Below are positions 1 through 64,000 of a stretch of 64,000 nucleotides of DNA, one piece after another. Position 1 is the stretch's first letter; the number at the start of each line of letters is the position of its first letter. The stretch lies in NCBI RefSeq assembly GCF_045037415.1, contig NZ_CP173438.1; one strand, 5' to 3'. The notes below the pieces were generated by a model. It ran no database searches. It was not told the DNA's origin and saw only the letters and a list, made by a program, of their open reading frames with translations. Source of the DNA: Escherichia coli. GTDB lineage: Bacteria > Pseudomonadota > Gammaproteobacteria > Enterobacterales > Enterobacteriaceae. The position numbers were made by a program, and so were the translations under genes.

Positions 1-65
1 CGCCTTATCAGGCCTACAAAATCAATACGTCGTTTGCAGGCCTGATAAGCGCTGCGCATCAGGCA
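1..65. repeat. REP/BIME-like palindromic unit (cgccttatcaggcctac ... gcaggcctgataagcg)
   Basis: Inverted repeat with the typical E. coli REP consensus (GCCTGATAAGCG / CGCTTATCAGGC) at the window start. Confidence 0.5.
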
Positions 66-388
66 TTATTGCGTTAACCCTGCTTCTGCGTATTAATCTC
101 TCAGCGCATCCTGCAAAATTTTCATTGCCGCATCGAATTGCGCAACCGGGATGGTATGGGCTTCGTTAGGCGGCGCATATTTGTGGTATTTGATCCGCCG
201 CTATCGCAAAGTGCCATTGTATGATGGCGACAGAACGCCGGTGAGCGAAACGTAATAGTCGAATGCGCGGCGCATTATCCTGCCTGAGGGTAATGCACCG
301 CGCCATTAACTATAAAAATATGTATGACCCGGATCACGAGTGCTATCATCCGCCCTTATGCTTAGCGCATTAACCCCAGGGGCAAATA

Positions 389-634
389 ATGAACCACGAT
401 ATCCCGCTAAAATATTATGATATTGCCGATGAGTACGCGACCGAATGCGCAGAGCCTGTCGCAGACGCTGAACGCACACCGCTGGCCCACTACTTCCAGT
501 TACTGCTCACCCGTTTGATGAACAATGAAGAGATCAGTGAAGAAGCCCAACATGAAATGGCTGCTGAAGCGGGGATTAATCCCGTACGCATTGATGAGAT
601 CGCAGAGTTTTTGAATCAATGGGGTAATGAGTAA
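389..634 (+). CDS. ymjA: Small protein YmjA (DUF2543 family), 81 aa
   Basis: 81-aa ORF immediately upstream of sapA, matching K-12 gene order and size. Confidence 0.75.
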
Positions 635-667
635 TTATTTAATTGCAGACTATCGGTCAGTATCGTT

Positions 668-698
668 GCCCGGATAAAGCGTTCGCGCCGCATCCGGC
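668..698. repeat. REP-like palindrome (gcccggataaagcgttcgcgccgcatccggc) downstream of ymjA
   Basis: GC-rich imperfect palindrome of REP type in the ymjA-sapA intergenic region. Confidence 0.4.
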
Positions 699-946
699 TA
701 AAAATGACACGCACTGCAGCGTGCTTTAATGGGTTTCTCACGATCGTACCGCTCTGCTCCTCGCTAAGTTGTTCTGTGAGTTATAGTTATAAAGAAATCA
801 CGGGTACGAATGTTGAACTGATGGCGACGCCACCTGTTCAATGACCAACCACACGGCCCTCATTATTACCTCTGAACACAAACGGTAATGGCAAATGTCA
901 TTAAATATTAGTAAGATAGCCTCTTTACATAAAATCCCTTAATATT

Positions 947-2590
947 ATGCGCCAGGTATTATCGTCTCTTTTGGTGATTGCTGGACTTGTGAGTGGTCAG
1001 GCAATCGCCGCGCCTGAATCCCCCCCGCATGCTGATATCCGCGACAGCGGTTTTGTCTATTGCGTCAGCGGGCAAGTCAACACCTTTAACCCATCCAAAG
1101 CGAGCAGTGGGTTAATTGTCGATACCCTTGCCGCCCAGTTTTATGATCGACTGCTGGATGTCGATCCCTATACCTATCGTCTGATGCCGGAACTTGCCGA
1201 AAGCTGGGAAGTACTCGACAACGGCGCAACCTATCGCTTCCACCTGCGTCGCGATGTTCCGTTTCAAAAAACCGACTGGTTTACTCCCACTCGTAAAATG
1301 AATGCCGACGATGTGGTTTTTACCTTCCAGCGAATTTTTGACCGCAACAACCCGTGGCATAACGTTAATGGCAGCAACTTCCCCTACTTCGACAGCCTGC
1401 AATTTGCCGATAACGTGAAAAGCGTCCGCAAACTGGATAATCATACCGTTGAGTTCCGTCTGGCTCAGCCGGATGCTTCTTTTTTGTGGCACCTCGCGAC
1501 CCATTATGCTTCGGTCATGTCGGCAGAATATGCAGGGAAGTTAGAGAAAGAAGATCGCCAGGAGCAACTCGACCGTCAACCGGTCGGCACCGGTCCGTAT
1601 CAGTTGTCGGAATACCGCGCCGGGCAATATATTCGCTTACAACGTCATGATGATTTCTGGCGTGGTAAGCCGTTGATGCCACAAGTGGTGGTGGATTTAG
1701 GCTCTGGCGGTACAGGACGATTGTCGAAACTCCTGACCGGGGAGTGCGACGTTCTGGCCTGGCCTGCTGCCAGTCAGCTATCCATTTTGCGTGACGACCC
1801 ACGCTTGCGTTTAACGCTGCGTCCTGGGATGAACGTCGCCTATCTGGCATTCAACACCGCCAAACCGCCGCTAAATAATCCCGCTGTCCGCCATGCGCTG
1901 GCACTGGCAATTAATAACCAGCGCCTGATGCAATCCATCTATTATGGTACGGCTGAAACAGCGGCCTCTATTTTACCGCGCGCCTCGTGGGCCTATGACA
2001 ACGAGGCTAAAATTACTGAATACAATCCGGCAAAATCGCGCGAACAGTTGAAGGCGTTGGGGCTGGAAAACTTAACGCTGAAACTGTGGGTGCCCACACG
2101 TTCGCAGGCGTGGAACCCCAGTCCACTGAAAACCGCCGAACTGATTCAGGCGGATATGGCACAGGTTGGCGTAAAAGTGGTGATTGTGCCGGTAGAAGGT
2201 CGTTTTCAGGAGGCGCGGTTGATGGATATGAGCCATGATCTGACGTTATCCGGTTGGGCGACGGACAGTAACGACCCGGACAGTTTCTTCCGTCCGTTAC
2301 TGAGCTGCGCGGCAATTCATTCGCAGACCAACCTCGCCCACTGGTGCGATCCGAAATTCGACAGCGTGTTGCGTAAGGCGCTCTCCTCGCAGCAGCTGGC
2401 GGCGCGTATTGAAGCCTATGACGAAGCGCAAAGTATTCTGGCGCAGGAATTACCTATTCTGCCGCTGGCGTCGTCATTGCGTTTGCAGGCCTATCGGTAC
2501 GATATCAAAGGTCTGGTACTTAGCCCGTTTGGTAACGCCTCCTTTGCTGGGGTGTATCGCGAGAAACAGGATGAGGTGAAAAAGCCATGA
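947..2590 (+). CDS. sapA: Periplasmic peptide-binding protein SapA (ABC transporter substrate-binding component)
   Basis: 547-aa ORF with N-terminal signal peptide, first gene of a five-gene ABC operon with overlapping stops and starts. Confidence 0.9.
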
Positions 2591-3552
2591 TTATCTTCAC
2601 CTTACGCCGTATTTTGTTATTGATTGTGACCTTGTTCCTGCTGACCTTCGTTGGCTTCAGCTTGAGCTATTTCACCCCACATGCGCCGTTACAAGGCGCG
2701 TCACTGTGGAATGCCTGGGTGTTCTGGTTTAATGGCCTGATCCACTGGGATTTTGGTGTTTCCAGCATTAACGGTCAACCGATTGCCGAACAGTTAAAAG
2801 AGGTCTTCCCGGCAACGATGGAACTGTGCATCCTCGCCTTCGGTTTTGCGCTGATTGTTGGCATCCCCGTGGGGATGATTGCCGGGATTACGCGCCATAA
2901 GTGGCAGGATAACTTGATCAACGCCATCGCCTTACTGGGCTTTTCAATCCCGGTGTTCTGGCTGGCGCTTCTGTTGACGCTGTTTTGTTCACTCACGCTA
3001 GGTTGGTTGCCCGTTTCAGGGCGTTTCGATCTGCTCTACGAAGTGAAACCGATTACCGGTTTTGCGTTGATTGATGCCTGGCTTTCGGACTCACCGTGGC
3101 GGGATGAAATGATCATTAGCGCAATCCGCCATATGGTATTGCCCGTGATCACCCTGTCGGTTGCGCCAACAACTGAAGTGATCCGACTGATGCGTATCAG
3201 CACTATCGAAGTGTATGACCAGAACTATGTTAAAGCAGCGGCGACCCGCGGTTTGTCGCGCTTTACTATTTTGCGTCGCCACGTTCTGCATAACGCGTTA
3301 CCTCCGGTTATTCCTCGCCTGGGCTTACAGTTTTCCACCATGCTGACGCTGGCGATGATCACCGAAATGGTTTTTAGCTGGCCGGGTTTAGGGCGCTGGT
3401 TAATTAACGCCATCCGCCAGCAGGATTACGCAGCCATTTCCGCCGGAGTGATGGTGTGTGGCTCACTGGTCATTATTGTTAACGTGATTTCTGATATTTT
3501 GGGTGCCATGGCTAACCCTCTGAAACATAAGGAATGGTATGCCTTACGATAG
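2587..3552 (+). CDS. sapB: ABC transporter permease SapB
   Basis: 321-aa hydrophobic ORF, ATGA overlap with the sapA stop. Confidence 0.9.
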
Positions 3553-4429
3553 CGTATACAGCGAAAAGCGCCCGCCGGGCACGCTGCGTACCGCCTGGCG
3601 CAAATTTTATAGTGACGCCTCTGCGATGGTCGGCCTGTACGGCTGCGCGGGGCTGGCTGTACTGTGTATTTTTGGCGGCTGGTTTGCGCCTTACGGCATC
3701 GACCAGCAATTTCTCGGTTATCAATTATTGCCGCCGTCATGGTCGCGCTATGGCGAAGTTTCTTTCTTCCTGGGGACTGACGACCTCGGACGCGATGTTT
3801 TAAGCCGTTTACTGAGCGGAGCTGCGCCAACCGTAGGTGGCGCATTTGTGGTGACGCTTGCCGCGACGATCTGTGGCCTGGTACTGGGCACCTTCGCCGG
3901 GGCGACCCACGGCCTACGCTCAGCGGTGCTTAACCATATTCTGGATACCTTACTGGCGATCCCTTCGCTGCTGCTGGCAATTATCGTTGTAGCGTTTGCC
4001 GGACCGAGTTTGTCTCACGCCATGTTTGCTGTCTGGCTGGCGCTGCTGCCACGTATGGTACGTTCGATTTACAGCATGGTGCATGACGAACTGGAAAAAG
4101 AGTACGTTATCGCCGCCCGTCTGGATGGCGCATCAACGCTGAATATTCTCTGGTTTGCTGTGATGCCCAACATCACCGCCGGGCTGGTCACCGAGATCAC
4201 CCGCGCACTGTCGATGGCAATTCTCGATATCGCCGCGCTGGGCTTTCTCGATCTCGGCGCACAACTGCCCTCGCCTGAATGGGGAGCGATGCTCGGTGAT
4301 GCGCTGGAACTGATTTATGTCGCCCCGTGGACTGTCATGCTGCCTGGTGCGGCGATTATGATTAGCGTGCTGTTGGTTAACCTCCTTGGCGACGGTGTCC
4401 GTCGTGCAATTATTGCGGGGGTGGAATAA
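3539..4429 (+). CDS. sapC: ABC transporter permease SapC
   Basis: 296-aa hydrophobic ORF overlapping the sapB 3' end. Confidence 0.9.
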
Positions 4430-5421
4430 TGCCATTACTCGATATTCGTAACCTGACCATTGAATTTAAAACCGGTGATGAGTGGGTTAAAGCCGTCGAC
4501 CGCGTAAGTATGACCTTAACCGAAGGTGAAATCCGCGGTCTTGTTGGCGAATCCGGTTCCGGTAAAAGTTTGATTGCGAAAGCGATTTGTGGGGTGAATA
4601 AAGATAACTGGCGTGTTACTGCTGACCGTATGCGTTTTGATGATATCGATTTGCTGCGTCTCTCCGCACGCGAACGGCGCAAGCTGGTTGGTCACAACGT
4701 GTCGATGATTTTCCAGGAACCGCAGTCGTGTCTTGACCCTTCAGAACGTGTGGGTCGCCAGTTGATGCAAAACATCCCAGCCTGGACCTATAAAGGCCGT
4801 TGGTGGCAGCGTTTTGGCTGGCGCAAACGCCGTGCCATTGAACTGCTGCACCGCGTGGGGATTAAAGATCACAAAGATGCGATGCGCAGTTTTCCCTATG
4901 AGTTGACCGAAGGCGAATGTCAGAAAGTGATGATAGCCATTGCACTGGCGAATCAACCGCGTCTGCTGATTGCTGACGAACCGACAAACTCAATGGAGCC
5001 AACAACCCAGGCGCAAATCTTTCGCCTCCTGACGCGTCTCAACCAAAACAGCAATACCACTATTTTGCTTATCAGCCATGACTTACAAATGCTTAGCCAA
5101 TGGGCGGATAAAATTAACGTGCTTTACTGCGGTCAAACGGTGGAAACCGCGCCGAGTAAGGAGTTGGTGACGATGCCACACCATCCTTATACCCAGGCGC
5201 TGATCCGCGCGATACCAGACTTCGGCAGCGCGATGCCGCATAAAAGTCGCCTCAATACGCTGCCCGGCGCTATCCCGCTACTGGAACAGTTACCGATTGG
5301 TTGTCGTCTGGGGCCACGTTGCCCGTATGCACAACGAGAATGCATTGTGACGCCACGTTTGACGGGGGCGAAAAATCATCTCTATGCCTGTCATTTCCCA
5401 CTGAACATGGAGAAAGAGTGA
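4429..5421 (+). CDS. sapD: ABC transporter ATP-binding protein SapD
   Basis: Walker A motif GESGSGKS; 330 aa; start overlaps the sapC stop. Confidence 0.9.
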
Positions 5422-5422
5422 G

Positions 5423-6229
5423 ATGATCGAAACGCTACTTGAAGTGCGTAATTTAAGTAAAACGTTCCGCTACCGGACCGGCTGGTTTCGTCGTCAGACC
5501 GTAGAAGCGGTAAAACCCTTGAGCTTTACGCTACGTGAAGGCCAGACACTGGCGATTATCGGCGAGAATGGTTCGGGTAAATCCACGCTGGCAAAAATGC
5601 TGGCGGGAATGATAGAACCTACCAGCGGCGAGTTATTGATTGACGATCATCCGCTGCATTTTGGCGATTATTCCTTCCGCAGTCAGCGTATTCGCATGAT
5701 TTTTCAGGATCCTTCCACCTCGTTGAATCCCCGTCAACGTATCTCGCAAATTCTGGATTTTCCACTGCGCCTGAACACCGACCTGGAACCGGAACAGCGT
5801 CGCAAACAGATTATTGAAACGATGCGTATGGTTGGGCTGCTACCGGATCACGTCAGTTACTATCCGCATATGTTGGCACCCGGGCAAAAACAGCGTCTGG
5901 GTCTGGCGCGCGCGCTGATATTGCGCCCAAAAGTCATTATTGCCGATGAAGCCCTCGCCTCACTGGATATGTCGATGCGTTCGCAGTTGATTAATCTGAT
6001 GCTGGAGTTACAGGAAAAACAGGGCATTTCGTATATTTATGTTACCCAGCATATCGGAATGATGAAGCACATTAGCGACCAGGTGCTGGTGATGCATCAG
6101 GGCGAGGTTGTCGAGCGAGGCAGCACCGCAGATGTGCTGGCATCGCCGCTGCATGAACTCACCAAACGGCTGATCGCCGGTCATTTTGGCGAGGCATTGA
6201 CGGCGGATGCGTGGCGTAAGGACCGTTAG
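5423..6229 (+). CDS. sapF: ABC transporter ATP-binding protein SapF
   Basis: Walker A motif GENGSGKST; 268 aa; last gene of the sap operon. Confidence 0.9.
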   Translation: MIETLLEVRNLSKTFRYRTGWFRRQTVEAVKPLSFTLREGQTLAIIGENGSGKSTLAKMLAGMIEPTSGELLIDDHPLHFGDYSFRSQRIRMIFQDPSTSLNPRQRISQILDFPLRLNTDLEPEQRRKQIIETMRMVGLLPDHVSYYPHMLAPGQKQRLGLARALILRPKVIIADEALASLDMSMRSQLINLMLELQEKQGISYIYVTQHIGMMKHISDQVLVMHQGEVVERGSTADVLASPLHELTKRLIAGHFGEALTADAWRKDR

Positions 6230-6236
6230 TGTTTTG

Positions 6237-6272
6237 CACCTCATCCTGACAGGCCCCCCTCAGGATGAGGTG
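6237..6272. terminator. Bidirectional hairpin terminator between convergent sapF and the MFS gene
   Basis: Perfect 13-bp inverted repeat cacctcatcctga / tcaggatgaggtg around a C-rich loop. Confidence 0.5.
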
Positions 6273-6276
6273 TTCA

Positions 6277-7440
6277 TTACTTTTGGTTGTCGATTCTGGT
6301 GAGAGCAACCAGCAATGCCAGCGTATAACACACCGTAATTGCCAGACTCATTTTTAACAGTGTTTCTCCGCCAATTCCCGACAATGGCGCGGCTATACCG
6401 CCGAAGACAAACATGCTCATCCCCATCAACGCAGACGCCGTTCCAGATTCCTGCGTCCCTACTGCACTCATAGCCTCTGCCCCGCCAACAGTGCCGATGC
6501 CGCTACAAAATGCGATGGTGAAAAATAATGCCACCAGTGCCGGAATGGGCAATTGTATCCATGCGCATAAGACCGTGAGCAATGCACACAAAATTGCCGC
6601 TATCAGGCCACCTCGCAACAATGTCATCGCGTTAATCCGTCGCGCCAGGCGCGAGAAGATCCATGAAGCAATGATAAGTCCGGTGCCGTTAAGGCCAAAC
6701 ACCAGGCTAAATTGCATTGGACTAAAGCCAAATTCCTTCTGCAACACGAACGACGAAGAGCCGATATATGCAAACAAACCGGCCAGCATAAAACTTTGAA
6801 TCAGGCAAAAGCGCATAAAACGGCGGTTCTGCACCACGCTTCGTCCGGTTAATAGCAATGATGAGCCCCTTTTATTTTCTGGCAAGGTCTCATGAATAAA
6901 TAACAGACAGCCCAGCAACAGTACGGTGCTAATTTCAGCCATTACCCAGAATAAAGTGCGCCAGTCAAAAGTGCTAACAATGTACCCGCCCAGCACTGGC
7001 GACAACACCGGTGCCAGGCCATTCACCGTCATTAACAGCGCAAAAAACTGGGTCAACGTTACTCCCTGATATTTGTCACGAGCAATAGAACGAGAGAGCA
7101 CCGAACCACCCGCCCCCGCGATCCCTTGAATAAAACGCCAGACCACCAGCCAGTAAATATTGTTCGTTGTCGCGCATAAAATGGAAGAAACAATAAACAA
7201 TAGCAACGACAAGATTAACGGACGTTTACGCCCTATTTTGTCGCTCAGAGGGCCAAATAACAGTTGTCCGACGCCAAGACCAATCAGTGATGCGGTCAGG
7301 GTTAATTGCGTTATGGTCGTGGTTGCCGCCAGTTGCTCAGACATCTCCGGCAAAGCCGGCAAATAAAGATCGGTACACATCGGGCCGATACCGGCTAAAA
7401 GACCAAGAATCAATGCCCATGAAAGAGAGACTCTAGCCAT
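6277..7440 (-). CDS. MFS drug efflux transporter, Bcr/CflA (DHA1) type, 387 aa
   Basis: Twelve hydrophobic segments with MFS signatures (GPLSDKIGRKRP-like motif); last gene of the accessory efflux cluster. Confidence 0.75.
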   Translation of the reverse strand: MARVSLSWALILGLLAGIGPMCTDLYLPALPEMSEQLAATTTITQLTLTASLIGLGVGQLLFGPLSDKIGRKRPLILSLLLFIVSSILCATTNNIYWLVVWRFIQGIAGAGGSVLSRSIARDKYQGVTLTQFFALLMTVNGLAPVLSPVLGGYIVSTFDWRTLFWVMAEISTVLLLGCLLFIHETLPENKRGSSLLLTGRSVVQNRRFMRFCLIQSFMLAGLFAYIGSSSFVLQKEFGFSPMQFSLVFGLNGTGLIIASWIFSRLARRINAMTLLRGGLIAAILCALLTVLCAWIQLPIPALVALFFTIAFCSGIGTVGGAEAMSAVGTQESGTASALMGMSMFVFGGIAAPLSGIGGETLLKMSLAITVCYTLALLVALTRIDNQK

Positions 7441-7448
7441 ATTATTCC

Positions 7449-8822
7449 TTACTTGAGTGATGACATACCGCCGCCCAGCGACTGCCAGAGCGTGATTCGG
7501 TTTGTAAAATCAGTCAGTTGCAGTGCCAGCAGCTCCTGCTGTGCGCTCCACAAGCTGCGCTGCGCCGTCAACACGGTCAGGTAATCACCAACACCCGCCT
7601 GATAGCGACGCAAGCCAACATCGACCGTTTGTTGTTCAGCTTTAACATACTGGCGCTGTGCATCCAGTTGCTCTTCAAGCGTGGTCCGCCGCGCCAGTGC
7701 GTTAGCGACATCTTTAAATGCGCTCTGAACGGTTTTTTCATAGGTGGCAATGAGTCCACGCTTTTGTGCTTCTGCGTAACGAAGCTGCGCCAGATTACTT
7801 CCGCCAGTAAACAGCGGTAATGTGACCGATGGCGCAAATGACCAGATCTGCATTCCGTGGCTGAACAACGACGACAACGCGTCACTGCCAACACCGGCAC
7901 TGGCAGTCAGCGAAATCGTCGGGAAAAAGTTAGCCCGCGCCGCGCCAATATCTGCATTGGCGCTCTTCAAATTATGTTCCGCTTCCTGGATATCCGGGCG
8001 ACGCAGCAGAACATCAGATGATACTCCCGCAGGAACCAGACTTATCATTTGTTCCGGCAGGCTTTCCAGTGTTCCCGGTAGCAGATTTTCCGCAAGCGTT
8101 GTACCTGCCAGTAAGTTCAGCGCATTTTTATCCTGCATCACTTGTGTCTGATAGCTGGCAACGCTGGCGCGCGCTTGCTGATAAACACTCATCGCCTCAC
8201 TGACATCTGTCGCTGCCGCCGTGCCAACCTGTTGCTGGCGCTGGATAATTTTCAATGAGTTTTCTGCACTGGCCATCGTTTCTTTTGCCAGGGCCAGGTT
8301 GCTGTTATCAGCCGCCAGTGTCAGCCAGGCGGTGCTGATTTCAGCAATCAGCGTTAAACGAGTGTTCTGGGCTGTAAATTCACTGGCAAGCCAGGTTTCC
8401 CGCGCCGCCCGAGATAAACTCTGATTACGACCAAACAGATCTAACGTATAACTGGACACCGTGCCGTCAGCCTCGGCAGTTGTTCCCGTACCATTCGCCA
8501 GCGAACGGCTGCGGGTCGAACTTAAGGCCGCATTCACCGTCGGAAATAACGACGCATTAGTTTGCCCATAGAGCGCCCGTGCTGAGTCAATATCAGCAAT
8601 CGCTTTTTGCACATCGCGGTTACTGTTCAGTGCAATGGTTACTACCTGCTGCAATCGGGGATCGTGGATCACCTGCTGCCAGTCATGGCTGATTGCCTTC
8701 CCCTGGCCCTGTGCTCCCGGCAAGGTCGCCGGGATTGGGGATTCAGGCGTACTGTAGTGAGGATCGAGCGAGACACATCCCGCACTCAACAACACCAGAA
8801 AAATAAGAGAACGACGCAACAT
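7449..8822 (-). CDS. RND efflux outer membrane factor lipoprotein (NodT/OprM family), 457 aa
   Basis: Lipobox LLSAGC at the N-terminus, OprM/TolC-like repeat organisation, start 3 bp after the RND gene stop. Confidence 0.8.
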   Translation of the reverse strand: MLRRSLIFLVLLSAGCVSLDPHYSTPESPIPATLPGAQGQGKAISHDWQQVIHDPRLQQVVTIALNSNRDVQKAIADIDSARALYGQTNASLFPTVNAALSSTRSRSLANGTGTTAEADGTVSSYTLDLFGRNQSLSRAARETWLASEFTAQNTRLTLIAEISTAWLTLAADNSNLALAKETMASAENSLKIIQRQQQVGTAAATDVSEAMSVYQQARASVASYQTQVMQDKNALNLLAGTTLAENLLPGTLESLPEQMISLVPAGVSSDVLLRRPDIQEAEHNLKSANADIGAARANFFPTISLTASAGVGSDALSSLFSHGMQIWSFAPSVTLPLFTGGSNLAQLRYAEAQKRGLIATYEKTVQSAFKDVANALARRTTLEEQLDAQRQYVKAEQQTVDVGLRRYQAGVGDYLTVLTAQRSLWSAQQELLALQLTDFTNRITLWQSLGGGMSSLK

Positions 8823-8825
8823 AAC

Positions 8826-11800
8826 TTACTCCTGACGGCGCGGTTTACCGGCAAACAAACGTTTCACCAGTACAAAAAACAGAGGAACGAAGAAAATGGC
8901 CAGTAATGTAGCGGTCAGCGTGCCGCCAATAATGCCCGTACCAATGGCGATGCGGCTGTTCGCCCCTGCGCCGGTTGCTATCGCCAGCGGCATTACCCCC
9001 GCAATAAACGCCAGCGAGGTCATGATGATTGGGCGTAAACGAGTCTGCGCCGCGCGTAATGCCGCACGACTCAAGGAATAGCCCTCTGCAACCGCCGCTT
9101 CAGCAAATTCCACAATCAGAATGGCGTTTTTCGACGACAAGCCGATAGTAGTTAATAGCGCTACCTGGAAGTAAACGTCGTTGTTTAAATCACGCATCCA
9201 GGCCGCCAGCGCCGCGCCAAGAAGCCCCAGAGGGATCACCAGAATGACCGAGAACGGGACTGACCAGCTTTCGTACAGTGCTGCAAGGCAGAGGAAAACC
9301 ACCAGAATAGAAACTGCATACAGACTTAATGCCTGACCGCTGGCCAGTTTCTCCTGCAATGACAAACCACTCCAGGCCCAGGTTGTTCCCGCAGGAAGAC
9401 TGTTTGCCAGTTCCTCCATTTTTGTCATTGCATCGCCGGAACTAAAGCCAGTCGCGTTTTCGCCCTGAATTTCATAGGCTGCCGAGCCGTTGTAGCGCAC
9501 CAGTCTTTCCGGTCCATACAGCCAGCGGGTGGTCGCAAAAGCAGAGAATGGTGTCATGGCGTTATCGCTGCCGCGCACAAACCATTTACCTAAGTCTGAC
9601 GGCGCGGAACGAAATTCGCTGTCGCCCTGAATGTAGACTTTTTTCACACGACCACGGTCAATAAAGTCATTCACATAAGTACCGCCCCACGCACTGGACA
9701 GGGTGTCGGTGACATCATTCAAACTCAACCCTAATGACACCGCTTTATTACTATCAATATCTACCTGCAATTGCGGCATTTGTGGCAAATCATTGGCGCG
9801 TACAGAATGTAACTCCGGACTTTGATTCGCTTTTTCTATCAACTGATTACGCATTTGCAGCAGTGTTTCACGATCGGTTCCACCGTTAGCTAACAATTCA
9901 AACGTAAAACCATTGCTTTGGCCCAGCCCATCAACGGCTGGCGGCGTCATCGCAAATACCGTGGCATCACGAATTGTGCCCAGCTCTTTGGTTGCCCGTA
10001 GGGCGATAGCCTGGGCGGTGTTTTCTGCCCCTTTACGTTGAGACCAGTTTTTCAACGAAACAAACGCCATCCCGGTGTTCTGTCCGCTACCGCTAAAACT
10101 GAAACCATCAACGGTAAAGATGACATCGGTATTTGCTTTCTCGTTAATCAGGAACCAGTCAACAATCTGGCGATTCACTTCTGCTGTACGGGCAGCGGTC
10201 GCCCCGGCCGGCAGCGTGTACTGCACCATGATTTCGCCCTGGTCTTCAGTGGGTAAGAAACTGCCCGGCAGTTTCCACATCATCAGGGCCATTCCACCAC
10301 CCAGCACGACATAAAGCCCCATCGTTCGGGCTGCACGGCGCAGGACATAAATTACGCCTCGCTGATATTTATCTTCAGTACGGCGGTAAAAGCGGTTAAA
10401 TGCGCCGAAAAAGCCTTTTTTATGTGGTGGAACATGCTGGAGGACGGAACCGCACAGGGCGGGAGTCAAGGTCAATGCCACCACCACGGAAAGCAGCATT
10501 GCGGAGATGATGGTGATGGAGAACTGACGATAAATTACCCCCGTAGATCCCCCAAAGAAGGCCATCGGCAGGAATACGGCTGACAACACCAGCGCAATGG
10601 CAACCAGTGCGCCAGAAATCTCGCCCATTGATTTTTCCGTGGCTTCACGCGCGGGCAACCCTTCGTCACGCATAATGCGTTCGACGTTCTCTACCACCAC
10701 AATGGCATCGTCCACCAGCAAGCCGATCGCCAGCACCATTGCAAACAACGTCAGGGTATTAATCGAATAGCCAAACAACGCAAGAACGCCGAATGTGCCC
10801 AGCAAAACGACGGGGACAGCTAACGCCGGAATCAGTGTGGCACGCAGGTTTTGCAGGAATAAATACATCACGCAAACCACCAATACGATGGCTTCAAACA
10901 GCGTCTGAATTACGTCCTCTACGGAGATTTTAATAAATTCAGTGCTGTCTTTCGGGTATGCGATGTCGTATCCCTGCGGCATGTTCCGCTGGAATTCGGC
11001 AATCTTATCCTTGACCAGCGTCGCCGTATTCAGCGCATTCGCACCGGGCGAAAGCATTACAGCAACCCCGGCAGACGGGTGACCGTTAAGTTTGCCGATA
11101 GCGGTATAATCTTCACTGCCCATCTCAACGCGAGCCACATCTTTTATACGAACAACTGCGCCGTCTGACTGGCTTTTCACGATAATATTTTTGAACTGAT
11201 CCACCGTCTGCAAGCGAGACTGCGCACGTACCGTTGCGGTCAGTTGCTGAGTATCCGGTGAAGGCAATGCCCCTATTTTCCCGGCAGTAACCTGCACGTT
11301 TTGCGCTTCAATAGCACTTTGCACGTCTGAAGGCATCAGCGAGTAAGACGCCAGTTTGGCCGGGTCAAGCCAGATGCGCATAGCGTATTCCGCGCCAAAG
11401 ACTTGCAGACTCCCCACACCTTCAACACGCGCCAGCGGGTCCTGAACGTTACTGACCAGCCAGTCGGCGATATCCGAACTGGAGGCTTTGTCAGTGGTGT
11501 CATACACGGCAGCAATCAGCAAAAAGTTGCTTTGTGATTTCTCCACCGTAACACCCGTTTGCTGCACTTCGCTGGGTAGGCGCGACTCCGCCTGCTGAAT
11601 TTTATTCTGCACCTGAACCTGTGCAGTATCTGGATCGGTACCTTGTTCAAAGGTCACATTAATACTGACCGAACCATCAGAGCTACTGGTTGAGCTGAAA
11701 TAGAGTAAATTATCAAGCCCAGTGAGTTGTTGCTCGATAACCTGAGTCACGCTGTTCTCCAGCGTTTCGGCAGAAGCACCAGTATAAGTGGCTGAAATTT

Positions 11801-11933
11801 TAATGGTCGGCGGTGCAACGTCAGGATATTGCGCGACGGGCAATGTGCGAATAGCCAGAATCCCTGCCAACATAATCAAAATGGCGATAACCCAGGCAAA
11901 GACCGGGCGGCGAACAAAAAAGCGCGAAAACAT
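8826..11933 (-). CDS. RND multidrug efflux permease (AcrB/MexB HAE1 family), 1035 aa
   Basis: N-terminal region aligns closely by eye with E. coli AcrB (RPVFAWVIAI..MLAG..LPVAQYP..; LIPxxAVPVVLLGTF; GLLVDDAIVVVENVER). Confidence 0.9.
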   Translation of the reverse strand: MFSRFFVRRPVFAWVIAILIMLAGILAIRTLPVAQYPDVAPPTIKISATYTGASAETLENSVTQVIEQQLTGLDNLLYFSSTSSSDGSVSINVTFEQGTDPDTAQVQVQNKIQQAESRLPSEVQQTGVTVEKSQSNFLLIAAVYDTTDKASSSDIADWLVSNVQDPLARVEGVGSLQVFGAEYAMRIWLDPAKLASYSLMPSDVQSAIEAQNVQVTAGKIGALPSPDTQQLTATVRAQSRLQTVDQFKNIIVKSQSDGAVVRIKDVARVEMGSEDYTAIGKLNGHPSAGVAVMLSPGANALNTATLVKDKIAEFQRNMPQGYDIAYPKDSTEFIKISVEDVIQTLFEAIVLVVCVMYLFLQNLRATLIPALAVPVVLLGTFGVLALFGYSINTLTLFAMVLAIGLLVDDAIVVVENVERIMRDEGLPAREATEKSMGEISGALVAIALVLSAVFLPMAFFGGSTGVIYRQFSITIISAMLLSVVVALTLTPALCGSVLQHVPPHKKGFFGAFNRFYRRTEDKYQRGVIYVLRRAARTMGLYVVLGGGMALMMWKLPGSFLPTEDQGEIMVQYTLPAGATAARTAEVNRQIVDWFLINEKANTDVIFTVDGFSFSGSGQNTGMAFVSLKNWSQRKGAENTAQAIALRATKELGTIRDATVFAMTPPAVDGLGQSNGFTFELLANGGTDRETLLQMRNQLIEKANQSPELHSVRANDLPQMPQLQVDIDSNKAVSLGLSLNDVTDTLSSAWGGTYVNDFIDRGRVKKVYIQGDSEFRSAPSDLGKWFVRGSDNAMTPFSAFATTRWLYGPERLVRYNGSAAYEIQGENATGFSSGDAMTKMEELANSLPAGTTWAWSGLSLQEKLASGQALSLYAVSILVVFLCLAALYESWSVPFSVILVIPLGLLGAALAAWMRDLNNDVYFQVALLTTIGLSSKNAILIVEFAEAAVAEGYSLSRAALRAAQTRLRPIIMTSLAFIAGVMPLAIATGAGANSRIAIGTGIIGGTLTATLLAIFFVPLFFVLVKRLFAGKPRRQE

Positions 11934-13053
11934 CAGGCGTTGCCTCCATTAGCCTGAACTTCAACAGCCTTGACGGTCTGCCCTGAAGTGACTTTGGCAG
12001 AACCTTCAACAATCAGTCGGTCGCCGTTGTGCAGGCCGTTCAGCACCAGCCATTTATCACCATACGTTTCTCCCGTTTCGAGCGTTCGCTGCTCTACTTT
12101 ATTGTCTTTATTCACCACCAGCGCAGTTGCATTGCCTTTAGCATCGCGCGTAACGCCCTGTTGAGGCGCGAGAATAGCGTTTTCCATCACGCCTTCATCG
12201 ACACGAGCGCGAACAAACATTCCCGGTAATAACTGCTGTTGTGGATTGGGGAAAATTGCCCGTAATATCACCGAACCGGTAGACTCATCCACCGCGACTT
12301 CGGTGAGTTCCAGACGCCCTTTTTCGCTGTAGGTTGTGCCATCTTCCAGAATAAGTGAGACGCTCATGGTGTCACTGTTGGTCGCCAGTGACTGTTTACG
12401 CAGACGTAATAAATCGACACTGGAGCGAGTGAGGTCGACATACATTGTATCCAGACCACGAATAGTCGTTAACGCTGTATCCTGCGACGCGGTCACCAGT
12501 GCGCCAGGGGTTACCGACGAAATACCAATACGCCCCGAAATCGGTGCGGTTACCGTGGTCCAGTCAAGATTAATGCGCGCAGTTTCCAGTGCGGCTTTTT
12601 TCGCCTCTACACTGGCTTTATCTTGTGCACAGGTAGACTGAGCATCATCAGCATCCTGTTGTGAAACACCATTCTCTTTCACCAGTCGGGCATAACGCTG
12701 CGCTTTCTGGCAATCGGCTTTTACCAGTGCCTGTGCTTGTTGTAATGCTGCCCGGGCTTCATTCCATGCAGCCTGATAACTGGCCGCATCAATCTGGTAG
12801 AGAGGCTGTCCAGCCTTGACCAGATCACCTTCCTTAAATAAGCGTTTCTGGATAATTCCCCCAACCTGCGGACGTACTTCAGCACTGAGCGCAGCACTGG
12901 TGCGTCCGGTTAATTCACTGACTACCGAAACCGGTTGAGATTTGAGCGTAACAACGCCGACTTCTGTTTCTGACGGGGATGAATTGTTACTTTGCGTATT
13001 ATCACAACCCGATAAGAGCAGCATTGCCACTACAGATGTTGCTATATACTTCA
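11933..13053 (-). CDS. RND efflux periplasmic adaptor (membrane fusion protein, AcrA/MexA family) lipoprotein
   Basis: Start chosen at MKYIATS with GGAG Shine-Dalgarno upstream (ORF track extends to 13087); lipobox LLLSGC; stop overlaps the RND start. Confidence 0.8.
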
Positions 13054-13080
13054 TTATTTTCTCCAGGGTGAGAAATACCC

Positions 13081-13153
13081 TCCTCATTGAAATTAATGAG
13101 GATATGTCAGGGATATTCAGTTATAACGAACCCGCATCGCGAAATGAATTTCG
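13081..13153. promoter_or_regulatory. Candidate operator region upstream of the efflux operon: two perfect 7-bp-arm palindromes (CCTCATT-N6-AATGAGG at 13081-13100; GCGAAAT-N2-ATTTCGC at 13138-13153)
   Basis: Palindromes directly seen between the TetR gene and the adaptor gene start; a TetR-type operator is inferred. Confidence 0.3.
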
Positions 13154-13163
13154 CAATGAAATA

Positions 13164-13181
13164 AGGGGGATTAATATCCCC
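13164..13181 (-). terminator. Hairpin GGGGGAT-taat-ATCCCCC downstream of the TetR gene
   Basis: Perfect inverted repeat followed by a T-rich stretch on the minus strand. Confidence 0.3.
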
Positions 13182-13202
13182 CGCTATTGGTTAATTCTGT
13201 TC

Positions 13203-13769
13203 TTATTTATTTATCAACATACTAACAATATCCTGATATATTTCCTGCAGATGTTGTGGATCGCTTTTTTGCGGTGTTAAACGACGATAAACCGTACCTT
13301 CCATCATGGTAGCAAACACTTCAACGCAGCAACGAATGTGCTCGTCGCTAAGATGGGGATGCATTCTTTTCATATGTGCACAACCGTTAGCGAACATTCT
13401 GGCGTCAGCTTCTTCAAGCATTGCCATAACCCGCGGGTTGCGTGTGGCTTCTGCAGCCACTTCCAGCATCAGCGCGTCGTCGTCCTCATTTAAGGATTTA
13501 CGCAAGGCAAGGACTTCCGGGAAGTGATCGGTACGCGCGTCAATGTCCATTTGGGCAATACGAAAGTCGATGATACGGCGAACCATCTCTTCAATAATGG
13601 CGTCTTTGTTGGCGAAGTAACGATATATCTGACCCACGCTAAGCTGAGCTTCGCTGGCAATTTGCGACATACTGGCGGCATGAAATCCGCAGCGACGAAA
13701 ACACCGACGGGCGGCGTTAATGATTTCATCCTGACGCTGTTTGTGGCGTATCTCCAGCTTGCTGGTCAT
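13203..13769 (-). CDS. TetR/AcrR family transcriptional regulator, probable regulator of the adjacent efflux operon
   Basis: N-terminal helix-turn-helix signature (ASMSQIASEAQLSVGQIYRYFANKDAI); start placed at MTSKLE with AGGAG upstream (ORF track extends to 13868). Confidence 0.75.
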   Translation of the reverse strand: MTSKLEIRHKQRQDEIINAARRCFRRCGFHAASMSQIASEAQLSVGQIYRYFANKDAIIEEMVRRIIDFRIAQMDIDARTDHFPEVLALRKSLNEDDDALMLEVAAEATRNPRVMAMLEEADARMFANGCAHMKRMHPHLSDEHIRCCVEVFATMMEGTVYRRLTPQKSDPQHLQEIYQDIVSMLINK

Positions 13770-14246
13770 TTCTGTCTCCTGGCCTATCACTTGGTGAGAA
13801 TGATCATTCTCATTTTTGCTAATTATACGTTTCTCCAAAGTAATGGAAAGTATTTTTATCTTATTCATGATGCATATTCTGATAATGAAGAGATTGTGGA
13901 GATTCTGTGAAGATAGTTGACAATATTAAGTTGGAGTCAATTCATCAGAAAGACAGCGACTTGTTGTCGCCAGTTCTGTTTTCATCATTAAACTTATAGG
14001 AGCTAATACGAATAGTTTCAAAGTCAGATTCTATAAGATATTTCCCCAACCTCCCCCTTGCAGGCGTCAGGAGTAGATAACGCAAAATGCTCTGTACCGC
14101 AGCTTCTCTCCGCTACAGAAAGCGCAACTATAGCCACCCACAGCCAGGTTGATTATAATAACCGTTTATCAGTTCGTACTGTTTACTAAAACGACGAATC
14201 GCCTGATTTTCAGGCACAACAAGCATCAACAATAAGGATTAAAGCT

Positions 14247-15035
14247 ATGGGTTTTCTTTCCGGTAAGCGCATTCTGGTAACCGGTGTTGCCAGCAAACTG
14301 TCCATCGCCTACGGTATCGCTCAGGCGATGCACCGCGAAGGAGCTGAACTGGCATTCACCTACCAGAACGACAAACTGAAAGGCCGCGTAGAAGAATTTG
14401 CCGCTCAATTGGGTTCTGACATCGTTCTGCAGTGCGATGTTGCCGAAGATACCAGCATCGACACCATGTTCGCTGAACTGGGGAAAGTTTGGCCGAAATT
14501 TGACGGTTTCGTACACTCTATTGGTTTTGCACCTGGCGATCAGCTGGATGGTGACTATGTTAACGCCGTTACTCGTGAAGGCTTCAAAATTGCCCACGAC
14601 ATCAGCTCCTACAGCTTCGTTGCAATGGCAAAAGCTTGCCGCTCCATGCTGAATCCGGGTTCTGCCCTGCTGACCCTTTCCTACCTTGGCGCTGAGCGCG
14701 CTATCCCGAATTACAACGTTATGGGTCTGGCAAAAGCGTCTCTGGAAGCGAACGTGCGCTATATGGCGAACGCGATGGGTCCGGAAGGTGTGCGTGTTAA
14801 CGCCATCTCTGCTGGTCCGATCCGTACTCTGGCGGCTTCCGGTATCAAAGACTTCCGCAAAATGCTGGCTCATTGCGAAGCCGTTACCCCGATTCGCCGT
14901 ACCGTTACTATTGAAGATGTGGGTAACTCCGCGGCATTCCTGTGCTCCGATCTCTCTGCCGGTATCTCCGGTGAAGTGGTCCACGTTGACGGCGGTTTCA
15001 GCATCGCTGCAATGAACGAACTCGAACTGAAATAA
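14247..15035 (+). CDS. fabI: Enoyl-ACP reductase (NADH) FabI
   Basis: 262-aa ORF recognised as E. coli FabI ([28 protein letters not shown]...). Confidence 0.95.
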
Positions 15036-15179
15036 TCGTTCTGTTGGTAAATATTGGGCGGCGTTCTGCCGCCCGTTATCTCTGTTATACCTTTCTGATA
15101 TTTGTTATCGCCGATCCGTCTTTCTCCCCTTCCCGCCTTGCGTCAGGATAACGATTTCCTTTACGACCAAGGAGCGCCC

Positions 15180-16307
15180 ATGGAACAACGCCACATCACC
15201 GGCAAAAGCCACTGGTATCATGAAACGCAATCCAGTACTGCGGAGTATGACGTTCTGCCTCTGGTCCCGGAAGCCGCAAAGGTCAGCGATCCCTTTCTGC
15301 TCGACGTGATCCTTGATGAAGAAACGCTGGCCCCCTTCCTTTCATGGCTGGTCCCTGCGCGCGTTCTTGCAGTGGAGTTGTTCCCTGACCCGCTTACCGT
15401 GACTCGTTCACAGACCTTCACCGCTTATGAACGCTTGTCGACGGCCCTGACGGTTGCTCAGGTTTGCGGCGTCCAACGGTTATGTAACTACTATTCTGCG
15501 CGACTTACGCCGCTCCCCGGGCCTGATTCCTCCAGGGAAAGTAATCATCGGTTGGCACAAATCACGCAATATGCCCGCCAACTGGCTAGCTCGCCTTCTA
15601 TTATCGACAACCGATCGCGCCAGCATCTGAATGACGTTGGTCTTACTGTCTGTGACTGTGTGATCATTAACCAAATCATTGGTTTTATTGGCTTTCAGGC
15701 GCGGACCATTGCGACATTTCAGGCTTATCTCGGGCATCCAGTACGCTGGTTACCCGGGCTGGAGATACAAAACTACGCCGACGCGTCACTGTTTGCTGAT
15801 GAATCATTACGCTGGCGAAGCAGCTATGAGGTGGAAAAACTCCCTGAAGAGCACACAAAAAGTTCAACTGCAGAACTTTGCCAACTGGCCAACACACTCT
15901 CTCTCCACCCTATTTCACTTTCCCTTCTCGAAAAGTTGTTAAACAGCACACGGGTCAATACACAGCCGGATAATCAGCTTGCGGCGTTGTTATGCGCGCG
16001 GATAAATGGCAGTCCTGCTTGTTTTGCCGCCTGTATGAATTCATCAAATGAATATAAAAAAATCAGCCCCCTTCTGCGCAAGGGCGAAAATGAAATTAAC
16101 CGATGGGCTGACCGTCATTCTGTTGAGCGCGCTACCGTTCAGGCGATACAATGGCTGACCCGAGCACCCGATCGCTTTAGCGCCGCCCAGTTCAGCCCAT
16201 TACTCGAACACGAAAAATCATCAACGCAGATTATTAATCTGCTAGTATGGAGCGGGCTGTGTGGCTGGATAAATCGCTTAAAAATCGCGTTGGGTGAGAC
16301 ATATTAA
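15180..16307 (+). CDS. yciW: YciW, predicted oxidoreductase-family protein
   Basis: ORF between fabI and rnb as in K-12; start placed at the internal Met (MEQRH); the longest ORF starts at 15102. Confidence 0.7.
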
Positions 16308-16374
16308 CCTTGCCGCGTCAGACAGATTCGCGTAAAACTGTCAGCCGCTCTAATGGCCACCAAAATAGACAATT

Positions 16375-18309
16375 ATGTTTCAGGACAACCCGCTGCTAGC
16401 GCAGCTTAAACAGCAACTGCATTCCCAGACGCCACGCGCTGAAGGGGTGGTAAAAGCCACAGAAAAAGGCTTTGGCTTCCTGGAAGTCGACGCGCAAAAA
16501 AGTTATTTCATTCCGCCGCCGCAGATGAAAAAAGTCATGCATGGCGACCGAATTATCGCGGTGATCCACAGTGAAAAAGAACGTGAATCCGCAGAGCCAG
16601 AAGAACTGGTTGAACCGTTCCTGACTCGTTTCGTGGGTAAAGTTCAGGGCAAAAATGACCGTCTGGCCATCGTTCCTGACCATCCACTCTTAAAAGACGC
16701 CATTCCTTGCCGCGCAGCCCGTGGCCTGAACCACGAGTTTAAAGAAGGTGACTGGGCGGTTGCCGAAATGCGCCGTCATCCGCTGAAAGGCGATCGTTCT
16801 TTCTATGCTGAACTGACACAATACATCACTTTTGGTGACGATCACTTTGTACCGTGGTGGGTTACCCTTGCGCGTCATAATCTGGAAAAAGAAGCACCAG
16901 ACGGCGTTGCTACCGAAATGCTCGATGAAGGTCTGGTTCGTGAAGATCTGACTGCGCTGGATTTTGTCACCATCGACAGTGCCAGCACAGAAGATATGGA
17001 TGACGCCCTTTTCGCCAAGGCGTTACCGGATGGCAAACTTCAGCTGATTGTGGCGATTGCCGATCCAACCGCGTGGATTGCTGAAGGCAGCAAGCTGGAC
17101 AAAGCCGCGAAAATTCGCGCATTCACCAACTATCTGCCTGGCTTCAACATCCCTATGCTGCCTCGCGAGCTTTCTGACGATCTCTGCTCACTGCGCGCCA
17201 ATGAAGTCCGCCCGGTACTGGCATGCCGCATGACGCTCTCCACTGATGGCACCATTGAAGATAATATCGAATTCTTTGCCGCCACCATCGAATCCAAAGC
17301 GAAGCTGGTGTATGACCAGGTTTCTGACTGGCTGGAAAATACCGGTGACTGGCAGCCTGAAAGCGAAGCAATTGCCGAACAAGTCCGTTTGCTAGCACAA
17401 ATTTGCCAACGCCGCGGCGAGTGGCGTCATAACCACGCACTGGTGTTTAAAGATCGCCCGGATTACCGCTTTATTCTCGGTGAAAAAGGTGAAGTGCTGG
17501 ATATCGTCGCCGAGCCTCGTCGCATTGCCAACCGTATCGTCGAAGAAGCGATGATTGCCGCTAACATTTGTGCGGCCCGCGTACTGCGCGATAAGCTCGG
17601 TTTTGGCATCTATAACGTGCATATGGGCTTTGATCCGGCGAATGCCGACGCGCTGGCAGCGTTGCTGAAAACGCACGGTCTGCATGTCGATGCTGAAGAA
17701 GTGCTCACGCTGGACGGTTTCTGCAAACTGCGTCGTGAACTGGATGCGCAACCAACTGGTTTCCTCGACAGCCGCATTCGTCGCTTCCAGTCATTTGCTG
17801 AAATTAGCACTGAACCCGGTCCTCACTTTGGCCTCGGTCTGGAAGCATACGCCACTTGGACTTCGCCGATCCGTAAATATGGCGACATGATCAACCACCG
17901 TCTGCTGAAAGCGGTTATCAAAGGCGAAACTGCGACGCGTCCACAGGATGAAATCACTGTCCAAATGGCCGAGCGTCGCCGTCTCAACCGGATGGCAGAA
18001 CGTGATGTTGGCGACTGGTTATACGCACGCTTCCTGAAAGACAAAGCCGGGACCGACACCCGTTTCGCGGCGGAAATTGTCGATATCAGCCGTGGCGGCA
18101 TGCGTGTTCGTTTGGTTGATAACGGCGCTATCGCCTTTATTCCAGCACCTTTCTTACACGCTGTGCGCGATGAACTGGTTTGCAGCCAGGAAAACGGCAC
18201 TGTACAAATTAAAGGTGAAACGGCTTACAAAGTGACTGACGTTATTGACGTCACCATTGCCGAAGTCCGCATGGAAACCCGCAGCATTATTGCGCGCCCA
18301 GTCGCGTAA
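16375..18309 (+). CDS. rnb: Exoribonuclease II (RNase II)
   Basis: 644-aa ORF with RNB-family features and an S1-like C-terminus, in the K-12 position. Confidence 0.9.
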
Positions 18310-18319
18310 TCTCCTTTCA

Positions 18320-18350
18320 CGGCCCATTCCTCATGGATGGGCCGTTTATT
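18320..18350 (+). terminator. Rho-independent terminator downstream of rnb
   Basis: Hairpin cggcccat-tcctca-tggatgggccg followed by TTTATTT. Confidence 0.6.
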
Positions 18351-18542
18351 TCCCCGCTCAACCTTCGTCATATCCCGGCAGATTTTTAACTGACTTTCGT
18401 TTGAAAACTGGCGTTTTTCCAAAACTGGATTACAAATAAATATATAAAAAAACAATGTGTTTAGCCGCCGTTAATTTCATGTAAGTCATGTTGTTCCTTT
18501 TATTTAACTGCGGACTCCGCTGTTAACCGGAGGATATGCATC

Positions 18543-20528
18543 ATGAAAACCGTTAGGGAGTCCACAACGTTGTACAACTTTCTCGGATCGCACAATCCAT
18601 ACTGGCGGTTGACGGAAAGCAGCGATGTTTTGCGCTTTTCTACCACCGAAATCACAGAACCCGATCGTATTTTGCAACTATCTGCCGAACAGGCTGCTCG
18701 CATCAGGGAAATGACGGTCATCACCTCCAGCCTGATGATGAGTCTGACCGTCGATGAAAGCGATCTTTCTGTGCATCTGGTAGGACGAAAAATCAATAAA
18801 CGAGAATGGGGAGGCAACGCGTCTGCATGGCATGACACACCGGCGGTTGCTCGTGATTTATCACATGGGCTTTCCTTTGCTGAGCAGGTAGTTTCTGAAG
18901 CACATTCCGCAATAGTGATTCTCGACAGCCGGGGGAATATCCAGCGCTTTAATCGGTTATGTGAAGATTACACAGGCTTGAAAGAACACGACGTCATTGG
19001 GCAAAGCGTGTTTAAACTGTTTATGAGTCGTCGTGAAGCTGCGGCATCCAGGCGCAATAACCGTGTATTTTTTCGAAGCGGCAATGCATATGAAGTCGAA
19101 CTGTGGATACCAACACGTAAAGGCCAGCGGCTGTTTCTGTTTCGCAATAAATTTGTCCACAGCGGCAGTGGCAAAAACGAGATTTTTTTAATCTGTTCCG
19201 GCACCGACATTACCGAAGAGCGCCGCGCTCAGGAGCGACTGCGTATTCTGGCAAATACCGACAGTATCACCGGACTGCCGAATCGTAACGCAATGCAGGA
19301 GTTAATCGATCACGCTATTAATCAGGCAGATAACAATAAAGTTGGGGTTGTGTATCTTGATTTGGATAATTTTAAAAAGGTCAACGACGCCTATGGGCAT
19401 TTGTTTGGTGACCAGTTATTACGCGACGTGTCATTGGCTATTTTAAGCTGTCTCGAACATGACCAGGTATTGGCGCGTCCAGGTGGCGATGAGTTTCTGG
19501 TACTGGCATCCAATACCTCACAAAGCGCGCTGGAAGCAATGGCATCACGAATTTTGACCCGCTTACGGCTCCCCTTTCGCATTGGTTTAATTGAAGTTTA
19601 TACCAGCTGTTCAGTAGGTATTTCACTCTCTCCCGAACATGGTTCGGACAGCGCGGCTATTATTCGTCACGCCGACACAGCAATGTACACAGCGAAGGAA
19701 GGCGGACGAGGACAATTTTGCGTTTTTACCCCAGAAATGAATCAGAGGGTATTTGAATATCTCTGGCTGGATACCAACTTGCGTAAAGCACTGGAAAACG
19801 ATCAGTTGGTTATTCACTATCAACCGAAAATCACCTGGCGTGGTGAAGTGCGCAGTCTGGAAGCACTAGTACGTTGGCAGTCACCTGAACGTGGGTTGAT
19901 TCCACCGTTGGACTTCATTTCCTACGCCGAAGAATCAGGGCTAATTGTGCCTTTAGGCCGTTGGGTGATTCTCGATGTCGTACGCCAGGTAGCGAAGTGG
20001 CGGGATAAAGGCATTAACCTGCGAGTAGCGGTAAATATTTCTGCACGTCAGCTCGCCGATCAAACCATTTTCACCGCCCTGAAACAGGTTCTCCAGGAAC
20101 TCAATTTTGAATACTGCCCTATAGATGTTGAACTGACGGAGAGCTGCCTGATTGAGAATGATGAACTGGCACTGTCTGTTATTCAACAATTTAGCCGATT
20201 AGGTGCGCAAGTTCATCTGGACGATTTTGGTACCGGCTACTCTTCACTTTCGCAACTGGCGCGCTTTCCGATCGATGCCATCAAACTTGACCAGGTTTTT
20301 GTTCGGGATATTCACAAACAGCCTGTCTCGCAATCACTGGTCCGGGCGATCGTCGCTGTGGCCCAGGCATTGAATCTTCAGGTGATCGCCGAAGGTGTAG
20401 AAAGTGCAAAGGAAGATGCTTTTTTAACCAAGAACGGGATCAATGAGCGACAAGGATTTTTGTTTGCCAAACCGATGCCCGCCGTCGCCTTCGAACGCTG
20501 GTATAAACGCTATCTGAAGCGCGCATAA
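18543..20528 (+). CDS. pdeR: Cyclic-di-GMP phosphodiesterase PdeR (YciR/Gmr), PAS-GGDEF-EAL protein
   Basis: 661 aa; degenerate GGDEF region and EAL-domain motifs (EALVRW, QPK, DDFGTGYSS). Confidence 0.85.
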   Translation: MKTVRESTTLYNFLGSHNPYWRLTESSDVLRFSTTEITEPDRILQLSAEQAARIREMTVITSSLMMSLTVDESDLSVHLVGRKINKREWGGNASAWHDTPAVARDLSHGLSFAEQVVSEAHSAIVILDSRGNIQRFNRLCEDYTGLKEHDVIGQSVFKLFMSRREAAASRRNNRVFFRSGNAYEVELWIPTRKGQRLFLFRNKFVHSGSGKNEIFLICSGTDITEERRAQERLRILANTDSITGLPNRNAMQELIDHAINQADNNKVGVVYLDLDNFKKVNDAYGHLFGDQLLRDVSLAILSCLEHDQVLARPGGDEFLVLASNTSQSALEAMASRILTRLRLPFRIGLIEVYTSCSVGISLSPEHGSDSAAIIRHADTAMYTAKEGGRGQFCVFTPEMNQRVFEYLWLDTNLRKALENDQLVIHYQPKITWRGEVRSLEALVRWQSPERGLIPPLDFISYAEESGLIVPLGRWVILDVVRQVAKWRDKGINLRVAVNISARQLADQTIFTALKQVLQELNFEYCPIDVELTESCLIENDELALSVIQQFSRLGAQVHLDDFGTGYSSLSQLARFPIDAIKLDQVFVRDIHKQPVSQSLVRAIVAVAQALNLQVIAEGVESAKEDAFLTKNGINERQGFLFAKPMPAVAFERWYKRYLKRA

Positions 20529-20666
20529 GTAGATGAATATATATACTTAGCGCTATATTCCGTCATTATATATCGTATTCCCGGATGATAATTAGCCGTT
20601 GCTGTTAAACCCTTCTCTTTTAGCGGCAATTTTTGCATTATTCATTTTCCCCCTTTTGCTATAAGG

Positions 20667-20849
20667 ATGTCCTTGATGTCTGAATTTGATGCCCAGCGCG
20701 TTGCCGAACGTATTGATATTGTGTTAGATATCCTTGTGGCAGGCGATTACCACTCTGCGATCCATAATCTCGAGATACTTAAAGCAGAACTCTTGCGCCA
20801 GGTTGCTGAATCTACGCCAGACATCCCGAAGGCACCGTGGGAGATTTAA
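20667..20849 (+). CDS. yciZ: Small protein, YciZ-like
   Basis: 60-aa ORF between pdeR and yciT; the true start may be the Met at 20676. Confidence 0.55.
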
Positions 20850-20937
20850 CAATCGTGCCTTCAGGTTTTCCTATTTGAGGATGCCGGCGCGTCAGTATTT
20901 TTTTATTTAGTATTATAACGTTATAAGAATTACAGCG

Positions 20938-21687
20938 ATGAATTCCCGACAACAAACTATTCTACAGATGGTCATTGACCAGGGTCAGGTTAGCGTAACC
21001 GATCTGGCAAAAGCCACTGGAGTTTCTGAAGTTACCATTCGCCAGGATCTCAACACCCTCGAAAAACTGAGTTACCTCCGACGTGCACATGGTTTTGCAG
21101 TTTCGCTTGATAGTGATGACGTCGAAACCCGTATGATGAGCAACTATACGCTGAAGCGTGAACTCGCCGAGTTTGCCGCGTCACTGGTTCAACCGGGCGA
21201 AACCATCTTTATCGAAAATGGTAGCAGCAATGCCCTGCTCGCCCGGACTCTGGGCGAGCAGAAGAAAAATGTCACTATCATCACGGTCAGCAGCTACATC
21301 GCGCATTTGCTGAAAGACGCGCCTTGTGAAGTCATTTTGCTCGGTGGCGTGTACCAGAAAAAAAGCGAAAGTATGGTTGGCCCTTTGACACGCCAGTGCA
21401 TCCAACAGGTGCATTTCAGCAAAGCATTTATTGGTATTGATGGCTGGCAACCTGAAACTGGGTTTACCGGTCGCGATATGATGCGTACCGATGTGGTCAA
21501 TGCCGTGCTGGAAAAAGAGTGCGAGGCGATAGTCCTGACCGACAGCTCGAAATTTGGTGCTGTACATTCATACTCCATCGGCCCCGTTGAGCGATTCAAT
21601 CGCGTGATTACCGATTCGAAAATACGCGCCAGCGATCTGATGCATCTTGAACAAAGTAAACTCACCGTTCACGTCGTTGACATTTAA
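20938..21687 (+). CDS. yciT: DeoR-family transcriptional regulator YciT
   Basis: 249 aa with an N-terminal DeoR-type helix-turn-helix ([21 protein letters not shown]). Confidence 0.85.
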
Positions 21688-21955
21688 CCATTTCCCTTCT
21701 CTACGGATGATTTGCAGTTTGGCAAATCATCCGCTCTAAGATGATTCCTGGTTGATAATTAAGACTATTTACCTGTTATTAACACTCTCAAGATATAAAA
21801 TTATTATCAGCGATATAACAGGAAGTCATTATCACCTGCGTGATATAACCCTGCGCGCGAGCGGATTTCACGGAATAATTTCACCTGGCTTATTCTTAGC
21901 TATTATAGTTATAGAGAGCTTACTTCCGTGAATCATAAATTCAGGAGAGAGTATT

Positions 21956-22174
21956 ATGTTTGTAACGAGCAAAAAAATGACCGCGGCTGTTCTGGCAATT
22001 ACCCTGGCAATGTCTCTGAGTGCCTGTTCTAACTGGTCTAAACGGGACCGCAACACCGCAATCGGCGCAGGTGCAGGGGCATTAGGCGGTGCAGTACTGA
22101 CCGATGGCAGTACGTTGGGTACATTAGGTGGTGCAGCCGTCGGTGGTGTTATTGGTCACCAGGTCGGTAAATAA
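21956..22174 (+). CDS. osmB: Osmotically inducible lipoprotein OsmB
   Basis: 72 aa, lipobox LSAC, Gly-rich repeats GAGAGALGGA. Confidence 0.9.
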   Translation: MFVTSKKMTAAVLAITLAMSLSACSNWSKRDRNTAIGAGAGALGGAVLTDGSTLGTLGGAAVGGVIGHQVGK

Positions 22175-22269
22175 TCGTAAATAAATGTCGATTATCGACT
22201 CGCAATTATAATACGCTTGATTCTGTTCAGTACGAAATAACTGAATAATACACACAGTAAAATATTCGA

Positions 22270-22297
22270 AAGCCACGGATATATCCGTGGCTTTTTA
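22270..22297. terminator. Bidirectional terminator hairpin between osmB and yciH
   Basis: Inverted repeat agccacggat-atatccgtggct followed by TTTTT. Confidence 0.6.
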
Positions 22298-22299
22298 TG

Positions 22300-22629
22300 T
22301 TAGCCGCCTGCAAGTTTTACCTTCATCCCTTTCGCTTCAAGCATTGATTTTAATAAATCACGCTTATCGCCCTGGATTTCAATAATTCCATCTTTTACTG
22401 CTCCGCCGCAGCCGCATTTTTTCTTCAGTTCAGCTGCCAGTTTCGTCAGTTCGGCATCATCGAGATCGACACCGGTAATCAGGCAAACGCCCTTACCTTT
22501 GCGTCCACTGGTCTGACGCTGAATACGCACCACACCGTCGCCTTTAGGGCGTACAGGGGCCGCTTTTGGCTCATCAATACGTCCGGTTTCCGTTGAGTAG
22601 ACCAGACGGCTGTTGGAATCACTCATCAT
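22300..22629 (-). CDS. yciH: SUI1-family translation initiation factor homologue YciH
   Basis: 109-aa ORF overlapping the pyrF stop, as in the K-12 pyrF-yciH operon. Confidence 0.85.
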
Positions 22630-23363
22630 GCACTCCGCTGTAAAGAGGCGTTGATCGCTTTCAGCGTCTGCGCTGGATCTACCGATTGCGTTACCGGGCG
22701 ACCAATCACCATATAATCAACACCAGCCGCCAACGCCTGTTCTGGCGTCATAATGCGGCGCTGGTCGCCAGCATCACTCCCCTGCGGACGAATGCCCGGC
22801 GTAACCAGTTTGAACTCCTGACCGAATACCTGTTTAAAGCGCACAGCTTCCTGAGCAGAACACACCACACCATCAAGGCCACATTTTTGCGTCAGTGCCG
22901 CCAGACGTTCTGCATAATCTGCAGGTGACAGTGTCACGCCAAGATCGGCCAGGTCGCAGGCTTCCATGCTGGTCAACACTGTCACAGCAATCAAAAGCGG
23001 TGCATCTTTGCCAAACGGAACCAGTGCCTCACGCGCTGCGGCCATCATACGCGCCCCACCGGAGGCATGAACATTCACCATCCACACGCCTAAGTCAGCC
23101 GCAGCAGCGACAGCGTGCGCTGCAGTGTTGGGAATATCGTGGAATTTCAGGTCAAGAAAGATATCAAAATCACGCTGTTGAAGTTCGCGCACAAACTGTG
23201 GCCCAAACAATGTAAACATCTCTTTGCCGACCTTCAGACGACAATCGCGTGGGTCGATCTTGTCGACAAAGGCCAGCGCGGCATCGCGATTATGATAATC
23301 AAGGGCAACAACTACAGGAGAATTCGTAACAGCGCGGGAAGAAGATGAAGCAGTTAACGTCAT
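22626..23363 (-). CDS. pyrF: Orotidine-5'-phosphate decarboxylase PyrF
   Basis: Start placed at MTLTASSS (245 aa); the ORF track extends to 23423. Confidence 0.9.
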
Positions 23364-23554
23364 GACCAGACCTTCTTGATGATGGGCACCGGAAGTGGCG
23401 CGAAACAGGTAAACGGCGAGCATTCTACCCGTGGAAATAAAAAATTAACAGTTGCGATTTCTCCTCTGGCAGGCTTTTCCGCGCCGTCGGTACCGGAACA
23501 CAATAGAAGATCAATAATTAGTATGTTGTAACTAAAGTCGGATTTTTTTAAAAA

Positions 23555-24724
23555 TTACAGGCCATCAAGACCGCGAATTGGTTTAATGGTTGACCAGGCC
23601 CGACAAGACGGACAATGCCAGTAGAGGGTGTATGCGGTAAAACCACATTTCTGGCAGCGATAACGAGGCTTACTACGTACCTTCTCGCCAACCATGTCAC
23701 GCAGCACCATCAGACTCTCTTTGGCACGCCCTTCTTCTGCTTCATTTAAGTGGTAATCCATTAATTTATGGAACACACGCATGGTCGGATGACGCTGAAG
23801 CTGGCGCGTAATATAGACCTGTGCAGCCTCACTACCGTCGCGCGCTTCGATGATATCCGCAAGCATCAATTCAGCATCGGCACCGGTGTTCTCTTCCACC
23901 GCGCGCTGCAGGAATTCTGCCCATTCGGCAGTTTTACCCAACAGCTGATAGCATGTTTGCAGCATTTCCAGCGTTTCGCTGACCAGTTCTCTGTCCTGGG
24001 ATATGACACGTTGCAAACTTTCGACGGCTTTGGCGTATTCTGCTTTCGCCATAAACACGCGTCCCATCATGATGGATACGCGGGCGCTGTTTTTATCTGC
24101 CGCCGCACCTTTTTTTAGCAAAGTCATGGCACGATCGAGATCGTCGCTGGCCATATGCTGCAGAGCTAACTCACAGTAGAAATGGGCAATTTCGACGCGC
24201 TGTTTATCTTTACCCAGCTTCACCAGGCGTTCGGCAACATCAATTGCTTTCTGCCACTCGCTGGTAGCCTGGTAAATTTGTAGCAGTTGTTGCAGCGCGC
24301 CGATGCGGAAGTCAGTTTCATCTGTCAGCTGATTGAACATGTCTTCCGCGCGGTCGTATAACCCGGCAGCCATGTAATCACGCCCCAGTTGTTGAATCGC
24401 CAAAAGCCGCTGTTCATAGGTCAGCGAGGCGCTTTCCATTAGGGTCTGATGGATGCGAATAGCGCGATCAACTTCGCCACGCGAACGGAACAGGTTTCCG
24501 AGCGTAAGGTGGGCTTCAACGGTACCTGTATCCTCTTTAAGCATATCGAGAAACAGGTCTACCGCTTTATCCTGTTGATTACTAAGCAGGAAGTTAACCC
24601 CCGCTACGTAATCACGCGACAAGCGGTTGGCTTCATCTTGCTTGTTTTGTTGCGCACTTCTGCGGCCCATATACCAGCCATAGGCAGCGGCTACAGGCAA
24701 AAGCAGAAACAACAACTCCAGCAT
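23555..24724 (-). CDS. lapB: LPS assembly regulator LapB (YciM), TPR and rubredoxin-like protein
   Basis: 389 aa with TPR repeats and a C-terminal CxxC..CxxC metal-binding motif. Confidence 0.9.
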   Translation of the reverse strand: MLELLFLLLPVAAAYGWYMGRRSAQQNKQDEANRLSRDYVAGVNFLLSNQQDKAVDLFLDMLKEDTGTVEAHLTLGNLFRSRGEVDRAIRIHQTLMESASLTYEQRLLAIQQLGRDYMAAGLYDRAEDMFNQLTDETDFRIGALQQLLQIYQATSEWQKAIDVAERLVKLGKDKQRVEIAHFYCELALQHMASDDLDRAMTLLKKGAAADKNSARVSIMMGRVFMAKAEYAKAVESLQRVISQDRELVSETLEMLQTCYQLLGKTAEWAEFLQRAVEENTGADAELMLADIIEARDGSEAAQVYITRQLQRHPTMRVFHKLMDYHLNEAEEGRAKESLMVLRDMVGEKVRSKPRYRCQKCGFTAYTLYWHCPSCRAWSTIKPIRGLDGL

Positions 24725-24730
24725 AGAAAG

Positions 24731-25039
24731 TTATTCCTTCGCCGCAGACGAGTGCGGCGCTACAGCCACGTCAGTCGCGGGTGAAAGCTGGTTTTCCAGT
24801 CGCTTTATTTTACGTTCAGCGCGCGCCAGGGAAACACGAACTCGCAGCCAGAACAGGCCGCAAATCAACCAACCGATAGCAAACCCCGCAGCAAACAATA
24901 CCGCCAGCAATGTGGAAATACGGTACTCCCCTTGCGCTAACAGATAATTAAACGTCACCTGTTGATCGTTCTGCGCACCCAACGTGACCGAAATCACGAA
25001 GATCGCTAACACCAGTAAGAAAATGAGTAAATATTTCAC
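24731..25039 (-). CDS. lapA: LPS assembly protein LapA (YciS)
   Basis: 102-aa membrane protein directly upstream of lapB. Confidence 0.85.
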   Translation of the reverse strand: MKYLLIFLLVLAIFVISVTLGAQNDQQVTFNYLLAQGEYRISTLLAVLFAAGFAIGWLICGLFWLRVRVSLARAERKIKRLENQLSPATDVAVAPHSSAAKE

Positions 25040-25187
25040 ATTACTTCCCGTTATGTGGTTAGAGCGAATAAATTATGGTCAACTTACCGCAATAGCCCTT
25101 TAAAGTACCATTTTCGCGCCGTCTGCGAAATGGCATCCACGCGCATTGTTGATGATTTAAGGGCTAAATTCGGAAAATCAACCAGCG

Positions 25188-25952
25188 TTAACTTTCTTGT
25201 TCTCGTTGCGCTATTTCGCGATTTTCTTCCGCAGGTGGTGTTAATGGCCCACAAATTCGTTGCGCAAGCCACGTTGCCACCGCCACCAGCGCCCACGAAA
25301 TCAACGTAGCTACAACCAGATCGCGTGGCCAATGCATCCCGAGCAGCAGGCGGCTTCCCATGACTCCCGTTGCCCAGACCAACAAGATAGCAATGGTTAA
25401 CGTTCGCCGACGCGGCCACAGCAAACCAACGGCCAGCAGTGCCCAACTGGCAGCAAACATCGTGTGACCGGAAGGAAAGGCAAACCCCGTCTCTTTCTGC
25501 CAGTGTGAACGCAAATATTGTGGGATATTTTTCTCTTCAGCCAACTGTTCTTTCACCAGATTTCCGCGTTCTGCTCGCTTTAAAGTGTAGAACTCATCAA
25601 CCGGAATATGATGTGTTTTTTCCAGCCAGATAACAAAAGGTCGTGGTTCCTGGACTTTGTCTTTGATCCAGGATTTAACGCCTTGTCCCATAAGGATTGC
25701 TGCCGCCAGAATGGCAAATAACATAATGGCAGCCTTAATGCGAAAACGCAGACACCAGAGAAACCAGCCGAATAAAATCAAATGTGTAATGACGCCCCAG
25801 GGCTGGGTGACAGTTTCAGTAACCCAAAAAGCCGCTTTTAGTAACCAACTTTGTTCTCCAGGTTGCCAACGCCAGCCAGAAATCCATACGGCTACTGGCA
25901 TGACAAGCAATAGTGCAGCTCCCACTGCGGTACGTCTGGCAATCGAACGCAT
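25188..25952 (-). CDS. pgpB: Phosphatidylglycerophosphatase B
   Basis: 254-aa integral membrane PAP2 protein (PSGH motif). Confidence 0.85.
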   Translation of the reverse strand: MRSIARRTAVGAALLLVMPVAVWISGWRWQPGEQSWLLKAAFWVTETVTQPWGVITHLILFGWFLWCLRFRIKAAIMLFAILAAAILMGQGVKSWIKDKVQEPRPFVIWLEKTHHIPVDEFYTLKRAERGNLVKEQLAEEKNIPQYLRSHWQKETGFAFPSGHTMFAASWALLAVGLLWPRRRTLTIAILLVWATGVMGSRLLLGMHWPRDLVVATLISWALVAVATWLAQRICGPLTPPAEENREIAQREQES

Positions 25953-26121
25953 GGCCTCTCCTTTTTGATAAGTCCCACAATCATAACTGAAAATGCCAGT
26001 TCCAGGAAAAATTGACAGATTTGTGCCATTCCGTGAACGATCGACGCGTCGTGATTAGGTGAACCCCTTCTCGTTATGGCAAAATAAGCCAATACAGAAC
26101 CAGCATTATCTGGAGAATTTC

Positions 26122-26712
26122 ATGCAGCTTAAACGTGTGGCAGAAGCCAAACTGCCAACCCCATGGGGCGATTTCCTGATGGTGGGATTTGAAGAACTGG
26201 CAACCGGACACGATCATGTCGCGCTAGTCTATGGCGATATTTCCGGGCATACCCCGGTACTTGCGCGCGTCCATTCCGAATGTCTGACCGGTGACGCCCT
26301 GTTCAGCTTGCGCTGCGATTGTGGCTTCCAGCTCGAAGCGGCATTGACGCAAATTGCCGAGGAAGGCCGTGGTATTTTGCTGTATCACCGTCAGGAAGGT
26401 CGTAACATTGGTCTGCTGAATAAAATCCGCGCTTACGCACTGCAGGATCAAGGTTACGATACTGTAGAGGCTAACCACCAGTTAGGCTTCGCCGCTGATG
26501 AGCGCGACTTCACTCTTTGCGCTGATATGTTCAAACTCCTTGGCGTCAATGAAGTCCGCTTGTTAACCAATAACCCGAAAAAAGTCGAAATTCTGACCGA
26601 AGCAGGGATTAATATTATTGAACGCGTACCGTTGATTGTAGGTCGCAACCCCAATAACGAACATTATCTCGATACCAAAGCCGAGAAAATGGGTCATTTG
26701 CTGAACAAATAA
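26122..26712 (+). CDS. ribA: GTP cyclohydrolase II RibA
   Basis: Start placed at [11 protein letters not shown] (196 aa); CxxC..C zinc motif; the ORF track starts at 26059. Confidence 0.9.
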
Positions 26713-26734
26713 CCCTCTTGCATTGTGTAATTAA

Positions 26735-26769
26735 TTTGCTTGCCGGAAGCAAAATAACCGGCAAGCAAA
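26735..26769. terminator. Bidirectional terminator between convergent ribA and acnA
   Basis: Inverted repeat tttgcttgccgg ... ccggcaagcaaa. Confidence 0.6.
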
Positions 26770-26775
26770 TACTCG

Positions 26776-29451
26776 TTACTTCAACATATTACGAATGACA
26801 TAATGCAAAATGCCGTCGTTCTGGTAGTAGGTCAACTCCGTCGCGGTGTCGATACGACAATGGCAGGGTACGACTTCCTGGCTACCATCCGCGCGCGTAA
26901 GCGTCACCGGAACCGTCGCGCCGGGTTGTAGATTTTGCAGATCACCAATATCAATCTTCTCTTCCCCGGTAAGCTCTAACGTTTTACGCGTCACACCTTG
27001 TGGAAATTCCAGCGGCAGGATGCCCATGCCTATTAAATTCGAACGGTGAATTCGTTCAAACGATTCGGCAATCACAACACGAATACCAAGCAGACGCGGA
27101 CCTTTTGCCGCCCAGTCACGGCTGGAGCCTGATCCATACTCTTTCCCGGCAATCACCGCCAGCGGCGTTTGCTCCTGCTTATAGCGCATTGCGGCATCAT
27201 AAATAGAGACGACATCGCTGTCAGGTAAATGGCGCGTCATCCCCCCTTCAACGCCAGGCACCATTTCATTACGGATGCGAATATTGGCGAAGGTGCCGCG
27301 CATCATCACTTCATGGTTACCACGCCGCGAACCATAGGAGTTAAAGTCTTTCCGCTCAACACCCCGACCTTGTAGATATCGACCCGCCGGGCTGTCGGGC
27401 TTAATACTGCCCGCCGGAGAGATATGGTCAGTGGTGACTGAATCCCCCAGCATTGCGAGGATCCGCGCACCGTGAATATCTTCCACAGGTGCTGGTGTTG
27501 CCTGCATTTCATCAAAGAAAGGCGATAAGCGAATATAGGTTGAATCCTCCTGCCAACCGTAGGTATCGGATCGTGTGACGTTAATTTCCTTCCACTCGGC
27601 TGTGCCTTCAAAAACTTCTGCGTACTCTTTGCGGAACATTTCTGTGGAGACTTGGTCTACCGCACGGGCAATTTCTTGTGCCGATGGCCAGATATCTTTC
27701 AGAAATACCGGCTCGCCTTTGCGATCATGGCCGATAGGCTCAGAAGCCAGATTGATATTCATATTTCCCGCCAGCGCATAGGCAACCACCAGCGGCGGCG
27801 AGGCCAGCCAGTTGGTTTTAACCAGCGGATGGATACGGCCTTCAAAGTTACGGTTGCCGGACAGCACTGCACCGACGGTTAAATCGCCTTTTTTGATTGC
27901 CGTTTCGATAGGATCGGGCAACGGTCCCGAGTTACCAATACAGGTGGTACAACCGTATCCCACAAGGTTAAATCCCAGTTCATCGAGATACGGTGTCAGT
28001 TTCGCTTTTGCCAGATAATCAGAAACGACTTTCGAACCCGGTGCCAGCGACGCTTTGACCCATGGTTGCCGCTTGAGGCCCAGAGTTACGGCTTTTTTCG
28101 CCAGCAAGCCTGCGGCCATCAGCACACTTGGGTTAGAGGTGTTGGTGCACGACGTTATCGCAGCAATGACCACAGCGCCATCAGGTAACTGATACTGATG
28201 TCCGTTCATAACATAATCGACCGGCAGGCGATCTTTATGCGTGGCATTCACTTCCAGTTCGCTACTGGCAGCAAATGCTTTTGGTACATCGGGCAGTGCA
28301 ACGCGATCCTGCGGGCGTTTTGGCCCTGCCAGGCTCGCTTCAACGTCATTCATATCCAGTTCTAACACACTGGTAAAAATTGGTTCATCGCCCGGATTAC
28401 GCCACATGCCCTGCGCTTTGGCATATTTTTCGACCAACTCGACCTGATCTTCACTGCGCCCGCTTAAACGCATGTAATCGAGGGTGACAGCATCGATTGG
28501 GAAGAAGCCACAGGTGGCACCATATTCTGGCGACATATTGGCAATGGTGGCGCGATCCGCCAGCGGTAGTGAATCCAGCCCATCACCATAAAATTCGACG
28601 AATTTCCCCACCACGCCATGTTTGCGCAACATTTGGGTAACAGTGAGAACCAGGTCTGTGGCGGTAATACCTTCACGTAATTTTCCGGTAAGTTTAAAGC
28701 CCACTACGTCCGGGATAAGCATGGAAACCGGCTGGCCTAACATTGCGGCTTCTGCTTCGATGCCACCAACGCCCCACCCCAGCACGCCAAGGCCGTTGAT
28801 CATGGTGGTGTGCGAGTCAGTACCAACGAGTGTATCCGGATAAGCAATCCATTCACCGTCCTGCAATTCGCTCCACACTGCTTTGCCGAGATATTCGAGG
28901 TTAACCTGATGGCAAATGCCTGTGCCTGGCGGCACGACGCTAAACCGACTGAACGCCTGCTTTCCCCATTTCAGGAACACATAACGTTCGTGGTTGCGCT
29001 CCATTTCCAGGCGTACGTTTTCTTCAAATGCCTCATCATCACCAAAACGATCGACGGTCACCGAGTGGTCAATGACCAGGTCGACCGGTGAGAGCGGATT
29101 AACCTTTGCAGTATCGCCGCCGAGGCGTTTAACCGCTTCGCGCATTGCCGCCAGATCAACAACGGCAGGTACGCCGGTAAAGTCCTGCATCAGCACTCTT
29201 GCCGGGCGGTAGGCAATTTCACGGTCAGCATGGGCATTTTTCAGCCATCCCGCCAGCGCGTGGATATCCTCTTCGGTAACCGATTTACCATCCCGCCAGC
29301 GCAGCAGGTTTTCGAGCAAAACTTTGAATGACTTGGGTAGACGGGTGATATCGCCCAGTGATTTGGCAGCAAGCGGCAAGCTGTAGTAGTGGTAAGTTTT
29401 ATCTTTGGCCTGCAACGTGTCCTTACTGGCTTCTCGTAGGGTTGACGACAT
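26776..29451 (-). CDS. acnA: Aconitate hydratase A
   Basis: 891 aa with aconitase family signatures. Confidence 0.95.
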
Positions 29452-29809
29452 AGCTCCTCCTTAATGACAGGGTTGCGAAGCCCTGATTCTCTTCAGGGTG
29501 AATATTAAAGATAACACAAACATCGCGTAACGATTTGATAACAACCCAAATTGATAAAAGAGGAGAAACCTTGAGGCAAAGCAAACAGCGGGATCAGGGA
29601 TCAGTGAGTAATGATCCAGAGGAGTTCGGCCCAGAAGAGCATCGACAGAGAAAATGCGCCCATCCAGGACCAATATTTCATATTTGTGTTGATCATAGGC
29701 TACACCCTTAACGGTTATTACTTTGTGTTGAGATAACTCAACCTGTTATTGCTGCGGTGTATTAAAAGCCCTGTAATTCATTAAAAATGGGTAATAAGAA
29801 TGATGATAA

Positions 29810-29977
29810 TTATTGTTTCGGCTGATCATCTTCAGCAAACAGTTCTATAAAGGCTTGTTGCTGCGATGTTAGTTGCCAGTCGTCTGGAATAACGACGGAA
29901 CATTCCCGTTTTGCTTCTGGTTCATTGTCACTATGCTGACATAATGGTGACGACTCCAGTTGCTCCTGACCGACCAT
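29810..29977 (-). CDS. yciX: Small protein YciX-like (55 aa from MVGQEQ)
   Basis: Start overlaps the stop of the upstream peptide gene (ataaccATGg); the ORF track gives 29810..29998. Confidence 0.45.
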   Translation of the reverse strand: MVGQEQLESSPLCQHSDNEPEAKRECSVVIPDDWQLTSQQQAFIELFAEDDQPKQ

Positions 29978-29979
29978 GG

Positions 29980-30108
29980 TTATCCCCACAATTTCCAAAT
30001 AAGCAGTGCGACAACCACCCAGAAAAGTGCAGAACCAAGAAAAACCGCCAGCCAGGCTTTACGTTTTAATTCAGGATTGCGGCGGGGTTCCTGATTTCCA
30101 GAAGGCAT
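29980..30108 (-). CDS. Small membrane peptide (42 aa, MPSGNQEPRRNPELKRKAWLAVFLGSALFWVVVALLIWKLWG), YmiA-like
   Basis: GAGG Shine-Dalgarno 6 nt upstream of the ATG, single hydrophobic helix, stop/start coupling with the yciX-like ORF; an alternative start at 30120 gives 46 aa. Confidence 0.4.
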   Translation of the reverse strand: MPSGNQEPRRNPELKRKAWLAVFLGSALFWVVVALLIWKLWG

Positions 30109-30438
30109 TGCTAACCTCATATAATCGCCATCACTTATCAGCAAGACGTTGAACGATTGGTGTAATTAATCATACGATGAGACAAATCCTAAAGAAACTT
30201 TAGTCAAAAATCCAGCGAATTTACGAATCGTCTCCAGTGAATAATTCAATCTTTTGACCTGAAATAGATATTTGAAAACTGGAGTTTGCGAGGTGTGTAA
30301 TTAGACACTACTTTACAGGTAATTTACCCTATAAATATGAGGGATAAAAATATTGTGCACCGGATACAAATAAGTAACAAAGGAGAATATATTCCGGCAC
30401 CTTCGCTACATAAAAGGTGCCGAAAATAACGCAAGAAA

Positions 30439-31437
<999 letters not shown>

Positions 31438-31567
31438 TCAGAACATCGTTTTTTCGCCACACCAGGCGGGTGACTAATACGATTTAATAATAAAAAAGGT
31501 GCTAACTATAACCACTATATCATTTATAGCCTTAGTGTATAGGTGTGAAGAAAAAATAATATGCAAT

Positions 31568-31593
31568 AAAAAAGGGCCGCTTTCGCGACCCTT
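31568..31593 (-). terminator. Rho-independent terminator downstream of topA
   Basis: Hairpin gggtcgc-gaaa-gcggccc followed by TTTTTTATT on the minus strand. Confidence 0.55.
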
Positions 31594-31622
31594 TGTTTAT
31601 AAAAACCAGACGGAATTAAAGG

Positions 31623-34220
31623 TTATTTTTTCCCTTCAACCCATTTGCCATCAACATAAAATGCTGACCAACCAGTCGCCTTTCCGTCTTTTTCCGAAGA
31701 GACATATTGCTGTTTGGTTTTACGGCTAAAGCGAACCATGGTCTTATTACCTTCCGGATCCTGCTGTGGCGCATCGGCCAGATAACGCAGTTTTTCCGGC
31801 AGACGGTCGCGGAAGCGATAAAGCTCCTCCACCAGAGGCGCACGCGTTTCACGCGATTTCGGGAAGGTATTGGCCGCCAGGAACACACCGGCAGCACCGT
31901 CACGCAACACGAAATAGGCATCTGATTTTTCGCACGGCAGCTCCGGTAATGGCACCGGATCTTCTTTCGGTGGTGCCACTTCGCCGTTACGTAAAATCTT
32001 ACGTGTGTTTTTACACTCTTCGTTGGTGCAGGCCATGTATTTACCGAAACGCCCCATTTTCAGGTGCATTTCAGAGCCACATTTTTCACACTCAACGATC
32101 GGGCCGTCATAACCTTTAATGCGGAATTCACCCTCTTCGATCTCGTAACCGTCGCAGGTTGGGTTATTACCACAGACATGCAACTTACGTTTCGGATCGA
32201 TGAGATAGCTGTCCATCGCCGTGCCACATTTCGGGCAACGACGTTTTGCGCGCAACGCATTGGTTTCAGCGTCTTCACCTTCCAGCACGTTCAGCACTTC
32301 GTTTTCCGGCACCAGGTTAATGGTGGTTTTGCAACGCTCTTTCGGCGGCAGCGCATAGCCAGAACAGCCAAGGAATACCCCGGTGCTCGCTGTGCGAATC
32401 CCCATTTTGCGACCACAAGTCGGGCAGTCAATGCTGGTCAGAACCATCTGGTTCGGGCGCATACCACCCTCTTCCGGATCTTTTTCAGCTTTATCTAACT
32501 GCTGGGTGAAATCCGAGAAGAAGTGATCCAGTACAGCTTTCCACTCTGCTTCGTGATTTGCCACCTGGTCGAGGCTGTTTTCCATCTGCGCGGTGAAGTC
32601 GTAGTTCATTAACTCGCGGAAATTCTCTTCCAGGCGATCGGTGACGATTTCGCCCATTTTTTCCGCATAGAAACGACGATTTTCTACTCGCACATAGCCA
32701 CGATCCTGAATGGTCGAAATGATCGACGCATAGGTAGAAGGACGACCGATACCGCGTTTTTCCAGCTCTTTGACCAGCGATGCTTCACTGAAACGGGCTG
32801 GAGGCTTGGTAAAGTGCTGGGCTGGTGTCAGTTCAACGAGCGTCAGAGCATCGCCTTTATCGACTGCCGGTAAGATACGATCTTCATCGCCTTTACGCAG
32901 TGCAGGCATCACTTTCGTCCAGCCATCAAAGCGCAAAATACGACCGCGTGCTTTCAGGCGGAAATCGCCCGCACCAACGGTCAGCGTCGTGGAGTCATAT
33001 TTCGCTGGGGTCATCTGGCAGGCTACGAACTGACGCCAGATTAACTGGTACAGTTTCTGCGCATCTGCTTCCATATCCTTCAACGATTCCGCCATCACAT
33101 TGACGTCAGAAGGACGAATCGCTTCGTGCGCTTCCTGTGAGTTTTCTTTGCTGGCGTACTGATTCGGACTTTCCGGCAGATATTTCTTACCAAAATTATC
33201 GCTGATATAACCGCGAACCATATTTACCGCGTCCTGACTCAGGTTGGTGGAGTCGGTACGCATGTAAGTGATATAGCCTGCTTCATACAAACGCTGCGCC
33301 ATCATCATGGTTTTTTTCACGCCAAAACCAAGACGGGTGCTGGCAGCTTGTTGCAGCGTAGAGGTAATAAAAGGAGCGCCAGGTTTACTGGTTGTCGGTT
33401 TGTCTTCACGTTCCAGCACGCTGTAGCGCGCTTTTTCCAGCAGACTTACCGCAGCCTGAGTTTGTTCTTTGTTGACCGGACGGAACGGTTTGTCGTTCTG
33501 ATGAGTCACCTGCAACGCCAACGCTTCACCAGATGGCGTGGTCGTGCTGGCATCGACTTCCCAGAACTCTTCCGGTACGAACGCTTTAATTTCACGCTCA
33601 CGCTCGACCACCAGGCGGACCGCCACCGACTGCACACGACCGGCAGACAGACCACGAGCGATCTTTTTCCATAGAAGCGGCGAAACCATATACCCCACCA
33701 CGCGGTCCATAAAGCGACGCGCCTGCTGGGCATTAACACGATCAATATTCAGCTCACCCGGTTTGTTAAATGCCTGGCGGATCGCGTTTTTAGTAATTTC
33801 GTTAAACACCACTCGGCTATAGCGCGCATCATCACCACCAATCACTTCCCGCAGGTGCCATGCAATGGCTTCCCCTTCGCGGTCAAGGTCGGTTGCGAGA
33901 TAGATGTGGTCGGCTTTTTCAGCCAGTTGTTTCAGTTCAGAGACGACCTTCTCTTTACCAGGCAACACTTCATAGTGCGCCTCCCAATTGTGCCACGGGT
34001 CAACCCCCATACGGTTGACGAGAGCGCCACGTTCATCCTTTTTAGGCTTTTTAGCCGTCTTGGTGGAGGTAGAGTCGGCACTCTTTTTGGCAGTTGAGCC
34101 ACTGGTCGGCAAATCGCGGATGTGACCGACGCTGGATTTCACCACGTAGTCACTACCCAGATACTTGTTGATCGTTTTGGCTTTTGCCGGGGACTCAACG
34201 ATGACAAGAGCTTTACCCAT
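31623..34220 (-). CDS. topA: DNA topoisomerase I
   Basis: Start placed at [22 protein letters not shown] (865 aa); C-terminal zinc ribbons; the ORF track extends to 34262. Confidence 0.95.
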
Positions 34221-34599
34221 ATTCACCTTACCTAATTTGATTCTTCCAGGAATGCGTCGCACGTTGATAAACCTTCCACTGGCAACGAGTTACCGATATG
34301 GACTCGCTCTCTGCGGATATCAACCCCTTGTCGTGACTCTGCTCACGAAAATTCAGGTGACTGAGTTAACAGGTCTTGGCCTACAGGCGCTATAGCACGA
34401 CGGAATTTTGGTCGAATGTCAAGCAAATCTATTGCCAGATTGACGAAAGCGTCACACTGTACCTGATAAAATCCGATACGCAACTTTATTAGCATGCAAA
34501 ATCCAAAGTTGCCAGTAAGGCGCTCTTGCCACCAGCGTGGTATATTTGTCTGCAAGCCATGCCTGGCGTAGACTAATGTCCTTGTTTAAGGAGTAAATA

Positions 34600-34851
34600 A
34601 TGAACAAAGAGACTCAACCCATCGACCGCGAAACGCTGTTGAAAGAGGCCAACAAAATCATTCGTGAGCATGAGGATACGCTCGCAGGGATTGAAGCCAC
34701 CGGCGTCACGCAGCGTAATGGCGTGCTGGTATTTACCGGCGACTACTTTTTAGATGAACAAGGATTACCAACTGCCAAAAGCACCGCGGTGTTTAATATG
34801 TTCAAACACCTGGCCCATGTGCTTTCAGAAAAATATCACCTGGTTGATTAA
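34600..34851 (+). CDS. yciN: Small protein YciN
   Basis: 83-aa ORF between topA and sohB. Confidence 0.8.
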
Positions 34852-34855
34852 AGCA

Positions 34856-34888
34856 AAACGCGAGGTCTTATCCTCGCGTTTGTCTTTT
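34856..34888. terminator. Bidirectional terminator between yciN and sohB
   Basis: Hairpin aaacgcgagg-tcttatc-ctcgcgttt followed by a T-tract. Confidence 0.6.
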
Positions 34889-35936
34889 ACATCAACGGCT
34901 TTTGCCCACGCTGCCACCAGCGTAACAACAATCGATCGGCGCTCTCTGCCGCGCTGCCGGTGAATCGGTCAATGAGTCGTTTACGCTGCATATAGCGTAC
35001 ATTGACCACTTCCCGGCCTTCCATCAGGCTAAGAATAACTTCATCACTGGTGTTGATTTCATCAACCAGGCCTTTCTCTACTGCCTGTTGTCCGTACCAG
35101 TGTTCACCCGTTGCCACCTGTTCAATATCCAGAGACGGACGCATACGCTTCACAAAATCTTTAAATAACTGATGCGTTTCGTTCAACTCTTCGCGGAATT
35201 TCTCCCGCCCTTCTTCGGTATTTTCACCCAGCAACGTCAGCGTGCGCTTATACTGCCCGGCGGTGTGCAGTTCGATATCAATATCTTTGCTTTTCAGGAA
35301 GCGGTTAAAGTTGGGCATTTGCGCCACCACCCCAATGGAACCCACAATAGCAAACGGTGCGGAAACAATTTTGTCCGCCACACAGGCCATCATGTAACCG
35401 CCGCTGGCAGCGACTTTGTCTACCGTAACAGTTAAAGGAATGTTTTTATCACGCAGACGCTGCAACTGCGAAGCCGCCAACCCGTAACCATGCACCATGC
35501 CACCTGGGCTTTCCAGACGGAGCACAACCTGATCCTGCGGTTTGAATGCTGCGAGTACCGCCGTTATCTCTTCACGTAGAGAGTTCACTTCATGGGCGTC
35601 CATGCTGCCTTTAAAATCCAGCACCCAGACGCGGGGTTTACTGTCAGTTACCACCTCGCCCAGTTTAGCTTTCGCTTTTGCGGCTTTCGCTTCTTGCTTG
35701 TGCTTTTTCTTCTGCGCTTTGTGCCACTGTTTTTGCTGATGAGTGTCCATCAGCGCCGCGGCCAGTTCTTCTTTCATCTCCTTATACTGTTCGCTGAGAT
35801 TGTTGACTCGTAACTCGCCACGCTGGCGTTTATTACGTTGAGCAACATTGACAATAATGGCGGCAATCGCCGCAATCGCTAGCACAACGGTAACGATTTT
35901 CGCCAAAAACAAACCATATTCAGACAACAATTCCAC
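34887..35936 (-). CDS. sohB: Inner membrane peptidase SohB (S49 family)
   Basis: 349 aa with an N-terminal transmembrane segment and a ClpP/SppA-like fold. Confidence 0.85.
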   Translation of the reverse strand: MELLSEYGLFLAKIVTVVLAIAAIAAIIVNVAQRNKRQRGELRVNNLSEQYKEMKEELAAALMDTHQQKQWHKAQKKKHKQEAKAAKAKAKLGEVVTDSKPRVWVLDFKGSMDAHEVNSLREEITAVLAAFKPQDQVVLRLESPGGMVHGYGLAASQLQRLRDKNIPLTVTVDKVAASGGYMMACVADKIVSAPFAIVGSIGVVAQMPNFNRFLKSKDIDIELHTAGQYKRTLTLLGENTEEGREKFREELNETHQLFKDFVKRMRPSLDIEQVATGEHWYGQQAVEKGLVDEINTSDEVILSLMEGREVVNVRYMQRKRLIDRFTGSAAESADRLLLRWWQRGQKPLM

Positions 35937-36155
35937 GAGTCCCCACCTTGGTTAAACAACGCTTTGGCTCACAGTTTACAACAGGCATGTTTAGCCGTCT
36001 CGCAGAGATGTTATTGCAGCGAAAGTATGACAAAGTATCCATTTTGCGGTGTTATCGCCCCAGGCTGATTGAAATGCCCTTCTGTTTCAGGCATAAAGCC
36101 CCAAAGTCATAAAGTACACTGGCAGCGCGACAGACAACGTCGTTGAGGAGTAGCC

Positions 36156-36914
36156 ATGCATTACCAGCCAAAACAAGATTTACTCAATGATCGCATTATT
36201 CTGGTGACGGGAGCCAGCGATGGAATTGGTCGTGAAGCAGCGATGACGTATGCACGCTATGGTGCGACAGTGATTCTTTTGGGCCGTAATGAAGAAAAAT
36301 TACGTCAGGTAGCCAGCCACATAAACGAAGAAACTGGACGTCAGCCACAGTGGTTTATTCTCGATTTGCTAACCTGCACGTCCGAAGATTGCCAACAACT
36401 GGCACAGCGCATTGCCGTTAATTATCCGCGTCTGGATGGTGTTTTGCATAATGCCGGATTGCTCGGCGATGTTTGCCCAATGAGCGAACAAGATCCGCAA
36501 GTCTGGCAGGACGTCATGCAGGTCAACGTTAATGCCACCTTTATGCTCACCCAGGCACTGCTTCCTTTATTACTCAAATCCGACGCCGGTTCACTGGTCT
36601 TTACCTCATCAAGCGTTGGACGTCAGGGGCGTGCAAACTGGGGCGCATATGCAGCGTCGAAATTTGCCACCGAAGGGATGATGCAGGTACTGGCCGATGA
36701 ATATCAGCAGCGCCTGCGTGTCAACTGCATTAACCCAGGCGGTACGCGCACCGCAATGCGGGCCAGTGCCTTCCCGACCGAAGATCCACAGAAACTTAAA
36801 ACCCCCGCTGATATCATGCCGCTCTACCTCTGGCTGATGGGCGATGACAGCCGCCGTAAAACCGGCATGACCTTTGACGCCCAACCGGGCCGTAAACCAG
36901 GAATTTCCCAATGA
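36156..36914 (+). CDS. yciK: Short-chain dehydrogenase/reductase YciK
   Basis: TGASDGIG Rossmann motif and YxxxK catalytic motif. Confidence 0.85.
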   Translation: MHYQPKQDLLNDRIILVTGASDGIGREAAMTYARYGATVILLGRNEEKLRQVASHINEETGRQPQWFILDLLTCTSEDCQQLAQRIAVNYPRLDGVLHNAGLLGDVCPMSEQDPQVWQDVMQVNVNATFMLTQALLPLLLKSDAGSLVFTSSSVGRQGRANWGAYAASKFATEGMMQVLADEYQQRLRVNCINPGGTRTAMRASAFPTEDPQKLKTPADIMPLYLWLMGDDSRRKTGMTFDAQPGRKPGISQ

Positions 36915-37501
36915 GTGATGAACGCTACCAACAGCGTCAGCAGCGAGTGAAAGAAAAAGTAGATGCTCGTGTGGCCCAGGCCCAGGATGAACGCGGTATT
37001 ATCATCGTCTTTACCGGCAATGGAAAAGGCAAAACCACCGCGGCATTTGGTACGGCAACACGCGCAGTTGGTCACGGAAAAAAAGTGGGCGTCGTGCAGT
37101 TTATTAAAGGCACCTGGCCTAATGGTGAACGAAATCTGCTGGAGCCACACGGCGTTGAGTTTCAGGTAATGGCAACGGGCTTTACCTGGGATACACAAAA
37201 CCGAGAGTCCGATACCGCCGCCTGCCGCGAAGTCTGGCAACATGCAAAGCGGATGCTGGCTGATTCCTCACTGGATATGGTTTTGCTCGATGAACTGACA
37301 TATATGGTAGCGTATGACTATTTGCCACTGGAAGACGTGATTCAGGCGTTAAATGAACGTCCACATCAACAGACGGTGATTATCACGGGTCGAGGCTGTC
37401 ATCGGGATATTCTTGAACTGGCGGATACGGTAAGTGAGCTGCGCCCCATCAAACATGCGTTTGATGCCGGTGTAAAAGCGCAGATAGGGATTGATTACTA
37501 A
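36911..37501 (+). CDS. btuR: Cob(I)yrinic acid a,c-diamide adenosyltransferase BtuR (CobO)
   Basis: 196 aa, P-loop GNGKGKTTAA; start overlaps the yciK stop. Confidence 0.9.
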   Translation: MSDERYQQRQQRVKEKVDARVAQAQDERGIIIVFTGNGKGKTTAAFGTATRAVGHGKKVGVVQFIKGTWPNGERNLLEPHGVEFQVMATGFTWDTQNRESDTAACREVWQHAKRMLADSSLDMVLLDELTYMVAYDYLPLEDVIQALNERPHQQTVIITGRGCHRDILELADTVSELRPIKHAFDAGVKAQIGIDY

Positions 37502-37507
37502 GTGAAA

Positions 37508-37544
37508 GCACCTCAAAAGTTCGCCTCTTGAGGTGCTAATTTTA
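37508..37544 (+). terminator. Rho-independent terminator downstream of btuR
   Basis: Hairpin agcacctcaa ... ttgaggtgct followed by AATTTTA. Confidence 0.6.
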
Positions 37545-37557
37545 GATACTGAATGGC

Positions 37558-37866
37558 TTAATTAGCCACGGCAAAATTAAGAAGAGCTTGAATTTTATTC
37601 AAGTGTGCGGGATATTCCATATCATTATCCGCATTGACGTCTTCAATAAACAGTATTAATTCAGTGATCAAATCATTAGCATCTTCATAACTAATACCCG
37701 TCAGTTCTGGTGACGTTTGCGAGCCATAATTAATTGTCAGATTATTCATTACTGACAAAACCAGAATAAAATATTTGTGACATATATCGCAGGTTGTTCG
37801 GTTTCCTAAGGCATAGTACAGCATATTGAGCAATGCCAGTATTCGTCGATTTTGCACATCGTTCAT
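37558..37866 (-). CDS. Hypothetical protein, 102 aa (AT-rich islet gene 2)
   Basis: ORF 10 bp downstream of the lipoprotein gene on the same strand, markedly AT-rich; no recognisable motif. Confidence 0.5.
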   Translation of the reverse strand: MNDVQNRRILALLNMLYYALGNRTTCDICHKYFILVLSVMNNLTINYGSQTSPELTGISYEDANDLITELILFIEDVNADNDMEYPAHLNKIQALLNFAVAN

Positions 37867-37875
37867 AATGACCTC

Positions 37876-38898
37876 CTATAACATAACTCCGCTGGCAATA
37901 AGAAGTTTTGCCAGCTCCTCTGACGCCTGTAGACCACTAATAACTTGAGAACGAAGGATCTCATTTCTACGCTCTAAATCCGCTTTTGAAAGAGATTTAT
38001 TAGAGTATAAATCTTGTAGATGATTTCCTTTATCCATGAAGGCATTAATAGCTTGTATTGCTGGAGCCGCCGGATCAGATGAACGCAATCTGCTTTCATT
38101 AAGATTAATTACTGCACTCAAAAATTCCTGCCTGCTCTTTAATGTCTTAAACTCTATATTTTTAGTATTTGCCTGGGCCTTATTGTAGTAATAAAAATTA
38201 TTACTGATGTTCGCATAATTATTCCGATCCATTTGCTGCTGTTTCGTTGCTATATCATCGAGTAAATCTTGTAAATTTCTTTGAAGTCGAGGCCAGTCAC
38301 TACCTACCGTTTTACCAACATTTTCTGATTTAATCTTCTCTTTGTATAATCCATTGAAATATTGAACTAAATCTTTAACAGCCACAACTGACTTAGTCAA
38401 TTCTTCACCTTCTGAAAGGCCAAGTAGTTTTTGGGCGTTGTTTGCGTGATCGAGCGCCTGATTAAGTAATATAATTTGTTTACTATCCTCAACATCCATA
38501 CCCACCGTCAACAACTCCACATAGGAACTCATACTGTTAACGACCTCAAGTGAAGCCAGTAGTTTTTGTTTTTCTGTTGTTGCCAATTGAATTTTAGTAA
38601 TGTCTTTATACGATGTTTTGCCCCCTTTCTCTGATTGCAAACATAAGGACTCTTTATTAGTATTATTTTCCATAATCGTTTCGTAATCAGGTCGCAATGC
38701 ACAATCCGGATTAGTCGCATAAAAATTAACAAGAAAGTTTTCACGAGAAGCATAGTATTGTTTAAAGAAACTTGCATTCGCCGCAACCGCCTTGTTACCC
38801 GCAGTAATAACAGTTTCAGCTTGTTCATTCTTCAATGCTTCGGTTGCACAACCTGAAAGCATTAACAGCGATAGAAATATTCCACTATATCTAATCAT
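37876..38898 (-). CDS. Hypothetical lipoprotein, 340 aa (AT-rich islet gene 1)
   Basis: Signal peptide with lipobox LMLSGC (Cys17); hydrophilic, helix-rich body; AT-rich codon usage unlike the flanking genes. Confidence 0.6.
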   Translation of the reverse strand: MIRYSGIFLSLLMLSGCATEALKNEQAETVITAGNKAVAANASFFKQYYASRENFLVNFYATNPDCALRPDYETIMENNTNKESLCLQSEKGGKTSYKDITKIQLATTEKQKLLASLEVVNSMSSYVELLTVGMDVEDSKQIILLNQALDHANNAQKLLGLSEGEELTKSVVAVKDLVQYFNGLYKEKIKSENVGKTVGSDWPRLQRNLQDLLDDIATKQQQMDRNNYANISNNFYYYNKAQANTKNIEFKTLKSRQEFLSAVINLNESRLRSSDPAAPAIQAINAFMDKGNHLQDLYSNKSLSKADLERRNEILRSQVISGLQASEELAKLLIASGVML

Positions 38899-39027
38899 AA
38901 CCCACCTCTTGACGTTGAGTTTATCTCAGATAATTAAATAGTAATGTGGCTATTCCCTGGCATTATTCATAAGCAAGTATGAAATTAAATTAAAATACTG
39001 CGACTATTTATCATACTTCAAATGAAG

Positions 39028-39056
39028 AAAAGGCCCCGCAGGGCCTTTATTTAATA
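39028..39056 (-). terminator. Terminator hairpin downstream of rluB
   Basis: Hairpin aaaggccccgcagggccttt with flanking T-rich tracts. Confidence 0.55.
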
Positions 39057-39067
39057 CTTAACTTAAA

Positions 39068-39943
39068 TTAACCGTTATTATTACGTCCGCCAGAACGACG
39101 ACCGCCGCTCACCTGACTGTGACGTTTCACCGCACGACGAATCTGATTCGCCTTCATACGACGACGGTCTTTTTCTACAGCGACTTTAGAGCTGGTTTCT
39201 GGCGGTAGTTCCACCAGTTCGCGCAGATAGTTAGTCTGGGCGAGGTCCAGCTCCGTCCAGCCACCGCGTGGCAGACCTTTTGGCAGTGGGATATCACCGT
39301 AACGAACGCGAATCAGGCGGCTCACCTGCACACCAACCGCTTCCCACAGACGACGAACTTCACGGTTACGGCCTTCGGTCAGAGTAACGTTGTACCACTG
39401 GTTGATCCCTTCGCCGCCGCTGAACTTGATGGTTTTAAAGGCTGCCGGACCATCTTCCAGCTGCACGCCACGACTCAAATCACGCAGTTTCGCGTCGTCA
39501 ACCTGACCAAATACACGCACGGCATATTCACGTTCAACTTCACGGCTTGGATGCATTAAACGGTTTGCCAGTTCACCGTCGGTGGTGAACAACAACAGAC
39601 CACAGGTGTTAACGTCCAGACGACCTACGGCAATCCAGCGTGCGCCACGCAGCTTTGGCAGACGGTCAAACACCGTTGGACGCCCTTCCGGATCGTTACG
39701 GGTACACAACTCACCTTCCGGTTTGTAATAGGCCAGAACGCGACAAATTTGTTCAGCGGACTCACGTACCGAAATCAGGTGACCATCGATACGGATTTTC
39801 AGTCCAGGGGTAATTTCAACGCGATCGCCGAGTTTAGCAATTTTGCCATCAACACTCACACGACCGGCTTCAATAATAGATTCGATTTCACGGCGAGAAC
39901 CGTGGCCGGCACGCGCCAGCACTTTCTGTAGCTTTTCGCTCAT
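39068..39943 (-). CDS. rluB: 23S rRNA pseudouridine synthase RluB
   Basis: 291 aa with an S4 domain, RsuA-family core and Arg/Gly-rich C-terminal tail. Confidence 0.9.
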
Positions 39944-40155
39944 AGAGCTTCCTTTTGGTGTCGCCTTCCCAGGCGTCTGATATGCTTTTGTGCAACAATG
40001 AGTCAGAACTTACATCTGACTCACTGATAGTAAAGTCTGTTTGAACTCTTCAGGCCTTAAGTAAACGACTCGACGTTTTAACTGGCCTGGCTTTGAGGCG
40101 CAACATACTACACTATCTTTATGGTTAAAGCTTGTTTCGATTAACATCAGCTTTA

Positions 40156-42051
40156 TTACCAGCCACCACCGCCTCCGCCACCCGCACCGCCGCCAGCACC
40201 ACCACCGGAATAACTTCGCCCCAACAAACTGGTATTGGCCCCCAGACTCAGATGCATCTGTAATGAGAACAAAACGCCACTACGGGCAATTTCCGGGGCG
40301 CGGACAGCCGCTGTGAGTGATGGGGTGATACGTGCAGCCCATTCTCTGCCAAGGTTTGCCGAGACCGCCCAACCTAACAAAGCGTAATCCAGTTTCCGTG
40401 CTTCCCCTTTCCTCCGCCGCCCACTGTGTGTTGCTGCCTCTTTACGCGCAAGATAGTTAACGATAGCTTCACCGTGGGCATAACGTTGCTGCCCAGTTTG
40501 GGTAAACTTTGGCAGAAAAATATACCCCATGCCAGTGAGATAACCGGTCAGGAAAACAGCGCTAAAATAACCCGCTGGCATATACCAGTAAAAGAATACA
40601 TCTCCGACATTGATGTAGAGAGAATAGAAGGCCACGCCTGAACAAATCAGTGGTAAAAACAAAGTGATGATTACACGATTAACGCAAGGCTTGTCATCAT
40701 CGCGGGCAAACAAAAGCTCAAGGGAACAAAATAAGAAAGGAAGAAGCCAGCAGATCATAATAAACATATCGCCTACCAGACTCATTCCTGCCCAACCTAC
40801 GGGACTCAGGTTACCGTAGAGAATGACCGCCAATATCGCCATCCCGCCCCATTGCAAAAACGCATCAGGTCGGTAAAACGAAGACTTTTTACGCGGCAGA
40901 TAAAATTTCTGCATCCGTAAAAATGCCTTGCGTAAGACTCTGTTGCGTCTCCCCGTAAGAACGACCTTATCGCCTTTACGAAATAACGCTTCCAGTAATA
41001 ACTGCTCTGCGGGCAGTAATACCGCATTATTTCTGGTCGCGCCTTCATTAACACGAATCAGGATTTGCTGGTTCTTGTCATAATGAGCTTCCAGATGAAT
41101 TTTTCCTTTCACAATCAGATTTACGATATCGGCGCAAAAACCTTTATCGTCATAAACCAGCTTCGCATCGAGACGTAACATGCCGGGCGTGTAATCTGGC
41201 GGAATGACATCGGTTTCAATCACATCTACCGGCGTAAATTGCGGCCTGCGCTTCCAGAGATATAACCATCCACACGCCAGGAACAGGCACGGAAACCAAA
41301 TTAACAACGATGACGTAGAGGGTAAAAGAAGATGGCTGAAAATATTCGTCGTTTGTGGTGCCGGGGCATTACCAAGTAAAGCGTGAGGCCAGCGGTAGAG
41401 GACCGTGAAATCTTCACGATAAAACGGATCGCGAGATTCAATTCTTCCGTCCTCAAGGATGCGGCCATTTCGATATGTGTCGCCCTCATCTCCGGTAAAG
41501 AGATCGATTTCGCTAAATGGATTACCCGCAATATCAGGCAACTTGAGTGAAAATAGGGTCTTATATATTTCAAACGGCCAGTGGTTACCGGTCACGTTCC
41601 AGATTAGCAGATCAGAATCCCCCTCACGCAGGAAAGCATTTTTAACCTGATAATGAATTTGATAATGATAGTCGCCTTGAGGCAAGAAACGTTGTTTATC
41701 GCCCACGACAATACTCATTAACCCGATATGCCAGTCAAGATGCCAGGGTTCAGAAATACCATCACGGGTGACGCCAACAATATGATAGTTCAGCAGTGCA
41801 GCGTCCCCATCAGGCTGCATCCAGAGTCGCGGTAAATCACGATAAAATCCGTGCTTAATCTGCTGATTTCGCGCCTGAAAATGAATGTTCTCTTTGATGT
41901 CGAGCACCCCATTCGGTTGCAGAGTGGCTTCAACATCAAAGAGCGAGATCCCTTCTTCATAAGAAGGGATCTCCGTGTTTTTCGCATAACTCAACGAAGA
42001 GAAAAAAAGCCCAACTATCAATAGCAAAATGCAGCGATATATCCCTGCCAT
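40156..42051 (-). CDS. yciQ: Inner membrane protein YciQ (DUF2207 family)
   Basis: 631 aa with multiple transmembrane segments and a Gly-rich C-terminus, in the K-12 position. Confidence 0.8.
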   Translation of the reverse strand: MAGIYRCILLLIVGLFFSSLSYAKNTEIPSYEEGISLFDVEATLQPNGVLDIKENIHFQARNQQIKHGFYRDLPRLWMQPDGDAALLNYHIVGVTRDGISEPWHLDWHIGLMSIVVGDKQRFLPQGDYHYQIHYQVKNAFLREGDSDLLIWNVTGNHWPFEIYKTLFSLKLPDIAGNPFSEIDLFTGDEGDTYRNGRILEDGRIESRDPFYREDFTVLYRWPHALLGNAPAPQTTNIFSHLLLPSTSSLLIWFPCLFLACGWLYLWKRRPQFTPVDVIETDVIPPDYTPGMLRLDAKLVYDDKGFCADIVNLIVKGKIHLEAHYDKNQQILIRVNEGATRNNAVLLPAEQLLLEALFRKGDKVVLTGRRNRVLRKAFLRMQKFYLPRKKSSFYRPDAFLQWGGMAILAVILYGNLSPVGWAGMSLVGDMFIMICWLLPFLFCSLELLFARDDDKPCVNRVIITLFLPLICSGVAFYSLYINVGDVFFYWYMPAGYFSAVFLTGYLTGMGYIFLPKFTQTGQQRYAHGEAIVNYLARKEAATHSGRRRKGEARKLDYALLGWAVSANLGREWAARITPSLTAAVRAPEIARSGVLFSLQMHLSLGANTSLLGRSYSGGGAGGGAGGGGGGGW

Positions 42052-42078
42052 AATCTTCCATCCGTGGAACGCAATTTG

Positions 42079-42699
42079 TTATAAGAAAGGCTTCACATCA
42101 CCTACGCCTTCACGCACCACGACCGGCGTATCATCGGTGAGATCAATAACCGTTGTTGGTTTCTGCCCGAGATAGCCGCCGTGAATAATCAAATCCACCT
42201 GTTTTTCCAGACGGTCTTTAATTTCTTCCGGATCGGATTCGGTAAATTCACTGCCTGGCAGCATTAGCGAAGTGGAAAGCATCGGTTCGCCCAATGCTTC
42301 AAGCAGCGCCTGCGCAATCGGGTTAGACGGCACGCGCATACCGATGGTTTTGCGTTTTTCCTGCAACAGACGGCGTGGCACCTCCTTAGTCCCCTTCAGG
42401 ATGAAGGTATAGTTGCCTGGCGTGTTGTTTTTCATCAAACGAAACGCAACGTTATCGACAAATGAATAGGTCGAGAGTTCAGAAAGATCGCGACACATCA
42501 GGGTAAAGTTGTGACCGTCCGGCAGCTGGCGAATACGACAAATACGCTCCATCGCGTTTTTATCTTCAATTTTACAGCCGAGCGCATAGCCGGAATCAGT
42601 TGGATAAACAATCACCCCGCCTTTACGCACGATCTCCACCGCCTGGTTGATCAGGCGTTGCTGCGGGTTATCAGGATGAATATAAAAAAACTGGCTCAT
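42079..42699 (-). CDS. yciO: YciO (YrdC/Sua5 family protein)
   Basis: Start placed at MSQFFYIHP; overlaps the trpH stop; the ORF track extends to 42735. Confidence 0.85.
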   Translation of the reverse strand: MSQFFYIHPDNPQQRLINQAVEIVRKGGVIVYPTDSGYALGCKIEDKNAMERICRIRQLPDGHNFTLMCRDLSELSTYSFVDNVAFRLMKNNTPGNYTFILKGTKEVPRRLLQEKRKTIGMRVPSNPIAQALLEALGEPMLSTSLMLPGSEFTESDPEEIKDRLEKQVDLIIHGGYLGQKPTTVIDLTDDTPVVVREGVGDVKPFL

Positions 42700-43577
42700 A
42701 ATTCCCTCTCTGTGGTGTTCTGCGGCTGTTCCCATAGCTGCCAGACGCCTTCAACGCCTGCGGGCAGCCAGAGTTTACGACCCAGTTCGATCCACGGGCA
42801 TGGTTGATGAAAATCAGATCCTTGTGATGCCCATAAATGATGCTGACGCGCAAGTGTCGCCAGCTGGGTGCGTTCATTGGGCGATTGCTGGCACTGCGCG
42901 ACTTCCATCGCGTCGCCGTGGTGTTCGGCAAAATGCGCAACCAATCTTTTCAGCCATTTAGCACTAAGATTGTACCGCCCTGGATGAGCTAGCACCGCCT
43001 TACCGCCAGAATGATGAATGACATCAATAGCTTGTTCTATTGTACACCACTGTGGCGGAACGTATCCGGTTTTCCCGCGCGCCAGATACTTTTTAAAGAC
43101 ATCCGCCATTGAACTGGCTTTTCCGCACTCCACAAGGAAACGCGCAAAATGACCGCGCGTCACCGCACCGCCCTGCGCCAGTTGTTGCGCGCCTTCCAGT
43201 GCCCCAGGTATTTGTGCTTTTTCAAGTCTTTCGGCAATCAGCTGCGCCCGCTGATTGCGCCGTTCTGTCTGCTGCGCGAGGAACTCACACATTAGCGGAT
43301 GAGTAATATCAATATTCAGCCCGACAATATGAATTTCATGATTTTCCCAGACCGTGGAAATTTCCACACCAGGAATAAGATTCAGCGCCAGTCCCGAACG
43401 TGAAATTTCCTCTCTTGCTGGTGCAATTGCAGCTGTGGTGTCATGGTCGGTGATCGCCAGGGTGCCGACGCGCATCTCGACTGCACGGTGCACCAATGCT
43501 TCTGGCGTCAGGCAGCCATCGGAAGCTGTGGTATGGCTGTGCAGGTCGTAAATCACTGAGTAATTCGTGTCGCTCAA
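42696..43577 (-). CDS. trpH: PHP-domain 5'-3' exoribonuclease TrpH (YciV, RNase AM)
   Basis: 293 aa, PHP domain histidines (HSHTTASDG). Confidence 0.85.
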   Translation of the reverse strand: MSDTNYSVIYDLHSHTTASDGCLTPEALVHRAVEMRVGTLAITDHDTTAAIAPAREEISRSGLALNLIPGVEISTVWENHEIHIVGLNIDITHPLMCEFLAQQTERRNQRAQLIAERLEKAQIPGALEGAQQLAQGGAVTRGHFARFLVECGKASSMADVFKKYLARGKTGYVPPQWCTIEQAIDVIHHSGGKAVLAHPGRYNLSAKWLKRLVAHFAEHHGDAMEVAQCQQSPNERTQLATLARQHHLWASQGSDFHQPCPWIELGRKLWLPAGVEGVWQLWEQPQNTTEREL

Positions 43578-43648
43578 GGCGCACTCCCGTTCTGGATAAT
43601 GTTTTTTGCGCCGACATCATAACGGTTCTGGCAAATATTCTGAAATGA

Positions 43649-43683
43649 GCTGTTGACAATTAATCATCGAACTAGTTAACTAG
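43649..43683 (+). promoter_or_regulatory. trp promoter (-35 TTGACA, -10 TTAACT) with overlapping TrpR operator palindrome ACTAGTTAACTAGT
   Basis: Canonical trp promoter/operator sequence read directly (ttgacaattaatcatcgaactagttaactagtacgcaag). Confidence 0.9.
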
Positions 43684-43714
43684 TACGCAAGTTCACGTAA
43701 AAAGGGTATCGACA

Positions 43715-43759
43715 ATGAAAGCAATTTTCGTACTGAAAGGTTGGTGGCGCACTTCCTGA
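43715..43759 (+). CDS. trpL: trp operon leader peptide ([14 protein letters not shown])
   Basis: 14-codon ORF with tandem Trp codons upstream of the attenuator. Confidence 0.9.
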
Positions 43760-43801
43760 AACGGGCAGTGTATTCACCATGCGTAAAGCAATCAGATACC
43801 C

Positions 43802-43829
43802 AGCCCGCCTAATGAGCGGGCTTTTTTTT
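43802..43829 (+). terminator. trp attenuator terminator (3:4 hairpin with U-tract)
   Basis: Hairpin agcccgcc-taatga-gcgggct followed by TTTTTTTT. Confidence 0.9.
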
Positions 43830-43850
43830 GAACAAAATTAGAGAATAACA

Positions 43851-45413
43851 ATGCAAACACAAAAACCGACTCTCGAACTGCTAACCTGCGTAGGCGCTTA
43901 TCGCGACAACCCAACCGCGCTTTTTCACCAGTTGTGTGGGGATCGTCCGGCAACGCTGCTGCTGGAATCCGCAGATATCGACAGCAAAGATGATTTAAAA
44001 AGCCTGCTACTGGTAGACAGTGCGCTGCGCATTACAGCATTAGGTGACACCGTCACAATCCAGGCACTTTCCGGCAATGGCGAAGCCCTGCTGGCACTAC
44101 TGGATAACGCCCTGCCTGCGGGTGTGGAAAATGAACAATCACCAAACTGCCGCGTACTGCGCTTCCCGCCTGTCAGTCCACTGCTGGATGAAGACGCCCG
44201 CTTATGCTCCCTTTCGGTTTTTGACGCATTCCGCTTATTACAGAATCTGTTGAATGTACCGAAGGAAGAACGAGAAGCAATGTTCTTCGGCGGCCTGTTC
44301 TCTTATGACCTTGTGGCGGGATTTGAAGATTTACCGCAACTGTCAGCGGAAAATAACTGCCCTGATTTCTGTTTTTATCTCGCTGAAACGCTGATGGTGA
44401 TTGACCATCAGAAAAAAAGCACCCGTATTCAGGCCAGCCTGTTTGCTCCGAATGAAGAAGAAAAACAACGTCTCACTGCTCGCCTTAACGAACTACGTCA
44501 GCAACTGACCGAAGCCGCGCCGCCGCTGCCGGTGGTTTCCGTGCCGCATATGCGTTGTGAATGTAACCAGAGCGATGAAGAGTTCGGTGGCGTAGTGCGT
44601 TTGTTGCAAAAAGCGATTCGCGCCGGAGAAATTTTCCAGGTGGTGCCATCTCGCCGTTTCTCTCTGCCCTGCCCGTCACCGCTGGCGGCCTATTACGTGC
44701 TGAAAAAGAGTAATCCCAGCCCGTACATGTTTTTTATGCAGGATAATGATTTCACCCTGTTTGGCGCGTCGCCGGAAAGTTCGCTCAAGTATGACGCCAC
44801 CAGCCGCCAGATTGAGATTTACCCGATTGCCGGAACACGTCCACGCGGTCGTCGTGCCGATGGTTCACTGGATAGAGACCTCGACAGCCGCATCGAACTG
44901 GAGATGCGTACCGATCATAAAGAGCTTTCTGAACATCTGATGCTGGTGGATCTCGCCCGTAATGACCTGGCGCGTATTTGCACCCCCGGCAGCCGCTACG
45001 TCGCCGATCTCACCAAAGTTGACCGTTACTCTTACGTGATGCACCTGGTCTCCCGCGTTGTTGGTGAGCTGCGCCACGATCTCGACGCCCTGCACGCTTA
45101 CCGCGCCTGTATGAATATGGGGACGTTAAGCGGTGCGCCGAAAGTACGCGCTATGCAGTTAATTGCCGAAGCAGAAGGTCGTCGCCGCGGCAGCTACGGC
45201 GGCGCGGTAGGTTATTTTACCGCGCATGGCGATCTCGACACCTGCATTGTGATCCGCTCGGCGCTGGTAGAGAACGGAGTCGCCACCGTGCAAGCCGGTG
45301 CTGGCGTGGTACTTGATTCTGTTCCGCAGTCGGAAGCCGACGAAACCCGTAATAAAGCCCGCGCTGTACTGCGCGCTATTGCCACCGCGCATCATGCACA
45401 GGAGACGTTCTAA
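43851..45413 (+). CDS. trpE: Anthranilate synthase component I
   Basis: 520-aa ORF recognised as E. coli TrpE. Confidence 0.95.
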
Positions 45414-47008
45414 TGGCTGACATTCTGCTGCTCGATAATATCGACTCTTTTACTTACAACCTGGCAGATCAGTTGCGCAGCAATGGTCATAACGTGGTGA
45501 TTTACCGCAACCATATTCCGGCGCAGACCTTAATTGAACGCCTGGCGACGATGAGCAATCCGGTGCTGATGCTTTCTCCTGGCCCCGGTGTGCCGAGCGA
45601 AGCCGGTTGTATGCCGGAACTCCTCACCCGCTTGCGTGGCAAGCTGCCAATTATTGGCATTTGCCTCGGACATCAGGCGATTGTCGAAGCTTACGGGGGC
45701 TATGTCGGTCAGGCGGGCGAAATTCTTCACGGTAAAGCGTCGAGCATTGAACATGACGGTCAGGCGATGTTTGCCGGATTAACAAACCCGCTGCCAGTGG
45801 CGCGTTATCACTCGCTGGTTGGCAGTAATATTCCGGCCGGTTTAACCATCAACGCCCATTTTAATGGCATGGTGATGGCGGTGCGCCACGATGCGGATCG
45901 CGTTTGTGGATTCCAGTTCCATCCGGAATCCATTCTTACTACCCAGGGCGCTCGCCTGCTGGAACAAACGCTGGCCTGGGCGCAGCAGAAACTAGAGCAA
46001 ACCAACACGCTGCAACCGATTCTGGAAAAACTGTATCAGGCACAGACGCTTAGCCAACAAGAAAGCCACCAGCTGTTTTCAGCGGTGGTACGTGGCGAGC
46101 TGAAGCCGGAACAACTGGCGGCGGCGCTGGTGAGCATGAAAATTCGCGGTGAGCACCCGAACGAGATCGCCGGGGCAGCAACCGCGCTACTGGAAAACGC
46201 CGCGCCGTTCCCGCGCCCGGATTATCTGTTTGCCGATATCGTCGGTACTGGCGGTGACGGCAGCAACAGCATCAATATTTCTACCGCCAGTGCGTTTGTC
46301 GCCGCGGCCTGCGGGCTGAAAGTGGCGAAACACGGCAACCGTTGCGTCTCCAGTAAATCCGGCTCGTCGGATCTGCTGGCGGCGTTCGGTATTAATCTTG
46401 ATATGAACGCCGATAAATCGCGCCAGGCGCTGGATGAATTAGGCGTCTGTTTCCTCTTTGCACCGAAATATCACACCGGATTCCGCCATGCAATGCCGGT
46501 TCGCCAGCAACTGAAAACCCGCACACTGTTCAATGTGCTGGGGCCATTAATTAACCCGGCGCATCCTCCGCTGGCGTTAATTGGTGTCTACAGCCCGGAG
46601 CTGGTGCTGCCGATTGCCGAAACCTTGCGCGTGCTGGGGTATCAACGCGCGGCAGTGGTGCACAGCGGCGGGATGGATGAAGTTTCATTACACGCGCCGA
46701 CAATCGTTGCCGAACTGCATGACGGCGAAATTAAGAGCTATCAATTGACCGCTGAAGATTTTGGCCTGACACCCTACCACCAGGAGCAACTGGCAGGCGG
46801 AACACCGGAAGAAAACCGTGACATTTTAACACGCTTGTTACAAGGTAAAGGCGACGCCGCTCACGAAGCAGCCGTCGCGGCGAATGTCGCCATGTTAATG
46901 CGCCTGCATGGCCATGAAGATCTGCAAGCCAATGCGCAAACCGTTCTTGAGGTACTGCGCAGTGGTTCCGCTTACGACAGAGTCACCGCACTGGCGGCAC
47001 GAGGGTAA
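45413..47008 (+). CDS. trpD: Anthranilate synthase component II / anthranilate phosphoribosyltransferase (bifunctional)
   Basis: 531 aa with glutamine amidotransferase and PRT domains; start overlaps the trpE stop. Confidence 0.95.
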
Positions 47009-47011
47009 ATA

Positions 47012-48370
47012 ATGCAAACCGTTTTAGCGAAAATCGTCGCAGACAAGGCGATTTGGGTAGAAGCCCGCAAACAGCAGCAACCGCTGGCCAGTTTTCAGAA
47101 TGAGATTCAGCCGAGCACGCGACATTTTTATGATGCGCTACAGGGTGCACGCACGGCGTTTATTCTGGAGTGCAAAAAAGCGTCGCCGTCAAAAGGCGTG
47201 ATCCGTGATGATTTCGATCCGGCACGCATTGCTGCCATTTATAAACATTACGCTTCGGCAATTTCAGTGCTGACTGATGAGAAATATTTTCAGGGGAGCT
47301 TTGATTTCCTCCCCATCGTCAGCCAAATCGCCCCGCAGCCGATTTTATGTAAAGACTTCATTATCGATCCTTACCAGATCTATCTGGCGCGCTATTACCA
47401 GGCCGATGCCTGCTTATTAATGCTTTCAGTACTGGATGACGAACAATATCGCCAGCTTGCAGCCGTCGCCCACAGTCTGGAGATGGGTGTGCTGACCGAA
47501 GTCAGTAATGAAGAGGAACTGGAGCGCGCCATTGCATTGGGGGCAAAGGTCGTTGGCATCAACAACCGCGATCTGCGCGATTTGTCGATTGATCTCAACC
47601 GTACCCGCGAGCTTGCACCGAAACTGGGGCACAACGTGACGGTAATCAGCGAATCCGGCATCAATACTTACGCTCAGGTGCGCGAGTTAAGCCACTTCGC
47701 TAACGGCTTTCTGATTGGTTCGGCGTTGATGGCCCATGACGATTTGAACGCCGCTGTGCGTCGGGTGTTGCTGGGTGAGAATAAAGTATGTGGCCTGACA
47801 CGTGGGCAAGATGCTAAAGCAGCTTATGACGCGGGCGCGATTTACGGTGGGTTGATTTTTGTTGCGACATCACCGCGTTGCGTCAACGTTGAACAGGCGC
47901 AGGAAGTGATGGCTGCGGCACCGTTGCAGTATGTTGGCGTGTTCCGCAATCACGATATTGCCGATGTGGTGGACAAAGCTAAGGTGTTATCGCTGGCGGC
48001 AGTGCAACTGCATGGTAATGAAGATCAGCTGTATATCGACACTCTGCGTGAGGCTCTGCCAGCACACGTCGCCATCTGGAAGGCTTTAAGTGTCGGTGAA
48101 ACTCTTCCCGCGCGCGATTTTCAGCACATCGATAAATATGTATTCGACAACGGTCAGGGCGGGAGCGGACAACGTTTCGACTGGTCACTATTAAATGGTC
48201 AATCGCTTGGCAACGTTCTGCTGGCGGGGGGCTTAGGCGCAGATAACTGCGTGGAAGCGGCACAAACCGGCTGCGCCGGGCTTGATTTTAATTCTGCTGT
48301 AGAGTCGCAACCGGGTATCAAAGACGCACGTCTTTTGGCCTCGGTTTTCCAGACGCTGCGCGCATATTAA
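47012..48370 (+). CDS. trpC: Indole-3-glycerol phosphate synthase / phosphoribosylanthranilate isomerase (bifunctional)
   Basis: 452-aa ORF in the trp operon position. Confidence 0.95.
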
Positions 48371-48381
48371 GGAAAGGAACA

Positions 48382-49575
48382 ATGACAACATTACTTAACC
48401 CCTATTTTGGTGAGTTTGGCGGCATGTACGTGCCACAAATCCTGATGCCCGCTCTGCGCCAGCTGGAAGAAGCTTTTGTCAGCGCGCAAAAAGATCCTGA
48501 ATTTCAGGCTCAGTTCAACGACCTGCTGAAAAACTATGCCGGGCGTCCAACCGCGCTGACCAAATGCCAGAACATTACAGCCGGGACGAACACCACGCTG
48601 TATCTGAAGCGCGAAGATTTGCTGCACGGCGGCGCGCATAAAACTAACCAGGTACTCGGTCAGGCTTTACTGGCGAAGCGGATGGGTAAAACTGAAATTA
48701 TTGCCGAAACCGGTGCCGGTCAGCATGGCGTGGCGTCGGCCCTTGCCAGCGCCCTGCTCGGCCTGAAATGCCGTATTTATATGGGTGCCAAAGACGTTGA
48801 ACGCCAGTCGCCTAACGTTTTCCGGATGCGCTTAATGGGTGCGGAAGTGATCCCGGTGCATAGCGGTTCCGCGACCCTGAAAGATGCCTGTAATGAGGCG
48901 CTACGCGACTGGTCCGGCAGTTATGAAACCGCGCACTATATGCTGGGTACCGCAGCTGGCCCGCATCCTTACCCGACCATTGTGCGTGAGTTTCAGCGGA
49001 TGATTGGCGAAGAAACGAAAGCGCAGATTCTGGAAAGAGAAGGTCGCCTGCCGGATGCCGTTATCGCCTGTGTTGGCGGTGGTTCGAATGCCATCGGTAT
49101 GTTTGCAGATTTCATCAACGAAACCGACGTCGGCCTGATTGGTGTGGAGCCTGGCGGTCACGGTATCGAAACTGGCGAGCACGGCGCACCGTTAAAACAT
49201 GGTCGCGTGGGCATCTATTTCGGTATGAAAGCGCCGATGATGCAAACCGAAGACGGGCAAATTGAAGAGTCTTACTCCATTTCTGCCGGGCTGGATTTCC
49301 CGTCCGTCGGCCCGCAACATGCGTATCTCAACAGCACTGGACGCGCTGATTACGTGTCTATTACCGACGATGAAGCCCTGGAAGCCTTTAAAACGCTTTG
49401 CCTGCATGAAGGGATCATCCCGGCGCTGGAATCCTCCCACGCCCTGGCCCATGCGCTGAAAATGATGCGCGAAAATCCGGAAAAAGAGCAGCTACTGGTG
49501 GTTAACCTTTCCGGTCGCGGCGATAAAGACATCTTCACCGTTCACGATATTTTGAAAGCACGAGGGGAAATCTGA
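48382..49575 (+). CDS. trpB: Tryptophan synthase beta chain
   Basis: 397-aa PLP enzyme (HxGxHK region). Confidence 0.95.
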
Positions 49576-50381
49576 TGGAACGCTACGAATCTCTGTTTGC
49601 CCAGTTGAAGGAGCGCAAAGAAGGCGCATTCGTTCCTTTCGTCACCCTCGGTGATCCGGGCATTGAGCAGTCGCTGAAAATTATCGATACGCTAATTGAA
49701 GCCGGTGCTGACGCGCTGGAGTTAGGCATCCCCTTCTCCGACCCACTGGCGGATGGCCCGACGATTCAAAACGCCACACTGCGTGCCTTTGCGGCGGGTG
49801 TGACCCCGGCGCAGTGCTTTGAGATGCTGGCACTGATTCGTCAAAAACATCCGACCATTCCTGTTGGCCTGCTGATGTACGCCAACCTGGTGTTTAACAA
49901 AGGCATTGATGAGTTTTACGCCCAGTGCGAGAAAGTCGGCGTCGATTCGGTGCTGGTTGCCGATGTGCCAGTTGAAGAGTCCGCGCCCTTCCGCCAGGCC
50001 GCGTTGCGTCATAATGTCGCACCTATCTTTATTTGCCCGCCGAATGCCGACGATGATTTGCTGCGCCAGATAGCCTCCTACGGTCGTGGATACACCTATT
50101 TATTGTCACGTGCGGGCGTGACCGGCGCAGAAAACCGCGCCGCGTTACCCCTCAATCATCTGGTTGCGAAGCTGAAAGAGTACAACGCTGCACCTCCATT
50201 GCAGGGATTTGGTATTTCCGCCCCTGATCAGGTAAAAGCAGCGATTGATGCAGGAGCTGCGGGCGCGATTTCTGGTTCGGCCATCGTTAAAATCATCGAG
50301 CAACATATTAATGAGCCAGAGAAAATGCTGGCGGCACTGAAAGCTTTTGTACAACCGATGAAAGCCACTACACGACGTTAA
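49575..50381 (+). CDS. trpA: Tryptophan synthase alpha chain
   Basis: 268 aa; start overlaps the trpB stop. Confidence 0.95.
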
Positions 50382-50390
50382 TTTGAGACA

Positions 50391-50416
50391 AACCGCCAGA
50401 AAACATCTGGCGGTTT
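50391..50416 (+). terminator. trp operon terminator (trp t)
   Basis: Hairpin aaccgccaga-aaacat-ctggcggttt immediately after the trpA stop. Confidence 0.85.
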
Positions 50417-50431
50417 ATTGATGGTAAAAAA

Positions 50432-50569
50432 TTAGAAGCGGTAACCTGCAGAGAACATAAATACCCACGGGTCAAGGCGTACGTTGTCAGAATAACGCCC
50501 TGCAGGCAGCACTGCGCCGTTGGATTTATATTTCACTTCGGTATCGATATCCATGTACCAGACCGACAT
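50432..50569 (-). pseudogene. ompW: ompW 3'-terminal fragment (last 45 codons, ...VRLDPWVFMFSAGYRF), candidate prophage attachment junction
   Basis: Translation ends with the characteristic OmpW C-terminus; the frame is closed by a stop immediately upstream of codon MSVW; the 5' part of the gene is absent from the window. Confidence 0.75.
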
Positions 50570-50756
50570 GTTTTAAAAAATGCAATAAGACATTGTATCT
50601 GAAAGAAAAAACAGGATTTGAGGCGCTTTTTTATACCGTTTTTCCGTGTTTTTAACTGCCTGATTTTATTGAAATCTTTTTTAGTTTTGCAGAAAGGATT
50701 TTTTGCTCGATCGCTTTAATTTTATACATTCCTGATAACGGAAATTTTTTTGCCCG

Positions 50757-50786
50757 TTGACAGTTTTTGTTCTCCGGGGCTATATT
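50757..50786 (+). promoter_or_regulatory. Candidate sigma70 promoter (TTGACA, 18-bp spacer, TATATT) upstream of the Rha gene
   Basis: Consensus-like hexamers read in the sequence; function inferred. Confidence 0.3.
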
Positions 50787-51013
50787 CCTCACACAACCGC
50801 AAAATCGGTTGTCGGGATTGGCGTCTCGGATAACATCACAACGCATAGCCGCGTTTGCGGTTTTTTTTGCGTTAAGCATTGCCACATTCGCATTATGGTG
50901 GGGCGTGCAGGGGCGGAGAAATCCGCGCCGGGTTTTGTGATGACCGGTTACGCCAACCCTGTACGTCTCACCACCTCCCTGATTGGCGTCAGAGGTGGTG
51001 ATCATCCAATTAA

Positions 51014-51586
51014 TTGGAGTCATCACATATGAATACAGCTATAACTTTTTCTAACGAGTCACCAAAAGTCTTTTTCAAAGATGGTCGCCTGGTTACCACC
51101 TCTCAAGCTGTTGCCGACTACTTCGATAAACAACATAAACACGTTTTAGCTAAGATTGACACACTCGACTGCTCTCCCGAATTTACATCAGCCAACTTTT
51201 CGGCCGATGTTCAGACTGTCGAAATTGGCAACGGCGCAGAACGTGAATCACGATGCTACCTGATCACAAAAGACGGCTTCATGTTCCTCGTAATGGGATT
51301 TACTGGCAAAAAAGCAGCCAGACTAAAAGAAGCTTACATTGAAAAATTTAACGCAATGGAAGAAGAACTCCACAAACGTCCTCCTGCAGCACAAAACTCC
51401 CCCGCCCCAAATAATGGATGCGCATTACTGATCCACTTCGATAAACACGGTCAGGTCGAGTTCACAGAAAAAGTCCCCGCCGATGCGATGGTATGCACGC
51501 TGGAACGGTTTAAATTTTATCTGGAGCAACATGGGTGGATCGTTGCCCGTAAAGAACAATTGGTGGAAAGGTTGATGCGGTTTTAA
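51014..51586 (+). CDS. Phage regulatory protein, Rha family (190 aa)
   Basis: N-terminal Rha-type motif (VTTSQAVADYFDKQHKHVLAKIDTL; LVMGFTGKKAARLKEAYIEKFNAME). Confidence 0.7.
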   Translation: MESSHMNTAITFSNESPKVFFKDGRLVTTSQAVADYFDKQHKHVLAKIDTLDCSPEFTSANFSADVQTVEIGNGAERESRCYLITKDGFMFLVMGFTGKKAARLKEAYIEKFNAMEEELHKRPPAAQNSPAPNNGCALLIHFDKHGQVEFTEKVPADAMVCTLERFKFYLEQHGWIVARKEQLVERLMRF

Positions 51587-51593
51587 TGAATGC

Positions 51594-51626
51594 AAAACCC
51601 CGGATGATCACCGGGGTTAATTTTAT
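51594..51626 (+). terminator. Rho-independent terminator downstream of the Rha gene
   Basis: Hairpin aaaaccccgg-atgatca-ccggggtt followed by AATTTTA. Confidence 0.6.
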
Positions 51627-51947
51627 CGAGCGTGATTGCCGCTAATCGCCATCGCTCTGATTGAGCGTAAATCATTCAGGTTATTCAGTTCTTCCTTCTG
51701 CTCTCGCTGACGTCAATAAATCCCATCATTGCGATCAACCTCATCCTTAACCATTGATGCGAGCAGTTCTTCCAGTTTCTGCGCTGACAGCTTTACCTGG
51801 TGATCTTCAGCATCTTCCCGGGCTATTGTGGTTCGCGCAGTGGCTGATTTTGCTGACATCACCACAGGGGGCAGACGGACCATTGAACCATGGCCTCCGG
51901 AACAAATAAGGGCAAAAATAACAACCACTATCGAAAGCTCACAAACT

Positions 51948-52085
51948 AACCGCAGCACGTTCCTGCATACGACGTGTCTGCGGCATAATCCCAATGATTA
52001 CTCCCTGACAGGATTTGCAGGCCACTCAATATCAGGTGCAGTTGATGTATCAACACGATTCAACAATACCCGATATTTATTCCAT
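51948..52085. repeat. Direct repeat copy 1 (about 140 bp): tfa 3' end plus its terminator hairpin
   Basis: Roughly 85-90 percent identical by eye to 52998-53135 (aaccgcagcacgt...ggcataatcccaatgattactccctgacag...ggccactcaatatcaggtgcagttgatgtatcaacacg). Confidence 0.8.
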
Positions 52086-52267
52086 GCCTCCAGCAACGAT
52101 CTTTCTTCCTCCGTTGCGATTTCCAGATCTACAGCATCCTGCAGTGGCGCAATATACTCACTGAATTCCTGGATGTAGAACTGTGTGGTGACGGTCTTCC
52201 AGCCATTCGGCTCCTGCTGTATCGAAGCATACCAGGCTATTTCAATATCGCTATGCTGCGGCAGCAT
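51998..52267 (-). pseudogene. Tail fibre assembly protein (Tfa) C-terminal fragment, 89 codons
   Basis: C-terminus ...[36 protein letters not shown] resembles the intact Tfa at 54952-55479; the N-terminal half is missing. Confidence 0.65.
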
Positions 52268-52323
52268 TTAACCCCTTGTAATTCATCGCCATAATTGATT
52301 TAATTCACAAATAAAACTATAAC

Positions 52324-52992
52324 ATGGTGAAATCAATGAAAAAAAACACAGATGATGGGGCTAAAATTTACACACCACTTACCCTAAAGCTTTATGACTG
52401 GTGGGTTTTGGGAGTATCAAATCGGCTTGCATGGGGATGTCCTACAAAGGAACACCTTCTTCCACACTTTCTGGAACATGTAGGTAACAACCATCTGGAT
52501 ATTGGTGTTGGAACTGGGTTTTACCTTACTCACGTACCTGAGAGTAGTCTGATATCTTTAATGGATTTGAACGAAGCTAGCCTGAACGCGGCATCTACAA
52601 GGGCTGGGGAATCAAAAATTAAACATAAAATTAGCCATGATGTTTTTGAACCTTATCCCGCGGCGTTACATGGTCAATTTGATTCCATTTCCATGTTTTA
52701 CCTTCTTCACTGCCTGCCTGGAAATATATCTACAAAAAGCTGTGTAATACGCAATGCGGCGCAGGCCTTAACTGACGATGGAACTCTATACGGAGCCACA
52801 ATTCTTGGCGATGGAGTTGTGCACAATAGCTTCGGTCAAAAACTGATGCGCATTTACAATCAGAAAGGCATCTTTTCAAACACAAAAGATTCCGAAGAAG
52901 GCTTAACACATATACTCTCAGAGCATTTCGAGAATGTTAAAACCAAGGTTCAAGGTACTGTAGTAATGTTTTCCGCTTCAGGGAAAAAATAG
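52324..52992 (+). CDS. Class I SAM-dependent methyltransferase (222 aa), prophage moron
   Basis: Motif I LDIGVGTGFY; AT-rich coding sequence; flanked by the diverged tfa 3' repeats. Confidence 0.7.
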   Translation: MVKSMKKNTDDGAKIYTPLTLKLYDWWVLGVSNRLAWGCPTKEHLLPHFLEHVGNNHLDIGVGTGFYLTHVPESSLISLMDLNEASLNAASTRAGESKIKHKISHDVFEPYPAALHGQFDSISMFYLLHCLPGNISTKSCVIRNAAQALTDDGTLYGATILGDGVVHNSFGQKLMRIYNQKGIFSNTKDSEEGLTHILSEHFENVKTKVQGTVVMFSASGKK

Positions 52993-52997
52993 CATCC

Positions 52998-53135
52998 AAC
53001 CGCAGCACGTTCTTGCTTAAGACGTGCTGCGGCATAATCCCAATGATTACTCCCTGACAGGGTTCGTAGGCCACTCAATATCAGGTGCAGTTGATGTATC
53101 AACACGGTTCAGTAACACCCGATACTTTTTCTAGG
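52998..53135. repeat. Direct repeat copy 2: tfa 3' remnant plus hairpin (ccgcagcacgt...acgtgctgcgg)
   Basis: Paralogous to 51948-52085; the hairpin lies immediately after the methyltransferase stop. Confidence 0.8.
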
Positions 53136-53139
53136 CTTC

Positions 53140-53373
53140 CACCACCAGCACGACAAGATGCCGCATACAGTGAACCAGTCAGTCCAGTTTTCAGACAACC
53201 AGTGCGTCACCTTTTTGAAGGCGCTTTAAAGCACGTTTTAATCCAGGTCGGCCTGTCCTTGTTCCGCTTAATTTATCTTCAAATATTTGTTCATATCCTG
53301 CACAAACAAGAGCGTTTCGTTGCAGATCTGTATTCTGGTCATTTGTTGATACCCTTACATAGCCAATCAGCAC
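53140..53373 (-). pseudogene. pin: DNA invertase Pin/Gin/Hin family, truncated and interrupted
   Basis: N-terminal serine recombinase signature (V)LIGYVRVSTNDQNTDLQRNAL...LKRLQKGDALVV, then in-frame stop, degenerate sequence and fusion to the tfa remnant about 75 codons in. Confidence 0.8.
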
Positions 53374-53427
53374 GCTGAATCTCCCGTCCAAAAGCACAAA
53401 TCATGCCATGCAGGCCAGAAACCGCCA

Positions 53428-53453
53428 TTATCTAAAACCTCGGTTTACGAGAA
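53428..53453. repeat. Invertase crossover site (pix/gix-like, TTATCTAAAACCTCGGTTTACGAGAA)
   Basis: 26-bp site matching the Gin/Pin crossover consensus, inverted relative to the site at 56509-56534. Confidence 0.85.
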
Positions 53454-54386
53454 CTCGGCACAAGCGGGGAGAAAATACCGTTACTCAGTACAGCGAATAC
53501 CTGGACTAATCGACAAACATTCAGCGGTGGCCTTTCTGGTGAACTATCCGGCAATGCTTCTACAGCTGCAAAATTAAAAACTGCCAGGAAAATAAGCAAT
53601 GTGGCTTTTGATGGTTCCTCCGATATCACATTAAAAGCAAGTCATGTTGGTGCGTTTGCCTTAGGGAAAACAGGAAGCACCGTTGCGAATGATAAAGCAG
53701 TTGGATGGAACTGGAGTAGCGGAGCCTATAACGCAACTATTAGTGGTGCATCAACGTTAATTATTCATTTTTATATGGGAGAAGGAAGTTGTCCTGCAGC
53801 TCAGTTTCGGATTAATTATAAAAATGGCGGTATTTTTTATCGTTCAGCCCGTGATGGTTATGGTTTTGAAGCCGACTGGTCCGAATTTTACACCACCACC
53901 AGAAAGCCTTCAGCAGGAGATGTTGGTGCACTGCCGTTATCTGGTGGTCAACTGAATGGTGCACTGGGTATCGGAACATCCAGTGCTCTTGGCGGTAATT
54001 CGATTGTATTGGGTGATAATGACACGGGCTTTAAACAAAATGGCGATGGTAATCTGGATGTTTATGCTAATAACGTCCATGTTATGCGCTTTGTCTCCGG
54101 AAGCATTCAAAGTAATAAAACCATAAATATTACAGGGCGTGTTAACCCCTCGGATTACGGTAACTTTGATTCCCGTTATGTGAAAGATGTTCGACTTGGT
54201 TCACAGCAATATTATGGAGTGAACAACTGGCAAACATGGAATTTCCAGTGCCCTTCAGGTCATGTATTGTCTGGTATTAATGTTCAGGATACAGGGTCTA
54301 ACTCTGCCGATAATATAGCGGGCGTTTATTACAGACCCGTTCAAAAGTATATAAATGGCACCTGGTATAATGTAGCGAGCGTTTAA
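53441..54386 (+). CDS. Silent alternative tail-fibre C-terminal cassette (receptor-binding domain), in frame from the crossover site
   Basis: Frame open from the crossover site ([61 protein letters not shown]...); shares ALGGNSIxLGDNDTGxKQxGDG and QKYIxGxWYNV motifs with the expressed Stf C-terminus; ORF track lists 53601..54386. Confidence 0.7.
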
Positions 54387-54387
54387 T

Positions 54388-54921
54388 ATGATGCACTTAA
54401 AGAACATAAAAGCGGGTAATGCTAAAACACTGGAACAGTATGAGTTAACAAAGAAACACGGAGTTATCTGGCTTTACTCTGAGGACGGAAAAAACTGGTA
54501 TGAGGAAGTGAAAAACTTTCAGCCAGACACCATAAAGATTGTTTACGATGAAAATAATATTATTGTTGCCATAACCAAAGATGCCTCCACACTTAACCCT
54601 GAAGGTTATAGCGTCGTTGAGATTCCTGATATTACCGCCAACCGGCGTGCTGACGACTCAGGTAAATGGATGTTTAAAGATGGCGCAGTCATTAAACGTG
54701 TATATACCGAAGAAGAGTTGCGCCTACAGACGGAAAACCAGAAAAAAATATTATTACAGCAGGCCAGAGAAAAAACGCAGTTCTGGCAAACACAGCTTAC
54801 TTTGGGGATTATCACTGATTCAGACAGACAGCAACTGATGAACTGGATGCGATACGTGCAACAGGTTGAGACAACTGATACCTCGGTTCTTCCTGTAACA
54901 TTCCCGGAACCACCAGAATAA
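54388..54921 (+). CDS. Tail fibre assembly protein Tfa (cognate to the silent cassette)
   Basis: 177 aa paralogous to the minus-strand Tfa (MxHLKNIxAGNxKT..EQYxLTKK.GVIWLY.EDGKNWY). Confidence 0.8.
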
Positions 54922-54922
54922 G

Positions 54923-54947
54923 AAAAGGCCCGTACGGGCCTTAATTT
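54923..54947. terminator. Bidirectional terminator at the centre of the invertible segment
   Basis: Hairpin aaaaggcccgtacgggcctt between the convergent tfa genes. Confidence 0.6.
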
Positions 54948-54951
54948 GTTG

Positions 54952-55479
54952 TTATTCTGGTTTCTGTGGCCATTCAGGCTTTGCAGTATCCACACGGCTG
55001 ACCATAACGCTGTAGCGTTCCCATGATTCCAGTCGTGTGCGTTCCTCATCAGTTGCCATATTCAGTCTGACAGCACGTTCCAGCGGTTGAATCACAGACT
55101 CCGCTTCGGAAAGCAAAGCGGCTTTTTGTAACTCTGCCTGCTGTTGCAGTTCCTGTTTTGTATATTCCCGCTTTACTACTTTACCATCCAGAAACTTCCA
55201 GTTTCCCGAGATATCGGCGCGACGGTTGGCTGTTATATTCGGTAACTCAACAACACTTAACCCGTCAGGGTTAAGTGTTGATACGTCTTTCTCAATACAA
55301 CGAATAATCCCCTTCTGGTCATAAGCTATTTTTAAAGTATCATCCTGAAAGTTTTTTAATTCGTCATACCAGTTTTTACCGTCTTCTGTATATAGCCAGA
55401 TAACGCCAGCTTTTTTCGTAAGCTGATACTGCTCAATGGTTTTGGGGTTTCCGGCGGTAATATTTTTCAGATGTTGCAT
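54952..55479 (-). CDS. Tail fibre assembly protein Tfa (expressed orientation)
   Basis: 175-aa ORF directly downstream of stf. Confidence 0.85.
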
Positions 55480-55494
55480 ATATTCTCCTGATGG

Positions 55495-58401
55495 CTATGC
55501 CTGTTCAACGTTATACCAGTTACCAGAAATGTATTTTTGTAGTGGTCGTGACACCATCCAGTCATCTCCATCAACCTCACCAATAATTTGCAATCCTGTT
55601 GTCACATGACCATTACCTGGTTCGCAAAGTCCTCCGCGATATAATGTGTCAGAACGTCTGCCTCCCAGACGCACATTTCTGATAAAAGAACTATTCAGGT
55701 AATCATTTAAGTTTGACCCCCAGCACCCACCAAATATATTTCCATCGGTGTTATAACGGACGCCACCCGCAATAAGAGCACCCGGTGAAATAAAGGATTT
55801 ATCGTTCGGGTTAAACTGCCATAAAGCATCATTACCGCCATCGCCACGCATATGAATACATGGAACCGGAAATCCATACTGTTCTGTCAGTAAATACCCA
55901 AAGCTGACCGCGCCGGGATAGCCCTGTCCATTGCGAATGGACAAGCCCTTAACTATCGGCACGTAAAGACCACCAGGAGTGGGATTCCAGGCAAACTGCG
56001 TCTGAACAAAAGGCGCGGTGGCATTATTCAACTGGTCTGCAAATGCGCCACTTCCATCAGGAATTATTCCCTGATGAATATATGCAACCCGCTTATAAAA
56101 ATCAGCAGATGCGGGTTGAAGCCCAAATGCCAGTTGTCCATTTGAATAGAATAAAAGGACACCGTCGCCGCCCTGTTTAATACCAGTGTCGTTATCTCCG
56201 AGAGTAATGGAATTACCGCCCAGTGCGTTATCTGTACCAAGCGCCAGCCCACCATCAATTTTGGCCCCGTGGCTGACAGATATAGCACCTGTTCTCAGAT
56301 TTATAGCGAATGGCCTTAATGGGCCGATATCACCGTTTTCGCCTTGTCCTTCAGCCGTCGGAATGAAATGAAGAAAATCTTCTGAACGACGGAAAATAAG
56401 ACCGAAGGCATCATTGAAAATTCGCAGCGCATTCACCGTGCCAATTTTCAGTTCTCCGGTCATTTTATCGCCGGAACGCTGAACGGCGTTACCAGCCTTG
56501 TTTACCGTTTCCTGTAAACCGAGGTATTCGATAACGGCGGCAACGGTCGATTTCGCAAGAATATCCCGCCCAACTTTTGTCAGGGTTGCCAGACTGGCAA
56601 CATCATTCCCCGTAAAATACGGAAACCTGTCTGCCGCAGTAGCAAGCCCGGCCAGCGCCGTCAGGGTGGCATCTTTCGGTTGCTTACCCGCAAGCGCGCT
56701 AGTCATGGTGGTCGCAAAATTCGGGTCGTTGCCCAACGCCGCAGCCAGCTCGTTCAGCGTATTCAGTGCGTCAGGCGACGAGTCCACGAGGGCAGCGATC
56801 GCAGCCATAACATAAGCCGTGCTTGCGATTTGGGTATTATTCGTTCCCTGTCGCGCAGTTGGTGTTGTTGGCGTTCCGGTCAGTGCAGGACTATTTAAGG
56901 GCGCTTTCTTGTTCGTTTCACCCATTACCGCCTTAACCGCTTTTGGCGTTGCCGCCAGTGACTCGGAAGTGCTGTTGGTCGCACTGCTGAGCTGTACTAT
57001 CCCCTTTTTCGTCGTGCTCGCATCCTCAAGCGCCACGGCGGATGCAATATCCTCTGCCCGTTTTGCCGCTGTCTCGGCGCGCGTTGCCGCGGATTCCGCC
57101 GTACTTTTGCTCTGAGCTGCCGCCGTCGCACTGCCAGCTGCCTCTGTCGCCTTCGTGGATGCCGTCGTGGCGCTGCCCTTTGCTGCTGACGCCTGTCTGG
57201 TCGCCTCATCTTTTGAAGCAGACGCAGATGATGCCGATGACGCCGCTGAACTGGCTGACGATGCGGCTGCCGCCTTAGAGGAAGCAGCATTGTCTGCTGA
57301 AGTCTTTGCATTTGTTTCAGAGGTTTTTGCTGCAGAAGCAGACCTCGCTGCTGCAGTGGCTTGCTCAGTGGCTTTGCCAGCCTTCGTTGTGGCTGTTGAA
57401 GCGGATGATGCGGCGCTTTCTGCCGATTTTCCGGCGGCGGTGGCACTGGCTGAGGCCTGCCCGGCACTTGTTGACGCGGCACTGGCAGATAATGCAGCCG
57501 CTGTTTTTGAACCTGCCGCAGCTGAGGCGCTCTGTCCCGCTGCTGTTTCAGAAGACTTAGCGTTCGTCTCGGACGTTTTTGCCGCCTTCGCGGAATTTCC
57601 TGCCGCCGTTGCCGAGGAAGCTGCACTACTGGCACTTGATGATGCATTCGTTTCTGAAGATTTCGCTGCCTCTTTTGAGGCCGCCGCACCCCGTGCCGAG
57701 GTGGCAGCTTCTGACGCCTTCGTGGTCGCTGTGGATGCAGAAGTGGCTGCCGATTTTTGTGATGCTGCGGCATTCGTTTCTGACGTTTTCGCGGCACTGG
57801 CGCTGGTAGCTGCCGCGCTTTTTGATGACTCTGCAGCAGCAGCACTTTTTGCTGCTTCACGGGCCTTTGTCGATGCCGTTCCTGCGCTGGAAGACGCTGA
57901 CTGAGCCGACGACGCGGCCTGTCCGGCTGACGTGCTGGCGGCACGTGATGAGGCTGCAGCATCGGTTGCATGAGTTGCCGCCTCGCTGGCTGATGCACTG
58001 GCATCGCTGGCTGATTTTTTCGCGGCTGCCGTATTCTGTGCAACCGCGGAGGCGTTACGTGACACCTCTTCTACCATCTGCTCAAAGCGGCGCAGTGCCT
58101 CCGGTCGTACATCATCCTCCGTCATGGCACCGAGAAAATCATTCAGCGTACCTGGTCTGGAACCTTCATAGACGGTAATGGTCCCGGCATGTGAAGGCGG
58201 AAAACCTTCAACCAGCAGGGTGACGCTGTACTGACCATGCTCAACATCCATGCTGTAACGTCCGGCTTCATCCGGATTTTCAGAGGCCACCGTGTTCACC
58301 ACCACCGTGCTGCTGGTTCGTCTGGCCTTCAGCACAATGGTGCAGTTCTGTACTGGTTTTCCTGTGCCATCTTTAAGCACGCCAGAAATTTTTACTGTCA
58401 T
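55495..58401 (-). CDS. stf: Side tail fibre protein Stf (968 aa): lambda-like constant N-terminal part fused at the crossover site to variable C-terminal cassette A
   Basis: N-terminus MTVKISGVLKDGTGKPVQNCTIVLKARR... recognised as lambda Stf-like; long Ala/Ser/Thr-rich repeat region; crossover site encodes IEYLGLQET. Confidence 0.9.
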   Translation of the reverse strand: MTVKISGVLKDGTGKPVQNCTIVLKARRTSSTVVVNTVASENPDEAGRYSMDVEHGQYSVTLLVEGFPPSHAGTITVYEGSRPGTLNDFLGAMTEDDVRPEALRRFEQMVEEVSRNASAVAQNTAAAKKSASDASASASEAATHATDAAASSRAASTSAGQAASSAQSASSSAGTASTKAREAAKSAAAAESSKSAAATSASAAKTSETNAAASQKSAATSASTATTKASEAATSARGAAASKEAAKSSETNASSSASSAASSATAAGNSAKAAKTSETNAKSSETAAGQSASAAAGSKTAAALSASAASTSAGQASASATAAGKSAESAASSASTATTKAGKATEQATAAARSASAAKTSETNAKTSADNAASSKAAAASSASSAASSASSASASKDEATRQASAAKGSATTASTKATEAAGSATAAAQSKSTAESAATRAETAAKRAEDIASAVALEDASTTKKGIVQLSSATNSTSESLAATPKAVKAVMGETNKKAPLNSPALTGTPTTPTARQGTNNTQIASTAYVMAAIAALVDSSPDALNTLNELAAALGNDPNFATTMTSALAGKQPKDATLTALAGLATAADRFPYFTGNDVASLATLTKVGRDILAKSTVAAVIEYLGLQETVNKAGNAVQRSGDKMTGELKIGTVNALRIFNDAFGLIFRRSEDFLHFIPTAEGQGENGDIGPLRPFAINLRTGAISVSHGAKIDGGLALGTDNALGGNSITLGDNDTGIKQGGDGVLLFYSNGQLAFGLQPASADFYKRVAYIHQGIIPDGSGAFADQLNNATAPFVQTQFAWNPTPGGLYVPIVKGLSIRNGQGYPGAVSFGYLLTEQYGFPVPCIHMRGDGGNDALWQFNPNDKSFISPGALIAGGVRYNTDGNIFGGCWGSNLNDYLNSSFIRNVRLGGRRSDTLYRGGLCEPGNGHVTTGLQIIGEVDGDDWMVSRPLQKYISGNWYNVEQA
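56509..56534. repeat. Invertase crossover site inside stf (TTCCTGTAAACCGAGGTATTCGATAA)
   Basis: Reverse complement matches the site at 53428-53453 at 22 of 26 positions; Gin/Pin consensus. Confidence 0.85.
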
Positions 58402-58553
58402 ACTTTTCCACCAATAAAAAAAGCCCGCAGCAGTGACGCCACGGGCTTCAGGACAGTGTAACTTTACGTTTCCTCAAACGCAGTTCACCCCATAAGGTGG
58501 ATGAACCTGCGTATCATAACAATATTTACAGAAGATAAATCGGCGTCTGTTGT

Positions 58554-58775
58554 CAGAAACGGTATCCGATACCAACAATAAATGCATCCGTTCGCCAGTC
58601 GCCACTACCGGAACCTTCATAAGCAAGGTCAATGGTCACGGATTCGGTCGGGTTAAACTGCACGCCAGCCCCCCACGCCAGAGACGTGTTGCTGTGGCGA
58701 CCGTCATCACTTCCGGTCAGCACATCGTGCGTTTTCCCCTTGTTGTCAGTTACGCGGAGATAATCCCCGGAGAAA
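58554..58775 (-). pseudogene. lom: lom 3' fragment (Lom/Ail/OmpX-family outer membrane protein, C-terminal part SGDYLRVTDNKGKTHD...GYRF)
   Basis: Translation recognised as the lambda Lom C-terminus; separated from its N-terminal part by the IS element. Confidence 0.85.
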
Positions 58776-58862
58776 GTTGCGTATTACCGTGAAGGAGATC
58801 GGTGAGTAACATCGATGGAGATCGGTTCGTGTCACTTTCACAGAACCGTTTTTAAATTACCT

Positions 58863-59612
58863 TCACTGATCTCCTTCGGTCAACGGAGATTGTATTTTCC
58901 GCATTGATTCTCCTTTAAGTTCGATCTTGATACTGCCATGAACCAGTCGATCTAGGATGGCATCCGCATGTGTGGAGTCTCCGATCATTTTGTACCAGTT
59001 TTCCACCGGCAACTGGCTCACTACGATGATTGAGCCTCGTTGGTACATCAGATCCACTATTTCCAGCAGGTCGCTACGCTGTTCTGATGAGAGAGGTTCC
59101 AGCCCCCAGTCATCCAGAAGCAGCAGATCGCTATTATTCAGCCTGGTCAAAAGTTTGCTGTATCTTCCATCAGCATGCCCCTGATAGCACTGTTCCATCA
59201 GCGCTTTAAGGCGATAATAGTAGACCTTGTATCCCTGTCGGCAGGCATTATGACCAAGTGCACATGCCAGGAACGTTTTACCGCTGCCGGTGGCCCCGGT
59301 CAGTAAAATATTTTGTTTCAGGGTTAACCAGTTTCCCTGACTGAGTGAACGGATGAGGGCCCTGTCCAGCCCTCTATTGTTACGATAATCCAGCTTTGAT
59401 AACTCAGCATTAAGTCTGAACCGTGCATGTTTGATCAGACGCTCTGCCTTCCTGTTTTCACGGCAGGTTAGTTCTTCTGCTGTCAGTAATGACAGGCGTT
59501 CTTCGAAGCCCAGCTCCTGGTATGTGCCCGGTTGAGCAAGTTGCTTTTTAAGCGCATCACGGAAGCCGGTGAGTTTAAGTGCGGTCAGTTGTTCGTAAAG
59601 ATGATTCATCAT
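58863..59612 (-). CDS. istB: IS21-family helper protein IstB (AAA+ ATPase)
   Basis: Walker A GATGSGKTF, Walker B LLLDDWG; 249 aa. Confidence 0.85.
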   Translation of the reverse strand: MMNHLYEQLTALKLTGFRDALKKQLAQPGTYQELGFEERLSLLTAEELTCRENRKAERLIKHARFRLNAELSKLDYRNNRGLDRALIRSLSQGNWLTLKQNILLTGATGSGKTFLACALGHNACRQGYKVYYYRLKALMEQCYQGHADGRYSKLLTRLNNSDLLLLDDWGLEPLSSEQRSDLLEIVDLMYQRGSIIVVSQLPVENWYKMIGDSTHADAILDRLVHGSIKIELKGESMRKIQSPLTEGDQ

Positions 59613-59623
59613 TGGATCCCGTA

Positions 59624-61165
59624 TCAGTGGTAATACTCACTGCCGCGTACGTTTTCGTGTTCCATCGTGGATAACAGATCTGGTTTTGGATCCTGAACAG
59701 GTTGTTTATCCAGACCTTTTTCCAGGATCGATTTAATACCTGACAGACGCCATACCTTTGTTTTCAGAGCTCTTGCACATGCTGCATTAAGTCTGGCTTT
59801 ACTGTATTTTTTATGAAGGTTCAGGAGTCCAAGGCAGAAGCGATAGCTTTGTTCCGGATGTGGACGAGAGTTCAGTATATGAAGCACATAACTATGAGTT
59901 TCACTGCCTATGTGCCCCGCCCATTCCAGAAGACGCTCTGGCGTCCAGGTGGCATGCTGTCGATGAGCTTCAGGCATGTGCTCGTTGCGGGTACTGTAGC
60001 CATAAGTACGCTTGCGCGGGTGCACAGCAACCTCCTGCCCCTGATTGAAGAGTCTTACCAGTTCTCCGGAGATCCATGCTTCCAGTTGCTGGCCTAACAG
60101 CGAACATGGAACCGAGTAGTAATGTTTGTCGATTTCCACGTGGTAATCGGCATGAACTCTGACTTTCTTCACCAGGGTGTAACTGTAACTGGCTTCAGGA
60201 AGAGGCTTCAGTGCGGGTTTATCAAGCTGGATGAAGAGTTCTGCACGTGAATAACCCAACTTCTGCATTATTTTGTTATTCAGTCTTTCCAGCAACTCCC
60301 GAATGCGCTGATTAAGCGATGCAAGGCTGTAGAAGATCTCATGCCTGATTCGGGCCATGATCCAGCGTTCAACAACCTGAACGCCAACTTCAGCTTTGGC
60401 TTTATCTTTCGGTTTACGTGGCCGCGCAGGCAAAACTGCGACATTATAATGCTCAAGCATCTGCTGGTAGGTAGGGTTAACGTCAGGATCATACTTACAT
60501 GCCCTGGATGTGGCGCTTTTCAGATTGTCCGGAACAACAAGTTCAGGAACGCCACCCAACCACTGGAAGCAGCGAACATGACTCATCACCCAGTCTTCAA
60601 GCTGCTGAGACCAGGTGGCCTCTGCCCATGTGTAACTTGATGCCCCGAGAACAGCTACGATGACCTGAGCAGTTCTTATTTCTCCGGTCTCAGGGTCGGT
60701 AACGCCAACGGTAGGTCCACAGTAATCAACGAAAAGTTTTTCGCCAGCTTTATGTACCTGACGCATTGATGGTGAAGTGGTTTTGAGCCATTCACGGTAC
60801 ATCCGGCAGTAATGGTTATAGCTGTAAAAACCGCCTGGATTACGCTCACAGTATTCTTCCCAGAGTAGCTGCAGCGTCACGCATTTATTACGCAGTTCCC
60901 GGTGTACTGTAGCCCAGTCAGGCAGAGAGTGCTTCTTCATCTTAACCTGGGTCTGAAGGAACGCATGTTTTAGTTTTGTATCATCCCATCCTGTAGGTAA
61001 GGGCCACTGCTTTATGCCAAGTTGAGCCGCCCGATTAGCATATCTGGATACAACGGAAGGGGAGATTGCAAGACTACGACCAATTTGTCGATGGCTGAGT
61101 CCAACACCGTATTTAAGCCTAAGAATTTCTTTAAGTTTTCTCATAGAAATTGGAACTGTTGGCAT
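59624..61165 (-). CDS. istA: IS21-family transposase IstA
   Basis: N-terminal helix-turn-helix and DDE-type integrase core upstream of istB; the 513-aa ORF is longer than typical IstA, so the true start may be internal. Confidence 0.75.
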   Translation of the reverse strand: MPTVPISMRKLKEILRLKYGVGLSHRQIGRSLAISPSVVSRYANRAAQLGIKQWPLPTGWDDTKLKHAFLQTQVKMKKHSLPDWATVHRELRNKCVTLQLLWEEYCERNPGGFYSYNHYCRMYREWLKTTSPSMRQVHKAGEKLFVDYCGPTVGVTDPETGEIRTAQVIVAVLGASSYTWAEATWSQQLEDWVMSHVRCFQWLGGVPELVVPDNLKSATSRACKYDPDVNPTYQQMLEHYNVAVLPARPRKPKDKAKAEVGVQVVERWIMARIRHEIFYSLASLNQRIRELLERLNNKIMQKLGYSRAELFIQLDKPALKPLPEASYSYTLVKKVRVHADYHVEIDKHYYSVPCSLLGQQLEAWISGELVRLFNQGQEVAVHPRKRTYGYSTRNEHMPEAHRQHATWTPERLLEWAGHIGSETHSYVLHILNSRPHPEQSYRFCLGLLNLHKKYSKARLNAACARALKTKVWRLSGIKSILEKGLDKQPVQDPKPDLLSTMEHENVRGSEYYH

Positions 61166-61357
61166 AGGTATCCTTTACCGGAATGGCAAAAGATACAGAT
61201 CAACACACCTGTGAAGTTCCAATAACATTGATGGAGATCACTGAATAACAAAATGAGTCAAAAGTGATCTCCATCGATGTTATTCAGCGATCTGTTCAAA
61301 TGTTATTACCCGATCTCGATGGAAGTTATTGAGTGATCTCCTTTCATGAAAATACGC

Positions 61358-61738
61358 AAAAGTCGACACACGGCTGTAAGCCACACCCGCCATCGCATAC
61401 GCGCTGAACCATTCATTCACGCGTACAGACGGCCCCGCCATCACGCTGAACCAGCGGTTACGCACGGAATCTTCATGCCAGCGGGTATCGCTGTAGCGCG
61501 TTTTTTGCTCATCCTCAGCATTGGCATAACTGAAGGACGTAATCAGCCCCAGCGCGTCCGTAAACTCATAACGGTATTTCACGTTAATCCCGTTCAGATC
61601 ATCACTACCGGGAACGTTCGTCGAGGCATGGAGATACCCCGCGCTCAGCGTGGACTGATGTTCTGCTGCACTCGCTGGCGTAGCAGCGGCGACCTGCCAG
61701 ACTACTGCGGACAAAATAACAGCACATAATTTACGCAT
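61358..61738 (-). pseudogene. lom: lom 5' fragment (signal peptide and first beta-strands, MRKLCAVILSAVV...AYSRVSTF)
   Basis: Recognised as the lambda Lom N-terminus; the ORF track extends it into the IS end (61280..61738). Confidence 0.85.
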
Positions 61739-61765
61739 AATTACCTCTCGCTTTTCTGCAATAAA

Positions 61766-61790
61766 AAAGGCGCCATTTCTGGCGCCCGTA
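61766..61790 (-). terminator. Hairpin with T-tract downstream of J
   Basis: ggcgcca-tttc-tggcgcc followed by TTTTTTATT on the minus strand. Confidence 0.5.
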
Positions 61791-61805
61791 TCTGGGTTAT
61801 AAAAT

Positions 61806-64000
61806 TCAGCTAATCGTGATGCCTGCAGTGGCTTTCTTCATCACCACAACCAGCAAATCGCTGATACTTGCTGTGGGATACCAGTTATTTACCAGCCATG
61901 CTGACACCGAAAACTCCAGTGTCATGTGACCGTGACCGGCAGGCATATCAATAACACCACTGTAAATCAGCGTATTATCCAGCGCGGTACGGTTATAAAT
62001 TTCAGCACCGTTTTTCCGCACTATCAGACGGCATGAGGAGTAAATATCAGTATGCTCTTTCTCATGTTTAGCGCCGCTGAATGCCACCGCCGGAATAACA
62101 ATCTGCCGGTCAAACGGCTGATCGTCATAAACCCTGACGGTAATGGTTCCTGATGGCCACCGCTCCGGTGCACGGGAGTCCCGGGGGAAAGCTTTGCCCA
62201 CTGTTTTAACGAGATCGCCTTCAATCTGGTTCGCGGACAATTTTCCCAGAACCCGACAGTTCTCGTTAATCGTGACGTTGTTGAGCGTCCCGGAGTTCGC
62301 ATTCACGTTACCGCTGATATCGGCATTTTTCGCCGTCAGCCGCCCGTCCGGTGTCAGGGAAAATGCCGGAGGATTACCGCCGCTGGTAATGGTGGGAGCC
62401 GTCAGATATTTCAGGAACACTTCATTCATAAATATCTGATCGCCCTGACCAACAAACATCGGCTTTGTGTTGCCATTCGCAGGATTAATCATCGCAATCC
62501 TGTCTGCCGCCAGCAGCACCTGACTCTGCATTCCTGCTGGCGTATTCTCAATACCGGCACCGATACCCGCAATATAAAGGCGTCCGTCCTGCATCTGCTG
62601 CAGTTTCACGGCCCACATGCTGTTCAGGTTATTATTTGTATCAACCTGAACTTTCTGTATCTGCTGGATTGCCGCACTCTGATTTTCCAGTTTTTTATTG
62701 ACGGTCTGCGTGATTTCATTGCTGACATTCGTAATGGACGTCCTGATTTCAGCCAGGTCCGGCGCAAGCTGACCGTTATCAATCTGCGTCCACAGCTCCT
62801 GGGCCAGATGTGTTTTCCCGATTTCTCCTTTGAAAAAATCCAGGTAACCTTCCGCATCATCGCTCGCCCGACCGACAGCCTCCACGAATGCCGATTTGCC
62901 AACAGTATTCACACTGCGGATATAAAAATAATAATCATGGCCCGGTTTGATATTGATACTGGCAGCTATCCAGTACAGCGCCGAGCCAAGATAGCGGGCT
63001 GCGGTTTCAACCTGCCTGATATCCGCAATCCGCTTTTCCGAGAACCAGAACTCAAACTGTACCGTCGGGTCATAAACGGCAAGATGTGGCGTTGCGGTTA
63101 TCTGAAAATAGCCCGGCGTCAGCTCAATCCGCGACGGTGCTGCCGGTGCGGCAATCCGGAAGGTGGTGGTGGCAGGTTCACCCTGCTGGCCATAGCTGTT
63201 TATCGCCCGCACCGTCAGGGTGTATTCCCCGAGCGGCAGGCCGCTGAAACGGTGCTCCGTGTCTGCGGTGATGGCGGTGGTCACCAGTCTGGCATCCGTT
63301 CCCTTACCACTGGTCAGGCGCAGACTGAAGCGCACACCCTTCACCACCCGCGGCGTGTCCCATTTCGCCTGCGCCAGATACTGGCCGTCAGCTGCGCTCA
63401 CCTCCACCGTCAGGTGCTGCACTGCCGGTGGGATGACGCTGTTCAGGGAACCTGACTGCGGCTCAAAGCGGGCACCGTTATCCACGATGGCTTCTTTTTC
63501 CGGTACGTGCTGCACCGCCGTGATGGCAAAGGTGCCGTCCGTGTTTTCCCGGATGGAGACACAGCGGAACAGGCGACGGCGCAGTGACGGCAGGGAGAGT
63601 CCCCACACCCCGTATGTCTCCACACCATCAGGCAGGGTACTGACCTGTATCCGGTCCGGCGCGGGGTGTGCGGTGATGTCCACACTCACCGGCTTACCGC
63701 TGCCGTTAATCAGGTTCACCGCCGATGTACCTGTCTCCGGCAGGGTAACCTCACGGTCCAGCGTCAGGGTGCGGGTGGCAGCATCAATGGACAGGACACG
63801 TCCGCCGGTCAGGGTCCCGGCATAGTCATTATCACAGATTTCAATAATGTCACCGGGTGTGTGCCGCAGCCCCTGAACCCGAGCGTGAAATCCACCGTCT
63901 GCGTTTCCAGCAGTTCGGTCTTTATCACCCACAGTCCGGCACGGTGGGCCTGACCGCGGCTGGTACAGCCGAACGCGTCCATCTTCAGCAGGTTGCGTCC
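61806..64000 (-). CDS. J: Tail tip host-specificity protein J, 3' portion (gene continues beyond the window end)
   Basis: Long ORF upstream of lom in lambda gene order, resembling the central and C-terminal regions of lambda J; frame still open at the window edge. Confidence 0.8.

Follow-up and report, generated by a model that had tools for sequence, protein, structure and literature searches.

The region between the ompW junction and the end of the rha gene in an Escherichia coli lambdoid prophage is in all likelihood an immI-type RNA-controlled antirepressor cassette, situated at the attR end of a prophage that lies in ompW of an ST131-type E. coli. It was analyzed within a 64,000-nucleotide stretch of contig NZ_CP173438.1 (assembly GCF_045037415.1), hereafter the window; the ST131 assignment of the host strains is our own, the matching genomes listed including O25b:H4 strains. 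The leader before rha comprises a gene for an IsrK-type small RNA and a gene for a C4-type antisense RNA, which would jointly control translation of the antirepressor-like protein (Table 1); it is an ordinary example of an already described type of phage immunity module, though one that carries a wrong annotation. Its elements, their family membership, their complementarity and their co-variation were observed directly. The comparative evidence makes base pairing across the rha ribosome-binding site the probable point of regulation, because a', a1 and a2 on the one hand and b', b1 and b2 on the other co-vary three ways, and because b2 lies between the Shine-Dalgarno (SD) sequence and the ATG. 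A preliminary description of the region had proposed control by attenuation or antitermination; given RNA pairing at the ribosome site this is only partly right, in that there is a regulatory leader and the order promoter, terminator, gene is correct, but the regulated step would be pairing over the rha ribosome site.

Table 1. Features of the cassette and its flanks (coordinates within the window)
Feature	Coordinates	Strand	Basis or remark
ompW 3' fragment, chromosome/prophage junction	50432-50572	-	RefSeq pseudo-CDS 'OmpW family outer membrane protein, missing N-terminus'
AT-rich spacer, att junction to promoter	50573-50756	.	~30% GC; presumed att arm
sigma-70 promoter (PisrK equivalent), TTGACA-N18-TATATT	50757-50786	+	11/12 consensus match
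IsrK-family small RNA (P1 a1/b1 region, P4 seqA equivalent)	50793-50870	+	Rfam RF01394
a1 UUGGCGU, loop of IsrK hairpin 2	50818-50824	+	exact 7/7 complement of a' 50950-56
b1 CAUCACA in IsrK	50834-50840	+	exact 7/7 complement of 50936-42 (b')
IsrK intrinsic terminator, 6-bp stem, GUUU loop, T8	50847-50868	+	the "weak hairpin with T8" of the preliminary description
C4-family antisense RNA gene (Gifsy-1 STnc1160, P4 CI equivalent)	50891-50978	+	Rfam RF01695
45-codon frame, Gifsy-1 orf45 equivalent	50895-51032	+	AUG in C4 5' arm; TGA overlaps rha ATG
b' UGUGAUGA, loop of C4 hairpin 2 (hypervariable specificity loop)	50936-50943	+	complement searches
a' ACGCCAA, single-stranded joint of C4	50950-50956	+	complement searches
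a2 UUGGCGU, in hairpin loop	50983-50989	+	exact 7/7 complement of a'
rha ribosome-binding site: SD GGAG 51016-19, then b2 directly, ATG 1 nt on	51016-51027	+	
b2 UCAUCACA, between SD and rha ATG	51020-51027	+	8/8 complement of b'
rha, 185 aa, Bro-network regulator/antirepressor candidate	51029-51586	+	Rha N-domain + AnrP-type C-terminal domain
operon terminator, 8-bp stem (6 GC pairs) + T-rich tail	51596-51626	+	

A near-consensus promoter and an IsrK-type RNA

The promoter elements, TTGACA at 50757-62 and TATATT at 50781-86 with an 18-nt spacer, stand exactly where the preliminary description had put them, and their 11/12 agreement with the consensus is not a chance match: among shuffles of 50570-51028 just 1% contain a match of at least 11/12, and this is the sole one of that quality on either strand across the whole 64-kb window. 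Its position in the module corresponds to that of the collinear isrK promoter of Gifsy-1, which shows the same TTGACA-N18-TATATT and an identical CCGGGGC before the -10 element, and also with the P1 promoter P1c4. From the promoter end to position 1 of the Rfam isrK model there are 6 nt, placing the predicted transcription start at ~50793. The spacer upstream (50573-50756) contains neither an Rfam match nor a credible ORF; of the ~440 bp formerly described as AT-rich, the first 187 bp (50570-50756) deserve the term at 30.5% GC, but from the transcription start on the GC content is 44-61%.

The IsrK match (50793-50867) extends over the full model (positions 1-77) with 72.2 bits (gathering threshold 50, E 1.7e-13), and is overlapped by a sub-threshold match to the c4-a1b1 model (43.8 bits). 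The RNA begins with two hairpins and continues through an unpaired stretch to an intrinsic terminator, and its helices show compensatory changes across a co-variation set of 13 loci, P1 among them. The terminator itself, AGCCGC-GUUU-GCGGUU at 50847-50862 (dG -8.1 kcal/mol) with eight T at 50861-50868, corresponds to hairpin three in the Rfam isrK model; the short hairpin followed by eight T had been correctly spotted and is not a chance feature. Promoter and terminator, however, bound a small-RNA gene of a known family, IsrK, and the remainder of the leader, which had been missed, holds the C4-type antisense RNA gene and the target sites. The window IsrK can also be folded in an alternative way, with its 5' ACCGCAAA pairing with the 3' half of the terminator (-24.0 versus -20.5 kcal/mol). 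This anti-terminator fold, specific to the window, is by eye not conserved among the homologues and was given no part in the model.

If the T8 hairpin were a cis attenuator, relieved by a Q-/N-like antiterminator or by ribosome-coupled attenuation, it would be the main control of rha. The terminator does stand between the promoter and rha, its 3' half is engaged in the alternative fold of the window IsrK, and in the characterized Gifsy-1 homologue, whose expression requires terminator read-through, just a subset of transcripts passes the terminator (PMC4825925). However, no leader peptide precedes the terminator, two RNA genes belonging to trans-acting families take up the leader, the C4 loops co-vary with the ribosome site and not with the terminator, and in Gifsy-1 a transcriptional fusion already yields 280 units whereas the translational one is silent at 4 units (PMC4825925). 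We regard this reading as quite unlikely: neither classical attenuation nor antitermination by a protein at the T8 hairpin is what the comparative evidence indicates.

A C4-type RNA with loops co-varying with the ribosome site

The C4 gene matches RF01695 over the full model (75.9 bits, gathering threshold 45, E 4.9e-13), and its minimum-free-energy fold is the three-helix fold of the model. Its AU/GGU motif at 50895-50899 (AU|GGU) aligns with the annotated 5' end of P1 c4, and by homology with that annotation the mature C4 RNA would extend over ~50897-50975; in P1, RNase P processes the transcript at the GGU motif, and b' occludes the ribosome site (PMC5320573). In the 13 loci the 17-bp outer stem shows 100% pairing and 6 of its pairs have changed on both sides, as have all 5 pairs of inner hairpin 1; in the C4 helices 11 pairs carry double changes.

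The sites a' and b' each recur as complements in IsrK and downstream of C4 (Table 1). The complement of b' occurs a single time on the + strand of the window, at b2, and the hairpin that presents a2 has a stem in which the C4 3' arm (CACCACC) is paired with GGUGGUG. Four a' types are seen among the 13 loci, each with a matching a1 and a2, while b' is different in almost all of them, with b1 and b2 altered to match. Over the 13 loci the a1:a' helix is 93.6% paired, and both partners have changed in 3 of its pairs; for cognate b':b1 duplexes the mean is -11.1 kcal/mol, a value attained by 0 of 20000 permutations. Cognate loop duplexes have a mean of ~-11.5 kcal/mol versus ~-6.4 for non-cognate ones, and here too 0 of 20000 permutations attain the cognate mean. 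Imposed on the 13-locus alignment as a whole, the structure is 94.8% paired, versus ~40% with the partners slid, and 23 pairs are changed on both sides. In the other loci b2 adjoins or overlaps the SD of the downstream gene, both by eye and by an automatic measure; the b2 sites of VT2-Sakai and SW-37 were located by eye, as the greedy longest-complement routine misplaced both. Duplexes predicted for the complete RNAs (IsrK and C4 with each other and with the downstream leader) are uninterpretable because long stems dominate them, and pairing was assessed instead through loop-only duplexes and exact-complement searches.

These same sites could alternatively serve a P4-type transcriptional control, in which a C4/CI-like RNA would pair with a1/b1 (seqA) and a2/b2 (seqC) on the nascent RNA and elicit premature termination. 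P4 yields the same pair of Rfam matches in the same order, b1 is only 6 nt 5' of the terminator stem, and the Gifsy-1 authors themselves raise premature termination for STnc1160 (PMC4825925); nevertheless, we consider this reading unlikely, as b2 sits exactly on the ribosome site, as in P1, and constitutive STnc1160 in Gifsy-1 made IsrK-mediated toxicity more pronounced rather than reducing it (PMC4825925). The P4-type transcriptional and the translational modes are not mutually exclusive, and early termination favored by the antisense RNA, as in P4, may make some contribution. In P1 the translational block leads secondarily to Rho-dependent termination.

The rha gene and the 'ash family protein' frame

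The identification of the downstream ORF as a member of the Rha family is borne out by Pfam Phage_pRha (PF09669), which matches residues 23-112 (E 3.4e-27, 95.3 bits versus a cut-off of 29.9), and the protein is 45% identical to mEp460 gp41, which follows the same RNA module. The nature of its C-terminal domain, raised as a question in the preliminary description, is answered by homology to the C-terminus of Gifsy-1 AnrP (32% identity over Rha residues 119-182, E 3e-6); the domain also matches phrog_2379, 'anti-repressor' (2.7e-17), and among PDB sequences nothing matched the Rha protein with an E better than 0.3. TTG 51014 was discarded as the start codon: it is without a Shine-Dalgarno sequence, and RefSeq and the homologues favor ATG 51029, served by GGAG at 51016-19. 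With ATG 51029 as the likely start, the T-tract is 160 nt upstream, not the ~145 nt formerly given, and the leader measures 459 bp. The ribosome site is additionally buried in a local hairpin (50995-51027, dG -14.2 kcal/mol).

The 45-codon frame that begins in the C4 5' arm ends in an overlap with the rha start, ATGA at 51029-32. Gifsy-1 orf45 likewise has 45 codons and an AUGA overlap, and its translation is needed for that of anrP (PMC4825925). The orf45-type peptide is not conserved, the same RNA being read in 3 frames among the loci. RefSeq carries a longer CDS, a 91-aa 'ash family protein' at 50757-51032, which covers the two RNA genes and here is a translation of them. The opposite assumption, namely that the leader encodes a 91-aa Ash family protein co-translated with Rha and that the RNA matches are incidental, has to account for a start codon, TTG, that is the -35 hexamer itself and therefore lies upstream of the transcription start. 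Its case consists of a match of Pfam Phage_ASH (PF10554) to the ORF 50757-51032 (53.8 bits versus a cut-off of 26), a frame open for 91 codons with its stop overlapping the rha start, and the translation in Gifsy-1 of the last 45 codons of the Ash-type frame. Yet Phage_ASH matches the obsolete 'cI' ORF of P4 over the CI RNA gene and not the real epsilon/Ash protein, which matches PF25738; the conserved C4 3' half is read in all three frames among the 13 loci, with stops interrupting it in P1, VT2-Sakai and phiV10; and the substitutions across these loci are compensatory for RNA helices, which speaks against an Ash protein gene. A protein-coding leader is accordingly extremely unlikely, and 'ash family protein' is a probable systematic mis-annotation.

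A proposed RNA switch

We propose that the near-consensus sigma-70 promoter fires at ~50793 and that most transcripts would end at the T8 terminator, yielding an IsrK-type RNA of ~75 nt bearing a1 and b1, with a fraction reading through to give the C4-type RNA, probably excised by RNase P as in P1, and the rha mRNA. Pairing of C4 a' and b' with a2 and b2 would then keep the antirepressor-like protein off, ribosomes being excluded because b2 lies between the SD and the rha AUG, and C4 may repress matching superinfecting phages in trans. IsrK bears the same two sites and would therefore compete for a'/b', whether on free C4 or on the unprocessed leader. At the window locus, read-through, processing, repression and activation are all expected by homology, each functional step of the model having been taken over from P1 or Gifsy-1. 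In the latter, excess IsrK switches translation on, with ribosomes starting at the orf45 AUG in the C4 5' arm and reaching the AUGA (PMC4825925).

The two experimental models differ, in that C4 represses in P1 whereas IsrK remodels the mRNA in Gifsy-1; we infer that they may be joined through a decoy role of IsrK. The sites b1/a1 co-vary with b'/a' no less tightly than b2/a2 do, which suggests IsrK as a cognate decoy for C4. We offer only tentatively the fuller version, that IsrK is a cognate decoy (an anti-antisense RNA) and that 'C4 represses ant' of P1 and 'IsrK activates anrP' of Gifsy-1 are halves of one self-contained RNA toggle. Were this so, immunity specificity would reside in the hypervariable 8-12-nt loop, the 'Ash family protein' that Pfam and RefSeq annotate in many enterobacterial prophages would be largely an artefact of translating these two RNA genes, and the orphan ST131 cassette could act in trans, in superinfection immunity or prophage cross-talk.

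Prophage context

The placement of the gene at the extreme prophage end beside the att junction, already made in the preliminary description, holds: the ompW fragment (its ORF ending in ...GYRF) ends at ~50572, and the tail genes adjoin this end. The prophage, lambdoid and ~54 kb long, has its integrase at the far end from the rha cassette, and is found in ~400 complete E. coli genomes at at least 99% identity. Pseudogenes occupy 51.6-53.5 kb, and deeper in the prophage there are an IS21-family (ISEc12) insertion and a frameshifted gpJ. With its prophage end decayed, the cassette may therefore lack a cognate repressor to act on.

This decay invites the reading of the cassette as an inert remnant, intact in sequence only through recent clonal insertion. 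The neighboring genes are indeed pseudogenes, the 396 E. coli records at at least 99% identity are uninformative on selection, and an exact-string scan of IMG/VR for the b'+a' specificity returned one contig only, from the same prophage, and named no partner phage. All of the elements are intact, however, including the promoter (11/12), two full-length RNA matches, four perfect target sites, the 185-codon ORF and the terminator, and we judge the remnant reading very unlikely. A defined three-part RNA switch takes the place of a loosely described "long leader" and of an incorrect protein annotation, though the module contains nothing conceptually new.

Comparison with known systems

The order promoter, IsrK, ~25 nt, C4, a2, b2 and start codon is the same in P1, Gifsy-1 and 10 further phages. 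The P1/P7 immI operon is reportedly organized as c4 - icd - ant1/2 (Citron & Schuster 1990, following the annotation of NC_005856). In P1, where a1, b1, c4, a2 and b2 are annotated (NC_005856), the order from the promoter to the first gene, including a terminator-like hairpin, is identical to that in the window, and P1 further shares the b2 over the ribosome site, the AU/GGU RNase P motif (AU|GGU) and a downstream antirepressor (a candidate one in the window). The two leaders nonetheless have only 53% sequence identity, and both the a and the b specificities differ. P1 has the small icd between b2 and ant, whereas in the window b2 is directly on the rha ribosome site, and in none of the 12 non-P1 loci does an icd-like gene separate b2 from the Bro-network gene. 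P1 is also a plasmid prophage, unlike the lambdoid prophage that houses the window cassette.

In P4, the isrK match (8615-8692) is followed on the minus strand by that to C4 (8420-8507), as in the window; the comparison with P4 covered these paired Rfam matches. Immunity in P4 is conferred by a processed RNA, which pairs on either side of its own gene (PMC4825925, PMC10111431), and the arrangement seqA - CI RNA (seqB) - seqC brings about premature transcription termination of the replication operon of a satellite phage. The window has no P4-like replication operon, its downstream gene being a Rha-family one in a lambdoid prophage.

The Gifsy-1 isrK-orf45(STnc1160)-anrP region of S. Typhimurium (Hershko-Shalev et al. 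2016, PMC4825925) has the same promoter and an IsrK terminator that is leaky there, with promoter-dependent read-through by a subset of transcripts and trans-activation by IsrK (PMC4825925). As in the window, a C4-like RNA lies ~20-25 nt downstream of IsrK, the a sites are UUGGCGU / ACGCCAA, a 45-codon frame runs from the C4 5' arm to the AUGA overlap, and b2 is at the ribosome site of the downstream gene. The compensatory Gifsy-1 mutants G28/G31 with C162/C159 (PMC4825925) fall in a1 and a', respectively, by our own numbering of the Gifsy-1 sequence. Lysogens transcribe both IsrK and STnc1160 at high levels (PMC7067206); in Tree et al. 2014 (PMC4104026), a source of E. coli transcript evidence, the module is absent from the main text. 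AnrP and the window Rha have the C-terminal domain in common, but their N-domains differ (ORF6N in AnrP, Rha in the window), and the leaders are only 64% identical. The b specificity is UGUGAUGA in the window versus UCGGUGAU in Gifsy-1, and over the C4 3' half the frame of the orf45 peptide differs from that of Gifsy-1. The window is without the antQ that lies upstream in Gifsy-1 and the isrJ at its 3' end (isrJ gave no match in 50300-52300, even at E up to 10); upstream there is instead the ompW/att junction, and unlike in Gifsy-1 the cassette stands past the tail-fibre genes beside attR.

Beyond these, Stx phages, phiV10, mEp460, Salmonella and Hafnia phages and a P2-like Citrobacter phage carry IsrK, C4, a2/b2 and a Bro-network gene, the last being Rha, ORF6N+P22_AR_C or Bro-N. 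The cassette varies in position among them (nin region, early right operon, beside the tail spike), no two share a b' loop, and in the phage collection no leader exceeds ~79% identity to that of the window. One cassette design with a hypervariable specificity loop is thus common to P1, P4, Gifsy-1, the Stx phages and others, and this shared design helps to predict which prophages cross-repress or cross-induce one another.

Two RNA genes in the rha leader

The Rha-family gene rha stands at one end of a ~54-kb lambdoid prophage, the one that carries the side-tail-fibre genes, with the integrase at the opposite end, and is preceded by trpB, trpA and a 3' fragment of ompW (minus strand, ending at ~50572), in keeping with the preliminary description, which had placed it at the prophage end next to the att junction. 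Its start is likely the ATG at 51029, with a GGAG (51016-19) upstream, as also chosen in RefSeq; the leader is therefore 459 bp long and 160 nt, not about 145 nt as earlier estimated, separate the T-tract from the start codon. The ~440 bp upstream had been called AT-rich, which holds for the first 187 bp past the junction (30.5% GC) but not for the transcribed leader (44-61% GC). The promoter proposed at 50757-50786 was located exactly: across both strands of the 64-kb window no second site reaches its 11/12 match, and such a promoter arises in only 1% of shuffled versions of 50570-51028. The proposed hairpin and T8 tract are likewise both present.

An Rfam scan of the window at curated thresholds recovered full-model matches to isrK and C4 antisense RNA in this leader (see table), and the 'a1, b1 targets of C4' model covers the 5' half of IsrK at 43.8 bits, slightly under its threshold of 46.7. 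The IsrK match starts 6 nt past the -10 hexamer, and the T8 hairpin is the third of its hairpins; promoter and terminator thus bound a small-RNA gene. The rest of the leader is mostly a second RNA gene of the C4 type, whose RNA folds as two hairpins inside a 17-bp outer stem. Two C4 segments, a' and b', have exact complements both in IsrK (a1, b1) and between C4 and rha (a2, b2), the site names following the P1 genome record, and TCATCACA has no further copy on the window's plus strand. A local hairpin (dG -14.2 kcal/mol) already encloses the rha ribosome site. In the minimum-free-energy fold of IsrK (50793-50870), at -24.0 kcal/mol versus -20.5 for the family fold with its three hairpins, the 5' ACCGCAAA is paired to the terminator's 3' half. 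This alternative fold is a possible anti-terminator conformer, and as judged by eye it is not conserved among homologues.

Features of the rha leader in window coordinates
Feature	Position	Strand	Description
Promoter TTGACA-N18-TATATT	TTGACA 50757-62, TATATT 50781-86	+	11/12 match
isrK (RF01394)	50793-50867	+	72.2 bits, gathering 50; full model
a1 UUGGCGU	50818-24	+	exact complement of a'; loop of IsrK hairpin 2
b1 CAUCACA	50834-40	+	exact complement of b'; single-stranded part of IsrK
Hairpin AGCCGC-GUUU-GCGGUU	50847-50862	+	dG -8.1 kcal/mol
T8 tract	50861-50868	+	follows the hairpin
C4 antisense RNA (RF01695)	50891-50978	+	75.9 bits, gathering 45; full model
b' UGUGAUGA	50936-43	+	in loop of C4 second hairpin
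a' ACGCCAA	50950-56	+	single-stranded joint of C4
a2 UUGGCGU	50983-89	+	exact complement of a'; starts 5 nt past C4
b2 UCAUCACA	51020-27	+	exact complement of b'; fills gap from Shine-Dalgarno GGAG to rha ATG

The pairing sites co-vary across phages

Relatives of the leader (55-79% identity) were found in 285 phage records, and we compared 13 loci, namely those of the window, P1, Gifsy-1, VT2-Sakai, phi296, an Stx2c phage, phiV10, mEp460, Escherichia phage 2H10, Salmonella phages SW-37 and 118970_sal3, a Hafnia phage, and a P2-like Citrobacter phage. IsrK is followed ~25 nt downstream by C4 in all 10 lambdoid and P2-like loci scanned, and direct reading of all 13 found a2 and b2, after which a Bro-network gene begins, with b2 adjoining or overlapping the Shine-Dalgarno of that gene. 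The b' loop varies in nearly all loci and b1 and b2 vary along with it: cognate b duplexes average about -11.5 kcal/mol versus about -6.4 for non-cognate ones, and the cognate mean was reached by none of 20000 partner permutations for either b1 or b2. The a' segment occurs as four types (ACGCCAA, AUUUCCAC, AGUUCCAA, and CUGUCAA in P1), each matched by its a1 and a2. In the 13-locus alignment, the helices together with a1:a' are 94.8% paired, versus about 40% with partners slid, with 23 pairs changed on both sides; swapping in a':a2 for a1:a' gives 93.9%. The comparison shows the elements themselves, how they complement one another, and how they co-vary. The co-varying sites and paired helices offer direct sequence evidence for selection on the pairings, in the window's copy as well as across the family.

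Probable mis-annotation as an 'ash family protein'

In RefSeq, 50757-51032 (plus strand) is a CDS for an 'ash family protein', and this ORF matches Pfam Phage_ASH (PF10554). As a real product, such a protein would start at a TTG that is the promoter -35 hexamer, and its frame is interrupted by stops in P1, VT2-Sakai, and phiV10; moreover, because the b' loop varies in length, all three reading frames occur across the conserved 3' half of C4 among the 13 loci. The Phage_ASH match in phage P4 falls on the obsolete 'cI gene product' ORF (8168-8584, minus strand of the P4 sequence), exactly over the CI RNA gene, and the true epsilon/Ash protein matches another family, PF25738. Phage_ASH and the RefSeq annotation hence appear to reflect conceptual translation of two RNA genes, isrK and C4. 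PF10554 has served as the epsilon marker in a published P4 survey (PMC8628076). Ribosomes may nevertheless traverse the last 45 codons of the frame, by analogy to Gifsy-1. The frame that begins with the AUG of the C4 5' arm (50895) is open to or through the downstream start codon in 10 of the 13 loci, which are non-independent, despite its peptide being read in three different frames across loci; this hints, within the same limit of non-independence, that it is translation through the region, and not the peptide as such, that counts.

The Rha protein and its genomic setting

That the ORF belongs to the Rha family, as first described, is confirmed by its match to Pfam Phage_pRha (E 3.4e-27), with the Rha domain at residues 23-112. 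The protein shares 45% identity with gp41 of mEp460, encoded downstream of the same RNA cassette. Over residues 119-182 it shows homology to the C-terminal domain of the Gifsy-1 antirepressor-type protein AnrP (32% identity, E 3e-6), and the C-terminal region also matches phrog_2379 'anti-repressor' (2.7e-17). The N-terminal domain of AnrP is ORF6N, and other loci have Bro-N or P22_AR_C, a pattern of domain shuffling previously described for the Bro network (PMC10111431). A search for solved structures related to the Rha protein by sequence found none.

The sequence is 100% identical in many complete E. coli genomes, O25b:H4 strains among them. In IMG/VR, the exact b'+a' string occurs only in contig IMGVR_UViG_2869953405_000008 (500-1600), which has the same prophage end (98% identical) with an IS1 transposase gene in place of the window's ompW. 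The trpA stop is separated from the ompW fragment's 3' end by only ~50 bp (50381-50432), with a terminator-like hairpin in between; yciG, yciF, and yciE, which lie between trpA and ompW in K-12, are seemingly absent here. Downstream of rha, 5' portions of tail-fibre-assembly genes make up a ~150-nt direct repeat (51948-52095 and 52998-53144; 89-90% identical), whose copies enclose a gene for a class I SAM-dependent methyltransferase (52324-52992); a truncated Pin-type invertase gene lies alongside (~53191-53397). An Rfam IS009 match (52041-52244, minus strand; 112.5 bits, just under the gathering score of 117) falls within a tail-fibre-assembly pseudogene. The chromosomal part has strong Rfam matches to the enterobacterial sRNA STnc180 (29557-29769, minus strand; 182.6 bits) and the trp operon leader (43736-43829, plus strand; 93.1 bits).

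Proposed mechanism and comparison with P1 and Gifsy-1

In the most likely mechanism, transcription would start constitutively at ~50793, with the majority of transcripts stopping at T8 to yield IsrK and read-through transcripts yielding C4 and the rha mRNA. C4 would pair with a2 and b2 and block the rha ribosome site, and IsrK, bearing the same two sites, would compete for a' and b' and relieve the block. Read-through, processing, repression, and activation at the rha locus are here inferred from the homologues. The preliminary reading of attenuation or antitermination rightly saw a regulatory leader containing a terminator, but the IsrK and C4 genes and the position of b2 at the rha ribosome site point to a mode other than classical attenuation or antitermination. 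P4, outside the 13-locus set, has the same two Rfam matches in the same order, and a P4-like effect on termination could also contribute.

The cassette has close counterparts. The P1 record lists promoter P1c4, a1, b1, c4 RNA, a2, b2, icd, and ant1, in the same order as the window's elements. In P1, RNase P excises C4 at a GGU motif and the ribosome site is occluded by the C4 b' loop (as summarised in PMC5320573); the corresponding place in the window carries AU|GGU. Gifsy-1 shares the TTGACA-N18-TATATT promoter and the a sites with the window, and its 45-codon frame (orf45), which opens at the AUG within the C4-like RNA's 5' arm and closes in an AUGA overlapping the anrP start, is paralleled by the window's 45-codon frame (50895-51032) with the same overlap. 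In Gifsy-1, anrP transcripts start at the isrK promoter and run through the IsrK terminator; this long form is translationally silent, and IsrK in trans activates translation >100-fold, which requires orf45 translation (Hershko-Shalev et al., PMC4825925). In the same study, G28/G31 were paired with C162/C159, and STnc1160 was a stable processed RNA from downstream of IsrK (PMC4825925). By our own numbering of the Gifsy-1 sequence, G28/G31 fall in a1 and C159/C162 in a', which makes the Gifsy-1 'helix b-I' the a1:a' pairing; judged from sequence, STnc1160/orf45 coincides with a C4-type RNA. Lysogens transcribe both IsrK and STnc1160 at high levels under all conditions examined (PMC7067206). Unlike its characterised relatives, the window's locus lacks icd and isrJ, and it has its own b specificity, a Rha N-terminal domain, and a position adjoining attR; it is nonetheless a phage immunity cassette of an already known type.

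Follow-up and report, generated by a model that had tools for sequence, protein, structure and literature searches.

Judged by its sequence, the methyltransferase gene in the window (the whole 64,000-nucleotide stretch of Escherichia coli DNA analysed here, contig NZ_CP173438.1) is ybcY, an accessory gene already catalogued in many lambda-like phages of E. coli. The explanation that we favour, and that we consider likely when all of its parts are taken jointly, is that ybcY forms a single-gene accessory unit (moron) directly distal to the side-tail-fibre assembly gene tfa. The locus is already known and ordinary: a long-annotated y-gene in its usual place, and no new defence or epigenetic system. 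The initial annotation had described an orphan methyltransferase moron, acquired as a cassette between two tfa ends at the expense of pin, and had leaned towards a defence role. The methyltransferase, the moron character and the tfa-end repeats stand; the orphan status, the cassette acquisition with deletion of pin and the lean towards defence do not. The locus comprises the following features:

52324..52992, + strand: ybcY, class I SAM-dependent methyltransferase gene (222-aa ORF)
52268..52335, + strand: AT-rich ybcY promoter spacer (match to the K-12 ybcY/tfaX spacer, consensus scan)
51948..52095, 148 nt: left direct-repeat copy, a hairpin plus tfa 3′ end (repeat search, alignment)
52998..53144, 147 nt: right direct-repeat copy, a hairpin plus tfa 3′ end (repeat search, alignment)
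51998..52267, - strand: tfaX-type tail-fibre-assembly gene fragment (tfaX′), an 89-codon ORF (ORF list, tblastn)
51950..51983, - strand: hairpin after the tfaX′ stop codon (fold -22 kcal/mol, z -2.8; terminator-like match 51967-51951)
53000..53032, no strand assigned: hairpin common to the convergent ybcY and tfa remnant (folding)
53048..53144, - strand: last ~28-32 codons of a lambda-type tfa (tblastn, 91% to Tfa residues 163-194)
53145..53397, - strand: pin (serine invertase) pseudogene fused to the tfa remnant (translation, tblastn with the phage Turner invertase)
51623..51901, - strand: DUF4376 (tfa-like) pseudogene fragment (RefSeq annotation of the identical EC958 sequence, offset 44399)

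The window gene is 99% identical at the nucleotide level to K-12 ybcY (b0562), and residues 5-222 of YbcY match positions 1-218 of the phrog_2132 profile (E 4e-157), a full-length family match. Its assignment to the class I SAM methyltransferases is borne out by motif I (LDIGVGTG, residues 58-65, with GVGTG at 61-65), by the Pfam families Methyltransf_12/23/25/11 (E 6e-9 to 6e-5) and by the seven-stranded Rossmann fold of the AF2 model (mean pLDDT 90). In this model the 218-222 aa of the protein are wholly used by the methyltransferase core and an N-terminal helical cap. Among 36 homologues, 60 columns are invariant, SAM-binding motifs among them; D59, G61, G63, G65, D81, H105, D106 and D120 are all invariant. 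M5 is also invariant, the homologues are mostly 218 aa long and the -10 box of the ybcY promoter ends at 52323; the true start is probably the ATG at 52336, which gives a protein of 218 aa against the annotated 222 aa. The GC content of ybcY is 41.1%, compared with 50.0% over the entire window and 49.0% in its prophage part. The gene is indeed more AT-rich than its surroundings, as had been noticed, though the adjoining tail-fibre DNA is itself just 40-45% GC and the contrast in composition is therefore modest.

The spacer in front of ybcY is about 27% GC (26.8% for the 56-bp upstream spacer) and contains the promoter TTGATT-17-TATAAC at 52295-52323. An alternative promoter, TTAACC-16-CATAAT, was found at 52268-52295 by consensus scan. 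A constitutive RpoD (sigma-70) promoter, flagged as H-NS bound, is listed for the K-12 ybcY/tfaX spacer (PMC3946193), and the promoter spacer of the window is identical in sequence to it. By this identity, ybcY would be transcribed from its own sigma-70 promoter in an H-NS-bound spacer, and H-NS binding may keep the gene largely silent. The strand opposite to the late operon, the lower GC content and the promoter of its own, as judged from the K-12 spacer, bear out the proposed moron-type accessory behaviour. The concept of lambda-type morons (bor, lom and similar) was defined by Hendrix and colleagues. Like them, ybcY appears as an independent unit with a predicted promoter of its own, a hairpin and a deviating base composition, and it is absent from lambda. 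Unlike them, it is read in the direction opposite to the late operon and has a duplicated tfa end on either side; lambda-type morons insert cleanly between two genes, whereas ybcY does not.

The location of the 222-aa ORF between two direct repeats of tfa ends, observed earlier, was confirmed. The two repeats are identical in 131 of 148 aligned columns (88.5%) with a single 1-bp indel, far beyond chance. Both contain the final codons of tfa and a hairpin which, read in the sense of tfa, folds at -22 to -28 kcal/mol (z -2.8 to -5.2), so that tblastn to Tfa and folding agree with their description as tfa 3′ ends with terminator hairpins. The hairpin after tfaX′ resembles a terminator, with a partial U tail, and would stop transcripts running leftward, in the sense of the late operon. 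The hairpin at the right-hand end folds at -23.9 kcal/mol on the + strand and -27.9 kcal/mol on the - strand (z about -5.2). It lies 8 nt after the ybcY stop codon, has no U-tract on the + strand, and likely represents a putative bidirectional terminator. The tfaX′ ORF is Tfa-like in its C-terminal ~63 residues only, which are 81% identical to residues 132-194 of the lambda-type Tfa of GN04592 (tblastn). Phages PhiR26_1, 2G7b and Turner have tfaX fragments that match positions 52043-52267 at 99% identity, and the terminal stretch 52000-52043 is a different allele from theirs. The right-hand tfa remnant (97 bp) abuts the N-terminal fragment of pin at about 53144. Farther out than the ybcY module lies the DUF4376 fragment, found also in GN04592 and R4; it is the 3′ remnant of yet another, older tail-fibre-assembly gene, the third at this locus. 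These alignments suggest that the repeats flanking ybcY are ordinary recombination scars of tail-fibre-assembly genes, and the role of tfa ends as recombination joints proved correct.

The view of ybcY as an orphan or unusual gene is contradicted by its spread. It was found in 3,831 of 5,426 complete E. coli genomes (71%), with up to 4 copies in each, and the listed genomic copies are mostly annotated as intact methyltransferase genes. The order tfa, convergent ybcY, tfaX′ is also present in the cryptic prophage DLP12 of K-12 and in the viable phages 2G7b, PhiR26_1 and Turner, in all of which the flanking tfa repeats measure 132-157 nt. An arrangement of tfa, convergent ybcY and a tfa fragment distal to stf is also seen in GN04592. 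Related prophages and phages thus carry ybcY as an ordinary part of the tail module. In phage lambda and HK629/630, both repeats map to one tfa 3′ end and no match to ybcY was reported.

DLP12 (ybcY b0562, tfaD, tfaX) shows the same gene order, orientation and promoter spacer as the window, with flanking tfa repeats of 157 nt. However, K-12 ybcY is a frameshifted pseudogene (667 versus 669 bp) followed by appY-ompT, while the window copy is intact; of the right-hand tfa only 97 bp are left here, joined to what remains of pin, and DUF4376′-Rha-ash lie outboard at the ompW junction. As K-12 manages with a pseudogene, ybcY can be dispensed with under laboratory conditions. Phages 2G7b, ev243, PhiR26_1, PhiR29/30/49, Turner and Kati (PHROG 2132) are 98-99% identical to the window over 52043-53144; in Turner the identity to the ybcY module spans 52043-53032. 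In these viable lambdoid phages the module is also located just past stf-tfa, in the equivalent of the b region. They differ from the window in keeping a full tfa (Turner has a full invertase farther off) and in having an alpha/beta-hydrolase gene, ompT and int outboard.

Could ybcY be a functionless passenger, kept by hitch-hiking with tail-fibre modules between the recombination-prone tfa ends? The frameshift in the K-12 copy and the H-NS-bound spacer are consistent with this possibility, as is the one assay found (Hha toxicity), in which a K-12 ybcY mutant behaved like its parent strain. We consider it unlikely, however. The dN/dS ratio of ybcY against homologues in Citrobacter, Salmonella, Enterobacter and Klebsiella is 0.1-0.2, and the predominance of copies annotated as intact and the invariant SAM-binding residues also argue for a maintained function. 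In addition, other Enterobacterales keep a family member that stands alone on the chromosome, as do the homologues of Enterobacter, Salmonella and Yersinia at 56-68% identity; closer homologues occur in prophage, plasmid or IS contexts. No conserved neighbour genes of ybcY homologues were found in six genera. What emerges, as far as homology can tell, is a phage-borne methyltransferase of apparently small-molecule type, found in about 70% of E. coli genomes and subject to purifying selection. No functional study was found in the literature on ybcY, on the DLP12 methyltransferase or in the original papers on phages 2G7b and PhiR.

The closest characterised relatives of YbcY are fungal polyketide O-methyltransferases of the VerB/DovB class. 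A search of AFDB50 structures returned fungal homologues at 36-48% identity with TM about 0.9. Among them, the Swiss-Prot entry ‘Methyltransferase verB’ (A0A1V6NVX3) matches YbcY with a Foldseek E of 7.5e-26, TM 0.90/0.87 and 36% identity; for the other fungal enzymes of this family the identity is 41-48%. Experiments have established DovB, the equivalent of VerB, as an O-methyltransferase of alpha-pyrones, and the same reaction is ascribed to AurB, CtvB and AstB (PMC12312803). YbcY resembles these enzymes in fold and size (about 220-240 aa) and, for VerB, in whole-length homology. They differ in being encoded in polyketide-synthase clusters and acting on pathway intermediates, whereas ybcY is solitary: no polyketide synthase or other biosynthetic gene was found near ybcY or its enterobacterial homologues. 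Because biosynthetic neighbours are missing there, the substrate must differ from that of the fungal enzymes, and homology at 36-48% identity fixes neither the substrate nor the acceptor atom. Searches of the PDB by sequence and profile gave only JHAMT and UbiG, both as weak matches. The NCBIfam models CpaM, RquA and PmtA were rejected (13-18 bits versus cut-offs of 162-390). The initial annotation had named two findings that would speak against its reading: homology to a housekeeping small-molecule or rRNA methyltransferase with no methylome or phage phenotype, and related prophages in which the gene is an ordinary part of the tail module. As far as homology and genome comparison go, both essentially apply.

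Taken together, these data are consistent with YbcY being a catalytically intact class I SAM methyltransferase of small-molecule type. Most likely it would need no partner and would O-methylate a metabolite or xenobiotic of an acidic enol or phenol type, rather than act as a DNA, RNA or restriction-modification enzyme, and ybcY would serve as a lysogenic-conversion or fitness gene.

Three other enzyme classes may be weighed against this assignment. First, YbcY could be a membrane-lipid methyltransferase (a PmtA-like phosphatidylethanolamine N-methyltransferase or similar) that remodels the envelope of the lysogen. Such an activity would fit neighbouring envelope cargo, for example lom and ompT. 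The identity to such enzymes is just 15-17%, however, and the NCBIfam score is 15.7 bits against a cut-off of 390 bits, while the far closer homologues, at 36-48%, are fungal polyketide O-methyltransferases. To our knowledge, E. coli does not produce methylated PE or PC, yet ybcY is present in about 70% of strains. We regard this role as quite improbable. Second, YbcY could methylate tRNA or rRNA and so adjust translation in the host. This is still less probable: tRNA and rRNA enzymes are 12-15% identical to YbcY, and dozens of small-molecule enzymes reach scores at least as good; YbcY is without an RNA-binding extension and matches none of the NCBIfam RNA-methyltransferase models, and its close homologues are natural-product tailoring enzymes.

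Third, prophage ends beside tail-fibre/invertase modules often hold defence cargo, and ybcY, a SAM methyltransferase by Pfam, lies at just such a prophage end. It could thus be an orphan DNA methyltransferase or a part of a defence or anti-restriction system, on the model of mcrA next to pin in e14. The evidence goes strongly against this idea, towards which the initial annotation had leaned, and it seems to us extremely unlikely. Neither [DNS]PP[YFWH] nor PC[QE] occurs in YbcY by regex search, and 218 aa leave no space for a target-recognition domain. The sole PADLOC match (E 0.009) was rejected as non-significant. A partner nuclease had been proposed as something to look for. No nuclease or other partner is conserved in any ybcY context, whether among the window neighbours (tfa and pin fragments only), in the phages or in the neighbourhoods of the homologues. 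Structure prediction, also suggested for separating the methyltransferase families, favours the small-molecule type (fungal VerB, TM 0.90) and speaks against the DNA type: the neighbours in sequence and structure are overwhelmingly small-molecule methyltransferases and none of them is a DNA methyltransferase.

Within the favoured small-molecule assignment, one more specific role can be suggested, tentatively and with a low expectation that it is correct: YbcY might be a prophage-borne detoxifying or signal-quenching O-methyltransferase for compounds of competitors or of the host. The targets would be acidic enol or phenol groups, for example those of alpha-pyrone or 4-hydroxy-quinolone-type antibiotics or signals. 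A parallel would be Rv0560c, a mycobacterial methyltransferase of heterocyclic toxins. If true, this would mean chemical protection of lysogens, and the resemblance of YbcY to fungal tailoring enzymes (46-48% identity) would stem from a cross-kingdom transfer of a natural-product methyltransferase into the phage gene pool.

The local history of the locus also differs from the one first proposed. In GN04592 the ompW/trp site is likewise occupied by this prophage end, where ybcY stands beside a full 194-aa tfa and pin is absent; the strain is collinear with positions 50430-53144 (98.3%) and 56933-58691 (97.7%) of the window. The pin′::tfa3′ junction (53066-53448, 96.6%), but not ybcY, is found in B2C and 74-2, in prophage remnants next to bioA/ybhB. 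The 79-bp interval 53066-53144 is common to both parental types, GN04592 reaching up to 53144 and B2C and 74-2 starting from 53066. The presence of ybcY beside an intact tfa in the one, and of the junction without ybcY in the others, suggests that what came in was the tail-fibre/invertase module, with a pin that was already broken. This is in conflict with the claim that the cassette was acquired between tfa ends, deleting most of pin. A comparison with related prophages lacking the cassette had been suggested. No empty site was seen with the joined outer flanks as the query, as all 219 genomes with both flanks have them 3.4 kb apart and so carry the cassette, but GN04592 and B2C/74-2 show the parental types.

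We propose the following course of events. The ompW-site prophage would already have contained ybcY, adjacent to a complete tfa, in the state seen in GN04592. A Mu/e14-type invertible tail-fibre module would then, in the ST131 lineage, have taken the place of the distal half of stf and of most of tfa; the end of this module, a truncated pin joined to a tfa 3′ remnant, probably already had this form on arrival. The crossovers would have occurred at two points, within the 79 bp of shared tfa 3′ sequence and in stf near 56933. The direction of this swap is a parsimony argument from few genomes and an unrooted comparison, and is best regarded as provisional. The locus may be taken as a worked example of the last ~80-150 bp of tfa serving as portable homology for module swaps. 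Homology of the tfa ends lets lambdoid phages exchange tail-fibre (host-range) modules together with distal cargo, and stacked tfa remnants are left behind.

The module that borders ybcY consists of the following features:

53435..56527, no strand assigned: invertible tail-fibre segment, 3.1 kb (pattern search, ORFs)
53435-53448, + strand: crossover site AAACCTCGGTTTAC (pattern search)
56514-56527, - strand: inverted crossover site ATACCTCGGTTTAC (pattern search)
53601-54921, + strand: alternative stf C-terminus and tfa (ORF list)
54952 onward, - strand: currently expressed tfa and stf C-terminus (ORF list)

The hairpin or tfa end was also considered as an invertase crossover site and rejected, because that part is played by a different pair of sequences, 14 bp each and inverted, at 53435 and 56514. 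This tail-fibre switch is a neighbour of ybcY and has no functional tie to it. It resembles the Mu G, P1 C and e14 P segments (Gin, Cin, Pin) in having two alternative stf C-termini and tfa genes between inverted sites beside pin, and in occurring in both orientations in related genomes: in strain R4 the segment is in the opposite orientation. It differs from them in its adjacent pin. The fragment, labelled ‘recombinase family protein, incomplete’ in RefSeq, keeps about 83 N-terminal codons and has two in-frame stops, and because of these stops it is degraded as well as truncated. Since the adjacent pin is a pseudogene, any inversion must be catalysed in trans.

The methyltransferase ORF at this prophage end (222 codons, motif I LDIGVGTG) is part of a module that is already known, belonging to a named family in a known position. 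Its DNA is 99% identical to b0562, the ybcY gene carried by cryptic prophage DLP12 in K-12, and its product matches PHROG 2132 end to end. In DLP12, ybcY lies between tfaD and tfaX, as it lies here between pieces of tail-fibre-assembly (tfa) genes, although the K-12 copy is a frameshifted pseudogene. Of 5,426 complete E. coli genomes, 3,831 contain the gene, in up to four copies each, and the same unit is carried at 98-99% identity by viable lambdoid phages, including 2G7b, ev243, the PhiR series (from ECOR strains), Turner and Kati. PhiR26_1 has the order J, lom, stf (side tail fibre), tfa, ybcY on the opposite strand and a tfa fragment, then a hydrolase-like gene and ompT; the outboard genes are the same in 2G7b, where int follows. 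The methyltransferase is thus neither an orphan oddity, as the initial annotation had it, nor peculiar to this prophage. The remaining interest lies in the substrate of this phage-borne and very widespread enzyme. The literature yielded no functional study of ybcY; the sole phenotype remark comes from an assay of Hha toxicity, where a K-12 ybcY mutant resembled its parent.

Over positions 50400-55600 the window is 100% identical to genomes of E. coli ST131, EC958 among them. The main features of the prophage end are as follows.

Features of the prophage end (window positions)
50381: end of the trp operon
50432-50572: ompW 3' fragment, marking the prophage junction
51623-51901: DUF4376', tail-fibre-assembly 3' remnant
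51998-52267, minus strand: tfaX', 89-codon tfa fragment
52324-52992, plus strand: ybcY, methyltransferase ORF
53048-53144: tfa', tfa 3' remnant

Inward from the ompW junction come the ash and Rha genes, the DUF4376 (tfa-like) pseudogene, the 89-codon tfa fragment, ybcY, the 97-bp tfa 3' remnant, a truncated pin (serine invertase gene), the invertible tail-fibre segment, a 968-codon side tail fibre gene and lom. The lom-like gene is split by the IS21-family element ISEc12 (58863-61165; istB 58863-59612, istA 59624-61165), as it is in EC958. Three tail-fibre-assembly 3' remnants (DUF4376', tfaX' and tfa') thus stand in a row at 51623-53144, an array that seems to have built up as modules were exchanged repeatedly at the joint. 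The 45-aa "hypothetical protein" WP_001309429.1 (52937-53074, minus strand) spans the 3' end of ybcY, a hairpin and the tfa remnant, and is probably an out-of-frame read-through of remnants rather than a gene.

Every element originally described around ybcY was found, including its low GC content (41.1%, against 50.0% for the window and 26.8% for the spacer upstream of the gene). The direct repeats, 51948-52095 and 52998-53144, share 131 of 148 alignment columns, with a single indel. At the start of each is a stable hairpin, which on the tfa-sense strand folds at -22 to -28 kcal/mol (z as low as -5.2), and the final codons of a Tfa protein come next. Against Tfa, the left fragment aligns to residues 132-194 at 81% and the right remnant to residues 163-194 at 91%. 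The right-hand hairpin lies 8 nt past the ybcY stop codon and is common to ybcY and the convergent tfa remnant. Homology to pin starts exactly at the end of the right repeat, and the pin remnant retains about 83 codons, with in-frame stops. Direct tfa repeats of 132-157 nt also flank ybcY in K-12, PhiR26_1 and Turner. In phage lambda both window repeats map to one and the same tfa 3' end, without a reported match to ybcY, so that lambda represents the state without the module. The post-tfa hairpin (51926-51983 and 52993-53032) recurs at about 90% identity in prophage remnants of strains B2C and 74-2 (L014 3267-3323 and L016 2181-2237), with ybhB on one side and a diguanylate cyclase cargo gene on the other; apparently the element moves with distal cargo modules and marks their boundary.

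The same prophage end occurs in strain GN04592, also at this chromosomal site, and is collinear with window 50430-53144 (98.3%) and 56933-58691 (97.7%). Between these stretches GN04592 carries a full-length tfa (194 aa) and another C-terminal half of stf, and pin is absent. Since collinearity holds on both sides of differing content, 53145-56932 is a replacement segment. At the outer end of this segment the truncated pin is joined to the tfa 3' remnant (53066-53448), and this end occurs at 96.6% identity in the bioA/ybhB-adjacent remnants of B2C and 74-2, where it adjoins the diguanylate cyclase gene without ybcY. Because the window is GN04592-like up to 53144 and B2C/74-2-like from 53066, the crossover falls within 79 bp of common tfa 3' end, which bears out the proposal that tfa ends serve as recombination joints. 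At the left edge, 52043-52267 is 99% identical to phage tfaX fragments, while 51948-52043 represents another allele of the tfa end; the cargo outside it is different in each relative, with appY in K-12, hydrolase-ompT in phages and DUF4376'-Rha-ash in the window. In this the left edge agrees with the right.

By parsimony, from a small number of genomes, we conclude that ybcY was the older occupant of the locus and the tail-fibre module the incomer. The enzyme gene would have been resident first, and an invertible tail-fibre module with an already broken pin would then have recombined in beside it. This reverses the order first proposed, in which acquisition of the cassette deleted most of pin: ybcY stands beside a full tfa in GN04592, and the pin-tfa fusion exists elsewhere without ybcY. 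No empty site was seen, the cassette being present in all 219 genomes having both outer flanks.

Two further differences between strains were observed here. GN04592 carries yciG, yciF and yciE between trpA and the ompW fragment (L015 2690-4445); these are missing from the window (50382-50431), where no more than some 50 bp separate trpA from the ompW 3' fragment, a 1.75-kb difference at the junction. The 3.1-kb tail-fibre segment (53435-56527) is bounded by the inverted sites AAACCTCGGTTTAC and ATACCTCGGTTTAC, and in strain R4 (L024 7449-10500) it lies in the opposite orientation in an otherwise identical locus, so that the fibre gene is fused there to the alternative stf C-terminus. As the adjacent pin is truncated and contains stops, inversion is either catalysed in trans by another invertase or older than the decay of pin.

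The spacer upstream of ybcY contains TTGATT-17-TATAAC (52295-52323), letter for letter the constitutive RpoD promoter given by Shimada et al. for the K-12 ybcY/tfaX spacer, a spacer flagged there as bound by H-NS (PMC3946193). With 52323 as the last base of the -10 box, translation is unlikely to begin at the annotated ATG, 52324. The ATG at 52336 is preceded by GGTGA and corresponds to an invariant Met5, the N-terminus of most homologues; the product is therefore probably 218 aa rather than the 222 aa of the RefSeq start, possibly translated from a very short leader.

YbcY matches generic Pfam class I methyltransferase families. Its AlphaFold model (mean pLDDT 90) has a class I fold of seven strands, capped at the N-terminus by two helices. 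No DNA-methyltransferase catalytic motif was found in the sequence, PADLOC gave no significant match, and no partner gene was found in the more than 10 contexts examined for ybcY and its homologues. The family comprises 801 clusters at 50% identity (E < 1e-10). In Enterobacter, Salmonella and Yersinia, the homologues of 56-68% identity stand alone on the chromosome among neighbours that are unrelated, and those of 87-90% in Salmonella and Citrobacter lie in plasmid, IS or prophage-like contexts. In AFDB50, the best matches after the enterobacterial homologues are fungal (36-48% identity, TM about 0.9) and include the Swiss-Prot entry "Methyltransferase verB", a vrtF-named protein and a lichen "putative O-methyltransferase". 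DovB, the VerB equivalent, O-methylates an alpha-pyrone hydroxyl, as determined by heterologous expression, and AurB, CtvB and AstB perform the same step in related pathways (PMC12312803). Comparison of ybcY with four homologues gave dN/dS of 0.11-0.21, and the SAM-binding residues, like the YLLHCLPG segment that follows strand 4, vary little or not at all. Taken with the fold, the fungal relatives and the lack of a DNA motif or partner, this suggests that YbcY is probably active, probably alone and on a small molecule, and most plausibly as an O-methyltransferase. The analogy drawn with mcrA beside pin in e14 accordingly fails, pin being part of the apparently later-arriving tail-fibre switch and the enzyme probably not of a nucleic-acid type.

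Fungal AFDB50 proteins (from a lichen, Fusarium, Penicillium and basidiomycetes) reach 41-48% identity to YbcY, as near as some gammaproteobacterial homologues, among them Tatumella proteins at 43%, which suggests cross-kingdom transfer within this methyltransferase family. Finally, two unrelated contexts, a Yersinia chromosome (L011 9170-9361) and an IS-flanked contig with a Salmonella-type homologue (L021 2328-3158), each have a CPBP/Rce1-like gene downstream of the ybcY homologue, within about 0.5-0.8 kb; the two genes may be loosely associated, or the proximity may be due to chance.

Follow-up and report, generated by a model that had tools for sequence, protein, structure and literature searches.

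A window of 64,000 nucleotides of Escherichia coli DNA (the whole stretch that was analyzed) very probably carries the tail fiber inversion module of Phi4, a lambdoid prophage of E. coli ST131 that lies next to trpA and is integrated in ompW, as a Gin/Pin-type switch that is without its own recombinase and yet has not stopped switching. The switch itself is already known, since the invertible Phi4 segment was published in 2014 (Forde et al., PLoS One 9:e104400, PMC4134206).

Identity of the locus

By sequence comparison, window positions 48102 to 62700 are 100% identical to prophage Phi4 of the ST131 strain EC958, with EC958 1484618-1489418 corresponding to window 51900-56700 at 100% identity. 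Across 16.8 kb, the sole difference between EC958 and the window is a homopolymer in trpCF. The chromosomal setting (trpA, a fragment of ompW, and then the prophage end) is common to both and carries the same annotation, and the lom gene of Phi4 is interrupted by ISEc12. The Phi4 site coordinates given in Table 3 of Forde et al. map exactly onto both crossover sites of the window; in that table and the paper's account of Phi4, the DNA, the two 26-bp sites, the segment size (reported as 3106 bp), and the truncated invertase are all alike, with no sequence difference. Relative to that account, the putative enhancer in the invertase stump and the survey of orientation across genomes, both described below, are additions of the present analysis. 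RefSeq breaks the locus into pseudogene fragments, though the side tail fiber (Stf) open reading frame is intact at 968 amino acids.

Crossover sites, cassettes, and chaperones

The elements of the switch are as follows (protein families were assigned by PHROGs profile matches).

53428-53453, plus strand: invertase-proximal crossover site, 26 bp, TTATCTAAAACCTCGGTTTACGAGAA; central dinucleotide TC at 53440-53441; Phi4_3prime (EC958 c1487865..1487890) in PMC4134206, Table 3
56509-56534: crossover site within the stf frame, 26 bp, reverse complement TTATCGAATACCTCGGTTTACAGGAA; codons IEYLGLQE; central GA at 56521-56522; Phi4_5prime (EC958 1484784..1484809) in PMC4134206, Table 3
53440..56522: invertible segment between the central dinucleotides; 3107 bp from outer edge to outer edge of the sites
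55495-58401, minus strand: expressed Stf open reading frame, 968 aa; reads AAVIEYLGLQETVNK through the second site
56535..58401, minus strand: constant N-terminal part of Stf, residues 1 to about 622, including Ala/Ser-rich repeats; phrog_8713 and phrog_454, tail fiber
55495..56508, minus strand: cassette A, the expressed Stf C terminus; 337 codons
54952-55479, minus strand: chaperone of cassette A (tfaA), 175 aa; phrog_136, E 7e-77; RefSeq tail fiber assembly; at present follows the expressed Stf
54925..54942: hairpin AAGGCCCGTACGGGCCTT between the convergent tfa genes; scored terminator-like on both strands
54388-54921, plus strand: chaperone of cassette B (tfaB), 177 aa; phrog_136, E 2e-70; RefSeq product tail fiber assembly protein
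53454..54386, plus strand: cassette B, the silent alternative Stf C terminus; 310 codons that read in frame from the crossover site; phrog_454, tail fiber, E 1e-115

The two sites lie in inverted orientation and agree at 22 of 26 positions, within an inverted repeat that the repeat finder extended to 32 nt at 84% (53422-53453 and 56509-56540). Their longest unbroken identity is a 12-bp core, ACCTCGGTTTAC, which holds the central dinucleotide and on both sides of which the sites diverge. A phage D108 gix probe, allowed up to 3 mismatches, matched only these two places in the 64 kb, each site being 2 mismatches away, and gave 0 matches in 100 shuffles (chance expectation, 0). This match and the specificity of the probe bear out the original prediction of two inverted 26-bp Gin/Pin-type sites bracketing 3.1 kb. 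Its proposal of a Mu G-segment architecture, with two cassettes each followed by its own tfa, is likewise upheld by the layout and by the phrog_136 matches, the two chaperone genes being arranged tail to tail, one per cassette. The architecture is that of a Mu G segment, with the sites, in-frame cassettes, paired chaperones, and two orientations of the Gin/Pin/Cin systems.

In the constant part, positions 56514 to 57026 are 92% identical to the fiber gene of another EC958 prophage, Phi1, beside the Phi1 crossover site. Cassette A has 99.7% amino acid identity to the fibers of the Mu-like Yersinia phages vB_YpM_3 and vB_YpM_23; Yersinia pestis EV76 was the host on which the Mu-like phages sharing this fiber were isolated. 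Cassette B has about 82% amino acid identity to the fiber tips of P2-like Peduovirus phages; in DNA, the silent cassette of Phi1 matches it at 96% identity. Assignment of receptors by similarity gave none for either cassette, since the records of the matched phages name no receptor. The two cassettes may give different receptor specificities.

Inversion of 53440-56522 in silico yielded an open Stf of 941 amino acids in place of the 968-aa form. Both forms are identical to residue 629 (...IEYLGL), after which the 941-aa form continues RELGTSGEK... into cassette B without a stop. A frame disruption in cassette B was looked for and none was found, so the predicted seamless fusion holds. An NCBIfam scan of the fiber, chaperone, and methyltransferase proteins returned nothing useful, and the invertase stump gave only weak, subthreshold serine-recombinase matches.

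The invertase remnant

53145..53373, minus strand: remnant of a gin/pin-type serine invertase, about 77 to 79 codons left; phrog_8275/phrog_125, DNA invertase
53027..53144, minus strand: tfa 3' end fused to the invertase remnant; second copy of 51978-52095 (direct repeat D1, 118 nt, 89% identity)

The segment is adjoined by this remnant alone, a functional serine invertase gene being absent there. The remnant, which corresponds to the truncated Phi4 invertase EC958_1582 of the published Phi4 account (PMC4134206), aligns in translation to residues 2 to 79 of the 193 of Gin (PDB 4M6F). TGA stops fall at 53191-53193 (codon 61, W61 in Gin) and at 53179-53181 (codon 65, R65 in Gin), and nothing is left of the E-helix or of the helix-turn-helix DNA-binding domain. 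Over nucleotides 1 to 190 of its coding sequence, the DNA of the remnant is 94% identical to D108 gin and 96% identical to the gene of the intact invertase in Phi1; after nucleotide 190, the similarity to gin collapses, with 20 of 40 nt differing. The fused tfa 3' end, annotated in RefSeq as a partial tail fiber assembly protein, translates to a copy of the tfa C terminus (27 residues, not shown). The earlier description of a pin pseudogene with an N-terminal stump fused to a tfa remnant therefore stands, except that there are two in-frame stops and not one.

Because the adjacent invertase is nonfunctional, the locus is an orphan member of its family and needs an enzyme provided in trans. The same damage is what favors the reading, made in the original prediction, that the switch is frozen, with the dead invertase locking the cassette A orientation and cassette B left as a fossil: the gene is beyond repair, with 79 of 193 codons, two stops, and no DNA-binding domain, and tblastn found no other invertase within the 64-kb window. 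Set against it are the fully open reading frames of cassette B and its tfa, as well as the orientations found in nature, to which we now turn.

Both orientations occur in nature

In a survey of complete E. coli genomes, the window orientation was present in 233, matched across 80% or more of the query, and the predicted inverted orientation in 138, the latter with the same dead invertase. In the Phi4 results of Forde et al., PacBio reads of one EC958 culture show both orientations, and the alternative was assembled as a separate 12.7-kb contig (PMC4134206). Isolates U12A (inverted) and U15A (window orientation) hold the segment at the same coordinates in opposite orientation, though both belong to one patient's dominant cluster, whose isolates are at most 26 core single nucleotide polymorphisms apart according to a 2019 paper on recurrent urinary tract infection; a search of that paper for mention of a Phi4-type inversion gave none. 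These observations contradict the claim of a locked switch, and for ST131 strains such as EC958, the frozen reading is already refuted; we consider it very unlikely for the locus described here.

The two orientations could also be two old, separately inherited alleles, or artifacts of assembly, instead of the product of ongoing switching. The genome survey mostly offers one consensus orientation per assembly, as this explanation would have it, and NZ_CP082831.1 contains the segment twice, at separate places and with each orientation represented, possibly because of an assembly problem. However, genomes of either orientation class have flanks that are 100% identical, and the patient isolates differ from each other despite their close relationship. 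Moreover, the mixture in EC958 was seen in a single DNA preparation with adapter and hairpin artifacts controlled for, as stated in the published account of Phi4 (PMC4134206). PCR and restriction digests with XmnI, described in a preprint on ST131 isolates, independently show inversions in P88-like and BP-4795-like prophages, the second of which we take to be Phi4; of the three prophages compared there, only the P88-like and phiE255-like ones are named as containing an invertase. Inheritance of old alleles or artifacts thus appears extremely improbable, and ongoing switching is the reading that we retain.

Such switching might in principle proceed by RecA-dependent homologous recombination between short inverted repeats, and the sites do lie within an imperfect inverted repeat of 32 to 36 bp. 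Efficient RecA recombination in E. coli needs roughly 25 bp of identity, and the 12 bp that is the longest identity between the arms is well below this. The inverted matches listed (25 genomes) are each 100.0% identical over 4801 of 4801 nt, in a single piece, to the in silico product. Since the predicted hybrid sites are thus matched exactly and the two original sites diverge outside the core, the exchange falls inside the 12-bp core in all 25. In addition, both sites are genuine gix-type sequences, and the high inversion frequency in single cultures that the Phi4 results of Forde et al. (PMC4134206) indicate is typical of invertases. We therefore regard a RecA-dependent origin as exceedingly doubtful and favor site-specific inversion.

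A candidate donor of the invertase

In their treatment of Phi4, Forde et al. proposed inversion in trans by the invertase of Phi1 (PMC4134206), and our comparisons point the same way. Phi1 of EC958, a P2-like prophage, encodes an intact 199-aa recombinase that matches Gin structures at E 3e-100, and its crossover sites, TTATTTAAAACCTCGGTTTACGAGAA and TTATCGAATACCTCGGTTTACGAGAA, are 1 to 2 mismatches from those of Phi4. The gene of this enzyme is EC958_RS04620, and EC958 has a further invertase gene, EC958_RS04895, in prophage Phi2. The caveat attached to the original prediction, that another invertase in the genome might act in trans, is accordingly where the evidence leads, with an intact enzyme in Phi1 of EC958 and none in the window. 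At the Phi1 position, U12A has another fiber segment and a different allele of the invertase, intact at 199 aa and sharing 87% of its amino acids with the Phi1 enzyme, so the donor may differ between strains.

In the mechanism that we propose, a serine DNA invertase from elsewhere in the chromosome would bind the two 26-bp Phi4 sites. The Phi1 enzyme would be the leading candidate donor because its crossover sites and the 5' region of its gene are nearly the same as those of Phi4. The invertase would cut at the central TC/GA dinucleotide and invert the 3.1 kb between the sites, swapping the last 337 residues of Stf and tfaA for 310 different residues and tfaB. A Fis enhancer would be supplied by the 5' stump of the dead invertase, and, as the stump would keep the normal invertasome geometry, only protein would be needed from elsewhere.

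A putative enhancer retained in the stump

53284..53355, minus strand: homologue of the cis-acting recombinational (Fis) enhancer, inside the invertase remnant; Fis-consensus cores at 53337-53351 and 53289-53303

The placement of this element is based on the P1 record, in which the enhancer of cin is annotated at nucleotides 19 to 90 of the coding sequence. Each of the six invertase genes that were compared has cores matching the Fis consensus KNNYRNNWNNYRNNM at coding sequence nucleotides 23-37 and 71-85. The two cores in Phi4 are 48 bp apart, and the putative enhancer lies about 97 bp from the proximal crossover point, in agreement with the distance of roughly 100 bp reported between enhancer and site for hin. 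Only 2 of the 72 nt of the enhancer stretch differ from D108 gin and the Phi1 invertase, against 6 to 8 substitutions in the next 100 nt, numbers too few to demonstrate selection. Judging from its sequence, this putative enhancer may be used in Phi4 inversion. We raise, as a tentative idea that may well prove wrong, that the stump persists because it carries a cis-acting Fis enhancer and that the Phi4 segment is a satellite switch, one that keeps its own sites and this enhancer and takes its recombinase from an unrelated, P2-like coresident prophage.

Relation to known inversion systems

The G segment of Mu and D108 has the same layout as the Phi4 module: S constant region, site, Sv-U, convergent U'-S'v, site, and gin. 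Gene sizes there (an 894-nt silent cassette and chaperone genes of 534 and 528 nt) nearly match those of Phi4, and the rho-independent terminators annotated on both strands between U and U' in D108 are equivalent in position to the Phi4 hairpin. From the site to the 5' region of gin, D108 and Phi4 share 94% DNA identity, with the Fis cores in the same register. The two differ in that the host element of Phi4 is the side tail fiber of a lambdoid prophage, unlike the Mu fiber, and in that Mu/D108 have an intact gin where Phi4 has a stump. We considered whether the segment is an actual Mu/D108 G segment and rejected this, since the cassettes have about 70 to 81% DNA identity to D108 and only the stretch from the site to the gin 5' region reaches 94%.

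The C segment of P1 and P7 follows the same logic, with an enhancer annotated within the first 90 nt of cin. Its invertase 5' region has about 70% DNA identity to that of Phi4, cin is found, with respect to the fiber gene, at the opposite side of the segment, and the segment is larger. In E. coli K-12, the P segment of e14, a defective lambdoid prophage, is a Gin-family switch located in the stf/tfa region, and its pin is intact. Each of Pin, Gin, Cin, and Hin is known to complement the others in trans.

Implications

Beyond the housekeeping of annotation and assembly, the significance of the locus is small. In long-read assemblies, mixed orientations give rise to spurious contigs or duplications, a warning that Forde et al. 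gave with regard to such segments (PMC4134206), and the split of 233 to 138 in ST131 genomes shows how freely this one flips. If Phi4 still forms particles, or if another element uses its fibers, the two cassettes would offer alternative host ranges. Were the satellite arrangement suggested above true, one enzyme would set the tail fiber phase of both prophages in a cell, different as they are, and loss or gain of Phi1 would lock or unlock Phi4. Overall, the locus is a natural example that a dead recombinase gene is not the same as a dead switch when related invertases share the chromosome.

Chromosomal context of the locus

E. coli O25b:H4-ST131 EC958 and many further ST131 chromosomes share positions 51900-56700 of the window at 100% identity, and over 16.8 kb EC958 and the window showed a single difference, one homopolymer base in trpCF. 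At position 48101, the window has AAA and the EC958 RefSeq record AA; RefSeq flags the EC958 trpCF as frameshifted, and the window ORF (47012-48370) is intact. Probably, the EC958 record retains a sequencing error here. In the RefSeq annotation, trpA is followed by an ompW 3' fragment, ash and Rha regulators, tail-fibre debris, a methyltransferase gene, the invertase remnant (here, the stump), the invertible segment, the side tail fibre gene (stf), lom split by ISEc12, and gpJ. The locus forms the right end of a lambdoid prophage that has inserted into ompW and that Forde et al. 2014 (PMC4134206) named Phi4. In that paper, the Phi4 invertible segment is given as 3106 bp, and the crossover sites in Table 3 are EC958 1484784..1484809 and c1487865..1487890, which map exactly to sites 2 and 1 of the window, respectively.

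Features of the Phi4 locus in the window
50432-50569, ompW 3' fragment, directly after trpA
51948-52095 and 52998-53144, direct repeats of tfa (tail-fibre assembly gene) 3' ends, 89-90% identical to each other
53284-53355, candidate enhancer homologue in the stump, equivalent of P1 cin nt 19-90
53428-53453, plus strand, crossover site 1, 26 bp, TTATCTAAAACCTCGGTTTACGAGAA
55495-58401, minus strand, expressed Stf ORF, 968 aa, with IEYLGLQET across site 2
56509-56534, crossover site 2, 26 bp, reverse complement TTATCGAATACCTCGGTTTACAGGAA
58863-59612 and 59624-61165, istB and istA of ISEc12

The lom gene (Ail/Lom family; region 58553-61738) lies upstream of stf and is split by the IS21-family element ISEc12, which raises a question about the viability of Phi4 as a phage.

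Crossover sites and alternative fibres

The two sites are identical at 22 of 26 positions; they have a 12-bp core in common and differ in the flanking positions, and a repeat finder lengthened the inverted repeat around them to 32 nt. Using the gix site of phage D108 as an independent probe (up to 3 mismatches), sites 1 and 2 were the sole matches in the 64-kb window, and 100 shuffles gave 0 matches. Both sites lie at the originally predicted positions.

An in-silico inversion of 53440-56522, between the central TC/GA dinucleotides, produced an open 941-aa Stf, the same as the current protein up to residue 629 and then reading RELGTSGEK... into the silent cassette B, as had been predicted from its reading frame. 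Cassette B and the expressed cassette A both have matches among tail-fibre PHROG families, and a phrog_136 assembly chaperone gene comes after each; between these convergent genes lies a hairpin with a terminator-like score on both strands. Cassette A exhibits 99.7% protein identity to fibres of Mu-like phages isolated on Yersinia pestis, and cassette B ~82% identity to P2-like fibre tips.

RefSeq/PGAP breaks the Stf region up into pseudogene fragments and gives cassette A no CDS (EC958 locus record 9580-12502, window 55479-58401). This annotation over an intact 968-aa ORF is an artefact typical of invertible fibre genes. Likewise, 348-aa and 249-aa ORFs at 56997-58043, on the opposite strand or in other frames over the Ala/Ser-rich repeats of stf, are composition artefacts and not genes.

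The segment is found in both orientations

The original prediction held that the switch is frozen, which would be the case only in a host without any Gin-family invertase; the orientations found contradict this. PMC4134206 describes a severe truncation of the Phi4 invertase (EC958_1582), and in that study PacBio sequencing of one EC958 DNA preparation gave a separate 12.7-kb contig with the segment inverted. Among 5,426 complete E. coli genomes, searched with a 4.8-kb query and at least 80% of it covered, 233 carried the window orientation and 138 the predicted inverted sequence, supplied as a synthetic query. Since 64% of the query is invertible and the search tool joined only same-strand pieces, this threshold tells the orientations apart. 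The 25 inverted matches listed all aligned in one piece at 100.0% over 4801 nt, with the bit score of a perfect match, and all genomes of both classes carry the same dead invertase.

As the sites differ beside the core and the hybrid sites were matched exactly, exchange occurred inside the 12 bp, which is the prediction of a staggered cut at the central dinucleotide. RecA-mediated inversion is unlikely, given that the arms share no uninterrupted match longer than these 12 bp.

Very close relatives also differed at the same coordinates: among urine isolates of a single patient, separated by no more than 26 core SNPs, U12A was inverted (match H49), and U13A, U14A and U15A had the window orientation (H25-27). 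The dominant cluster of that patient includes both U12A and U15A. Moreover, for other ST131 isolates, a 2026 preprint reports, by PCR and digest, inversions in the P88-like and the BP-4795-like prophage, the latter of which we take as Phi4; of the three prophages compared, an invertase is named only in the P88-like and phiE255-like ones. This PCR evidence, the same-patient isolates and the mixed reads in one EC958 culture (PMC4134206) contradict both an assembly artefact and two old alleles as explanations.

The 5.45-Mb NZ_CP082831.1 carries the locus twice, once per orientation, at 4.76 Mb and 2.24 Mb (H28 and H52). The locus may truly be duplicated there, or a contig of the alternative allele may have been joined to the chromosome, an assembly artefact of which Forde et al. 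warn (PMC4134206).

The stump retains a candidate enhancer

The stump aligns with residues 2-79 of 193 of the Gin structure 4M6F and continues into a copy of the tfa C-terminus. Truncation and tfa fusion were thus as predicted; the single in-frame stop was in fact two, with TGA at codons 61 and 65. At 53145-53183, DNA similarity to gin and the Phi1 invertase falls sharply past CDS nt 190 (20 of 40 nt differ), despite which the protein alignment continues weakly up to residue 79; these last 13 codons may come from another invertase allele or reflect faster decay.

The neighboring class I SAM-dependent methyltransferase gene (52324-52992, plus strand; phrog_2132, function unknown) is flanked by the two ~150-bp tfa repeats. 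Since the stump is fused to the second of these copies, the invertase was probably truncated in the same event that introduced or duplicated this cargo.

The Fis-bound enhancer is a 65-bp element normally ~100 bp from one crossover site. Reportedly, going by the title of Kahmann et al. 1985, the Mu enhancer lies within the invertase gene. In the P1 GenBank record, the enhancer is annotated at cin nt 19-90. The equivalent stretch of the stump differs at 2 of 72 positions from both D108 gin and the Phi1 invertase. Fis recognizes a degenerate consensus, KNNYRNNWNNYRNNM, and two cores fit it, at CDS nt 23-37 (53337-53351) and 71-85 (53289-53303). These are separated by 48 bp, stand in the same register in 6 of 6 invertase genes compared, and the proximal core is centered ~97 bp from the crossover point. 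By sequence, the surviving part of the invertase appears to include the part needed in cis, the candidate enhancer, although substitution counts do not separate selection from chance as the cause of its survival.

Candidate donors of the invertase

No other invertase was found in the 64-kb window. Gin, Cin, Pin and Hin are interchangeable, and thus an enzyme supplied in trans would be sufficient if the cis elements are intact. Most likely, a Gin-family invertase from elsewhere acts on the Phi4 sites in trans, and the stump may supply the candidate Fis enhancer in cis. The P2-like prophage Phi1 of EC958 encodes an intact 199-aa recombinase, residues 1-183 of which match Gin structures (E 3e-100). 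Window 53183-54707 (invertase 5' end, crossover site, cassette B and chaperone gene start) matches its Phi1 counterpart at 96.3% identity, the Stf constant region beside site 2 shares 92% identity with the Phi1 fibre gene, and the sites of the two prophages show one or two mismatches. It is because of nearly identical sites that PMC4134206 puts forward the Phi1 invertase as candidate. In the U12A lineage, the P2-like prophage at the Phi1 position (locus record 134-3710) has another invertase allele, at 87% aa identity, and its fibre segment is also different and shorter; this locus gave no ACCTCGGTTTA-type site. As the Phi4 orientation nevertheless differs between U12A and U15A, the donor enzyme may vary among ST131 strains.

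Relation to known inversion switches

The feature is real, and the original reading of the raw sequence was accurate apart from "frozen" and the number of stops in the stump. The switch is the same locus as the published EC958 Phi4 switch, and the literature already describes it, including the truncated invertase and the explanation in trans; the additions made here are modest, namely, the genome-wide orientation count and the retention of a candidate enhancer in the stump. Mechanistically, the locus belongs with the Mu/D108 G segment, the P1 C segment and the e14 P segment. D108 is alike in layout and gene sizes, with 94% identity over the stretch from the site to the 5' part of gin, but its cassettes are unlike those of Phi4. 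Overall, the Phi4 locus lacks one family characteristic, an adjacent functional invertase, and the term that fits it best is orphan member of the inversion-switch family.

What the first reader, a model, noticed from the sequence alone, without database searches (positions are those of the whole stretch)
56500..57950. Extended Ala/Ser/Thr-rich low-complexity tract in stf
The central part of Stf is built from imperfect repeats (SETNA..., AAKTSETNAKSSETAAGQSASAA... and similar). These produce long spurious ORFs on the opposite strand (57155-57904) and in an alternative frame (56997-58043). Tracts like this are prone to repeat-number variation and recombination between prophages, and they can confuse gene callers.
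Basis: seen in the sequence. Interest (0 to 1): 0.2.

Follow-up and report, generated by a model that had tools for sequence, protein, structure and literature searches.

The report
Alanine-serine coiled-coil rod of Stf
The Ala/Ser/Thr-rich stretch is the already-described coiled-coil shaft of a lambda-type prophage side tail fibre, here 49 unbroken seven-residue repeats long; it is an ordinary, known feature, not a DNA repeat or a hidden gene.

Summary
The tract is real, but it lies at about 57025-58095 on the minus strand (Stf residues 103-459), not at 56500-57950. It is not plain low complexity. It consists of 49 consecutive heptads with consensus A-[S/T]-x-A-x-[S/T]-S, led in by two canonical hydrophobic heptads, with no register break. 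Residue identity at every lag that is a multiple of 7 exceeds composition shuffles by z = 7-10; no other lag is enriched.

At the DNA level there is no tandem repeat. The longest exact repeat is 14 nt, which is no more than chance.

The protein is a lambda Stf/StfR homologue: 83% identical to Ur-lambda Stf and 88% to K-12 StfR. The tract corresponds to the published "PCoil" or proximal coiled-coil domain, which has been shown to be trimeric and alpha-helical in a homologue.

Relatives carry about 2 to 49 heptads, and nearly all indels are multiples of 7 residues. Lambda Stf is exactly 15 heptads shorter.

Both long off-frame ORFs exist, but they are by-products. 69% of substitutions fall on stf third codon positions, relatives have stops in those frames, and RefSeq annotates only stf.

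Verdict: already known, low interest. A more notable neighbour is the Gin/Pin-type invertible tail-fibre segment at 53422-56540.

The parts
55495..58401 (-). stf, the side tail fibre gene, 968 aa, intact
   Evidence: ORF. Pfam phage_tail_N at E = 5e-70. Residues 1-94 match lambda Stf chain 9e7m_Ta at E = 3e-47. 100% identical to RefSeq WP_071550361.1 in strain 4/1-1.
58096..58401 (-). N-terminal tail-attachment (collar) domain plus linker, residues 1-102
   Evidence: The domain boundaries follow the Ur-lambda paper, PMC12617516.
57025..58095 (-). Heptad coiled-coil rod, residues 103-459. Two lead-in heptads have L/F/V at the a/d positions. They are followed by 49 Ala/Ser heptads (residues 117-459, nt 57025-58053).
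   Evidence: Autocorrelation. Heptad table: position 1 is Ala in 35/50, position 4 is Ala in 47/49, position 7 is Ser in 37/50. A register-tracking Viterbi scan gives a single-register segment, residues 114-457. The AlphaFold2 monomer is helical over residues 98-456.
57307..57789 (-). Span holding the four K[TS]SETNA motif copies (57769-57789, 57643-57663, 57559-57579, 57307-57327). These are the most recognisable recurring heptad pair.
   Evidence: DNA repeat family D1 (33 nt, 64-82% identity). The 14-nt exact repeat TCAGAAACGAATGC lies at 57770-57783 and 57644-57657.
56842..57024 (-). Hinge and conserved KGIVQLSSATNSTSE...PKAVK segment directly after the rod, residues 460-520
   Evidence: Matches Mu tail fibre S (5yvq_A) residues 91-150. 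Low-confidence, non-helical stretch in the AlphaFold2 model. Hinge in the lambda model.
56997..58043 (-). Spurious ORF in the +1 frame of stf, 348 aa, Arg/Pro/Gln-rich
   Evidence: The frame has no stop inside the tract in the window, but one stop in 8 of 25 distinct relatives. Substitutions fall on its second codon position.
57155..57904 (+). Spurious antisense ORF, 249 aa, Ala/Asp/Phe/Glu-rich
   Evidence: The two non-aligned antisense frames have 1-4 stops within the tract in the window and all relatives. It is not annotated in RefSeq.
56509..56540 (.). Inverted-repeat crossover site inside stf, at the junction of the constant and variable parts (residues ~621-631). Its partner is at 53422-53453.
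   Evidence: Inverted repeat I2. Inversion between strains is shown.

Best explanation
The tract encodes the proximal shaft of a lambda-type side tail fibre. Three Stf chains are inferred to form a parallel, left-handed alpha-helical coiled coil over residues ~103-459. Alanine fills the core a and d positions and serine or threonine line the flanks.

At about 0.1485 nm per residue, this gives a thin rod of roughly 53 nm. The rod holds the receptor-binding distal part away from the N-terminal collar domain that anchors the fibre to the tail.

The unusual composition follows from this design. Small residues at every core position give an Ala/Ser/Thr-rich sequence with almost no Leu, Ile, Val, Met or Phe. 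A stop in the +1 frame needs T at codon position 2, and such codons are nearly absent, so that frame stays open. The same bias leaves few stops in two antisense frames. The long off-frame ORFs are therefore by-products.

Rod length evolves in whole heptads, by recombination or deletion between short in-phase homologies, because any other indel would break the register.

Shown here: the periodicity, the unbroken register, homology to lambda Stf and StfR, the heptad-quantised indels, selection on the stf frame, and predicted helicity. Taken from the literature: the alpha-helical trimer state of the homologous PCoil domain and the lambda fibre model. Inferred: the trimeric state of this protein and the role of the rod as a spacer.
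For: - Strict 7-residue periodicity, z = 7-10 at all 17 multiples of 7 and no enrichment at any other lag.
- Ala occupies 96% of d positions and 70% of a positions. The lead-in a/d residues are L103/F106, V110/V113 and A117/V120.
- One uninterrupted register over 344 residues.
- The AlphaFold2 monomer is helical from residue 98 to 456, with pLDDT about 70-75.
- 82.9% identity to Ur-lambda Stf with a single 105-aa (15-heptad) gap. 87.7% identity to K-12 StfR with no gap in the tract.
- Indels against relatives are 7, 7, 35, 35, 56, 105, 112 and 224 aa.
- 89 of 90 family representatives keep one register.
- 802 of 1162 substitutions in 25 relatives fall on stf codon position 3.
[quoted passage not shown] It found the domain trimeric and alpha-helical by CD, SEC-MALLS and EM.
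- PMC12617516 assigns lambda Stf residues 102-393 to a proximal coiled-coil domain.
- Weak sequence matches to the T7 gp17 shaft and to fibre protein 9cod_A, which share SE[TV]NA-type motifs.
Against: - No solved structure covers the tract. PDB entries stop at Stf residue 94.
- The AlphaFold2 run was a monomer with moderate confidence. It folds the helix back on itself at residues ~275-280, which is probably an artefact.
- A core made almost only of Ala is atypical for trimeric coiled coils. The oligomer state and geometry of this 49-heptad version are therefore extrapolated from a homologue with a much shorter PCoil (coiled-coil predictions there span residues ~101-245).
- Two relatives carry out-of-phase indels: 1 aa in L012/L013 and 220 aa in L069. 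Register continuity is therefore preferred but not absolute.
- The register scan used a profile built from the window itself. This may under-detect tracts in distant relatives.
Confidence: 0.9

Rival explanations
1. The tract is an intrinsically disordered, low-complexity Ala/Ser/Thr linker without defined structure. Its repetitiveness is only compositional.
For: Extreme composition: A, S and T together make up 74% of residues. Pfam has no model for it. AlphaFold2 confidence is only about 70.
Against: Composition-preserving shuffles never approach the observed 7-residue periodicity. Ala occupies position 4 in 47 of 49 heptads. Indels among relatives are multiples of 7. The homologous domain is alpha-helical and trimeric by experiment (PMC3368898).
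Confidence: 0.04
2. The tract is a hypervariable DNA tandem repeat (a contingency or VNTR-like locus). Its copy number changes rapidly by replication slippage and so varies fibre length within populations.
For: Tract length differs among related prophages. One 21-nt deletion lies between 11-nt direct repeats spaced 21 nt apart (L005; repeat family D7).
Against: Tandem Repeats Finder finds no period-21 array. The longest exact repeat is 14 nt, within codon-shuffle expectation, p = 0.17. All four Ala codons and all six Ser codons are used. The length is identical in relatives that differ by up to 11.7% in DNA, and in K-12 StfR.
Confidence: 0.04
3. One of the long off-frame ORFs (56997..58043 on the minus strand, or 57155..57904 on the plus strand) is a real overlapping gene.
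For: The ORFs are 348 and 249 codons long. The +1 frame has no stop across the whole tract in the window and in 17 of 25 relatives.
Against: 69% of substitutions fall on stf third positions, which are second positions of the +1 frame and so almost always non-synonymous there. 8 of 25 relatives have a stop in the +1 frame, and all have 1-4 stops in the two non-aligned antisense frames. The scarcity of Leu/Ile/Val/Met/Phe codons, the only ones that put T at codon position 2, explains why the +1 frame stays open (only 5 such residues in the tract). The predicted products are Arg/Pro/Gln-rich or Ala/Asp/Phe-rich low-complexity strings. RefSeq annotates neither ORF.
Confidence: 0.01

Closest known systems
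Proximal coiled-coil domain of bacteriophage Ur-lambda side tail fibre Stf (PMC12617516; UniProt P03764 as cited in PMC3368898)
   Same: Same N-terminal collar domain: residues 1-94 match PDB 9e7m at E = 3e-47. Same heptad consensus and register, the same SETNA motifs, and the same hinge sequence after the rod. 82.9% identity over 455 aligned residues. Same gene order of J, lom, stf, tfa.
   Different: The window's rod is exactly 105 residues (15 heptads, about 15.6 nm) longer. The distal half is not lambda-like: residues 624-968 are 99% identical to the tail fibre of Mu-like Yersinia phages, and they sit in an invertible segment.
StfR of the Rac prophage, E. coli K-12
   Same: Identical tract length (344 residues by the same scan) and register. 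87.7% protein identity over the first ~530 residues, and about 90% DNA identity in one ungapped piece over nt 1-1469.
   Different: StfR is 1120 aa with a different C-terminal part, and it has an intact pinR next to it.
PCoil domain of E. coli prophage collagen-like tail fibre proteins EPclA/EPclB (Ghosh et al. 2012, PMC3368898)
   Same: It follows the same PfN (PF08400) domain. It has the same Ala-X-X-Ala/Ser-X-X-Ser heptad, is almost devoid of Leu/Ile, and shows length differences in multiples of seven. [quoted passage not shown]
   Different: PCoil in EPclA is much shorter: coiled-coil predictions span residues ~101-245 and the measured length is about 16 nm. It is followed by a collagen triple helix. 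The window's tract is about three times longer and leads into a Mu/P2-type fibre.
Coiled-coil shaft of T7 tail fibre gp17 (PDB 7boz, 7ey7) and fibre protein 9cod_A
   Same: Weak local similarity that includes Ala/Ser heptads and SE[TV]NA motifs.
   Different: E-values are only 0.01-0.04, so homology is not established. The N-terminal attachment domains differ.

Membership tests
Lambda Stf / StfR side tail fibre family | N-terminal prophage tail fibre domain (PF08400) that forms the collar on the tail | tested here: met
   PF08400 over residues 1-134, E = 5.2e-70. Residues 1-94 align to 9e7m_Ta at E = 2.9e-47.
Lambda Stf / StfR side tail fibre family | Full-length similarity of the constant part to lambda Stf | tested here: met
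   82.9% identity over 455 aligned residues with one gap.
Lambda Stf / StfR side tail fibre family | Gene position downstream of J and lom, followed by a tail fibre assembly gene | tested here: met
   J C-terminus at 61806..63932, lom fragments, stf, then tfa at 54952..55479 with PF02413.
PCoil / proximal coiled-coil rod | Heptad periodicity Ala-x-x-Ala/Ser-x-x-Ser directly after the N-terminal domain | tested here: met
   z = 7-10 at all multiples of 7. Column composition.
PCoil / proximal coiled-coil rod | Length differences among members in multiples of seven residues | tested here: met
   Indels of 7, 35, 56, 105, 112 and 224 aa. The exceptions are 1 aa and 220 aa.
PCoil / proximal coiled-coil rod | Alpha-helical conformation | tested here: met
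   Prediction only: the AlphaFold2 monomer is helical over residues 98-456 with pLDDT ~70. Experimental CD exists for a homologue.
PCoil / proximal coiled-coil rod | Parallel trimer | not testable with these tools
   No multimer prediction or experiment was available. The trimer is shown for EPclA PfN-PCoil by SEC-MALLS and modelled for lambda Stf.
DNA tandem repeat / VNTR | Head-to-tail DNA copies with high identity | tested here: not met
   Tandem Repeats Finder gives only two arrays of 26-29 nt. The longest exact repeat is 14 nt, p = 0.17 against codon shuffles.
Phage tail fibre repeat (Pfam Phage_fiber_2) or collagen-like repeat fibres | Matches to those repeat models, or a Gly-X-Y pattern | tested here: not met
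   Pfam lists only PF08400 and a sub-threshold PF13620. Gly makes up 11 of 346 tract residues.
Gin/Pin/Cin-type invertible tail fibre segment (neighbouring feature) | Inverted-repeat crossover sites that flank two opposed sets of variable fibre end plus tfa, with inversion observed | tested here: met
   Inverted repeats at 53422-53453 and 56509-56540. Opposed gene sets. Strain R7 has the same segment inverted between 100% identical flanks.
Gin/Pin/Cin-type invertible tail fibre segment (neighbouring feature) | Functional serine invertase gene next to the segment | tested here: not met
   Only a truncated recombinase reading frame with in-frame stops at 53194..53373. RefSeq annotates it as a pseudogene.

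The most novel reading that the evidence does not exclude
Heptad number may act as a selected, quantised ruler. In-register recombination between heptads would let lambdoid prophages tune the reach of the side fibre, from about 2 to 49 heptads (up to roughly 50 nm), to match the thickness of the host's O-antigen or capsule layer. The window's 49-heptad class, shared with K-12 StfR, would sit at the upper limit. If so, rod length would be a host-range determinant independent of the receptor-binding tip. The all-alanine, stutter-free coiled coil would also be a natural scaffold whose length can be set in 1-nm steps.
Probability: 0.2. Interest if true: 0.4.

Novelty: already known. Interest (0 to 1): 0.12.

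Why it matters
This matters mainly for annotation hygiene.
- The tract should be labelled as the coiled-coil shaft of Stf, not as low complexity.
- The two long off-frame ORFs should be ignored.
- Fragmentary "partial" tail fibre proteins in draft assemblies may stem from this multi-copy region. A match to this stf occurs in 5043 of 5426 complete E. coli genomes, with a median of 2 and up to 15 places per genome.

The constant N-terminal part of lambda Stf has been fused to foreign receptor-binding ends to retarget delivery particles (PMC11338833). Designers of such chimeras may therefore find it useful that the rod tolerates changes in whole heptads and varies from about 2 to 49 heptads in nature.

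None of this changes current understanding.

Tried and rejected
- DNA tandem repeat: Tandem Repeats Finder and exact or inexact repeat searches over 55-60 kb found nothing beyond short imperfect matches. Rejected.
- Higher-order repeat units (14, 28, 42 ... aa): tested against a shuffle that preserves heptad columns. Support is marginal, p = 0.03 for the count of 14-aa windows with at least 10 identities and p = 0.11 for the maximum. There is recurring motif usage (K[TS]SETNA four times) but no clear super-repeat.
- Overlapping gene in the off-frame ORFs: rejected on the substitution pattern and on stops in relatives.
- Solved structure for the tract: none. PDB hits cover only Stf residues 1-94, the Mu/P2-type distal parts, and weak matches to the T7 gp17 and 9cod shafts.
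- First protein search with the N-domain alone: it returned only 115-227-aa fragments and could not be used for length comparison. It was replaced by viral contigs and cluster representatives.
- Crossover reconstruction at the large indels: only the 21-nt L005 deletion has a clean direct-repeat junction. The 105-224-aa junctions show short homologies in mosaic backgrounds, so the individual events cannot be reconstructed.
- AlphaFold2 monomer: it confirms helicity, but the fold-back hairpin is not informative about the assembled fibre. No fold search was run on it.
Full report
**What is at the coordinates.** The region lies inside one intact gene, 55495..58401 on the minus strand, 968 codons.
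- The product carries the Pfam prophage tail fibre N-terminal domain over residues 1-134, E = 5e-70.
- Its first 94 residues align to the lambda Stf collar chain in PDB 9e7m at E = 3e-47.
- The gene lies downstream of a J-type tail tip gene and lom, and upstream of a tail fibre assembly gene.
- The DNA is 100% identical to an annotated "prophage tail fiber N-terminal domain-containing protein" in E. coli strains 4/1-1 and SURV0398.

**Where the tract really is.** A sliding count of Ala+Ser+Thr stays at or above 0.6 from residue ~111 to ~450 and drops below 0.5 outside.
- In nucleotides the tract is about 57025-58060.
- The finding's 56500-57950 includes about 520 nt of ordinary conserved Stf sequence at the low end and misses about 110 nt at the high end.
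- Composition over residues 115-460 is 134 Ala, 82 Ser, 39 Thr, 25 Lys and 18 Glu. Only five residues are Val, Leu or Ile.

**Is it repetitive beyond composition?** Yes, but in a specific way.
- Residue identity at lag k was compared with 1000 composition-preserving shuffles. Every multiple of 7 from 7 to 119 gives 0.38-0.47 identity against 0.23 expected, z = 6.9-10.4.
- No other lag is enriched, and many are depleted. The 95th percentile of the maximum z in the shuffles is 3.4.
- Written in rows of seven, residues 117-459 form 49 consecutive heptads. Position 1 is Ala in 35 of 50 rows (otherwise mostly Lys or Glu). Position 4 is Ala in 47 of 49 (otherwise Val). Position 7 is Ser in 37 of 50. 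Positions 2 and 6 are mostly Ser or Thr.
- The two preceding heptads carry L103/F106 and V110/V113 at the same two positions. The Ala/Ser run therefore continues a canonical a/d hydrophobic pattern.
- A register-tracking Viterbi scan gives one segment, residues 114-457, with no phase shift.

**What it is not.** It is not a DNA tandem repeat.
- Tandem Repeats Finder reports only two arrays of 26-29 nt.
- The direct-repeat families are 15-33 nt at 61-82% identity.
- The longest exact repeat is 14 nt (TCAGAAACGAATGC, encoding SETNA). Codon-shuffled controls average 12.2 nt, p = 0.17.
- DNA identity is raised at lags that are multiples of 21 (0.437 against 0.367 at other multiples of 3, mean z = 4.0). 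This only reflects the protein periodicity, since all Ala, Ser and Thr codons are used.
- Repeats longer than the heptad are weakly supported. Against a shuffle that keeps each heptad column, the count of 14-residue windows with at least 10 identities is 20 against 9.2 ± 4.2 (p = 0.026). The maximum window identity is not significant, p = 0.11.
- The recognisable recurring element is AAK[TS]SETNA, four copies at spacings of 42, 28 and 84 residues. SASTATTKA occurs twice, 112 residues apart.

**The off-frame ORFs.** Both exist as stated.
- In the tract, the +1 frame has no stop and the two non-aligned antisense frames have three each. The codon-aligned antisense frame has 30.
- The open +1 frame follows from the composition. 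A stop in that frame needs T at codon position 2, and only Leu, Ile, Val, Met and Phe codons supply it. The tract nearly lacks these residues. This step is my inference from the genetic code.
- In 25 distinct relatives with the same tract length, 802 of 1162 substitutions fall on stf codon position 3.
- 8 of the 25 relatives have a stop in the +1 frame, and the two non-aligned antisense frames always have 1-4 stops.
- RefSeq annotates only stf over the identical sequence.

The ORFs are by-products, and PGAP at least was not misled.

**Relatives and length variation.**
- Window against Ur-lambda Stf: 82.9% identity over 455 aligned residues, with a single 105-residue gap, which is exactly 15 heptads.
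- Window against K-12 StfR: 87.7% identity with no gap in the tract.
- In 77 Stf genes from viral contigs, whole-protein lengths run from 425 to 1680 aa among complete genes, mostly because of different distal modules.
- Tract lengths in those contigs fall in classes of about 344 (the commonest, and the window's class), 337, 239, 232, 214, 126 and 116 residues.
- Pairwise alignments to the window place tract gaps of 7, 7, 35, 35, 56, 105, 112 and 224 residues. There are two exceptions, a single-Ala deletion in L012/L013 and a 220-residue gap in L069.
- Among 90 representatives of clusters at 50% identity that have the N-domain and a complete tract, the tract spans about 2 to 49 heptads. 89 of the 90 keep a single register, and none exceeds the window's class. 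The scan profile was built from the window, so lengths in distant members may be underestimated.
- At the DNA level, the 21-nt L005 deletion lies between two TCAGCCAGCGA copies 21 nt apart. The larger junctions show only short in-phase homologies in mosaic backgrounds.
- The tract keeps exactly the same length in relatives up to 11.7% divergent in DNA.

Variation is therefore real on evolutionary time scales, and quantised, but the tract is not hypermutable.

**Mechanism.**
- The AlphaFold2 monomer model, built on a 16-sequence alignment, is helical from residue 98 to 456 with pLDDT about 70-75. It has one fold-back break at ~275-280 and becomes low-confidence coil at the hinge that follows.
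- Ghosh et al. 2012 (PMC3368898) named the low-complexity region after the same N-terminal domain "PCoil". [quoted passage not shown] - The 2025 Ur-lambda study (PMC12617516) models each side fibre as a trimer. Its parts are the collar domain (residues 1-91), a linker, a proximal coiled-coil domain (102-393), a hinge and a distal domain. Only the collar is resolved at atomic level.
- By homology, the window's tract is the same rod. It has 357 residues in register, about 53 nm at 0.1485 nm per residue, and is about 15.6 nm longer than lambda's.
- The trimer state and the spacer role for this particular protein are inferred, not tested.

**Comparison and novelty.** All defining features of the Stf family and of the PCoil/proximal coiled-coil rod that could be tested are met. 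Only the oligomeric state could not be tested.
- Features of a DNA tandem repeat, of Phage_fiber_2 repeats and of collagen-like repeats are not met.
- The allele is already in RefSeq, and the domain type, its periodicity and its heptad-quantised variation are already published.
- The only modest additions here are the exact 49-heptad, stutter-free register, the observation that this class is the longest seen among the representatives, and the code-based explanation for the open +1 frame.

**Other things seen nearby.**
- The finding's lower coordinate almost coincides with a recombination site. Inverted repeats at 53422-53453 and 56509-56540 (32 nt, 84% complementary) bracket a 3.1-kb segment.
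- That segment carries the variable Stf end plus tfa on the minus strand, and an alternative tfa plus variable end on the plus strand.
- Strain R7 has the same prophage with 100% identical flanks and this segment inverted (99.7% identity), giving a 941-aa Stf.
- The adjacent invertase is a pseudogene in both strains.
- lom is split by ISEc12.
- The prophage abuts trpA, next to a partial ompW annotated as a pseudogene.

Noticed in passing
window 53422-56540 (inverted repeats 53422-53453 and 56509-56540): A Gin/Pin-type invertible tail fibre segment. It carries the variable Stf end (55495-56508) plus tfa (54952-55479) on the minus strand, and an alternative tfa (54388-54921) plus variable end (~53454-54386) on the plus strand. 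E. coli strain R7 carries the same prophage with 100% identical flanks and this exact segment in the opposite orientation (99.7% identity), which gives a 941-aa Stf.
   Followed up: partly
window 53194-53373 (-): The serine invertase next to the invertible segment is a truncated pseudogene: LIGYVRVSTNDQNTDLQRNAL... with in-frame stops, followed by a tfa fragment. Both orientations of the segment nevertheless occur in nature. Inversion must therefore have been catalysed in trans by another prophage's invertase, or have happened before the decay.
   Followed up: partly
window 58553-61738: An ISEc12 (IS21 family) element, with istA at 59624-61165 and istB at 58863-59609, is inserted in lom. The lom fragments lie at 61301-61738 and 58553-58780, directly upstream of stf.
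   Followed up: partly
window 55495-56532 (Stf residues 624-968): The distal receptor-binding part is 99% identical at protein level to the tail fibre of the Yersinia pestis phages vB_YpM_3 and vB_YpM_23, which I take to be Mu-like, and about 52% identical to P2 gpH. This points to module exchange between lambdoid prophages and myophages.
   Followed up: no
window 48382-50572: trpB and trpA sit next to an ompW remnant at ~50432-50572. The prophage end appears to lie in or beside a disrupted ompW. Degraded tail fibre assembly fragments and a SAM methyltransferase (52324-52992) lie in between.
   Followed up: no
proteins P0001-P0120: All 120 best database hits to the Stf N-domain are fragments of 115-227 aa that end inside the tract. 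Many are labelled partial, come from short contigs, and belong to clusters of hundreds to thousands of members. This suggests short-read assemblies often break here, although the tool's ranking may contribute.
   Followed up: partly
proteins P0202, P0230, P0232, P0241, P0242: Very large proteins of 2500-3900 aa contain internal stretches similar to the Ala/Ser heptad tract, for example P0241 residues 1220-1539 against query residues 104-413. Their nature was not examined.
   Followed up: no

Follow-up and report, generated by a model that had tools for sequence, protein, structure and literature searches.

In the Escherichia coli ST131 chromosome, the lom gene of the lambda-like prophage Phi4 is interrupted by a single complete copy of the insertion sequence named ISEc12 in RefSeq, a known member of the IS21 family, which we take to reflect one inherited event (probability about 0.96). 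No observation contradicted the identification as ISEc12. The element is catalogued, and annotations of this very insertion exist in about 340 complete public genomes, making this a known and ordinary arrangement.

The interrupted lom gene and its empty site

The lom gene is a non-essential accessory gene (a 'moron') for an Ail/Lom outer-membrane beta-barrel protein, and it is present here in two pieces on either side of the element:

61359-61738, minus strand: lom 5' fragment, nt 1-380 out of 600 (127 codons, its copy of the duplication counted in)
58778-61358, minus strand: complete ISEc12 (IS21 family), 2581 bp, 100% identical to annotated ISEc12 copies
58553-58777, minus strand: lom 3' fragment, the final 72 codons and stop, including its copy of the duplication

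The fragments cover the Ail/Lom profile (PF06316) between them, the 5' fragment matching positions 1-131 of 199 (E 3e-82) and the 3' fragment positions 145-199 of 199 (E 2e-28). As it stands, the 5' frame continues for 25 codons into ISEc12, where it meets a stop at 61280. Deletion in silico of the element with one copy of the 5-bp sequence AAAGT restores one continuous, open Ail/Lom frame of 600 nt and 199 aa (...AYSRVSTF joined to SGDYLRVT...), and this reconstructed gene with its flanks is identical at 815 of 815 nt to the uninterrupted lom loci of many E. coli genomes, in which AAAGT is present once. The contiguity of the two lom halves, claimed in the initial annotation, is confirmed by this match. 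An example is O104:H4 2011C-3493, where the intact 600-nt gene has the annotation Ail/Lom family outer membrane beta-barrel protein (WP_001228314.1). Within the identical 815 bp lie the 199-aa Lom, the two intergenic regions and the first part of the tail-fibre gene, whereas the locus itself belongs to another lambdoid prophage at another chromosomal site (beside yecD) and has no insertion sequence. ISEc12 entered at lom nt 376-380 and cuts Lom off after residue 127 of 199, removing the C-terminal third of the barrel, and this copy of lom is presumably inactivated.

Prophage Phi4 and the distribution of the insertion

The window, by which we mean the whole 64-kb stretch of DNA analysed, is ST131 chromosome, and the prophage in it, whose integration site is ompW, beside trpA, and which extends past the end of the window, is identified as Phi4 of EC958. 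This assignment is made because the layout seen here matches that of EC958, in which an invertible tail-fibre segment (1,484,784-1,487,890) lies within a few kb of trpCF (at 1,493,217) and the invertase is truncated (PMC4134206); inversion of this segment has been observed in EC958 (PMC4134206). The initial annotation saw in this region a decaying prophage arm, a description that suits the distal end of the prophage, with its fragments of tail-fibre assembly genes and truncated invertase (cf. PMC4134206), but not stf and tfa or the structural genes (portal through J), all of which are annotated as intact.

The lom::ISEc12 junction is present in 344 complete RefSeq genomes when searched with a 600-bp query and in 342 with a 60-bp query, the latter figure counting only places with at least 80% coverage (half-matches passed at E 8e-6). 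The junction of the prophage with trpA/ompW is likewise present in 344 genomes. The two sets of 344 were compared by size and by their top rows, the first 15 records being identical and in identical order in both searches. Some of these records are named O25b:H4-ST131, and in ST131 genomes the annotation at this junction shows istAB between split Ail/Lom pseudogenes. We saw no prophage carrier with an empty lom site at the same chromosomal location, and the 100%-identical empty sites examined belong to different prophages located elsewhere. Because the junction count equals the prophage-junction count, the insertion is read as inherited and lineage-wide rather than strain-specific, and essentially all sequenced carriers of this prophage have lom::ISEc12. 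A single insertion would have taken place, either in an ancestral strain of the lineage or in the phage ahead of its lysogeny there, followed by vertical inheritance together with the prophage. A literature search yielded no specific description of lom::ISEc12 in ST131, and neither 'lom' nor 'IS21' appears in the text of the EC958 genome paper.

The second of these timings, in which ISEc12 entered lom in another host and the phage reached the ST131 ancestor already interrupted, departs from the main explanation in its timing alone, and we consider it unlikely, at odds of roughly one in a handful. The equal numbers of genomes with the prophage junction and with the element junction agree with it, as does the failure to see an intermediate in which lom is intact and the prophage sits at ompW; against this, going by the matching counts, no lom::ISEc12 junction was seen outside the set with this chromosomal junction, and the packaging limit of the phage would have had to accommodate an extra 2.6 kb.

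That the insertion is recent, as the initial annotation had suggested, and specific to the prophage of this isolate is a reading that does not hold up and that we rate as extremely improbable. It could draw on the intact duplication, the two intact ist frames and the 100% identity of this copy to others, but 342-344 complete genomes, across many countries and hosts, share the identical junction, a number that matches the 344 with the trpA/ompW junction, and no carrier of the prophage showed an empty site at this location. Genome sources and sizes also argue against near-identical resequencings of one strain. An intact target duplication says little about age at this time scale, and even together with intact transposase frames it is not in itself proof of recent insertion. 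Under the inherited reading, the lom::ISEc12 junction can serve as a stable marker for the Phi4 prophage lineage of ST131.

Boundaries, ends and target duplication

The ends of the element and the flanking duplication were delimited as follows:

61359-61363, no strand: target-site duplication AAAGT, istA-proximal side (from the sequence; single AAAGT at the empty site)
61309-61358, minus strand: left (istA-proximal) terminal inverted repeat, plus-strand end ...AATACGCA
58778-58827, minus strand: right (istB-distal) terminal inverted repeat, plus-strand start TGCGTATT
58773-58777, no strand: target-site duplication AAAGT, istB-proximal side (from the sequence; single AAAGT at the empty site)

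In the window, the first junction reads ...GGAG AAAGT followed by TGCGTATTACCGTGAAGGAGATC, and the second reads GATCTCCTTTCATGAAAATACGCA followed by AAAGT CGAC.... The two ends can be aligned across about 50 nt with a single 1-nt gap, the initial 8 nt (TGCGTATT) being perfect, and each contains two copies of a GGAGATC/GAGATC motif. In the left repeat these are GATCTCC at 61335 and GATCTC at 61312, with extra copies at 61266 and 61233 inside the 193-bp region upstream of istA, while the right repeat has GGAGATC at 58794 and again at 58817, with an inverted copy at 58868. The element thus has the termini of the IS21 family, namely imperfect inverted repeats that begin and end 5'-TG...CA-3' with repeated internal motifs at both ends. 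Target duplications in this family are short and direct, at 4-8 bp, and the 5-bp AAAGT falls among them. A search of the 64-kb window with the 23-nt left terminus gave one match as against an expectation of 0 from shuffles, and neither a second copy nor any other ISEc12 sequence was found in the window.

The exact limits merit some care, as the inverted repeat could be lengthened by one complementary base, with T at 58777 facing A at 61359, so that a duplication of 3 or 4 bp is formally possible. Four independent full copies elsewhere share the bounds TGCG...CGCA and have unrelated 5-bp duplications (AGAGA, CAAGG, ACCCG and GGTGC), which settles the duplication here at 5 bp. There is next to no chance that the boundaries are misassigned and the element is really 2582-2583 bp (TTGCG...CGCAA): the additional complementary base and the fact that all four parsings result in the same empty site would allow it, but the bounds of these four copies, set in unrelated flanks, three miniature derivatives that also have 5-bp duplications, the majority of left-end matches elsewhere, which start exactly at TGCG, and the published 5-bp duplication of ISEc12 (PMC10711316) all stand against it. 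The parsings as 2582 bp with a 4-bp duplication or 2583 bp with a 3-bp duplication are accordingly excluded by the other ISEc12 copies. The inverted repeats and AAAGT duplication of the initial annotation are therefore upheld by the exact empty site and the other full copies; its span of 58771-61362 locates the same insertion but is 2 bp off on the left and 1 bp on the right when set against 58773-61363, the element with both duplications, and its length of 2582 bp is corrected to 2581 bp (58778-61358).

Identity as ISEc12 and copies elsewhere

The element is 100% identical across 2581 bp to RefSeq copies annotated 'IS21-like element ISEc12 family', the name ISEc12 being based on this RefSeq/PGAP annotation and on PMC10711316. 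The ISfinder convention for isoforms of one element is about 95% nt identity or more. At the identical locus of NZ_CP063774.1 the istA and istB proteins are WP_001298859.1 and WP_001016257.1. Among 5426 complete E. coli genomes, 1908 contain ISEc12, on chromosomes and plasmids alike, at a median of 3 places per genome and a maximum of 17. A second lineage-defining insertion is that in tssM of ST131 clade C, which in EC958 is flanked by the 5-bp duplication ACTGC (PMC10711316). The RefSeq and tssM elements share with ours the TG...CA ends, a 5-bp duplication and identical istA and istB proteins, the only difference from the EC958 copy being the insertion site, lom of Phi4 in one case and tssM in the other. 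The insertion described here is thus a further case of ISEc12 activity shaping ST131, beside the published disruption of tssM.

Two observations on other loci can be added. Three of the six loci retrieved for the measurement of duplications held short end fragments or miniature derivatives, without a full copy. Top matches in 'two pieces over 3299 bp' were candidates for a tandem junction of the (IS21)2 type or for an insertion within the element, both of which were rejected, the two pieces being a full copy and, about 680 bp away, a mini-element of 62 bp.

The istA and istB genes and transposition

IS21-family elements encode two proteins with distinct roles: IstA, a transposase with helix-turn-helix (HTH) and DDE domains, binds repeated end sites of the GGAGATC type and cleaves at the terminal CA-3', while the target DNA is captured by IstB, an AAA+ ATPase. 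Transposition in the family depends on both proteins and proceeds through a reactive junction in which the ends abut. Both genes are present in the copy in lom:

59624-61165, minus strand: istA, 513-aa transposase (NF033546, Pfam and PDB matches)
58863-59612, minus strand: istB, 249-aa AAA+ helper ATPase (NF038214, Pfam and PDB matches)

Both frames are open on the minus strand, in the orientation of J, lom and stf, and istB starts 11 nt past the istA stop codon. IstA combines an HTH at its N terminus with a DDE integrase core and a Mu-transposase-C-like domain, with Pfam matches to rve and Mu-transpos_C_2, and scores 310.5 bits (cutoff 160) against NF033546 'IS21 family transposase'; an identical DNA copy of its gene is annotated as WP_001298859.1. 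IstB scores 270 bits (cutoff 200) against NF038214 'IS21-like element helper ATPase IstB' and matches Pfam IstB_IS21 at E 2e-67, with a Walker A motif from residue 106 (a match to G..G.GK[ST]) and a Walker B motif, LLLLDD, at residue 163. NF033546 and NF038214 are curated NCBIfam equivalogs, and both proteins lie above cutoff. The consecutive order of istA (HTH and DDE) and then istB (AAA+) on one strand is that of the IS21 family, and the assignment to this family in the initial annotation is borne out by the NCBIfam and Pfam matches. A promoter scan inside ISEc12 gave sites no more numerous than expected by chance.

By sequence match, IstA resembles IS5376 IstA in PDB 8b4h and 8q4d (E about 3e-13), and IstB resembles IS5376 IstB in PDB 8q3w and 5bq5 (E 2e-27). 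IS21 and IS5376 share with ISEc12 the two-gene layout of istA (HTH and DDE) and istB (AAA+), multiple transposase-binding repeats per end (binding being predicted here), a terminal CA-3' and a short duplication. Their sequences are only distantly related to that of ISEc12, and the IS5376 IstA chains in the PDB are 373-406 aa as against 513 aa here, the C-terminal region being longer in our protein. By analogy, the chemistry of this insertion would have followed that of the family, with staggered cuts 5 bp apart giving rise to the AAAGT duplication.

ISEc12 has clearly moved within ST131, as in the published tssM insertion. Transposition of ISEc12 by the IstA- and IstB-dependent route is predicted, with indirect evidence in its many insertion sites and variable copy number among E. 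coli genomes. As the copy in lom is structurally intact, with intact frames and 100% identity to copies at other loci, it is plausible that it may still be active.

The parallel with Rac

The parallel drawn in the initial annotation with the Rac prophage of K-12 is genuine in that lomR is split there by IS5Y, so that in both cases an insertion sequence divides an Ail/Lom-family accessory gene of a lambdoid prophage, flanked by the tail genes on one side and the side-tail-fibre gene on the other. Were lom in resident lambdoid prophages a preferred or selected target for insertion sequences (ISEc12 in Phi4, IS5 in Rac), beyond neutral accident, the loss of a lysogen-expressed, surface-exposed protein could for instance bring an advantage, and the fixation of lom::ISEc12 across a pandemic clone would reflect selection and not hitch-hiking. 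We regard this as very unlikely, and the parallel is probably a coincidence of neutral targets. The two cases also differ in several respects: the element in Rac belongs to the IS5 family and has a single transposase gene, prophage, lineage and the point of insertion within the gene are not the same, and Rac is cryptic and heavily deleted, whereas the structural genes seen here are annotated as intact.

Identity and anatomy of the element

The IS21-family element that interrupts the prophage lom gene is 100% identical over 2581 bp to RefSeq copies annotated 'IS21-like element ISEc12 family transposase / helper ATPase IstB' and, judged by this sequence identity, is very probably ISEc12, a name taken from the RefSeq annotation and the literature (PMC10711316) rather than from an ISfinder reference. 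Its insertion in lom is ordinary, being already annotated in public genomes. The locus comprises the following features.

58778-61358: ISEc12 element, 2581 bp
58773-58777 and 61359-61363: direct repeat AAAGT, one copy each side of the element
59624-61165, minus strand: istA frame, 513 aa
58863-59612, minus strand: istB frame, 249 aa
61280-61738: lom 5' part, flanking frame matching Pfam Ail_Lom positions 1-131
58553-58723: lom 3' part, flanking frame matching Pfam Ail_Lom positions 145-199
61787-61768, minus (lom coding) strand: terminator-like hairpin and T-run directly upstream of lom
58449-58420, minus (lom coding) strand: terminator-like hairpin and T-run directly downstream of lom

The initial annotation had given a span of 58771-61362 and a length of 2582 bp, which need correction by one or two bases; all the other anatomy that it described is present. 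The two frames, 11 nt apart, together fill the element, and its assignment as an IS21-family istA-istB element holds, since both proteins exceed curated NCBIfam cutoffs: the 513-aa protein scores 310.5 bits against NF033546, 'IS21 family transposase' (cutoff 160), and contains the Pfam domains rve and Mu-transpos_C_2, while the 249-aa protein scores 270 bits against NF038214, 'IS21-like element helper ATPase IstB' (cutoff 200), and contains Pfam IstB_IS21 (E 2e-67) with Walker A and Walker B motifs. In a sequence search, the two proteins also matched the IstA/IstB chains of the solved IS5376 structure.

Read from the sequence of 58400-61800, the left junction is ...CCCCGGAG-AAAGT-TGCGTATTACCGTGAAGGAGATC... 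and the right junction ...GATCTCCTTTCATGAAAATACGCA-AAAGT-CGACAC.... The proposed terminal inverted repeats are borne out, the ends being alignable across ~50 nt with one 1-nt gap; a perfect TGCGTATT starts each end, and GGAGATC/GAGATC motifs are repeated in both. The 23-nt left terminus occurs once in the window (0 expected by chance), where BLAST with the element found no further ISEc12 copy.

As the inverted repeat can be extended by T58777 and A61359, the restored empty site is identical whether the duplication is taken as 3, 4 or 5 bp long. The shorter lengths are ruled out by four other full copies in loci from other E. coli records, namely L007 (AGAGA), L009 (in ypfH; CAAGG), L010 (on a plasmid; ACCCG) and L011 (GGTGC), each of 2581 bp; because these share TGCG...CGCA bounds and 5-bp duplications, the duplication length here is 5 bp. 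AAAGT is thus upheld as the target duplication by these copies and by the exact empty site, and ISEc12 in tssM of strain EC958 is flanked by a 5-bp duplication, ACTGC (PMC10711316). By analogy with the IS21 family, IstA would bind the repeated sites at each end of the element and cleave at the terminal CA-3', IstB, an AAA+ ATPase, would deliver the target DNA, and a staggered cut of 5 bp would give rise to the AAAGT duplication.

Consequences for lom

Removal of 58778-61363 leaves an open 600-nt frame encoding 199 aa and reading ...AYSRVSTFSGDYLRVT.... The corresponding 815-bp empty site, built from 58400-58777 and 61364-61800, is matched in full and at 100% identity by many E. coli chromosomes, whose annotation gives an intact Ail/Lom family gene there, confirming that the two halves are contiguous in uninterrupted lom; genomes with any match to this site have it at a median of two places. 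In O104:H4 2011C-3493 the uninterrupted gene (WP_001228314.1) lies between gpJ and a tail-fibre gene, although in a different prophage, adjoining yecD. The interrupted product would consist of 127 native and 25 IS-encoded residues and lose the C-terminal 72, so its beta-barrel could not be complete and this copy is almost certainly inactive.

Both hairpins flanking lom are strong and appear to set it apart from J and stf, as is typical of a lambdoid 'moron'. This bracketing is consistent with lom being an accessory gene that is expressed independently and could be lost without harm to the phage. The suggested parallel with K-12 Rac is real: in MG1655, IS5Y separates two annotated fragments of lomR, and stfR, tfaR and pinR come next; however, IS family, position and prophage all differ, and two IS-split cases in a dispensable gene are no argument for a hotspot.

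The host prophage

Many chromosomes, several labelled O25b:H4-ST131, are identical or near-identical to the final 25 kb of the window; their annotation of the lom locus places istB/istA between two Ail/Lom pseudogene fragments. The order in a matching record is cysB-topA-...-rluB-yciQ-trpLEDCBA, truncated ompW and then the prophage, which runs from ompW through ash, rha, tail-fibre assembly gene fragments, a methyltransferase, a truncated invertase, an alternative tail-fibre C-terminus with its own tfa, tfa, stf, lom::ISEc12 and J to tail and head genes, as far as a portal gene where the compared stretch ends. The relevant features of the window are as follows.

49575-50381: trpA
about 50432-50572: ompW 3' fragment, directly after trpA
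about 53194-53373, minus strand: truncated Pin/Gin-type invertase
about 53493-54386, plus strand: alternative tail-fibre C-terminal fragment
54388-54921, plus strand: tail-fibre assembly gene, convergent with the next
54952-55479, minus strand: tail-fibre assembly gene
55495-58401, minus strand: stf, side tail fibre, 968 aa, with a long Ala/Ser/Thr-rich low-complexity central region

The position of the ompW fragment indicates that the prophage is integrated in ompW, parting the gene's end from its remainder. In EC958, an ST131 strain, the lambda-like prophage Phi4 has an invertible tail-fibre segment (1,484,784-1,487,890) just before trpCF (1,493,217) and a truncated invertase (PMC4134206); in gene layout, trp proximity and truncated invertase, the window prophage matches Phi4. 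With the exception of Phi6, the prophages of EC958 are reported as prevalent among almost all clade C strains and mostly missing from the clade A strain SE15 (PMC4134206). A remnant of the tail-fibre switch, corresponding to the EC958 segment, is seen at about 53190-55480. That segment is found in both orientations despite the truncated invertase, inversion presumably depending on an invertase provided in trans (PMC4134206).

The description of this prophage arm as decaying is partly true: the ompW-proximal end has several gene fragments and a truncated invertase, but in the window stf and both tfa have open frames, the annotation shows intact tail and head genes, and the EC958 segment inverts. 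The low-complexity region of stf gives rise to long spurious ORFs in alternative frames, e.g. 56997-58043 (minus) and 57155-57904 (plus), and some genomes that are otherwise identical have stf annotated as a partial pseudogene. In L001 (NZ_CP015085.1), istA has an internal stop and many neighbouring genes are frameshifted; since this region of the window is matched at 100% identity by other genomes, the disruptions probably reflect sequencing errors in that assembly rather than real variation. Between cobO and rluB, at about 37560-38900 (10558-11898 of L002, from an ST131 chromosome), lie WP_001000715.1 and WP_000622024.1, annotated as hypothetical only.

Age, activity and spread

The insertion had been taken as recent, which the genome counts contradict. 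A 600-bp query finds the lom::ISEc12 junction in 344 genomes and a 60-bp query in 342; the trpA/ompW'/ash prophage junction is likewise found in 344, its first 15 records and their order being shared with the lom::ISEc12 search. Virtually all sequenced carriers of this prophage thus appear to have ISEc12 in lom and, because the junction counts are equal, the insertion is an inherited trait of the lineage. It occurred either after lysogeny or earlier in the phage; the counts agree with both.

Element matches were found in 1908 of 5426 complete E. coli genomes (median 3 places per matching genome, maximum 17), at 4548 chromosomal and 1000 plasmid places, and copies at >=99% identity in 2221 records. 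Insertion sites are many, including ypfH and plasmid genes, and ISEc12 inserted in tssM in the clade C ancestor (PMC10711316). The suggestion that the lom copy may still be active is reasonable, given that it is structurally complete, identical to copies at other loci and of a type present at many sites.

Gene-less miniature derivatives, all flanked by 5-bp target duplications of their own, occur at three loci.

L011 1474-1535 (NZ_AP022525.1): 62-bp fusion of both ends, nt 1-30 + 2547-2581; duplication CCTGG
L006 2801-2914 (NZ_CP168269.1): 114-bp derivative in psiA, nt 1-99 + 2557-2581; duplication ACCGG
L008 2801-2833 and 4462-4495 (NZ_LR890508.1): derivative in cbtA, split by an IS3-family element; duplication CGTAC

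In appearance they are MITE-like and would be mobilised by ISEc12 acting in trans.
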